Shown here one piece after another: positions 1 to 32,000 of a DNA stretch of 32,000 bases. A program made the position numbers and the translations under genes. Numbering within the stretch: position 1 is the first letter of the stretch; every line of letters starts with the position of its first letter. This DNA is from Telmatobacter bradus. Lineage in GTDB: Bacteria; Acidobacteriota; Terriglobia; Terriglobales; Acidobacteriaceae. Location: contig NZ_CP184532.1 of assembly GCF_048629425.1 (NCBI RefSeq), positions 413,398 to 445,397 on the forward strand, written 5' to 3'. The notes under the pieces were generated by a model that worked only from the letters and a program-made list of their open reading frames with translations, was not told where the DNA came from and ran no database searches.

Positions 1-62
1 ATCCTGGGAACGCGAGTTGGTCTACAACAATCGAAGAATAGATCGCTTGATAAACAAATTAG

Positions 63-1259
63 GGAACCTCTGAACAACCCCCTCCAAAACAACCCACAAC
101 AACGGATGCCCAGAAATAAATACGATCAGGCGTATCCAGCGTTGAAAAGTTGCTAAAAGTCGGTTGTCGTGCGGTGTCTATCGCGTGTCCTGAGGCCATT
201 TTCGGCCTCCAGACACACTACGCCCCCAGCGGGGCCTGATTCGGAATTAGCCGCTTGCGGTGTTGGTAGAGATTCACCAGCGCGAAGGCCGTCAGCAGCC
301 ACTCGTGATTCTTCTTGATGCCACGGTAGCGCACCTTGGTGTAATGAAATACGCGCTTCAAGATACGGAAAGGCCACTCCACCCGAGCGCGAACCTTGGA
401 CTTGGTGCGGTTCTTGCGCTTCTCTTCTTCGTCTACTTTGCCCTTGCTCTTCTTCACCCGCCGGTTGGTCATGTCCTGCGCCTGAGGAGCGGCCTCGTGG
501 ATCGCCTCGGTTTGCCCCTGATAACCGGCATCGCCCCAAACCTTTTTCTCATTGCCGTGTAGCAAGTCGGGCAGCATGTGTTTGTCGTGCACTGAGGCAG
601 CCGACGTGCACACCGAATGCACCACATTTTCCTTGCTATCAACGCCGATATGCGCCTTGGCCCCGAAGTAATACTGACCGCCCTTCTTGGTCTGGTGCAT
701 CTCCGGGTCGCGCTCCTTCTTCTCGTTCTTGGTCGAAGAAGGTGCAGAGATGATCGTGGCATCGACGATGGTGCCAGTCGAAATACGGATGCCCTGGCTG
801 GCCAGATACAGGTTCACCGTATCCAGAATCTTGCCGTTCAACTCGTGCTTTTCCAGTAGGTGGCGGAAGTTGAGGATGGTGGTTTCGTCTGGCGCGGCCG
901 CGCGACCGAGGTCGATTCCGGCAAAGCCGCGCAGCACCGGAGACTCGTAAAGAGCATCCTCTGCGCCAGGGTCCGACAAGTTGAACCAATCCTGGAGAAA
1001 GTAGATTCGCAGCATGATTCCGAGGCCAACGGGCTGACGTCCCTTGCCTGCCTTTGGGTAGAAAGGAGCAATCAATGCTTCAAGTTCTGACCAAGGAACG
1101 ATGGACTCCATCGAGGTGAGAAACGCCTCGCGGCGGCTCGTTCGTCCATACTTCTCAAAACTCGGCTGGCTGGCAAATGTTATCTGGCGCATCGCGTTCG
1201 CTATCCCTCTTCCATTTTATGAAAGAAGGGTGCGGATTTGCGACTTGTTCAGAGGTTCC
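63..1259 (-). mobile_element. Complete IS5-family insertion sequence (1197 bp)
   Basis: Perfect 15-bp terminal inverted repeats: GGAACCTCTGAACAA (63-77) and TTGTTCAGAGGTTCC (1245-1259). Flanked by the 4-bp direct repeat TTAG (59-62 and 1260-1263), which fits the YTAR target duplication of the IS5 group. One transposase ORF lies inside. Confidence 0.93.
218..1192 (-). CDS. IS5-family DDE transposase (324 aa)
   Basis: Full-length ORF. N-terminal FEKYGR..REAFL..M..VPW..L and C-terminal VEWPFRILKRVFHYTKVRYRGIKKN..L.TAFALVNL are hallmark IS5/DDE_Tnp_1 segments. It sits between the IRs. Confidence 0.95.
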   Translation of the reverse strand: MRQITFASQPSFEKYGRTSRREAFLTSMESIVPWSELEALIAPFYPKAGKGRQPVGLGIMLRIYFLQDWFNLSDPGAEDALYESPVLRGFAGIDLGRAAAPDETTILNFRHLLEKHELNGKILDTVNLYLASQGIRISTGTIVDATIISAPSSTKNEKKERDPEMHQTKKGGQYYFGAKAHIGVDSKENVVHSVCTSAASVHDKHMLPDLLHGNEKKVWGDAGYQGQTEAIHEAAPQAQDMTNRRVKKSKGKVDEEEKRKNRTKSKVRARVEWPFRILKRVFHYTKVRYRGIKKNHEWLLTAFALVNLYQHRKRLIPNQAPLGA

Positions 1260-1428
1260 TTAGGTTGACGCTTGACTACTTGGTAGGTTCCGATCCTGGC
1301 ACTACCCAAGGACCGAAAATGTCGGCTTGCCTCTCTCGATGAACTACACTGATCAGATAAGGATTTGAGCCCAAGATTCACGGACATATCACGATTGGGT
1401 GGGCTCTTCTGATCTAACGGGAGCCGTC

Positions 1429-3162
1429 ATGTCGTTGATGCCAACCGATGAGTTCTTGAGGCTGTTCCCAATTCGATCTTCATCTCTGGCTTGGTTTCTT
1501 GGTGCTGGGGCCTCAGCGTCGGCGCGGCTTCCTACGGCCGGGGACCTGGTTTGGCGATTCAAACGTGCCCTCTATTGCACGAGCAAGAAGGTAGACCCGA
1601 AAACGTGTCAAGACCTCGGCAATGAGGTGGTACGGGAACGCTTGCAACACTTTTTTGACTCTGCTGGAAGATATCCAGCCATCAATTCGCCGGAAGAGTA
1701 CGCCACCTATTTTGAGCTGACTTATCCCGACCCCGCCGACAGACGACGTTTCCTCGAAAACATGTTGCATGGAGCCACGCCAGCCTACGGTCATCAAATT
1801 TTAGCGGCGCTGATGAAAACCGGCAATGTGCGGTTGGTATGGACGACAAACTTTGATCGGCTAGTCGAGGATGCTGCAGCGGCAGCCTTCGGATCAACGT
1901 CGGCGCTCACAGTATCCACGATTGACTCCAGCAGCATCGCGTTGCGCGCCCTGAACGAAGGACGCTGGCCTGTACTCGGGAAGTTACATGGTGACTTCCA
2001 ATCGGTAGCGCTCAAGAACACAACGGAAGAGCTGAAGACACAAGAGAGCGATCTGCGCGCGACTCTCGTTGAATCATGCAAGCGTTTTGGCTTAATTGTC
2101 GCAGGATACAGTGGGCGTGATGAAAGTGTAATGAACGCTCTGGAAGAGGCGGTTTTGCAGCCAAACGCTTTTCCCGCCGGACTGTTTTGGGCCACCAAAA
2201 CAGGATGGTCTGTGTATCACAGAGTAGAGACGTTGCTCGCCCGCGCAGTGAGCGCAGGTATACAGGCGTCTCTAATCGAGGTTGAGACGTTTGACGAGTT
2301 AATGGGAGATCTCGCGCAGCAAATTGAGAGTCTGCCTGTAGATCTACTGGGAACGCTCAACAAGATGCGGTCCAAAATATCGAACGTGCCGCTACCAGGG
2401 CCTGGCTCGAACTGGCCGGTCGTTCGCATGAACGCAATTCCGGTGCTCAGCTGGCCCAAGGAGTGCCGCAAATTCGACGCTAAGATCGGCGGCGCGCGGG
2501 ACGTAAGGCTGCTTCTGGAAACCACTACAGCTAATTTGGTTGCCGTTCGCTCGCAGCACGGCATTCTGGCATTTGGTGCCGATAGTGAAATCCAACGTGT
2601 CTTCGCCGACCACAATCCAGAGAAGTTGAACGTACACTCTATAGAGGTTAGGCGTTTGTGGAAAGAAACTAACGAACTGAACCTACTCCGCAGCGCACTG
2701 GTCAATGGCTTGGTGGAAGGCGCACCGTTTGTGGTGTGGTCTGGGCGAGGCGTGCATGAAATTCGCCCGGATGATTCTGCCACCATGGCACCGCGCCTCG
2801 CGCCTCTCCGAGAAAAGCTGAAAACCATTGCCGGGGTGATTCCTGGAACCAACGTGAGGTGGTCCGAGGCGGTCGCAATCCGGTTGGAGTATCGCTTGGG
2901 ACGACTTTGGATGCTGCTCGAACCGACAGTATGGTTTGGCAATGCCGCGTCGGACGAGGAGAGGTATGAGTGTGGCGAATTCGTCCGCGAGCGACAGGCG
3001 CGGCGGTATAACCGACTGGCCGATACCATTCTGAACGCCTGGCTCCAAGTACTCCTTCCGGGAACCGGCGATGCGGAAGTCCGTGCATTTACGGATGAAC
3101 CAGGAATGGAAGCCCGATTCACGTTTTCTCGACGTACAGCGTTTGCGAGGCGGAGTTCATGA
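1429..3162 (+). CDS. SIR2-APAZ protein, the NADase effector subunit of a SPARSA short-pAgo system
   Basis: The N-terminal half carries SIR2-type motifs: FLGAGASASARLP, VWTTNFDRLVEDA, LGKLHGDF and IVAGYSGRDESVMNALEEA. The C-terminal ~300 aa is of APAZ-like size. The stop overlaps the pAgo start (ATGA at 3159-3162). The ATG at 1429 has a GGGAG 6 nt upstream; the GTG at 1399 is an alternative start. Confidence 0.85.
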   Translation: MSLMPTDEFLRLFPIRSSSLAWFLGAGASASARLPTAGDLVWRFKRALYCTSKKVDPKTCQDLGNEVVRERLQHFFDSAGRYPAINSPEEYATYFELTYPDPADRRRFLENMLHGATPAYGHQILAALMKTGNVRLVWTTNFDRLVEDAAAAAFGSTSALTVSTIDSSSIALRALNEGRWPVLGKLHGDFQSVALKNTTEELKTQESDLRATLVESCKRFGLIVAGYSGRDESVMNALEEAVLQPNAFPAGLFWATKTGWSVYHRVETLLARAVSAGIQASLIEVETFDELMGDLAQQIESLPVDLLGTLNKMRSKISNVPLPGPGSNWPVVRMNAIPVLSWPKECRKFDAKIGGARDVRLLLETTTANLVAVRSQHGILAFGADSEIQRVFADHNPEKLNVHSIEVRRLWKETNELNLLRSALVNGLVEGAPFVVWSGRGVHEIRPDDSATMAPRLAPLREKLKTIAGVIPGTNVRWSEAVAIRLEYRLGRLWMLLEPTVWFGNAASDEERYECGEFVRERQARRYNRLADTILNAWLQVLLPGTGDAEVRAFTDEPGMEARFTFSRRTAFARRSS

Positions 3163-4580
3163 AACCAGATATTGCAGCCATCTCCGGATACGGCAAGTCC
3201 AGTGAACCGCCCCTGCTATTCAGTCCTGAACGACAGGCCGACCGCGACATTCATCCTCTTCGGGGTTTAATGCAGTATGGACCCTACAGCAAGAACTTTA
3301 TCAACAAAGTCTTCGACCCCATCCGGGTTGCTACGATCTTTCCGGCTGGAATGAATACGCGGGTTCGCTCACTTTTCGATGAGTTCGAGCGCTCTCATAC
3401 TCCGCAGGAGCGCAAGGATTACCTGATTCCGTTTCCCGGCTTCCGGGCCGTATTCGGGGTGAGCCTCAAGCCAGCAGCAGGAGGATTGCACGCTGTCATC
3501 CCAGAAGATGCGGACGAAACCATCCACAACAGTCCGCATCCGCATATTGCACTCGCCCAACTCCTCACCGATGCCATGACCCGGCTAGATACCCGGAGGG
3601 GAGAATACGATGTGCTGCTCATCATGCTCCCTGATCGTTGGGAGTATGCCTTCGAAGGAGAAGACGATGGTTTTGACCTGCACGACTATATCAAGGCAAT
3701 CAATGCATCGCGCGGAACCCCGACACAATTTATCAACGAGAGCGGAGCACTAGACTACCGATGCCGTGCGAGCGTTATGTGGCGTCTAAGCATTGCTCTT
3801 TACTGCAAAGCAGGAGGTGTGCCGTGGAAGTTAGCGGACACCGATCCGACAGCAGCATTCATTGGCGTCAGCTATGCTATGAAGGTCGATGCCGTCGGCA
3901 AGGCTACGTTTGTGACCTGCTGCAGTCAGGTCTTCGATTCGGATGGGGCCGGGCTGGAGTTTGTAGCGCATGAAACCCGCGATGTGCACCAAGACGGAGA
4001 GAATCCATTTTTAAGCCGAAGCGAGATGCGGAGGATAATGGCGCGGAGCCTCAGCCTCTATCAGAGGAGACATGGCGGCCAGTCTCCGCAGAAGATCAGC
4101 GTTCATAAAACTACCGAGTTCAAAAAAGACGAGGTTGAAGGCTGCTTCGACGCCTTCGATTCCATTTCTGGCGTCGATCTCTATCAGATTAAACAGAAGG
4201 TTCCGTGGCATGGCTTTCTCTATGAGAATTCGTCATCCGCTGCGGCCTATCCTTGTGAACGCGGGATTTTCATTCCCATCGACGAACGGGAGGTTCTGGT
4301 TTGGACGCAGGGCGATGTACCCCAAGCGTCCACCAGTAAGCATTTCTACAAAGAAGGAAAAGGCATTCCTCACCCAATCGCGCTACGGCGATTTGCAGGT
4401 CACGGGAGCTGGGATGCGCCGGTGCAATCAATCCTGGGACTGACCAAGATGAATTGGAATAACGATCAACTGTACGACCGTTTACCAATCACTCTGCAAT
4501 ATGCAAGTAAGCTCGCTGGAACAATGAAGTCCATGCCGATCATATCGTCGCGACCGTATGAATTTCGATTGTTTATTTGA
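3159..4580 (+). CDS. Short prokaryotic Argonaute (MID-PIWI only, predicted catalytically inactive)
   Basis: 473 aa, too short for N/PAZ domains. MID 5'-end pocket-like residues (DLHDYIK ... TQFINE ... LYCKAGGVPWKL). The strand after the KxGGxPW helix reads FIGVSYAM where active PIWI domains carry the first catalytic Asp. Translationally coupled to the SIR2-APAZ gene. Confidence 0.85.
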   Translation: MKPDIAAISGYGKSSEPPLLFSPERQADRDIHPLRGLMQYGPYSKNFINKVFDPIRVATIFPAGMNTRVRSLFDEFERSHTPQERKDYLIPFPGFRAVFGVSLKPAAGGLHAVIPEDADETIHNSPHPHIALAQLLTDAMTRLDTRRGEYDVLLIMLPDRWEYAFEGEDDGFDLHDYIKAINASRGTPTQFINESGALDYRCRASVMWRLSIALYCKAGGVPWKLADTDPTAAFIGVSYAMKVDAVGKATFVTCCSQVFDSDGAGLEFVAHETRDVHQDGENPFLSRSEMRRIMARSLSLYQRRHGGQSPQKISVHKTTEFKKDEVEGCFDAFDSISGVDLYQIKQKVPWHGFLYENSSSAAAYPCERGIFIPIDEREVLVWTQGDVPQASTSKHFYKEGKGIPHPIALRRFAGHGSWDAPVQSILGLTKMNWNNDQLYDRLPITLQYASKLAGTMKSMPIISSRPYEFRLFI

Positions 4581-4722
4581 GCCTAATCCTTCGCACCTTG
4601 ATTAGAAACGAAAAACGCCGATGTAGCTGGAATGGATATTGGGCTTACGCACAATCGTAATGTCACCCGTTGGGAACTCCATCCGGTTTTGAGGGACGGC
4701 GTTTTCCGGAGATTCAACCACC

Positions 4723-5937
4723 TCATACTTTTTGTCGATTCCCGATAGATTCGATGACATATTTTAGTTGGTTGTCCTTGTCTGCTCGTGCTTTTTGCCA
4801 TTCGAAACCAACCTGTTCGTCCGGCTCGATAGGCGTGCCTTCAAGTACCGTGCCATTCCATGTGTAGTAGGCGCCAGTAGGCAATGCCAGCCGAAATCCC
4901 TGGCCTACCTTCACCGATGTTGCGGACAGGAGCTTGCCAGCGGTCTTTTCACCGACGATCCTGGCCAGATTGTTCTCCCGCGCGAACGCTACAATCATCT
5001 CGGCTGCGCTTGCAGTATGGCGGTTCACGAGGATGGTCACCCTTCCGTGGAACTCCTTGCGGCCCAGCCCTTCAGTCTCAAGGACGATGGGCGTCTTGGC
5101 CAGCATTGCCGGCGCAAATTTCAAAGCAAGCGGCCAGAGGGACTTCTTGGAAGTGGGAATAGCATTAAACCGCCGAAATCGCGGCTTCTCCGAATCCAGA
5201 TTGGGCTTGACACGCTTTTTATCGAGGGCGAACCCTACGGGAATCCTGTCGGGCGTGAGCAGGCTCATGATACGAAGGGCTCCGATCCCTCCTCCGGTAT
5301 TCCCGCGGAGGTCGATGATGAGGCTGTCGATCTTTCCCAACCCCTCAACGGCACACGAGATTTCGTTGGCCACTTCGACGCCGACCTGCCCAGGGAACAT
5401 CGCGACCTTCAGGTAGCCAAGGCCGTCTTCGAGATGGCGCGCCTCAACCAGCGTCGGCTCGACAAAGTGGAGTTTCTTTCCCTTGGGCCGCGCCACATCG
5501 ACCGCTACAACGCGCCGCTGATCGTCGCTGCCAACAATCTCCAGACTGGTCTGCTTGCCCATCGCAAAGACAGGATGCTCCGGCGGGGTAATCTCGCGAC
5601 CATCCACACTGAGAAGAATATCCCCTGACTTGATTCCGGCATTTGATGCTGCGCCGCCTGAGTGAACATCCTGAAATATCCAACGCTTGCCGAAAGGCGT
5701 CTCGTCGGCAAGGTAGGTTGCGCTCAGAGCGGCGCGGCTGGAAGCCCTGCGGGCGCTGCCGTGAAAGAAGCCCAGATGCGAGGTATGCAACTCTGCCAAC
5801 AAATCAGTCATGGCCTGCTCAAAGCCATCTGGCGTGCTGGCCGCTTCAATCAATGGCCGGTGGTGATCGACAGCGGCGCGCCAATCGCCATTCAACTTTT
5901 CAGGTTTATAGAAACGCTTGTCCAGGGCAGCCAGCAC
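4723..5937 (-). CDS. S41-family (C-terminal processing/tail-specific type) serine peptidase with PDZ domain; start codon uncertain
   Basis: PDZ-like GIKSGDILLSVDGREI. IIDLRGNTGGG. Catalytic Ser context VNRHTASAAEMI and Lys context GEKTAGK. The only canonical start is the GTG at 5937. The frame stays open 28 codons further upstream (to the TGA at 6022-6024) and encodes conserved-looking SQRDRRAILDNV with no ATG/GTG/TTG. Confidence 0.8.
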   Translation of the reverse strand: MLAALDKRFYKPEKLNGDWRAAVDHHRPLIEAASTPDGFEQAMTDLLAELHTSHLGFFHGSARRASSRAALSATYLADETPFGKRWIFQDVHSGGAASNAGIKSGDILLSVDGREITPPEHPVFAMGKQTSLEIVGSDDQRRVVAVDVARPKGKKLHFVEPTLVEARHLEDGLGYLKVAMFPGQVGVEVANEISCAVEGLGKIDSLIIDLRGNTGGGIGALRIMSLLTPDRIPVGFALDKKRVKPNLDSEKPRFRRFNAIPTSKKSLWPLALKFAPAMLAKTPIVLETEGLGRKEFHGRVTILVNRHTASAAEMIVAFARENNLARIVGEKTAGKLLSATSVKVGQGFRLALPTGAYYTWNGTVLEGTPIEPDEQVGFEWQKARADKDNQLKYVIESIGNRQKV

Positions 5938-7571
5938 ATTGTCGAGAATGGCGCGGCGGTCGCGTTGGGAAATGCAAGCGCGTAGGAGTGAGGGTTGTCC
6001 AGAACATACACCACCAAAAGCTCAGAGGGGCGGAGTTCGCGCTGGAGTTGGCCAAGATCAACCGGCTCTGGCGCTTTGCCTCCTGCGGTCGAATCTGTAT
6101 CGATCTGTAGTTCCGTATCATAGATGGAGTCAAGGATGTGCCTTCTGGCTGTCGAATCGTCGGTATTGAGCAAGTCGATGTTCAACTTCGTCAATCGCTG
6201 CTCGGCGGGAGTCAGTTCGTGTGGCGTCACCACCTCATGGTGCGCCAAGGACTGCGCCTCGACTCGCCCGCGGGCACGCTCGATCACGCGAAACGCGTCC
6301 GCTGTCCTGCCCTGATCGCATAGGAACTCGAAATATCCTGAGTAAACCTTACTGAGATCGGCAAGCAGTTGGCGTTCGACGGTTGGCGTCGGCACTCTAC
6401 TGAGCAGTGCGTCGAGCATGTCGGCGCTCTTCTCATACAGAATGATTGAGGACTTGCTGTCCCCAAGGCGAACCATGATTTCTGCCTTGATTGCAAGATC
6501 ACGTGGGACAAAGTACAGCTCATCGGGGATTTGTTCGTTGGATGCAATGGCCTCGTTGATTGCAATCAATGCCGGTTGCAACGCTCCTTGATGCAGGTAT
6601 GCCGCTGCAAGTGAGCCGTCAACCTGCGTCAAGCCGCGCCAGTACGAAAGTTGTTTGGCGTACTGAACGGCCTGACCGTAATCGGTCACTGCTTGATCCC
6701 ATTGGCCCATTCTCTCGTAGACGCCAGCTCTGGTCTGGTAAAGCTCATAGAGATGCCCGGCAAGGTGGTAGCCGCTCACTCGCCGCATCTCTTCACTGGC
6801 CAGCGCCAGAGCTTCCTTGTTCTCCCCAAGGCCACTGAGGGCCTCGACCTTGGCCGTAATGGCAATCGTCGGATACGCCACGCCGCGGGTCTTCTTGGCA
6901 ACCTTGATGGCTTCATCGAGCGGTCCAAGCGCCTCCTTGTACTTGCGCATTTCCACCAGGCCAGCGCCGTACATACTGGCGTATCGAATGTGAGCTCCTG
7001 GGTCGGCGGTCTTCGCAACGAACCATGCCTTAACCACTTTCTTCTTCGCTGTAGCAATGTCGCCGAGCAAGAATGCGGCAATTCCTTGCTCGCCCATTGC
7101 CCTGGACGCCAGCAGGTAATGGTGTCGGCGGATTGCCAGTGCCTCCACATCAGCCCATGTCTTCCGTGCCATCCCGGCGTCATAATTCACTTCGAGCATT
7201 CCGAGGACGGTCAGAACGCGAAGCCTGGTCTCTGGCTCCTGCGCCTCTGGCAGCGCCAGATCATGCGTCAACAACGCGATCTGCGCGGGGACGCTCGTTG
7301 ACGACTCGCTGTGTGCCGGCATTTCGCTGACCCGCGCGTAGAGCGCCTGCGAGAGCTGGCGTCTCTGGGTGAAGTGACTTTCCGCTTGTCGGTAAAGAGG
7401 TTCGGCCTCAATCCAGCTATTGAGCCACGACATCTCGTCGGCTCGCGCAACGATCGCCTCGGGAGAGACAAGATTCCTCCAGTGGAGGACTTCGCATCCG
7501 ACCACACCCAACAGGGCGACCAGCAGCAAACCGGCAGCAATGCGAAAGGAGGGGAGGAAAGCGATTCGCAT
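5892..7571 (-). CDS. Membrane-anchored TPR-repeat protein resembling the N-terminal (pre-CHAT) part of TPR-CHAT proteins
   Basis: The start at ATG 7571 (GAGG upstream) gives MRIAFLPSFRIAAGLLLVALLGVVG, a TM or signal anchor. Long helical TPR-like repeats follow (ALYARV, AKTADPGAHIRYASMYG, AGHLYELYQTRAGVYERMGQWDQAVTDYGQAVQYAK). The C-terminus LGQLQRELRPSELLVVYVLDNPHSYALAF matches the segment that normally leads into a CHAT domain. The ORF then ends inside the S41 gene. Confidence 0.7.
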   Translation of the reverse strand: MRIAFLPSFRIAAGLLLVALLGVVGCEVLHWRNLVSPEAIVARADEMSWLNSWIEAEPLYRQAESHFTQRRQLSQALYARVSEMPAHSESSTSVPAQIALLTHDLALPEAQEPETRLRVLTVLGMLEVNYDAGMARKTWADVEALAIRRHHYLLASRAMGEQGIAAFLLGDIATAKKKVVKAWFVAKTADPGAHIRYASMYGAGLVEMRKYKEALGPLDEAIKVAKKTRGVAYPTIAITAKVEALSGLGENKEALALASEEMRRVSGYHLAGHLYELYQTRAGVYERMGQWDQAVTDYGQAVQYAKQLSYWRGLTQVDGSLAAAYLHQGALQPALIAINEAIASNEQIPDELYFVPRDLAIKAEIMVRLGDSKSSIILYEKSADMLDALLSRVPTPTVERQLLADLSKVYSGYFEFLCDQGRTADAFRVIERARGRVEAQSLAHHEVVTPHELTPAEQRLTKLNIDLLNTDDSTARRHILDSIYDTELQIDTDSTAGGKAPEPVDLGQLQRELRPSELLVVYVLDNPHSYALAFPNATAAPFSTMCWLPWTSVSINLKS

Positions 7572-7784
7572 AACGCCTCGTTCACTTTGGACGTTCAGTT
7601 TGCCAGAAAGTGAGAGGCAGGACAAGACTGACTGACACACCCTTGTTGCGCGTGACAATCAGACGGCCGCGTTAAAATCCGTAGGTGTTGAGGATCGTGT
7701 TGGAAAAAGTTTGGCGGAAATGAGAATGATGGCTGAGTCTGAATTGAGCACCACACAGTTGGGCAAGGTATGGTTGGGGAAACT

Positions 7785-8366
7785 TTAGAGACCGTTCTGC
7801 TCTGTTGCCGCGGGGGCCATGCCGCGGTCCTCGCGGATCGCATCAACCCACAACTGCATGGTCAGATCCTCCCTCTTGGGAACACCGAGTTGCCAGCGTA
7901 ACTCAGTTGTGTAACGCTCACGAAGAATGTCGAGGTCAAAGGGAATGCTTCGCGCCAGGAAGCGAACGTCGTCGCGGTCTTTCTGGCTGTTTCTTTCGAG
8001 TTTCGATAGGGCCAGGTCGTAGGGGTCGAGCGCCATCAGATGGAGGTTGCGGTAGGCACCGGGGAACATCTCGGCAAGACGATCCTCGTAGCTCTCCGGG
8101 ATGGCGGCGACCGCCACGCGGTCAAGATAGATGTGGTACCTCTGATGCAGCGGCCCGCCGCGAATGCCAAGTTCCATTATGGTCTCTGCGGCGCTGCGTG
8201 GCGCAAGCTCGATGACATCGACATCCGCTGTCGGCCGCTCCAGTCCATAGAGCAATGTGACGACGAAACCGCCAATGCAGTCGAGACGCACGGTCGTATC
8301 GACTGCCTCATCCAACTCCCTGAAGAAGGAGTTCCACGGTTCCGGCGGCCGGTTAGAGGACGACAT
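7785..8366 (-). CDS. DUF6036-like nucleotidyltransferase-fold protein (putative toxin-like partner)
   Basis: 193 aa. Carries GGFVVTLLYGLERPTADVDV (a GG..Y/G..R.T.D.D NTase signature) and LDPYDLALSKLERNSQKDRDDV. The start overlaps the upstream XRE gene by 14 nt. Confidence 0.7.
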   Translation of the reverse strand: MSSSNRPPEPWNSFFRELDEAVDTTVRLDCIGGFVVTLLYGLERPTADVDVIELAPRSAAETIMELGIRGGPLHQRYHIYLDRVAVAAIPESYEDRLAEMFPGAYRNLHLMALDPYDLALSKLERNSQKDRDDVRFLARSIPFDLDILRERYTTELRWQLGVPKREDLTMQLWVDAIREDRGMAPAATEQNGL

Positions 8367-9039
8367 GATCGAGTTGCTCTACGGTAAGGTCTGTCAGCAG
8401 ATTCCAGTGTCCGGCCGACTTCGGTCGATGCTCGCGCAACCAAGCCCGCTCGGCGCGTGTCATAGATTCTCTGCATAGAGTATCTTCTTTCACCAGGCGG
8501 GAGGGCTCCAGCTTAGCGACGTGGTTGGCCAGTTCCTCTTCCAACTGGGAGCTTCCACTTCTCGCGGCGGCCTGCCGCGCCAGCTCGACTACAAACCCCA
8601 GCCGGTTCTGGCGATCCCGCAGCTTTGCATTCGCGGTCAGCCAATCCCAGTTCAGATTCGGATAGGCCATAGGCAGCCATGCCAGCGCCTCTGTGACTCG
8701 CGAATCCAGATCGTCCGAGTCTAGAGCCTCCATCAGAACTTCCACCGGATTCAATCGGGCTGAACCGCGCAGATAGGCAAAGCCCGGATAGCCCAGACTT
8801 CCCAGTATCGACTGGAAGAAGCCGGCGTCGCGCGCGCGTTTCTGGTATTCCGTGAGCGGGAGCGCCGTGGCCGGAACCTCGAAGACTTCTACGAATTTTG
8901 AGGCAAGTTCTGAGGAGACAGCCCGCTCACCCCGCTCGACCATCGACAGATAGGCCTGGGTCACGCCGAGCCGAGCGGCGGCTTGGGCTTGCGTCCAGGC
9001 GGACGCCTTACGGGCGTTTTTGAGTTCGTCGCCTGTCAT
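8353..9039 (-). CDS. XRE-family helix-turn-helix protein with C-terminal extension (putative antitoxin/regulator)
   Basis: Starts MTGDELKNARKASAWTQAQAAARLGVTQAYLSMVERGERAVS, a canonical HTH_3. The supplied 555-aa ORF (to 10020) is over-extended. Upstream of 9039 it is antisense to hsdR and not protein-like. Confidence 0.8.
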   Translation of the reverse strand: MTGDELKNARKASAWTQAQAAARLGVTQAYLSMVERGERAVSSELASKFVEVFEVPATALPLTEYQKRARDAGFFQSILGSLGYPGFAYLRGSARLNPVEVLMEALDSDDLDSRVTEALAWLPMAYPNLNWDWLTANAKLRDRQNRLGFVVELARQAAARSGSSQLEEELANHVAKLEPSRLVKEDTLCRESMTRAERAWLREHRPKSAGHWNLLTDLTVEQLDHVVL

Positions 9040-9044
9040 GTATT

Positions 9045-9069
9045 GAATATAACATATACTGTTATATTC
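9045..9069. promoter_or_regulatory. Perfect 10-5-10 palindrome, candidate operator for the XRE protein
   Basis: GAATATAACA-TATAC-TGTTATATTC lies 5 nt upstream of the XRE ATG in the most AT-rich stretch of this neighbourhood. There is no Shine-Dalgarno between it and the ATG, so the transcript may be leaderless or tightly autoregulated. Confidence 0.5.
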
Positions 9070-9135
9070 GTGCGATAATTCTGAACTCATGGCAAGGTCA
9101 CTGTTTGCATCTGTTTGTAAATACAGTAGATATAG

Positions 9136-10660
9136 ATGAATGGTGCACCAGCTGAAGATCATACTCTGTTCGATCCCTTTTCCTCGGGCGGCATTGTCTT
9201 TACTACGATTCAGAAATTCATCCCTGCCGACGATGATCGTGATCCCAAACTGACGGATCGGCGTAACGTCATTGTGATTGCTGACGAAGCCCACCGCAGT
9301 CAGTATGACTTTATTGATGGTTTTGCGCGGCATATGCGCGATGCGATTCCCGGCGCAACGTTCATCGGGTTTACAGGTACACCGATTGAGAAGACGGATG
9401 CCAGTACAACGGCAGTTTTTGGCGATACCATCTCGGTCTATGACATTCAGCGAGCCGTAGAGGATGGGGCCACTGTCCCGATCTATTACGAGAATCGCCT
9501 CGTAAAGCTCAACCTTGACGAAGCCCTGAAGCCGCAACTTGATTCCAGCTTTGAAGAAGCAACTGAGGATGAGGAAGTAGGCAAGCGGGAGCGGCTGAAA
9601 TCGCGCTGGGCAGCGGTTGAGGCCATTGTCGGAACCGAAACGCGCATCAAGGCTGTTGCCAAGGACATAGTAGACCACTTTGAGGCTCGACAGCAGGGCA
9701 TGGTGGGCAAGGGCATGATCGTCTGCATGAGCCGCCGCATCTGCGTTGAGCTTTACAAGGAACTGACGGCGCTGCGCCCCAAGTGGCACTCGGACGATGA
9801 CAAGGAAGGCGCAATCAAGATTGTAATGACCGGCAATGCGACCGATCCCGTTGATTGGCAATCGCATATTCGCAACAAACCCCGCCGTGAGGCCATAGCG
9901 GAGCGATTCAAGAATCCCAATGACCCGTTGGAACTGGTCATTGTGCGGGATATGTGGCTGACGGGCTTCGATGTGCCTTGCCTGCATACGATGTACGTTG
10001 ACAAGTATATGCACGCGCATGGGCTGATGCAGGCGCGGGTGAATCGCGTCTTCCGGGACAAGCGCGGCGGGTTAGTGGTGGATTATCTGGGGATCGCGCA
10101 GGAGCTAAAGAAGGCGCTCTCAACCTACACGGAAGGCGGCGGAGAAGGTGATCTCACGCGGCCTCAGCACGAAGCCGTGGAGCTGATGCTCCGACGGCAT
10201 CAGGAGTGCTGCGCTTTGTTCAAGGGCTTCGATTGGTCAGGATGGGCCGATGCCAAGCCAAGCGACAAGTTGGGGATGCTGCCCTGGGCACAAGAACTCA
10301 TTCTGGCGCAGCCGCAAGGAAAAGAAAATCTCACCCGATCAGTTGCAGAACTTACTCACGCTTTTGCGCTCGCGGTGCCGCACGATGAGGCTTTGCGGAT
10401 TCGGGACGATGTAGGTTTCTTTCAGGCGGTGCGGGCGGTGCTGGCAAAGTCGCCGACGCAGCAGGTTGGCCGTGTCGATTCTGAATTGGCCATTCGACAG
10501 ATTGTATCGAATGCCATCGTGACCGAGGATGTGGTCGATATTTTCGCTGCTGCTGGTTTGAAGAAGCCTGACATCTCGATTCTGTCAGACGAATTTCTGG
10601 CGGAGATTCAGGCCATGCCTCAGAGAAATCTGGCAGTTGAACTTCTGCAAAAGCTGCTTA
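9136..10660 (+). pseudogene. hsdR: Type I restriction enzyme R subunit (HsdR), helicase core fragment; 5'-truncated and 3'-interrupted by IS21
   Basis: [19 protein letters not shown] (motif II), FIGFTGTPI (motif III) and [35 protein letters not shown] stop (TAG 9133-9135) immediately precedes the first codon. The nuclease domain and helicase motif I (about 350-400 aa) are absent. Confidence 0.88.
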
Positions 10661-10789
10661 TGATTTCGCTACTCTGAATTGGCCCCATTTGATGCTCTGA
10701 GTTGGCCCCACCTGGGGCAGAGCCCGTTATCTTGTTTCGGGGTAATATTCCCCGGAAACGAGGACGGCTTGGCCACAAGGAGGAGCAAG

Positions 10790-12370
10790 GTGGAGCTATA
10801 CGAGCAGATCCGGCGGGAGTACGAGCATGGCGCCGGGACGATCCGCGCGGTAGCGCGGAAGTTGGGAGTACATCGACGGGAGGTGCGCCAAGCCTTGGCC
10901 AGCGCGCTGCCTCCAGAGCGGAAGAAGCCGCAGCGGGAGCGGCCCAAGCTGGGACCGGCAGTTCCGTTCATCGACGCGATTCTCGAAGCGGACCGCAAGG
11001 CGCCGCGCAAGCAGCGGCATACCGCGCATCGCATTTGGATGCGGCTGCGGAAAGAGATGCCGGAGATTGTCGTCGGCGAGTCCACGGTGCGCGAGTATGT
11101 GTGCGAGCGCAGGCAGGCGATGGGGCTTCTGAAGCATCAGGTCTTCATCGCGCAGTCCTATCACTTTGGCGACGAAGCGCAGGTGGATTGGTACGAGATC
11201 CAGGCCGAGTTCGATGGCCAGCCGCGCAAGGTCTACATCTTCTGCATGCGCTCGATGGCCTCGGGAGCGGCCTTTCACCGGGCCTATCCGCACGCCACGC
11301 AACAGGCATTTCTAGAAGCCCACGAGTTGGCGTTTCACTGGTTTGGTGGGGTCTTTCATACTCTCAGGTTCGACAACCTGACCTCGGCGGTGAAGAAGAT
11401 TCTGCGCGGCTATCAGCGGGAAGAGACCACGCGCTTCATCGCTTTCCGCTCGCACTGGGGCTTTCAGGCAGAGTTCTGCACGCCGGGCGAGGGCCACGAA
11501 AAGGGTGGCGTCGAAAACGAAAACGGGCAGTACCGGCGCAACTACATGGTCCCCGTGCCGAAGGTGCGCAACCTGGAAGAGTTGAACCAGCTACTGGCCA
11601 CGGGAGCCGTAGAGGAGCAGGCGCGTCTGATCACTGGTCGCAGCCTGTCGATCGGCGCATTGATGCTGGCCGAGCGCGAGCATCTGCTTCCGCTGGCCAC
11701 CGAAGGCTTCGATCTGGCCGCGCTGCACTTTCCTCATGTGAACCAGAGCGGCTGCGTCAAGGTGTTGACCAACTTCTATTCGACGCCGTTGCCGGTGGGA
11801 ACCAGGGCGGCCGCCAAGGTCTACTCGGCTTACGTGGAGATCTGGCACGATGGGCATTGCGTGGCGCGGCATGAACGCTGCTACGAGCGCCATCAACAGG
11901 TGCTGGAACTGGACCATTATCTGGATGTGTTCGAGAGGAAGCCGGGGGCGCTGGCCGGATCCACGGCTCTGGAGCAGTGCCGGACACAGGGTCGCTGGCC
12001 TGCCAGTTATGATCGCTTCTGGTCCATCGTCAGCGAACGGGAAGACCGTCAGGCCGGAACGCGGACGATGATCGAGGTTCTGTTGCTCAGCCGCACCTGT
12101 GGCGCTGGCCGCGTTCGCCAGGCGGTGGAAGAAGCGCTGGCGATGGGCGCTTCCAGCCTGAGCGCGATCCGCTATCTGCTCAGCGTGGACTGCCGGCCAG
12201 CAACGGCAGAAGCGCTGGCTGTGGAGGTCGGCGAATTGCACCGCTATGACCGTCCGCAACCCAGCATGGAAGCCTATGAACAACTGCGGCCGAACTGGAC
12301 TGAGCCTCCACAGACAGACTCAAGTTCCCGGATTGCAGACTGGCCGGTGGCGACGGAGGTGGTCCAGTGA
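10790..12370 (+). CDS. istA: IS21-family transposase IstA
   Basis: The GTG at 10790 is preceded by AAGGAGGA. The product starts [32 protein letters not shown] (HTH), followed by an rve/DDE core (QVDWYE...). The stop overlaps the istB start. Confidence 0.93.
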
Positions 12371-13137
12371 GCACACCCCAGCCGATTGAACAGGCCGCCA
12401 TTCAGCAGTATGCCCGTCAACTCTATCTGACCACCGTGGCCGACCAGTTTGCCCGTCTGGCCGAAGACGCCGTCCGCAAAAAGCAATCGCATTTGAGTTA
12501 TCTGGAGGCGCTGCTCGGCGCCGAGGTCGAGGAACGTGAGCGCCGAGCCGTGCTCCGGCGCATCAAGGAGGCCCACTTCCCGGCCGTCAAGACGCTTGAG
12601 GAGTTCGATTTTCAAGCGGCACCGCACATCTCCGCGGCGCTGATAAAAAAGCTCAGCGAGGGCGAGTATCTCGAACGCAAGGAACCAGTGATTTTGTTAG
12701 GGGAAACGGGCACGGGTAAAAGTCACTTGGCCGTCGCTCTGGCCGTCGCCGCTTGCCGCCAACGCAAGCGGGTGCGCTTCACCACAGCGGCGGAGCTGGT
12801 GACGGAGATGATCGAAGCCCAGAGCCAACTGCAACTGACGCGGATGCGCAACCGCTGGATGCGCTACGACCTTGTCGTCCTTGACGAACTTGGCTACGTC
12901 GTCATGCCGGACGCCGCGGCGGAGTTGCTCTTCCAGGTGATCGCCGGCCGCGCCGAGCAGGCGGCTCTGATCGTAACAACGAACTTGCCATTTTCCGAGT
13001 GGCCCACCAAGATCCCCAACGCACGGCTGTGCAAGGCGATGCTCGATCGCCTGACGGATCGCGCTCACATCATCGAGACCGGAACAGAGAGCTACCGGTT
13101 CCGCAGAACCATGGCTAGAAAAGCAGGTAGGGCATGA
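12367..13137 (+). CDS. istB: IS21-family helper ATPase IstB
   Basis: Walker [17 protein letters not shown], Walker B VVLDELGY, and a typical IstB C-terminus ([23 protein letters not shown]). Confidence 0.95.
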
Positions 13138-13475
13138 CAGGCAAACAGTGGTACTACGCGCAACTGCGCTGGGCAGTGATGGTGGAAGGCAAGGAAGGGC
13201 TGCGAGCGTGGAAAGAGGCCGTTCACATCTTCCTCAGCGAAGATGAGCAGACAGCCTTTCAGCAAGCACTGGAGATCGGAAGCCTGGGCGAGGATATTCA
13301 CACCGAAGGTCGGCGGGAGGTGGAGACCAGACTGGCAGAGGTGGTAAGACTCGATTGCCTGGGTAACAACCCAACCCAGTTCGAAGTTCGGCTCGGTTCA
13401 AGCAAGGCCCGAGAGCGCCTTCCCTTCGAGCACATTTTCAAACCGGAGGACCATATGCCAGAACCGACCTTCTAA
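13134..13475 (+). CDS. DUF4288-like small protein, passenger gene inside the IS21 element
   Basis: 113 aa. The start overlaps the istB stop (ATGA, 13134-13137). The pattern [14 protein letters not shown]...[18 protein letters not shown] resembles my memory of DUF4288. It lies between istB and the right IR. Confidence 0.6.
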
Positions 13476-13504
13476 AACCGCTTGACCACGGGAGCGGCGC
13501 CGCC

Positions 13505-13561
13505 CCGTGTTGGCCTTGGCTCCAGTCGCCCTACGGGCTCCTTCCGCCAAGGCCAACACGG
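13505..13561 (+). other. Long perfect hairpin inside the IS21 right arm
   Basis: CCGTGTTGGCCTTGGC (13505-13520) pairs with GCCAAGGCCAACACGG (13546-13561), giving a 16-bp perfect stem with a 25-nt loop. The arms contain the TTGGCC core of the terminal repeats. It could be a terminator for the passenger gene or an extra IstA-binding site. Confidence 0.5.
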
Positions 13562-13640
13562 AATGACAGAACACATGCCTTCAGGTGGGGCCAAATGAGA
13601 CCGTCAAATGGGGCCAAGTCAAGTTGACGAAATCAGCTTA

Positions 13641-14113
13641 AGGGCGAGATCAAAACTCGCTCCCGGCGGAATGTGGTTCAGGCGCGCAAATTCTCCGATC
13701 TGATCGAGGCTTCTTTACGGCGCTATCAGAACCAGGCAATTGAAACTGCACAAGTGATTGAGGAATTGATCGGCCTGGCAAGGAAACTGAATGAGGCTTT
13801 ACGGCGCGGTGAACAGCTTGGGCTGAATGAAGATGAACTAGCCTTCTACGATGCCTTGGAGGTCAACGACAGCGCCGTACAGGTGTTGGGGGATACATCC
13901 CTACGGGCTATTGCCAAAGAACTCGTCGAAAATGTTCGAAAGAACACGACCATCGACTGGACACAGAGGGAGAACGTCCAAGCCAAACTCCGGGTAATCG
14001 TCAAGCGCATTCTGAAAAAGTACGGCTATCCACCAGACAAGCAGGAGAAGGCAACCCAGACCGTATTGGAGCAGGCCGAAGTACTGTCCGAAGGATGGGC
14101 AGTATCGCTCTAA
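13641..14113 (+). pseudogene. hsdR: HsdR C-terminal fragment (continuation of 9136-10660 across the IS21 insertion)
   Basis: Encodes (K)[43 protein letters not shown] ... DELAFYDAL ... [12 protein letters not shown], a typical HsdR C-terminal (DUF3387-type) region. The frame is continuous with codon A(10660)+AG(13641-13642). Confidence 0.88.
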
Positions 14114-14189
14114 ACCCAATTCAGTTTGAATAGCATGATGGGTAGACCAAATGTGAACTATGTTATTGGGTCTGCGCAAAATGATCGTA

Positions 14190-15227
14190 AGTGGGGTAGC
14201 TGCCTTAGTACAGTAGCCCCTACAGGTTGTGTTTTGCGGCTATTTGGCTGGCTCTTGAAGGGCGAAACCTCGTGGGCTGTGTTACGGCGGCATTTTCCAG
14301 CAAGCGATAGAAGAGCATTCCCCGTCGGCGCGATTTCCTGCGGTTGAAGCGAAAGGCAAACTCGTCCAGGTATGCATCCAGATGCGTGGCGGTAACCGAA
14401 CCTTGATGTGTTCCCAGCAGCCAGCGTTTCAGCCGCGATGCAATCTTATGGACACCCGGCATGACCACATGCGCCGGATCGCCGCTACTGGAGATACTGA
14501 CGGCATGGTGCTTGTGGCCTTCTTTTGCCAACCCCGCATAGCCCTTCCAGCCATCGGTGCACACCTGTGATCCCGGCTCAATCGCGAACTGCACAAAGGG
14601 AATCAGACTACGCGAGGAGGCATCCGCAACCCGCTTCAGCCGTACCCGCCCGAAGCCTATCGGGGAAAGCACTTCGATCGCGATGGCCACGATAAACTTA
14701 CGCTCCGCGCCGCGTCCGCGTGTGCCCTGCTCGATTCCCCCCACGTAGGTTTCGTCCACCTCGACTGTGCCTTGGAGTCGCTCGCGGCCAGGACGCACCA
14801 TGGCTGTCCGCAACTTGCGCAGCATTGTCCAGGCCGTCTGATAGCTGCCCAGGCCGAGAAGTCGCTGTAGACCCAACGCGCTGACTCCATATTTTTGGTT
14901 GGTCATGAACCAGATAGCGGTAAACCAGTCGGCCAGCGGTACGCGGCTGCGGTCGAAGATCGTTCCTGCCGTTACAGACACTTTGCGAGCACAGCCAGCA
15001 CAGGTCCAGCGCCCATCGGACAAGCGCCAGCCCTTCTCACTGGAGCATTTTGGACAATGAAAACCGTTTGGCCAACGGAGCCGCTCCAGGTAGCCAATGC
15101 AGGCTTGTTCATCGGGGAACCAAGCGCGAAACTGTTGCCATGTGCCCGGATAATCAAGCCCCAAATCGGGTTTTGCCTCGGATACCACTACATATAGATC
15201 CTACTGTACTCAGGCAGCTACCCCACT
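14190..15227 (-). mobile_element. Complete IS1595-family insertion sequence (1038 bp)
   Basis: 27-bp IRs are AGTGGGGTAGCTGCCTTAGTACAGTAG (14190-14216) and CTACTGTACTCAGGCAGCTACCCCACT (15201-15227), with one mismatch. The 8-bp TSD TGATCGTA lies at 14182-14189 and 15228-15235. Confidence 0.92.
14220..15188 (-). CDS. IS1595-family transposase (ISXO2-like)
   Basis: N-terminal zinc ribbon CPKC...CAGC. Also FDRSRVPLADWFTAIWFMTNQKYGVSALGLQRLLGLGSYQTAWTMLRKLR and VEVDETYVGG. GTG start. Confidence 0.92.
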   Translation of the reverse strand: MVSEAKPDLGLDYPGTWQQFRAWFPDEQACIGYLERLRWPNGFHCPKCSSEKGWRLSDGRWTCAGCARKVSVTAGTIFDRSRVPLADWFTAIWFMTNQKYGVSALGLQRLLGLGSYQTAWTMLRKLRTAMVRPGRERLQGTVEVDETYVGGIEQGTRGRGAERKFIVAIAIEVLSPIGFGRVRLKRVADASSRSLIPFVQFAIEPGSQVCTDGWKGYAGLAKEGHKHHAVSISSSGDPAHVVMPGVHKIASRLKRWLLGTHQGSVTATHLDAYLDEFAFRFNRRKSRRRGMLFYRLLENAAVTQPTRFRPSRASQIAAKHNL

Positions 15228-15245
15228 TGATCGTATACATGTCAA

Positions 15246-15842
15246 TCAGGCTACCCGCAGATGGACGCCTCGTTTTACCTGTGTACCTGGGACTTCCTCA
15301 AAGCGGCTCACCGCTTCCTTGATCGCATCGCTGTTCGGTCTGTCGTCGCGGATGCAGCTTGCCAATGCTTTAGAGGTGTCTTCTGAAAGGGATGCAACGA
15401 CCAACTGCCAGAGGCGTCCTGGAATGCGAAGTTCCAACTCACGGAAAGTCGTCGGAACCTGAGTCGCGTCCGTTATCTCGACTGAATCCTGACTGTTCTT
15501 CTGTAGCCGCAGCGTGAACTCCTTTCCTTCGATCTTCCTGAGCCCGCGTGCCGCCAAGAAGTAGAGCACCATATTCCGAGTACTGACGCCCTTTGCTTCG
15601 GCGGTGCGCGCGCGTTTCTGGAAGTGTTCTGCCTGCTGGCGGCAGTATTTCAGCCGGTTGTCCATCAGGGTAAGGAACCGCCCGATCCTGTCGACCTTTT
15701 GGCTTTCTGCCTCGCAGAACTGCCGAAATCGTTCGAGCAACTCGGAAGAGGCCGTACCGTTCTCCTCCACCTCTTCCTCGATCTGATCGAGCATCGAGTC
15801 GAGTTCGCGGTCGATCTCAAAGAGTGTGCTGCCATCGGTCAT
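15246..15842 (-). CDS. Siphovirus Gp157-like protein
   Basis: The ATG at 15842 has GGAGGA upstream. The acidic N-terminal helix LFEIDRELDSMLDQIEEEVEENG, the coiled coil, and the C-terminal FTLRLQKNSQDSVEITD...VP...IKEAV..FEEVPG..V.R..HLRV follow the Sipho_Gp157 pattern. Confidence 0.75.
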   Translation of the reverse strand: MTDGSTLFEIDRELDSMLDQIEEEVEENGTASSELLERFRQFCEAESQKVDRIGRFLTLMDNRLKYCRQQAEHFQKRARTAEAKGVSTRNMVLYFLAARGLRKIEGKEFTLRLQKNSQDSVEITDATQVPTTFRELELRIPGRLWQLVVASLSEDTSKALASCIRDDRPNSDAIKEAVSRFEEVPGTQVKRGVHLRVA

Positions 15843-15886
15843 TGAAGTCCTCCATAGAGTTTGTATCTGGCAGGGTGATAGCGTGG

Positions 15887-16345
15887 CTACGCAGCCATGG
15901 GCAAACTGTTTGCTTGAGTGCGCGCTGCGCGGTAGGCTAGTGCGTCGGCGCGTGATTGGATCGGATGGCCGCCGTGCCCTCTGATCCATCGCCAGCGAAT
16001 TGTTCGCAGTTCGTTAAGTCGGAGCAACTCGCGCCACAGATCCTGGTGCTGCAATTCAAAGCCACGGCTGTTGCGCCAGCCAAACTGCTGCCAACGAAAA
16101 ACCAGGAACCGCATTCCGTCGATCAGCAACTCCGAGTCAGAGCGCAGTTCGATTCGCGCGCCGGTCGGTGTTAGGCGCAGGGCCTCAACCGCAGCGCGTA
16201 GTTCCATTTCGGAGACGGTTGACCGCGGAACCGATCCGGCGATCTCCTGCCGCTTTGTCCCGTGGATCACGATAGCTGCCCAGCCGGCTGGACCGGGGTT
16301 GCCGATGGCCGAGCCATCGGTGAAAATGAAAAACTGCTTGTTCAT
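15887..16345 (-). CDS. RNase H (type 1)
   Basis: FIFTDGSAIGNPGPAGWAAIV, SEMELRAAVEAL, LRSDSELLI and W.RGHGGHP.QSRADALA. An alternative upstream start lies at 16426. Confidence 0.88.
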   Translation of the reverse strand: MNKQFFIFTDGSAIGNPGPAGWAAIVIHGTKRQEIAGSVPRSTVSEMELRAAVEALRLTPTGARIELRSDSELLIDGMRFLVFRWQQFGWRNSRGFELQHQDLWRELLRLNELRTIRWRWIRGHGGHPIQSRADALAYRAARTQANSLPMAA

Positions 16346-16424
16346 GGGGTGCTCCGGGCGGGTCGCTTCTCCGCAACGGATGAATGGGACGCTGGTTCCT
16401 CTTGTCACTGAGCGATAATATTTC

Positions 16425-17216
16425 ATGCAGATTTCTCCACATTGTTATGCCGTGACCGGGCTCGGATACTTCTCTCCGTGGTGCGTCAATGCCGGCTTTG
16501 TGGCAGGCGATACCACCACGCTCATCATCGACACCGGCACAAACTGGATGGCGGCGCAGACGATTCACGGCTACGCTTGCGCGGTTCGTCCCGGCAATCG
16601 AATCCTGGCTGTGAACACCGAGAAGCACTTCGATCATGTCGGCGGCAATGGCTTCTTTCGCGACCTCGGAATAGACATCTACGGACACGCCGAGAATCAG
16701 CGAACCGCCGAGGAGTTTGCGGCCGAGATTGCCGTGTTCAACGATTCCACTCTCGACCGCCAGCGCCGCGAGCGCCAGGAAGCCCATGCCTTCTTCCATC
16801 GCACGGAGTTGACCGCGCCGAACAAGAAGCTCGGCGAAGGAACCGTCTTCGATCTGGGCGGCGTAACTGCGGAGGTGCTCTTCACGCCGGGACACACGCG
16901 CACCAACCTCTCCATCTGGATTCCTCAGGAGCGCGTACTTTATACGGGCGATTGCGTGGTGAGCCTGTACCGGCCGAATCTAGAGGCGGGGAGCAGCGAA
17001 GACTGGCGTCTTTGGCTTGCCTCGCTCGACCGGATCGAAGGCCTGCGCCCGGCGTTTGTGCTCGGCGGGCACGGCAATCTACTGAGCGCGGCCGAGCTGA
17101 CCACGGCCATCGAGATCATCCGCGGCGATCTCCGCGAAGCCATTGCGCAGGGTCTGTCGCCCCATCAGCAATTTTGCAAACAGAATCCAGATGGAACAAA
17201 GGCCGACTACTTGTAG
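16425..17216 (+). CDS. MBL-fold metallo-hydrolase
   Basis: NTEKHFDHVGGNGFF (HxHxDH-type motif), FTPGHTRTN, LYTGDCVV and LGGHGN. Confidence 0.85.
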   Translation: MQISPHCYAVTGLGYFSPWCVNAGFVAGDTTTLIIDTGTNWMAAQTIHGYACAVRPGNRILAVNTEKHFDHVGGNGFFRDLGIDIYGHAENQRTAEEFAAEIAVFNDSTLDRQRRERQEAHAFFHRTELTAPNKKLGEGTVFDLGGVTAEVLFTPGHTRTNLSIWIPQERVLYTGDCVVSLYRPNLEAGSSEDWRLWLASLDRIEGLRPAFVLGGHGNLLSAAELTTAIEIIRGDLREAIAQGLSPHQQFCKQNPDGTKADYL

Positions 17217-17236
17217 AACGCCTCTCCGCGCGATGT

Positions 17237-18445
17237 CTACGCCGCTTGCATGGGAACAACGCTGCCGAAGGGCGCATGACGGCCGCCGGTTGAGGCCCAG
17301 AGCACGGGATAGTATGGAGCTTCGTCGGGAAATGTCCCGTAGAGGTCGGTCAGAAAGACCAGCGTCTGCGGTTGAATTCCATGCTCCCTCAGCCAGTCGA
17401 AGCACGGACCGAAGTCAGTTCCTCCGCCGCCAACGGGATTGAGATGAACGGTCTCCCCGGCTTGATAGGTCTCCACTTTGTGTACCTCAGTGTCGAAGTA
17501 CAGGACGTGAACGCACTGTGGCCGTTGGCCTTCGAGGATCGAGCAAACCTCAGCTTCAAAGAGACGCAACAACCGACCATTCACCGAGCCTGAGCAATCG
17601 ACAGCGATGGCAATCTCTCCGACGCCCTCGCGCACGACTCCAGGCAGATAGAGTCCGTTCCAGATGTGACGGCGGTTGGGCCGCATCCAACTCGAATCGG
17701 CAGGGATAGTATCGGACCAGAGCCGGCGCAACAGTTCACGCCAGTCTACTGTTGCCTCTGCGGCTCCTTCGAGAGTGCGGGCCAGACCCGCAGGAGCCTT
17801 GCCGGCTTGCTTCGAGAGCGTGACTGCTTGGTTGACGGCAACGCTCCACTCTCGCGCCTGCTCTTCAACACTGGGTGTTTCGTCGTTCGGCAGAGGTGCA
17901 TCAAGAACCTGGCCGATGCCGCCCTCCGTCACTGGCGCAGTCGGCTCATCGGTGCTGCCTTGCTTTTCTGGCGTTTCGCCCGCGCCAGTTCCGGCACCGT
18001 TATTTGAGCTGTTCTGGCCGCCAGACTGCGGCTGTGCTTCTGCATCGCGCAGGTTGTAAATCTGTTCAGCACTCATGCCACGGAAGCGGTGATCGACAAG
18101 AACGCCATCCGGCAGACTGAGGCCAGCGTCGAGCAGCAGTGGATTGATGGCGTAATCGCACGCCTCATTCCACCTCTTTGAATCGCGCCCGGAACGCCGC
18201 ACATGATGCTGGAGCGCGGGGTGCATGACCTCGTGGGCCAACACCCCGGCCAGCGTTGCCGAGTTCAGTGTATCGACGAACTCAGGGTTGTAGTAGAGCG
18301 ACACGCCATCCGTCGCCATGGTTGGAATCGACCGCTGTTCGCGCCCCTTCAAGCGAAACAAGAGCGAGCCAAAGAATGGATGATCCAACAGAAGCGTAGT
18401 CCGCGCCTTCTGAATACGAATGGATGCCGGTGTCTCATGTCTCAT
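17237..18445 (-). CDS. Zincin metallopeptidase-like (DUF2201_N) plus VWA-like domain protein
   Basis: ARTTLLLDHPFFGSLLFRL...TMATDGVSLYYNPEFV...LAGVLAHEVMHPALQHH..R...D...WN.ACDYAINP (HExxH). A low-complexity linker precedes a C-terminal VWA-like half (IAIAVDCSGSV...). There is a 4-nt overlap with the upstream gene. Confidence 0.85.
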   Translation of the reverse strand: MRHETPASIRIQKARTTLLLDHPFFGSLLFRLKGREQRSIPTMATDGVSLYYNPEFVDTLNSATLAGVLAHEVMHPALQHHVRRSGRDSKRWNEACDYAINPLLLDAGLSLPDGVLVDHRFRGMSAEQIYNLRDAEAQPQSGGQNSSNNGAGTGAGETPEKQGSTDEPTAPVTEGGIGQVLDAPLPNDETPSVEEQAREWSVAVNQAVTLSKQAGKAPAGLARTLEGAAEATVDWRELLRRLWSDTIPADSSWMRPNRRHIWNGLYLPGVVREGVGEIAIAVDCSGSVNGRLLRLFEAEVCSILEGQRPQCVHVLYFDTEVHKVETYQAGETVHLNPVGGGGTDFGPCFDWLREHGIQPQTLVFLTDLYGTFPDEAPYYPVLWASTGGRHAPFGSVVPMQAA

Positions 18446-19386
18446 GCCGCCGCGGGTGCCTCCATGTACGCAGACATACGGGAGAGGATGTCATCGACCG
18501 TTGGAGCGTCTGGCGCCTCCTCCGGCACGCTGGCTTCGCGATCACGCAGAACGCTATCGATCTCAGCGACAATCTCCGCGGCATCGTTTGCCGTTGCCAC
18601 GCGCAGCAGGTCGTGCTTCTTGAGGTCCTGCGCCGTAAAGCCGCACAGCCGCTGCCTGATCTGATCGGCGAACCGGTTCAGATCTGCGTCACCATTCACG
18701 TTCAGGCGCGGCAGCAACTCCACCAGATCGAAGACATTTGTGACCATCGTCGCGTGGAAGCGGGACTCCGGCTCATTCAAGCGGTCCACCATGTGCGAAA
18801 CCACATCCCTGAGCCGCTTCCACAAATCTTCGGTGCCGCGCGTCAGAGATTCCCGAACATTGGCGTCGATCTCGCGGGCGACACGCGCCTGCTCTTCGGC
18901 CGACATCTGTACGCGAAAGTCGTTGCCAGTCGGGATAGGCAAGATCTCCAGCTTCACGCCGAACTTCTTGCCCAGTTTGTCGGCGGCGGGATAGTCTTCC
19001 TCACGAAACAGGCCGTTCAGCTCCGGACGCACCTGCTCGATGTACTGCGGATAGACCTGAAGGAAGCTCTCCACGCCTTGCTCAAAGCTGGCCTCGAACT
19101 CGCGCATCCTAGCAGTCAAATCGAAATAGAGATTCGACGGTAACAGGCGAAAGCCCTCATCGGACCACGGCAACGTGATCTTGTAGAAGTACTGGCGCAC
19201 CTGCCCAGCCAGCGTGCGCAGTTCATCGAGTTTGTCGGCGCCACGCAGCAACTGCTTGTTGTAGCGGCCCGCGCCCTGGTGCGCTCCGTGTTGGTCGGCA
19301 ACGTCGCGGCTGATCTTGCGGTCGTGTTTGATGGCCGTCCAAATGCTGATATGGACGGCGGCGAGCATTGCGCGTTCAGTAATCAT
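18442..19386 (-). CDS. Conserved mobile-element protein, DUF3150-like (family name uncertain)
   Basis: 314-aa protein-like ORF sandwiched with 4-nt overlaps between the MoxR-like ATPase and the VWA genes. The N-terminal LAAVHISIWTAIKHDRK resembles my memory of the DUF3150 N-terminus. Confidence 0.75.
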   Translation of the reverse strand: MITERAMLAAVHISIWTAIKHDRKISRDVADQHGAHQGAGRYNKQLLRGADKLDELRTLAGQVRQYFYKITLPWSDEGFRLLPSNLYFDLTARMREFEASFEQGVESFLQVYPQYIEQVRPELNGLFREEDYPAADKLGKKFGVKLEILPIPTGNDFRVQMSAEEQARVAREIDANVRESLTRGTEDLWKRLRDVVSHMVDRLNEPESRFHATMVTNVFDLVELLPRLNVNGDADLNRFADQIRQRLCGFTAQDLKKHDLLRVATANDAAEIVAEIDSVLRDREASVPEEAPDAPTVDDILSRMSAYMEAPAAA

Positions 19387-20393
19387 CGAACTACCTCCCT
19401 ATGTTCCACTCCGAAGCGAACGAAATCCGGCGTGTGGGTGATGGCGGTGTCCCGCGCCGCAGCATCGCGCATCGCCATGACGCGCATTTCGGTCGGCATA
19501 CGGTTCAGATACTTGAGTCCTCTGGCCACCGAGTTGTCAGTCATGGCCCGGCCAAGTGCCGTCGCAATTGCGATCTGCGCCGAGGTCTCCGCCGGGAGGG
19601 GAGCCGTCTCCGGGTTGAGCAGAATTTCGTCGATTGACGGCAACTGCCGAAAGAGCCGCAAGAATGCAATCAACTCCGCCGCCGCCGCAGGCCCTACCGT
19701 TCCGTCGAGCAACTGCGCCTCGAACTCGCTCGCGCCAGAAAGGAAGGTAGTCTTCTGCCGGTTCGCAATGCCGCGTAGAACATTGGAGGCCATCTCCCAG
19801 GATCGGGGAGTGGGCCAGGCATTGGCGTCCGAGGTCGCATCGGCGGTATGCAGCAGGTCAGGCTTGAAGCGGAGAAACGCGATAATCTCCGGCCGCACGC
19901 CCGCGCCCACGGCCCATTTGCACCAGTCGTTGAGGTCTGCTTCGAGGTCAAGATGAACAAACCGATTCCGCAACGGACGCGGCATCGAGAAATGCACACC
20001 CCGCTCCGAGGCCGGATTGCCGGCGGCAATAACTACCCAGCCGTCAGGCAAAACGTACTCTCCGAGTTTGCGGTCGAGCACCAGCTGGTAGCAGCCGGCC
20101 TGCGTCATCTGCGGAGCCGAGGTCAGCTCGTCGAGAAACAGAATGCCTTTCCCGGCGGTGGGAAGAAACTTGGGTGGCACCCACTCGGTCTGGTCCTCTT
20201 TGATGCGCGGCAGCCCGCGCAGATCGACCGGATCGAGTTGCACGGCGCGAACGTCAAGAAAATCAAAGTCGAGATCGTCCGCAACTTGTGCGACAATCTG
20301 CGACTTGCCAACGCCGCACGCGCCCCAGATATGCAGAGGCACACGTTCGCCGATCAGCGCATGAAGCGCCTCGTAAAGCTTGGATGGTTTCAT
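19383..20393 (-). CDS. MoxR/AAA_5-type AAA+ ATPase
   Basis: Walker A IWGACGVGKSQ, Walker B ILFLDELTSA, VVIAAGNP and PLRNRF, in a single AAA module of MoxR/CbbQ-like size (336 aa). Confidence 0.88.
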   Translation of the reverse strand: MKPSKLYEALHALIGERVPLHIWGACGVGKSQIVAQVADDLDFDFLDVRAVQLDPVDLRGLPRIKEDQTEWVPPKFLPTAGKGILFLDELTSAPQMTQAGCYQLVLDRKLGEYVLPDGWVVIAAGNPASERGVHFSMPRPLRNRFVHLDLEADLNDWCKWAVGAGVRPEIIAFLRFKPDLLHTADATSDANAWPTPRSWEMASNVLRGIANRQKTTFLSGASEFEAQLLDGTVGPAAAAELIAFLRLFRQLPSIDEILLNPETAPLPAETSAQIAIATALGRAMTDNSVARGLKYLNRMPTEMRVMAMRDAAARDTAITHTPDFVRFGVEHREVVR

Positions 20394-20526
20394 TTTGATA
20401 TACCTCTGGCGGAATACTGGTTGGGTGTGAAGAATGGCTGGTCGGCCCTCGATTTGGGGATGCGTTCGATTGCCGTGTTGGCCGCTTTGGGGCGGAGCAG
20501 CGACGACGATATAAACTGATTCCTGA

Positions 20527-20796
20527 ATGAATTCATCAAGGGATCAGCAAGTCGAGGCGCTTCAGGCCGCGCTCAAGACGGCCCGTGAGAACGAGAACAG
20601 GTGGATGGAAATCTCCGCCGACTTCTCCACTGACCCTGAACGAATGGAGCAGTGGTCCAGCACCGCGAAACTCAGGCGGCTCGAAGTCGAGCGGATCGAG
20701 GCGCTCATTGTCGGTGCGTCGGAGCCTACTGGCTTGGCGCAACCGGTGCGCAGTGAGACGATTGAAGCGAAAAATAGATTGGGAGAGACAGCATGA
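20527..20796 (+). CDS. Hypothetical small protein (89 aa)
   Basis: Protein-like helical sequence, divergent from the MoxR operon. The stop overlaps the next ORF's start (ATGA). Its first ~50 nt and upstream region have a decayed second copy at 24440-24535. Confidence 0.6.
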   Translation: MNSSRDQQVEALQAALKTARENENRWMEISADFSTDPERMEQWSSTAKLRRLEVERIEALIVGASEPTGLAQPVRSETIEAKNRLGETA

Positions 20797-21035
20797 ACGA
20801 AGCGGAAATGAAAGCGGAGTTGGAGCGCCTGCGGGCAGAAAACGAAAAGCTCAAGAGCAAGGATTCAGCAGGGTTGAGTCTCAAGGTCAGCGAAAAAGGC
20901 GCCGTATCCCTCTACGGAATGGGGCGTTTCCCCGTCACTCTTTACAAGGAACAGTGGCTTCGCATACTTGCCAGCGCTCCTGTGATCGAAGCGTTTATCC
21001 GCGAAAACGACAGCAAGCTCAAGACCAAGGAGTAG
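20793..21035 (+). CDS. Hypothetical small protein (80 aa, coiled-coil N-terminus)
   Basis: MNEAEMKAELERLRAENEKLK followed by LSLKVSEKGAVSLYGMGRFPVTLYKEQW. Translationally coupled to the previous ORF. Confidence 0.6.
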   Translation: MNEAEMKAELERLRAENEKLKSKDSAGLSLKVSEKGAVSLYGMGRFPVTLYKEQWLRILASAPVIEAFIRENDSKLKTKE

Positions 21036-21295
21036 CGACGTCCACATCATTCTTTTGAGCCGCATCCCGAGTGGTAAGGCGATTTTGCATCATTCCAGTA
21101 CTTCTTCAGGCCACGTGGGCGTTTGCGTGCATTTGCCTATGCGACGCCACAAACGAAGTAACAGGCTTCACTTCATTCCGCGAGCAATGGCCGGCGCTTG
21201 ATGCGACCGGTCGCATTTGACCTTCATTTCCATCTTCTCTTGATGTGTGTTACCGATGAGCGCGGCGTGCTATTAAATAACAGCGGGCCTGACTC

Positions 21296-22276
21296 CTAAA
21301 CCGTGACCAGCTCGTATTCGTCTCTGCCCATCTTCATCTCTTTCATGTAGGAGAGCTGCCGAAGGCCGTGACGAGATTCAATGCGTTCCTTGAGGTCATG
21401 AAGTTCAGCTTCAGGCAGCTTGTACACCATGTCGATGGAAGCTTGGTCCACCGCCAGGATGTCGGTGGAAGCCAGAATGCCGAGGTTGTGTGCCTTCGTC
21501 GGCGCTGCGCTGACGCCTAAGCAGTCGCAGTCCACGGACATATTGCGCAGCACATTGATGTAGACGATTCTGTTGCCGAAATGATTGATCGTGGCTTTTG
21601 CCGACTCCACCATGTTTTCCATGAACGGCTCACCCGTCAACCACTTCGAAATGTCTTCATCATCCGGTGCGGCATGCACCATTTTCTTGCCGATTGCCCC
21701 GTCTGCGCAGCCGATGGCGATGTTCTTCAGCGAACCACCGAACCCGCCCATCGGATGCCCCTTGAAGTGAGTGAGCACCACCATTGAGTCGTAGTTCAAC
21801 ATATGTTTGCCGACCGACATCTCTTTGAAATGCTTTCCGCCTTCAACGGGAATCATCACCGCTCCGTCCTCGTCCATAATGTCGACCGGACAGAAATCCC
21901 AGCCATTGATCTTGAGCGTCTCGCGGTGTTCGGCCGTCGTGTTGCGCTGGCCCTTGTAAAACGTGTTGGTTTCGACCAGACAGCTATTGGGAATGTGCTG
22001 CTGCAAGGCTCTTACCATTTCGCGAGGGACAATATTGGGGCCGTGCGGTTCGCCGGTATGCAGCTTGATCGCGACCTTGCCGCCGATTGTTGCATTGATC
22101 TTCAAATAGACTCTAAGCAGCCCATCGCCACTGAGGTCCCGAGTAAAGTAAACGTGCGATTTGTTTCCTTGCGTGGCGGCAAGAGCGGTTGTGGTGCCGA
22201 GATGGCCTGCGGTCGCGTGGCCCGCCGCAAGGGCGCTTCCCTTCGGAAATGTTCGGACTTCAATTTTGTCTGTCAT
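21296..22276 (-). CDS. DUF362 domain protein
   Basis: VAIKLHTGEPHGPN, VVLTHFKGHPMGGFGGSLKNIAIGCA and CDCLGV fit my memory of the DUF362 pattern. The ATG at 22276 is preferred over 22300. Confidence 0.65.
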   Translation of the reverse strand: MTDKIEVRTFPKGSALAAGHATAGHLGTTTALAATQGNKSHVYFTRDLSGDGLLRVYLKINATIGGKVAIKLHTGEPHGPNIVPREMVRALQQHIPNSCLVETNTFYKGQRNTTAEHRETLKINGWDFCPVDIMDEDGAVMIPVEGGKHFKEMSVGKHMLNYDSMVVLTHFKGHPMGGFGGSLKNIAIGCADGAIGKKMVHAAPDDEDISKWLTGEPFMENMVESAKATINHFGNRIVYINVLRNMSVDCDCLGVSAAPTKAHNLGILASTDILAVDQASIDMVYKLPEAELHDLKERIESRHGLRQLSYMKEMKMGRDEYELVTV

Positions 22277-22466
22277 GCTTGCCCCATCGTCAACCGCCAA
22301 TAATACGGACCATTGACACAGTCGTATCCGGCAGTTCCTGAATCAGGCTAGACCTTCGGCAAACAGCATACTGTGCAGATGGGGACACTCTACGAGCGCA
22401 ATCCGCCAAACCCAACGAAATCAAGGAATCCGTTTATCTTTGGGCGACGATGAGGCTTGCTTTCCT

Positions 22467-22751
22467 CTATTTGAGAGCAAGGTCGCCGAACCAATAGACT
22501 GCCGTCACGCCACCATCCAAAAGGATGTCGCTGCCGGTGATGAAGGCGCCGTCAGGACCCATGAGGAGTGCCCCAACAGACCCAACCTCATCTGGAGTGC
22601 CTGCGCGTCCAGCCGCAGATACCTCAAGCATGCGCCGATAGCTTGGGCCGAGCGGCCCCTTCAACTCATCGTTCGCGAGCGGAGTGATGATGATGCCGGG
22701 GCTAATCGTGTTGACCCGGGTGTCCGCGCTTTCCCCAACGGACTGCCTCGG
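22467..22751 (-). pseudogene. Short-chain dehydrogenase/reductase (SDR) C-terminal remnant
   Basis: The frame encodes ...TRVNTISPGIIITPLANDE...GRAGTPDEVGSVGALLMGPDGAFITGSDILLDGG. An in-frame TGA at 22752-22754 and more stops upstream break it. The Rossmann N-terminus and an intact YxxxK are absent. Confidence 0.75.
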
Positions 22752-23130
22752 TCACCCATGCGCGACATCAAGGCGCGCCATCTGGTCGAAGTCGAACAAA
22801 ACCGAAACTAGATCAACGGTTAACAGCCCATTGCGCGCAATGAGAACTCTATCGGTCGTCCGCACCGGTCTCGGTTCGGTGGCGGTTCAGCAACGATCCA
22901 CAATTGGAAGAGCGCACGGTGGTGCGTCCCTTTAGGGCGTGCCCTCCAGTTCTTCAGTTCCTTCCATTGGCTGGCCTCGTTGATCTCTGCAGATCCGAGG
23001 TCTTCTTCTGGCTCGGTCGGTACGGCATTGAGTGCGACAGTTGGTAGTAGCCACACATGCATGCCCCTATTCCCACTCAGATTCGTCAAGGCTTAGCTTC
23101 GCTCGGGCCGTTGTGTGGTTTGGTTCTTGC

Positions 23131-23970
23131 TTAGTGACTCGCTGTCTGGCGCACCACCTCTTCCATCTTGCCCATCAGCGAACTCATCTGATGCGACAGC
23201 GACTGAATCTCAGCCTCTGCGCGCCGGTTCACCTGGAAATCCAACTCACTCCGCACGCGGTCCTTCACGTCCTGGCGGTTCTGGCTCATCATAATCACCG
23301 GAGCCTGAATTGCAGCCAGCATCGACAGAAACAGGTTCAGCAGAATAAATGGATATGGGTCCCACGCCCGGTTGTGAAGCACCACATTCATCGACGAATA
23401 CACCACGAGAATAACCGCAAAAAGGATGATGAACGACCAAGAGCCACCAAAGCGCGCCACAGAGTCCGCTAGACGCTCACCAAAGGTGGACTCTTCCTCG
23501 ATGACTTCGTTGGGGTTGCGGCAGATCCGGCTCCGCACCAGATTTTGCGAGGCATGGAGCTGCCGCGCCTGCATGGTCAGCATGTCCATGCCTGCCATCG
23601 GCATATGCATCACCAACTCGATAATGTCATCGCGCCCAACCTCCAGGCAGACCGTCTCTTCTATCGCCATCGCCGTCGACTGGTGCTCGGACTGCTGAAG
23701 CATCGATGCAAAGCCGAAGAACTCCCCGTGCACCGGCTCCTCAACCACTACTTCCTGCTGGTCTTCGTCCGTCATGGCCACTTGCGCTTTGCCCGACATC
23801 ACCACGTAACCATGATCCGCGGGGTCCCCGGCCTGGAAGATGCGCTCGCGTGGCGCAAATCGTTTGATCTCCACCTGCGCCGCCAGAACTTCAACTTCAT
23901 CGTCGTCCAGAAGTTCGAAAAGAGGAACGTGTCGCAACTCGTCGGGATTGCATGGCATGGCTTGCCTCAT
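23131..23970 (-). CDS. Cyclic-nucleotide-binding domain fused to a DUF1003 two-TM membrane domain
   Basis: The N-terminus has a cNMP-binding/CAP effector-domain pattern (VPLFELLDDDEVEVLAAQVEIKRFAPRERIFQAGDPADHGYVVMSGKAQV...GEFFGFASML). The C-terminus reads GERLADSVARFGGSWSFIILF...WDPYPFILLNLFLSMLAAIQAPVIMMSQNRQ..KDR, which fits DUF1003. The start could instead be the ATG at 23958. Confidence 0.85.
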   Translation of the reverse strand: MRQAMPCNPDELRHVPLFELLDDDEVEVLAAQVEIKRFAPRERIFQAGDPADHGYVVMSGKAQVAMTDEDQQEVVVEEPVHGEFFGFASMLQQSEHQSTAMAIEETVCLEVGRDDIIELVMHMPMAGMDMLTMQARQLHASQNLVRSRICRNPNEVIEEESTFGERLADSVARFGGSWSFIILFAVILVVYSSMNVVLHNRAWDPYPFILLNLFLSMLAAIQAPVIMMSQNRQDVKDRVRSELDFQVNRRAEAEIQSLSHQMSSLMGKMEEVVRQTASH

Positions 23971-24096
23971 TCATGACCTGGATTAGGTCGGCTGCGTCTG
24001 GTCGTGGGTGACAATATTAGACCTGACAATCAACCGTTACCTCAATCATCATGATATGCGCTTGACGATTCTGTGAAGAATTGGGAAATGGATATC

Positions 24097-24430
24097 TCAG
24101 GCCACGTCATCCAGTTCTTCGGTCTCTTCGATTGGCTCATCGTCGTCAACCTCCGCAAACCCGGGTTCTTCGTCCGATTCTGCAGGCGCGACGGTGGTTG
24201 TGGCAGCCGGTGCTGGCATATCGAATAGGCTTGCGGGCTTCTGGGGTGCGGACTTCGATGGCTCAGTGGACTTGGCTGTCGGAGAATACTGAGTGACTTC
24301 TGTATTCGGCTGCGTTGTCTTGGTCGGCGTCTTCGACTTTGTGCGCGCCTCGGCCTGGGCATCCTTGGAAGCCGCATCCATCTCGGCCATGGCCTCCTCC
24401 AGAATGTCCTCATCTGCAGATGGCAGTCAA
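24097..24430 (-). pseudogene. Decayed second copy of the 3' half of PRTRC protein E
   Basis: Nucleotide-level similarity (roughly 80% by eye) to 26379-~26714. It encodes ...AEMDAASKDAQAEARTKSKTPTKT...PASLFDMP...EPGFAEVDDDEPIEETEELDDVA. The first ~66 codons are missing. It has a 1-nt deletion relative to the intact copy in the LEKVKAEMD region. Confidence 0.8.
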
Positions 24431-24439
24431 CGAGACTGA

Positions 24440-24535
24440 CCGCTTTTGGGAGCAACAACGACAACAATATAAATTAATTTCTGAATAGATTCGTCAAGAG
24501 ATCAGCAAATCAGGGCGTTTCAGGTCTCGGGACGG
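24440..24535 (+). repeat. Decayed second copy of the 20470-20570 region (upstream region plus first codons of the 89-aa ORF)
   Basis: Compare CCGCTTTTGGGAGCAACAACGACAACAATATAAATTAATTTCTGAATAGATTCGTCAAGAGATCAGCAAATCAGGGCGTTTCAGG with CCGCTTTGGGGCGGAGCAGCGACGACGATATAAACTGATTCCTGAATGAATTCATCAAGGGATCAGCAAGTCGAGGCGCTTCAGG. In this copy ATG has become ATA and a stop follows after 17 codons. Confidence 0.75.
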
Positions 24536-24887
24536 TGAAGAGCTCCACTCTTGGATTTCATAAAGAAATCTTGATGGAGCGGTCACTATTGACCAGACAG
24601 CCTCAATCCGCGGAGGAGATGATTTGAGGAAACAAGTGTGCATCTCTTGCACTCGGAGATGCACTTCTTGGCCCACGTACCACAGCGTCTGCGACTGGCT
24701 CAACAACTATTGCAAGCATCCACCACTACTCTCCATTCTCGCTTGCACCACAGCAGGAATGTCCGTTGTGGCTCTCACCCTTGCAATGTTTTCAGCGGCA
24801 GCAGAGTCCGGCGTTTGCGCGGCTCTGATCGTCACTTCTATTGGGTAGAAGTCTCAAGGGCGGGAAATAAAGGAGGATGCCAGCAAT

Positions 24888-25373
24888 ATGCTTGACCAAG
24901 TTAACTTTGTTCGCCACATTGCCCTGCTGGCTCCAATTCCAAAAGAGCACATTGATTTAGCACCCGTGAAATTTCACAAGGTGAATAGGGTGTCTTTCGG
25001 AAGCAGAAACAGTGATGTCTTTTTCAAACTAGACCAAGAACGTGATGGCAAACCTGTCGATGTCTATATCTATGAGTCCGACGAGAGCGGTCAATACGAT
25101 TTCAGGGTCTCATGGCACGCTCGTTTTCTACAAAGCGTAGCCGCGATTAACGGCGCACATCCCGACAAGATGGTGTATCGCCCGGACTCAACTGCCAAGT
25201 CCCCCGAAGACATCGAGGGTGAAGACTGGTTGCTCTTTTGGGAACTGGATTCGCTTGAAGAAATTGCTGAAGAAGACCGCGTTCACGTTGGCGCGTTCAC
25301 GCCCTTCGGAAAGAATGAGCCGTACGGTAATTCCTTCGTGCCGGTAGGGCCGATGCTGATTCAACATCCATGA
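24888..25373 (+). CDS. Hypothetical protein (161 aa), no family recognised
   Basis: Strong RBS (AAAGGAGG 8 nt upstream of the ATG), protein-like composition, and lower GC than its surroundings by eye. The C-terminal DWLLFWELDSLEEI...FVPVGPMLI looks like a folded domain. Confidence 0.7.
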   Translation: MLDQVNFVRHIALLAPIPKEHIDLAPVKFHKVNRVSFGSRNSDVFFKLDQERDGKPVDVYIYESDESGQYDFRVSWHARFLQSVAAINGAHPDKMVYRPDSTAKSPEDIEGEDWLLFWELDSLEEIAEEDRVHVGAFTPFGKNEPYGNSFVPVGPMLIQHP

Positions 25374-25501
25374 GTAGCATCATCCACATTCAGAGTTCAT
25401 TGCCTCCAAGCCAAACCGAATTGCTGCCTCCCAAAGTTTTAGCCACCCTTGACAGATGACCACCTTTTCGCCTCGTGTAGACTTGTAGCGGAGGATTTTG
25501 A

Positions 25502-25810
25502 ATGAGCACGAAACAACTACTGGCTGAAATCGAGCGCGGCATCAAAGCCTTACAGAAGGCACAGGCTTTGGTGTTGAAGGCTGAGGCTGTTGCACCGAAG
25601 GCTAAGGCGACCACGGCCAAGACAGCCCGCGCGAAGGCGGCCAAGGCAACTAAGGTACCAGCAAAGAAGGCCACAAAGGGCGGAATGAGCGATGAGGGTC
25701 GAGCCAAGATTGCCGCAGCTCAGCAGAAGCGTTGGGCGAAGGTCAAGCGGGAAAAGAACAAGGCCGCTAAGGCCGCAAAAGCCGCTCTGGCCGTCCCCGC
25801 AGTACTGTAG
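25502..25810 (+). CDS. Histone H1-like Lys/Ala-rich DNA-binding protein
   Basis: An N-terminal helix is followed by AKAKATTAKTARAKAAKATKVPAKKATK and KNKAAKAAKAALA repeats. A hairpin terminator follows. Confidence 0.75.
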   Translation: MSTKQLLAEIERGIKALQKAQALVLKAEAVAPKAKATTAKTARAKAAKATKVPAKKATKGGMSDEGRAKIAAAQQKRWAKVKREKNKAAKAAKAALAVPAVL

Positions 25811-25827
25811 CCCGCTCTCAACCAAAG

Positions 25828-25873
25828 ACATAAAGGCTACAAGGCTATAGCTCTCAGAGCCTTTATGTTTATT
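25828..25873 (+). terminator. Rho-independent-type terminator after the H1-like gene
   Basis: ACATAAAGGCT (25828-25838) pairs with AGCCTTTATGT (25858-25868), followed by TTATT. Confidence 0.6.
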
Positions 25874-26026
25874 GTGGAGGACTCGCTTGTTCGCTTTGGA
25901 CGCACATGGCCACGATGGTCAATCCAGCTCAGACCTCCGCACACCACGGAACTACAAACGTGATAGCACACAAAGCCTCAATCCAAGTTTTGATGTGTCA
26001 ACGTGCATGAAGCAGAGGACGATGAT

Positions 26027-26341
26027 ATGCCACAGTTCGGGTCACCTTTTTCGGAATTGGCGAACGGTAGAAAACTCACGGACGAAGAACTGATCAGAGC
26101 GATTCGGTTTATGGTCGCCTCCGAGTATGAAGCAACTCAGATGTATATGCAGCTTGCAGAGTCAACTGAAAACAAACTCGCCGTGGCGGTGCTCAAGGAC
26201 ATAGCGGACGAGGAGCGTGTACACGCAGGAGAGTTCTTGAAGCTGCTGTACACCCTTGCTCCTGATGAAGAGGCACTCTATGCCAAGGGTGCTGGAGAAG
26301 TAGCTGAAATCGCAAAATCGCAACTTCAGCATACAAAGTAG
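26027..26341 (+). CDS. Small ferritin-like/rubrerythrin-like protein of the encapsulin-cargo (Flp/EncFtn-like) type
   Basis: LTDEELIRAIRFMVASEYEATQMYMQLAESTENKLAVAVLKDIADEERVHAGEFLKLLYTLAPDEE shows the ExxA..Y ... DIA.EE.VH.GEF pattern. An alternative start lies at 26003. Confidence 0.65.
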   Translation: MPQFGSPFSELANGRKLTDEELIRAIRFMVASEYEATQMYMQLAESTENKLAVAVLKDIADEERVHAGEFLKLLYTLAPDEEALYAKGAGEVAEIAKSQLQHTK

Positions 26342-26378
26342 GTAGGTGAGTTCCTCTTCAAGAGAAGTATGGTGGTCG

Positions 26379-26915
26379 TTAGGCCGCGTCATCCAGTTCT
26401 TCGCTCTCATCGATTGGCTCATCGTCGTCAACCTCTGCAAATCCAAGTTCTTCTTCCGACTCGTTTTGCAAAGTTGTGTCTGTGGCCACTGGTGACGGCA
26501 TATCGAAGAGGCTTGCAGGCTTCTGTTGTGCGGGCTTCGCTGGCTCGGCGGGCTTGGCGGTCGGAACGTATTGAGTGACTTCCGTATTCGGCGGCGCTGT
26601 CTTGGTCGGCGTCTTGGACTTAGCGCGCGCCTCGGCCTGGGCAGCCTTGGAAGCAGCATCCATCTCGGCCTTGACCTTCTCCAGGGTGTTCTTCATCTGA
26701 AGATGGGAGCCGACAAAGCTGATGATGGTCGTGGACAACTCGGCGTCCAGATCTTCGGCAGTGCCGGTCACGCTGAGCGGGGTGGTGAGAGCATCATTGT
26801 CGCCGTCTTTGAGCTTCTTCGGCACAATGTTCACCCGAATCTGATCTGCATCAACCAGCGTGACCGTGAGCAAAACCGCGCGGTCACGTAGAACTGGAAC
26901 AAGTTCTTTGAACAT
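26379..26915 (-). CDS. PRTRC system protein E
   Basis: MFKELVPVL...LLTVTLVDADQIRVNIVP...LTTPLSVTGTAEDLDAEL, then a Lys/Ala/Pro-rich linker and a strongly acidic tail. This matches my memory of the PRTRC_E family. The ATG at 26915 has GAGGAG upstream. Confidence 0.8.
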   Translation of the reverse strand: MFKELVPVLRDRAVLLTVTLVDADQIRVNIVPKKLKDGDNDALTTPLSVTGTAEDLDAELSTTIISFVGSHLQMKNTLEKVKAEMDAASKAAQAEARAKSKTPTKTAPPNTEVTQYVPTAKPAEPAKPAQQKPASLFDMPSPVATDTTLQNESEEELGFAEVDDDEPIDESEELDDAA

Positions 26916-26929
26916 GATTACTTCTCCTC

Positions 26930-27265
26930 TCATGGGTTCCGATATGTGGTTGGTAGTCGCTTTCTCGTGGGCTTCTTGAGTTCCGGTTCATCCCACAGCA
27001 TGGTGTACTGCTGCCCCAAGGCTATGTTTTCGACAAAAGCCGCCGCGTCGTTTTTGCGCTGCCACAAAAGCCGATAGAGCGTATTGACGGCCGATTTCAT
27101 CATGGCCTTCATCTCCTCGTCGGAGATGTGGGATACAGCAGGATTTCCACTGCAAACCGTGCACGGTTTCCCTGCGTGCAAAGCTTCAATGGGGCCGTTG
27201 CGAAAGGCCAGTGCAACCATCGCTTTTGCTTCGATCGCAAGAGCATGGTCGAGAGTCACTTCCAT
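26930..27265 (-). CDS. Unassigned 111-aa protein in the slot after ThiF (not recognisably PRTRC protein A/JAB)
   Basis: The ATG at 27265 has GGAGG upstream. It contains AFRNGPIEALHAGKPCTVCSGNPAVSHISDEEMKAMM. No HxH...S..D JAB motif is present. A 14-nt gap separates it from protein E. Confidence 0.6.
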   Translation of the reverse strand: MEVTLDHALAIEAKAMVALAFRNGPIEALHAGKPCTVCSGNPAVSHISDEEMKAMMKSAVNTLYRLLWQRKNDAAAFVENIALGQQYTMLWDEPELKKPTRKRLPTTYRNP

Positions 27266-27314
27266 GGAGAGCCTCCGATACTCTCCAACATACATCCTCC
27301 ACGGGAATGACGCA

Positions 27315-28136
27315 TCAATGCCTTTTGAATGATTTTTCCTCATGCCGGTAACGGCGCATCGTCTTCGACCAAAGCTTCGGATCAACGGGCAACGGACTTA
27401 TGAGTCCAGACTGCGCATTAAAGAAGCCGCCGTGGTGCGTTAGTTTTCCATAGCGAAAGAGACGCGCCAGCATGGCCAGTGCACTCGACGCCAAAGTCTG
27501 GTTGATAAATGGCTCTTGACGGTCCAGTGCCTCAACGGCAGAACAACTGGGCAGCGGATCTTCGCCAGCCTCAGCGTCGATGATCTCTGGATACAGTTCA
27601 CTGACTGTGCGCAACCGTGCGGCCTTCCTACGATTGCGCGCATTCAATGGCTGGCCGAGAACGAATTGGCCACTGGCCGCGTTGTTGCCGAGATCGAACC
27701 AATACGCAGTGCGGTTCCTGGCTTTGGTCAGTGCGCGCGCAATAATGCTTCGCGCCGCTCTGGTGTCCACGCATCCAATCAGTAGATCGATGGACCTGTC
27801 ATTGATCCGGTCGAAGGTGTGCTCGCCGAAGTAAGTCGGTTCGGCCCGCCACCGTGTTCCCCAAAATAGGTTGATGCGATTGACGAGGACAGTAGCTTTG
27901 TTCTGCCCGATGTCGGAGACCGAGAATGGTTGGCGCACACAGTTCGTCTCAGAGACGGTATCGGCATCCATCATGACCACTTCCAGCCCCGATGACCGGC
28001 CCCAGACCCGCATCGCCTGGTCGAGATAGGGCAGGCCCATCACGATGGCGCTGCCGGTCCCGCCCGCGCCGACAACCAGTACGCGCACCGGCTTTTGGCC
28101 CAACAGATCGCTTGGAATCGTGTGCTCGATGCGCAT
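27315..28136 (-). CDS. PRTRC-type ThiF-family E1-like adenylyltransferase
   Basis: VRVLVVGAGGTGSAIVMGL (a Rossmann P-loop-like motif) and MMDADTVSETNCVRQPF. The ATG at 28136 is 1 nt after the protein B stop. Confidence 0.85.
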   Translation of the reverse strand: MRIEHTIPSDLLGQKPVRVLVVGAGGTGSAIVMGLPYLDQAMRVWGRSSGLEVVMMDADTVSETNCVRQPFSVSDIGQNKATVLVNRINLFWGTRWRAEPTYFGEHTFDRINDRSIDLLIGCVDTRAARSIIARALTKARNRTAYWFDLGNNAASGQFVLGQPLNARNRRKAARLRTVSELYPEIIDAEAGEDPLPSCSAVEALDRQEPFINQTLASSALAMLARLFRYGKLTHHGGFFNAQSGLISPLPVDPKLWSKTMRRYRHEEKSFKRH

Positions 28137-28137
28137 A

Positions 28138-28845
28138 TCATCCTCTCTCTCCACGCACGAACTGCGTGAGCGTCTGCGGAAGGACAATGAGCGTTTCGAG
28201 TGGGAACTTCTGGTGCTTGCCAGTCAGACCATTCCATAGCCCATCAAATCCGCCCTCATGGCGTGTCAGGCGGCCTACATTGGCGTGTGTGAAGGCGCTC
28301 TCGTAGAAGCCGCGCTCCCAGGCTGGAATAGCGGCTACCGAGGCCGAGTCCGGGCGCCGCATCGTGCCTGTGCAGACGCGCCCGTCGTCCGAGAGATTCC
28401 AGAAGGGCGGGACGGCGAGTCTTGTTGAGCAATCTGGCCGCTTATTCTCAGTAAGCGCCCGAATGATGAGTTCTCCATTCGATACCTTCCACACTAGAGG
28501 AGGCTGCGAAAAGATGCGCCCGTTCAGCTCCGCCGCTTTGCCTTCGGAGTTCTCATAGAACATCTGGCGGCGCCGCGCAGGAACCCACCAGGCGATCATG
28601 CGGTCCGCCTTGGCAAGTACGTTGGCCGGCAGCACCTCGGCCTGCACGCTGCCGCTAAGGGATCGCGTCAGAGACTCGATGAATGCTACAGTGAGCGGTT
28701 GCGCCGGACCGAGCGTGGGCGGCGCATCCTTGCGTGCGGTCACGTCGTGGCGGGTGATGAAACTGCTTTGGCGGTCGCGATAAATCAGCAGCGCCTCATG
28801 CAGCTCGAAGCGATGGTTCTCCCCGATCGATAGATGTACCTGCAT
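28138..28845 (-). CDS. PRTRC system protein B (E2/UBC-fold-like, candidate catalytic Cys)
   Basis: VHLSIGENHRFELHEALLIY, WWVPARRRQMFY, LNGRIFSQPPLVWKV, IRAL...RP...T.L.V.PFWN...DGRVCTGTM and FY.S.FTHAN match my memory of PRTRC_B. Confidence 0.8.
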   Translation of the reverse strand: MQVHLSIGENHRFELHEALLIYRDRQSSFITRHDVTARKDAPPTLGPAQPLTVAFIESLTRSLSGSVQAEVLPANVLAKADRMIAWWVPARRRQMFYENSEGKAAELNGRIFSQPPLVWKVSNGELIIRALTENKRPDCSTRLAVPPFWNLSDDGRVCTGTMRRPDSASVAAIPAWERGFYESAFTHANVGRLTRHEGGFDGLWNGLTGKHQKFPLETLIVLPQTLTQFVRGERG

Positions 28846-29941
28846 CGCGCTTCTCCCATTCCAGGATTTCCTCGACCAATTCAAAGAGCGCGCAGTTAAG
28901 CGCAATAAAGCGATCCACGATCCGAATAGCATGACGAACCTGCTCCGGTTGGCGCGGCGAAAAGACAACGCACACGGTCGGCTCGGCGGTGCCTTCCATC
29001 ATGGACTGGCCCTCTTCGTCGAAGCAGGCGGTAATGGCATCATGCTCTTTGAAAGCGACAAGCAGCGCCGGCAACGGTGGATCGTCGTAGTAGCCGAGTT
29101 CGAGGTACTCCCGCGATTGCTTAAGTGAAAGCCGCGACAGGCACTGAATGCCCCGCAACCGCTCAAACCAAGAACTGAATTTGCCATTGCGAAACCTGCG
29201 CAAGAGATCGCGGTCCTGTGCTTTCCAATCCGGAGATTCGCGTTTCTGCGTTTTTCGGATGTACTCCGGCAGCGCCTTCTCCACTTCTGGAAATTCATAC
29301 TGCCCTTGGTTCTCTGCGTCGTCTTCGGCGGCATAGTCGCGCATCCGCTCTTCGTACATCAGCGCATTGTCGTGGTTGTAGATCCACATCACGCGATAAA
29401 GTGCGAAGGTCAGTGCCCAATAGAACGCCGCGCCCAGCCCCTCGGCCTCAGCTTCCAGCGCATCAAGCGCCGGACCAATCCTGAAGTACCCCGATCCGCC
29501 ACACTCGACGGTGACAACCAGTTGCCCGCTTTCGAGTTCCGCATCGCTTCCCGCGCGGCCTAGTTGATCGCTTACTTCAAGGTGATACTCGACATTGCGT
29601 TGCAGCAGATCGCGACGCTCAGGGCCAATCGCGCTCATCATGGCGTGCTGCGCAAATAGAAGCACGTTTCCGCCAGATTTCTTCCAGGTCTCCGTAGTTC
29701 CCAATCCCTCGCACACCAGCGCCGCGCATAGTTCATAGACCAGTTCAGCATTGACCTCATGGTTATACTCGGCGCGAACATCGGCGAGCAATGGCAATGC
29801 CTGTCCGAAGGCTGGTGCAAGCGTTGCTACCCCAGTGGCGGAAGCAGTTCCGGCGGTGTCGGGAGCCGATAACTTCCCGATGCCACATATTTCCTGATCG
29901 CTTCTGATACGGCTTGCGCGAGATCGCAGGATTCTTTGCAT
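28796..29941 (-). CDS. PRTRC system protein F (start uncertain)
   Basis: The body and C-terminus are protein-like (YWALTFALYRVMWIYNHDNALMYEERMRDYAAEDD...CFDEEGQSMMEGTAEPTVCVVF...RFIALNCALFELV). The 5' ~75 codons of the supplied 418-aa ORF are Arg-rich and look out of frame. Candidate starts are ATG 29941, TTG 29797 and TTG 29791. Confidence 0.65.
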   Translation of the reverse strand: MQRILRSRASRIRSDQEICGIGKLSAPDTAGTASATGVATLAPAFGQALPLLADVRAEYNHEVNAELVYELCAALVCEGLGTTETWKKSGGNVLLFAQHAMMSAIGPERRDLLQRNVEYHLEVSDQLGRAGSDAELESGQLVVTVECGGSGYFRIGPALDALEAEAEGLGAAFYWALTFALYRVMWIYNHDNALMYEERMRDYAAEDDAENQGQYEFPEVEKALPEYIRKTQKRESPDWKAQDRDLLRRFRNGKFSSWFERLRGIQCLSRLSLKQSREYLELGYYDDPPLPALLVAFKEHDAITACFDEEGQSMMEGTAEPTVCVVFSPRQPEQVRHAIRIVDRFIALNCALFELVEEILEWEKRDAGTSIDRGEPSLRAA

Positions 29942-30045
29942 TGAAGATGCCTCGCCAGTATGAGGTTTGCCTCTGGCGGCGGTTCTGCGGCCTTCTTGAG
30001 GAACGCCGCCACCAATTCTTCTTGCGACAATGCGGGCGTGGGCAC
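29827..30045 (-). CDS. Possible 72-aa ORF between PRTRC C and F
   Basis: The GTG at 30045 lies 3 nt after the protein C stop, with AAGGGG upstream. Its translation (SQEELVAAFLKKAAEPPPEANLILARHLQCKESCDLAQAVSEAIRKYV) looks far more protein-like than the overlapping F-frame translation. It is in the same reading frame as protein C. Confidence 0.45.
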   Translation of the reverse strand: MPTPALSQEELVAAFLKKAAEPPPEANLILARHLQCKESCDLAQAVSEAIRKYVASGSYRLPTPPELLPPLG

Positions 30046-30048
30046 GGT

Positions 30049-30261
30049 TCACCCCTTCGAGCCAATCGCTCGACTGAAGGTGTAACGCAGCGTGGTCCCG
30101 GTATCTTCCGGACCGGTGAGGGTTGCAGTCGCAATTTCAGGAAATTGTGGAGTGAGGAGGTCGCGAACCTGCTCGACGCTCATCTGCGGCGCCGGATCGG
30201 GAATGCGAATGCCGTTGTAGTGAAACTCACGCAACAGGACTTCTGCTTTGAGAGTAGCCAT
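30049..30261 (-). CDS. PRTRC system protein C (ubiquitin-like beta-grasp protein)
   Basis: 70 aa. ..LLREFHYNGIRIPDPAPQMSVEQVRDLLTPQFPEIATATLTGPEDTGTTLRYTFSRAIGSKG-stop matches my memory of the PRTRC_C pattern (..R.F.Y.G...PDP.P.MS.E.V......YPE......GP.....L.Y.F...(V/I)G(T/S)KG). A C-terminal Gly directly precedes the stop. Confidence 0.85.
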   Translation of the reverse strand: MATLKAEVLLREFHYNGIRIPDPAPQMSVEQVRDLLTPQFPEIATATLTGPEDTGTTLRYTFSRAIGSKG

Positions 30262-30309
30262 CGTGATTCTTCTCCTTGTTTGCAGGTTCAGGTTGAACCA
30301 AAGTTGTGA

Positions 30310-30837
30310 TCAAAAGAGACTGCCCTGTAGTGGCGTCCTCGTGATTGCGATTTCCTGCGTGGATGCTGGTGAAACCTGTCGTGCCAAGTCCTCATCTGGT
30401 GTTACGTGAACAACCGCTCGATACTTCGCTTCAAGCATCCTGAGCGTCTCGATTTCGCCGGAACGCACAGCCTCGGCAGCGCGGAGTTCATAGCGAGCAA
30501 GATAGTTGCGTTTGCGAATCTCCTGCTGAATCGCGCGCTCAACGTCGCAAAACATGTATTCTGGATCGCCCCAGCACGGCCATTGAAGCGAGTGACGAAG
30601 AAATTCAAGCCGGTCAGTATCGGATGCAAACCAAGTGTCATAGAACGTTGCCAAGTTGTAGTGCGCACTATTGCCAAAGCACATTGAAAGGCGGTTATAG
30701 AAGCTCTTGGAAAATGCTGTGCGCGCCCACTCTGATTCGATGAAGTGCAAGAAGGCGTTGCCAAAATCAGCTTTGTCCTGAGCCGATGAAAACTTCGTGG
30801 GCACAAACTCAGAGGGATGAAACGGTCCTTTCGGCAT
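30310..30837 (-). CDS. Hypothetical protein (175 aa), no family recognised
   Basis: GGAGA RBS, protein-like with several W/C/H residues (LQWPCWGDPEYMFCDVE). First gene downstream of the helicase and upstream of the PRTRC genes. Confidence 0.65.
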   Translation of the reverse strand: MPKGPFHPSEFVPTKFSSAQDKADFGNAFLHFIESEWARTAFSKSFYNRLSMCFGNSAHYNLATFYDTWFASDTDRLEFLRHSLQWPCWGDPEYMFCDVERAIQQEIRKRNYLARYELRAAEAVRSGEIETLRMLEAKYRAVVHVTPDEDLARQVSPASTQEIAITRTPLQGSLF

Positions 30838-30851
30838 GGAGAGTCTCCATG

Positions 30852-30889
30852 CAACAGAGAGGGCCAGCTTTCGCCGGCCCTCTCTGTTG
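30852..30889. other. 14-bp perfect hairpin between the helicase gene and the 175-aa ORF
   Basis: CAACAGAGAGGGCC (30852-30865) pairs with GGCCCTCTCTGTTG (30876-30889) across a 10-nt loop. There is no U-tract on the coding (minus) strand. Confidence 0.45.
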
Positions 30890-30998
30890 CCTTTGATTGC
30901 GCACCGGCTGACGCCGGTATCGCTGGAACGATTCTCCCATTGGATACGCTACCACCGTTCGCAGCCATTGGGAAGTCTTTTGATCCAGGGAGACAACC

Positions 30999-32000
30999 TC
31001 AGCCGAAGAGGCTGAGCTGCACGGCCTGCCCTGTGTCCGTGGACCAAGGCGAGGGCTTCTTGCGCACCTTCACGCCCGCTTGAGATTCAACAAGATGAAT
31101 GCCAGCGCGTTCGGATGCTGGACCTACCGGTTCGGTGACTGGCAAATCCAAGACAGGATTGTCGTCTTCCACTGCCTTCAACGCAGGCGGCTGTGGCAGC
31201 ACCCGCTCCCGTTCTCTTTCTAACTCGCGCCATGCGGCGTCTGCTGTTTCCCCAACTCCGGCCTTCTCGACCAACTCGCGCGCCATGGCGCTCATCAGGT
31301 CTTCGTCAGTGTCGAGTGATTGCAGACCTTCACCAGAGAACTTGCCCTCCATCATCAGCGCGACGAGCATTTTCTTGCCCATCAATCGGAGGCAGGTCTC
31401 TTGCATCGTGCCCGTATAAGTGACGAACTTCACGCGCACCGCGTGCCGCTGGCCAATGCGCCAGGAGCGGCGGCTCGCCTGACGCAACGTATGCAGCGAG
31501 TAGCCGGTCTCGTAGAAATAGAGTGTCGAAAAGGCTAACAGGTCGAGGCCAGTCTCCACCAGTTTCGGGTGGCAGATCACGACTTCAACTCCGCCTTTCA
31601 GTTGCCGCTCGTACCAATCTTCGCGCTTGTCTGTGGAAACCGAAGAGCGCAACACGGCAACCCGGAATCCTGCCTGCCTGAGCACAGACTCCAGCCGCAG
31701 CGTAACATCCTTCTCACCCGTGTAAGTCGCATAGACCTGGCAGCGCCGCCCCTGCCTGAGTTCCTCACGCACGTCGGCGATGAGCGCGCGTTCTTTCGCG
31801 TAGAGGCAGTCCTCCTTCAAGTTCTGAGGCGTCGTCACCAGGAACTTCACATACTCTTTGGTCTCCGGGTCAAAGGCCCGCGCCCAAATGTCTTCAAAGC
31901 CGTAAGGATGGTCGGGATAGAGCAGCAACGTATTGAGCAGTATGCTCATCAGGCTCTTGTTGCCGCGATGCGCTCGGATCGCAGCCCGGATGTCCTCTTC
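30999..32000 (-). CDS. SNF2/DEAD-like helicase, C-terminal part (gene continues beyond the window edge)
   Basis: Helicase C-terminal motifs VVICHPKLVETGLDL and LRQASRRSWRIGQ. The frame stays open through 32000 (EEDIRAAIRAHRGNKSL precedes the listed Met). Confidence 0.85.
   Translation of the reverse strand, partial: EEDIRAAIRAHRGNKSLMSILLNTLLLYPDHPYGFEDIWARAFDPETKEYVKFLVTTPQNLKEDCLYAKERALIADVREELRQGRRCQVYATYTGEKDVTLRLESVLRQAGFRVAVLRSSVSTDKREDWYERQLKGGVEVVICHPKLVETGLDLLAFSTLYFYETGYSLHTLRQASRRSWRIGQRHAVRVKFVTYTGTMQETCLRLMGKKMLVALMMEGKFSGEGLQSLDTDEDLMSAMARELVEKAGVGETADAAWRELERERERVLPQPPALKAVEDDNPVLDLPVTEPVGPASERAGIHLVESQAGVKVRKKPSPWSTDTGQAVQLSLFG

Follow-up and report, generated by a model that had tools for sequence, protein, structure and literature searches.

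A probably functional, lineage-specific PRTRC variant without JAB protein A and ParB in an integrated mobile element of the Acidobacteriaceae

The window analysed here, by which we mean the whole 32,000-nucleotide stretch of Telmatobacter bradus DNA, encodes on its minus strand a cassette that is probably a variant of the PRTRC system, functional and specific to its lineage. The cassette lies within the conserved backbone of an integrated mobile element of the Acidobacteriaceae and lacks both the JAB protein A and ParB. The core of this variant consists of a ubiquitin-like protein (C), a small protein that we call p72, a divergent form of protein F (F'), an E2-like protein (B), an E1-like protein (ThiF) and protein E, and two further proteins, p111 and p175, are frequent accessories. 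PRTRC corresponds to type 6d among the operons of Iyer, Burroughs and Aravind (2006). Its canonical form, which is described by the models TIGR03734-03742 and represented by the cassettes of Cupriavidus metallidurans pMOL28 and Aromatoleum aromaticum EbN1 plasmid 1, among others, has the gene order ParB-E-C-F-B-A-ThiF.

Gene content of the cassette and its surroundings

The eight minus-strand reading frames of the original prediction (p175, C, p72, an F-like protein, B, ThiF, p111 and E) lie where it had placed them, and the tight couplings that it described are also present, with 3 nt between the stop of C and the GTG of p72, 1 nt between the stop of B and the ATG of ThiF, and a 50-nt overlap of F and B; in addition, the stop of p111 and the start of E overlap as ATGA. 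The cassette and its context are listed below.

26379-26933, minus strand: PRTRC protein E, 184 aa (TIGR03741, 62.6 bits; PF19556, 26 bits)
26930-27265, minus strand: p111, facultative, 111 aa, containing HAGKPCTVCSG, ATG at 27265 (conservation among homologues)
27315-28136, minus strand: PRTRC ThiF-family E1-like adenylating enzyme, 273 aa, containing GAGGTGS, ATG at 28136 (TIGR03736, 265 bits; PF00899, 49.5 bits)
28138-28845, minus strand: PRTRC protein B, E2-like (Prok-E2_D), 235 aa, containing DDGRVCTG, ATG at 28845 (TIGR03737, 174 bits; PF14460, 129.5 bits)
28796-29941, minus strand: F', 381 aa, alpha-hel2-type homologue of F (hhalign against canonical F; missed by curated models)
29827-30045, minus strand: p72, clade-specific core protein, 72 aa, GTG start at 30045 (conservation)
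30049-30261, minus strand: PRTRC protein C, ubiquitin-like beta-grasp protein, 70 aa, ending in IGSKG before a TGA stop (TIGR03738, 85.8 bits; Prok_Ub PF14454, 72 bits)
30310-30837, minus strand: p175, conserved hypothetical protein (homologues without Pfam domains)
30999-32000, minus strand: 3' part of an SNF2-family helicase gene, its frame open to 32000 and running off the end of the window (Helicase_C, E 4.7e-8)
17237-20393, minus strand: downstream backbone module, context and not cassette (Pfam matches), made up of the next three genes
19383-20393, minus strand: MoxR-type AAA protein
18442-19386, minus strand: p314
17237-18445, minus strand: DUF2201 metallopeptidase with VWA

The assignment to the PRTRC type, as originally predicted, is borne out by curated models that match C, B, ThiF and E above their NCBIfam cut-offs (45.95 bits for TIGR03738, 131.45 for TIGR03737, 144.75 for TIGR03736 and 37.95 for TIGR03741). 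The expectation that the PRTRC models would also recognise F did not hold, as the protein in that position is matched by neither TIGR03742 nor PF14456 (searched up to an E value of 10 with NCBIfam and 0.01 with Pfam).

Related loci that share this gene order were gathered from genomes (66) and metagenomes (80), making about 146 loci and ~1.9 Mb with flanks of up to ±10 kb, and almost all of them come from Acidobacteriaceae, T. bradus itself having two or more copies of such an element. The order is kept in about 70 loci, and about 70 loci, representing many species, have undamaged reading frames and catalytic residues. Across all cassette genes dN/dS lies between 0.03 and 0.45 (C, 0.03-0.15; ThiF, 0.05-0.14; B, 0.10-0.15; p175, 0.10-0.19; E, 0.17-0.23; p111, 0.12-0.24; p72, 0.12-0.45), which points to purifying selection on every one of them. 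A near-identity DNA search of plasmids and E. coli genomes gave no match, exact-protein look-ups for the window proteins returned no record, and promoter and terminator scans of the window were uninformative.

An SNF2 helicase precedes C in most of the related loci; its full-length relative in one of them (L097) has 766 aa with SNF2/ResIII and Helicase_C domains and is itself preceded by a DUF6094 methyltransferase. The MoxR/DUF2201 module follows E at a distance of 1.5-8 kb in most related loci. The neighbours of the cassette comprise the DUF6094 methyltransferase, the SNF2 helicase, RNase H, Gp157, the MoxR/VWA module and a cargo of defence and anti-defence genes, and this company suggests a role in the establishment or protection of the element in its host and not in housekeeping. 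The protein p175, which lies between helicase and C in the window, is found in 64 of 80 helicase-anchored loci and is lacking from some full cassettes. It has 788 homologues, all unnamed and devoid of Pfam domains, one of them being 100% identical (T. bradus ACOBR2_01905), and it matches nothing in Pfam, NCBIfam, PADLOC, PHROGs or the PDB.

The ubiquitin-like, E2-like and E1-like proteins and protein E

Protein C, whose ATG has an AAGGAG Shine-Dalgarno (SD) site upstream, ends in IG[ST]KG directly before the stop in 34/34 members of the clade, in agreement with the original reading of a Ubl that exposes its terminal Gly, and with such a bare Gly end a processing protease would not be needed. 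The canonical C of pMOL28, in contrast, carries a 5-residue extension after the Gly. In B, two residues show no variation throughout the clade and in three canonical B proteins, namely the Cys of the G-x-[VI]-C-x-G motif and, downstream of it, the His of F[TS]HxN. The ThiF motifs GAGGxGS, TN..RQ, CVDxRxAR and PSCS are likewise common to clade and canonical proteins, the closest plasmid relative of this ThiF being that of Pelobacter pPRO1 (44.6%). Protein E has a domain at its N-terminus, a linker rich in Pro, Ala and Lys, and a tail of acidic residues. Its gene does not precede C but closes the operon at the 3' end, and throughout the clade it invariably comes after that of ThiF or p111. Sequence searches of the PDB with B, C and ThiF gave no match.

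p72 and the divergent protein F

As the original prediction had it, p72 and p111 are real, conserved genes to which no family can be assigned. In p72 the conservation extends over the full length (23 distinct sequences) and includes the motifs APPP and RHLQCKES and the C-terminus ELLPPL(G/A). The gene accompanies C in 48/51 loci, occurs as well in relatives at 31-36% identity (L079-L081), and matches no family in Pfam, NCBIfam, PADLOC or PHROGs and no PDB entry. In canonical cassettes the spacer between C and F measures 76-110 nt, which leaves no equivalent of p72. In related contigs p72 is often left uncalled as a gene.

On profile comparison the protein in the F position is clearly a divergent, remote homologue of PRTRC protein F: hhalign aligns its family profile with canonical F at full length (306 columns) with a probability of 97.6% and an E value of 3.1e-12. 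An earlier comparison with shallow profiles had given 32%, the deeper profile raising this to 97.6%; pairwise BLASTP against canonical F is insignificant, and PF14456 matches 3/45 members of the F' family. The most likely start of F', judging from its homologues, is ATG 29941, which lies inside p72 and would make the two genes overlap over the last 115 nt of p72. A GAGG SD site with an ATG at -111 is present in 27/29 distinct F' sequences, the start codon at -111 is the sole one in some loci, and gene callers mostly give 381 aa. A longer reading of 418 aa was rejected, since homologues support 381 aa, as was a p72-F' fusion by frameshift, the conserved internal SD and ATG offering a better explanation of F'. 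The start of F' would be overprinted on the p72 gene. The AlphaFold2 model of F' (pLDDT 84) is alpha-rich with a small sheet, residues 1-42 being disordered, and neither a sequence search of the PDB nor a Foldseek search with the model found a match there.

The accessory protein p111

There are 568 homologues of p111, of 107-111 aa and none with a name; their length speaks against a longer, 151-aa reading of the frame, which was rejected. They share the motif H30-x4-C35-x2-C38-x7-H46, a possible Zn site. Within helicase-anchored cassettes p111 occurs in 13/33, being missing from that of L083 among others, and homologues at 50-55% identity are also found outside the cassette. The AlphaFold2 model (pLDDT 83) has four helices and a loop that bears the His and Cys residues; it has no fold match in the PDB by Foldseek, and the sequence has none either. 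Foldseek searches with the p111 and F' models yielded a single match, to an uncharacterised phage protein in BFVD. The viral contigs of IMG/VR contain no relative of p111, so that nothing speaks for a phage origin.

Absence of protein A, ParB and protein D

The claim that the cassette has neither a JAB nor a ParB member is upheld in the window and extends to every related locus examined. About 45 ORFs of the window were scanned, each with Pfam, NCBIfam or both, and none matched PRTRC_A (TIGR03735), PRTRC_D, PRTRC_F or PRTRC_parB (TIGR03734) of NCBIfam, or Prok-JAB or ParB of Pfam; the generic JAB/MPN models were run on the ORFs of the window and on gene tables computed beforehand, and p111, p72, p175 and F' are all free of a JAB match. 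The canonical protein A is indeed of the JAB type, as stated in the original prediction, being composed of DUF2016 and Prok-JAB. A tblastn search of the window with three A and two ParB proteins found nothing, and the same kind of search for A (E up to 1e-4) found none in the 66 genome loci, the 80 metagenome loci and the other loci fetched, among which an HMM of A (3 sequences, --max) reached a best E value of 0.79. The only tblastn match to ParB among related loci falls in L063, where the p111 homologue sits outside any cassette. Prok-JAB is missing from the precomputed Pfam tables of L005-L011 and L083, and in L097 neither JAB nor ParB occurs within 10 kb upstream of the C-terminal helicase segment that was matched. 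Protein D (TIGR03739) has no match among 30 window ORFs scanned with NCBIfam, and the annotation does not list it for the pMOL28 and EbN1 cassettes (ThiF ±7 kb) or for the stretches of pPRO1 examined. In the variant, ThiF has B on one side and p111 or E on the other, with no JAB adjoining.

Proposed mechanism and alternatives

Literature searches turned up no experimental study of PRTRC or type 6d, and the PDB no solved structure, which is why we infer conjugation by PRTRC from homology. Protein C would be synthesised as a mature protein whose C-terminal Gly is free; ThiF would adenylate this Gly and may also carry C on the conserved cysteine of PSCS. The next steps would be transfer of C to the conserved Cys of B and its joining to a target, probably at Lys, with F', p72, E and, where present, p111 as putative specificity or scaffold factors. 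As no cis-encoded deconjugase was found, the tagging would be one-way or would be reversed by an unlinked enzyme. A further-reaching reading, less likely than not, is that the cassette is a naturally deubiquitinase-free Ubl conjugation machine with a ready-made Ubl, whose tagging would be irreversible or resolved by degradation, with p72 and p111 taking part in target choice and with element establishment or anti-defence as its role.

Reversal by an unlinked enzyme would mean a normal, reversible PRTRC system with a deconjugase (protein A, another JAB or a peptidase) elsewhere in the element or chromosome, acting in trans. The linkage can evidently loosen, since in pPRO1 a UvrD helicase gene separates A from ThiF; T. 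bradus has its further copy or copies of the element, and a JAB could lie beyond the ±10 kb of flank covered. Nevertheless, no A-like ORF was found in the ~1.9 Mb around roughly 146 loci or in the window over the 26 kb that follow the cassette downstream, processing is never required for the Ubl, and an unlinked JAB would be unusual given that Iyer et al. (2006) reported for these operon types a JAB invariably either fused to E1 or immediately next to it, all of which makes a trans-acting deconjugase rather unlikely. That another protein of the island (p111, F', p175 or the DUF2201 metallopeptidase/VWA protein with its MoxR ATPase) has replaced the JAB is much harder to sustain. The H-C-C-H motif of p111 is invariant or nearly so, and DUF2201_N is a putative metallopeptidase domain that is linked downstream in most related loci. 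The original prediction had p111 filling the JAB slot after ThiF, but in canonical cassettes A occupies the position between B and ThiF, and p111 was rejected as a replacement because it is facultative (missing from 20/33 cassettes), has a small helical model without a peptidase-like match and shows no relationship to A (hhalign probability 0.1%). As for the others, F' is the orthologue of canonical F, a protein found alongside JAB; p175 is facultative, with an hhalign probability of 0.2% against A; and DUF2201 was rejected as a variant-specific replacement because plasmids of Cupriavidus and Ralstonia whose PRTRC cassettes do contain a JAB also have the AAA-DUF3150-like-DUF2201 module, at 8-14 kb downstream of the cassette.

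Least credible of all is a decaying remnant that ceased to work after the loss of A and ParB. Truncation or disruption is seen in several loci (L008/L028, L011, L020 and L083), and the window has IS elements and remnants of E, but the dN/dS of 0.03-0.25 over saturated dS in all genes, the intact ORFs and catalytic residues and the conserved internal SD and ATG of F' all argue against decay. A widespread clade under purifying selection keeps Ubl, E1, E2, F and E without JAB and ParB, which argues that the functional core consists of these five and that the system can do without deconjugation in cis. PRTRC is among the bacterial ubiquitin-like operon classes for which our searches found no functional study, and the variant provides a minimal system for a first biochemical test from cultivable hosts (candidates include Edaphobacter modestus DSM 18101 and probably T. 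bradus), together with two previously unnoticed components, p72 and p111.

Comparison with known systems

The Bil, Bub (6E) and CBASS Cap2/Cap3 systems resemble the variant in their Ubl or target with E1/E2 chemistry and in their location in mobile or defence islands, and some lineages of these ubiquitin-like systems are without a JAB partner. The variant differs from them in its Prok-E2_D type of E2 and in having E1 and E2 as separate proteins. Models of Bil, CBASS type II and 6A-MBL (PADLOC, NCBIfam) gave no family-level match (NF058523, 27.5 bits against a cut-off of 320), PADLOC yielded only generic, sub-threshold E1 matches to ThiF, of at most 22 bits, and none for C, B, F', E, p72 or p111, and a PHROGs scan found nothing for the cassette proteins.

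The cassette of Pelobacter propionicus pPRO1 is closer, having ThiF directly after B and the plasmid ThiF most like that of the variant, and its F-position protein likewise is not named F and matches alpha-hel2 weakly. It differs in keeping ParB-E-C at the 5' end, in the retention of A, displaced downstream of the UvrD helicase gene, and in having neither p72 nor p111.

With canonical PRTRC the variant has five homologous proteins in common, namely C, F, B (E2 family D), ThiF and E, as well as C-F-B as the internal order, the location on mobile elements and the AAA-DUF3150-like-DUF2201 module downstream. It departs from the canonical form in lacking both A (JAB-N/DUF2016 and JAB), which canonically separates B from ThiF, and the upstream ParB, in the shift of E from before C to the 3' end, in the additional core protein p72 and the facultative p111, in an F' too divergent for the curated models, and in its host phylum, which is Acidobacteriota in place of the Pseudomonadota. 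It is a variant of the already known PRTRC system and not another kind of system.

Anatomy and gene content of the cassette

Eight closely packed ORFs span 26379-30837 on the minus strand of the window; the original prediction had described such an eight-gene train, and its anatomy was correct, each ORF being found where it had been placed. The gene train is real, and chance is excluded by a wide margin.

Genes of the cassette (window coordinates)
30310-30837, minus: p175, small protein named, like p72 and p111, by its length in amino acids
30049-30261, minus: C, the ubiquitin-like protein (Ubl), 70 aa, C-terminal GSKG-TGA
29827-30045, minus: p72, GTG start 3 nt past the C stop
28796 (stop) to 29941 (ATG start), minus: F-position ORF (F')
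28138-28845, minus: B, E2-like, with DDGRVCTG; overlaps the F stop region by 50 nt
27315-28136, minus: ThiF, E1-like, with GAGGTGS; ATG 1 nt past the B stop
26930-27265, minus: p111
26379-26933, minus: E; its start shares ATGA with the stop of p111

Curated NCBIfam models for PRTRC (ParB-Related, ThiF-Related Cassette) proteins recognize C (85.8 bits against a cut-off of 45.95), B (174 against 131.45), ThiF (265 against 144.75) and E (62.6 against 37.95), and the Pfam matches within the cassette are Prok_Ub, Prok-E2_D, ThiF and PRTRC_E. The p175, p72, p111 and F-position proteins have no match in Pfam, NCBIfam, PADLOC or PHROGs.

Pairwise comparison with seven relatives gave dN/dS values of 0.03-0.25 for all cassette genes, with dS often saturated; p72 reached 0.33-0.45 solely against the two most distant of these relatives. 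From the loci, almost all Acidobacteriaceae, that share the cassette order (here, the clade) through to the canonical proteins, the Cys of B and its downstream His are invariant, as are the GAGGxGS, RQ, CVDxRxAR and PSCS motifs of ThiF. All 34 of the 34 clade members examined end their Ubl in IG[ST]KG-stop, whereas the C protein of plasmid pMOL28 carries a five-residue extension past the Gly; the bare Gly end fits a lineage in which the Ubl does not have to be processed by a peptidase.

The F-position protein and the small proteins

BLASTP of the F-position protein against canonical F was insignificant, and hhalign with shallow profiles gave a probability of 32%. Searching 1.84 billion representatives with a profile recovered 425 relatives, and the broadened profile aligned with canonical F over 306 columns (97.6% probability, E 3.1e-12, hhalign); since 3 of 45 full-length relatives also match the Pfam family alpha-hel2, we take F' to be a divergent protein F. 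The Telmatobacter bradus genome contains a second F' copy.

The start of F' is placed at 29941, within p72, on the strength of a conserved GAGG and ATG lying 111 nt upstream of the conserved F' N-terminal block in 27 of 29 distinct sequences, and of gene calls that mostly make F' 381 aa long. In several loci this GAGG-preceded ATG is the sole available start. The Shine-Dalgarno sequence and ATG are formed from invariant p72 codons, AGG (Arg) and CAA/AAA (Gln/Lys), even though in the rest of these genes CAG and AAG are the prevailing codons. The resulting dual-coding overlap covers 115 nt (29827-29941), and the 37-42 overlapped residues of F' are poorly conserved and predicted to be disordered.

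The p72 protein, usually missed by gene callers in related contigs, is conserved over its full length, with APPP and RHLQCKES motifs and a C-terminal ELLPPL(G/A); it was found in 48 of the 51 loci having C, in addition to relatives of 31-36% identity. The p175 gene is optional yet frequent (64 of 80 loci); one of its homologues, Telmatobacter bradus ACOBR2_01905, is 100% identical, which makes that species the probable source of the window. The p111 family comprises 568 proteins, all unnamed, in which H-x4-C-x2-C-x7-H is invariant or nearly so. Diverged p111 homologues of 50-60% identity also stand outside the cassette, solitary in cassette-free chromosomal contexts (loci L063 and L066-L073); in L067 and L068 the homologue is preceded by a Lys/Ala-rich protein resembling window ORF 25502-25810, and in L063 it adjoins a ParB-like gene.

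Related loci and the missing protein A and ParB

When genomes were scanned with p111 family proteins, 66 loci emerged, nearly all from Acidobacteriaceae or Terriglobales (Edaphobacter modestus DSM 18101 among them); scanning metagenomes with the helicase that lies upstream gave 80 more, from peat and bog. Some 70 of these loci keep the order helicase-(p175)-C-p72-F'-B-ThiF-(p111)-E, followed by variable cargo and then by AAA-p314-DUF2201-RNaseH-Gp157.

No match to A, the canonical JAB protein and putative deconjugase, or to ParB was found in the window when three A and two ParB sequences served as tblastn queries, nor did JAB or ParB models match any window ORF scanned. Protein A was likewise not found in ~1.9 Mb of related loci by tblastn (E up to 1e-4) or by an unfiltered search with an HMM of three A sequences (best E-value 0.79), and Prok-JAB is absent from the precomputed Pfam tables of several related contigs. 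The sole ParB match among the related loci was in L063, where the p111 homologue lies outside any cassette. No JAB or ParB occurs in the 10 kb of L097 lying upstream of the matched C-terminal helicase part; genes there code for a DUF6094 methyltransferase, a protein of 219 aa, one with Sel1 repeats, and Gabija-like cargo. Deconjugation in cis is predicted to be absent from the cassette within the loci examined.

Several neighbouring proteins were weighed as replacements for the JAB peptidase. A DUF2201 metallopeptidase/VWA gene, with a MoxR ATPase and p314, is linked downstream of the cassette in most related loci; several plasmids of Cupriavidus and Ralstonia also carry this module, 8-14 kb downstream of PRTRC cassettes that do include a JAB (in NZ_LT984809, DUF2201 is at 449.3 kb, ThiF at 457.9 kb), so that it belongs to a common backbone and was rejected as a substitute. 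The p111 protein was rejected as well: just 13 of 33 helicase-anchored cassettes carry it, L083 lacks it, its model is a four-helix protein with the H/C motif on a loop (pLDDT 83), and it shows no detectable PDB relative or relation to A; p111 is accessory. No relation to A was found for p175. The AF2 model of F' (pLDDT 84), which has no PDB relative, shows an alpha-rich fold that includes a small sheet, and this is not an MPN/JAB fold. The main uncertainty of the JAB-free reading is that a deconjugase may be encoded elsewhere in the host genome.

Cargo and neighbouring genes

Neighbouring features (window coordinates)
218-1192: DDE_Tnp_1 transposase of an IS beside the next two genes
1399-3162: SIR2_2-domain gene
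3159-4580: Piwi-domain gene
9136-10677 and 13673-14113: type I restriction R subunit, in two pieces
10679-12370: istA-like gene of the IS21-type insertion between the pieces
12367-13137: istB of the same insertion
14220-15188: IS1595 transposase
16425-17216, plus: metallo-beta-lactamase-fold gene, inserted between RNase H and DUF2201 in opposite orientation
22932-22972, minus: 41-nt E remnant
24097-24410, minus: 315-nt E remnant
26003-26341, plus: EncFtn/rubrerythrin-like ferritin gene
26379-26692, minus: E 3' end within the full gene

The E 3' end is thus present three times; the 315-nt remnant is 84-89% identical and an incomplete ORF, and cargo genes separate the copies. These resemble scars left by recurrent recombination at a hotspot for cargo that lies between E and AAA-p314-DUF2201, an interval of 1.5 to 8 kb across related loci. 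The adjoining SIR2_2 and Piwi genes look like a short prokaryotic Argonaute/SIR2 defence pair. A same-fold gene in locus L010 gives a weak Anti-Pycsar Apyc1 Pfam match, which makes the metallo-beta-lactamase-fold gene of the window a possible anti-defence phosphodiesterase. The ferritin gene, which the close relatives L005 and L006 likewise carry beside E, scores 88.8 bits with NF058679, just below the cut-off of 90, and no encapsulin shell gene accompanies it in the window. Three tyrosine recombinase genes break the upstream helicase gene of L083 (4184-9831), and a Gabija-like OLD-TOPRIM and UvrD pair lies upstream in L097 (2078-4662); the backbone is therefore a place where mobile and defence cargo often lands.

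Proposed mechanism and role

By sequence the Ubl/E1/E2 set is complete, its catalytic residues are intact and its Ubl is pre-matured. From knowledge of these families, the C-terminal Gly of C would be adenylated by ThiF, and C would be passed on to the Cys of B and then joined to a target, with F', p72, E and sometimes p111 as putative specificity or scaffold factors. The gene context (methyltransferase, SNF2 helicase, RNase H and Gp157, with SIR2/pAgo, type I R-M and MBL-fold defence or anti-defence cargo) suggests a role in establishment or protection of a mobile element.

Comparison with canonical PRTRC cassettes

Neither PRTRC experiments in the literature searched nor solved PRTRC protein structures in the PDB were found. 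The canonical cassette is the fourth operon type (6d) of Iyer et al. 2006, who noted that E1 in such systems always occurs with JAB, fused or adjacent. Its annotated order on C. metallidurans pMOL28 and A. aromaticum EbN1 plasmid 1 is ParB-E-C-F-B-A-ThiF, where A consists of DUF2016 and Prok-JAB and F is alpha-hel2. A tblastn search of plasmids with the window ThiF found relatives in 413 records, each below 60% identity; in Pelobacter pPRO1, source of the closest, B abuts ThiF and A is kept, but displaced past a UvrD helicase gene. Canonical cassettes lack p72, and their spacing leaves no room for such a gene. The cassette described here is a previously undescribed variant of the known, uncharacterised PRTRC system, of moderate interest in that it defines a minimal core, JAB-free at the loci examined, together with two new components.
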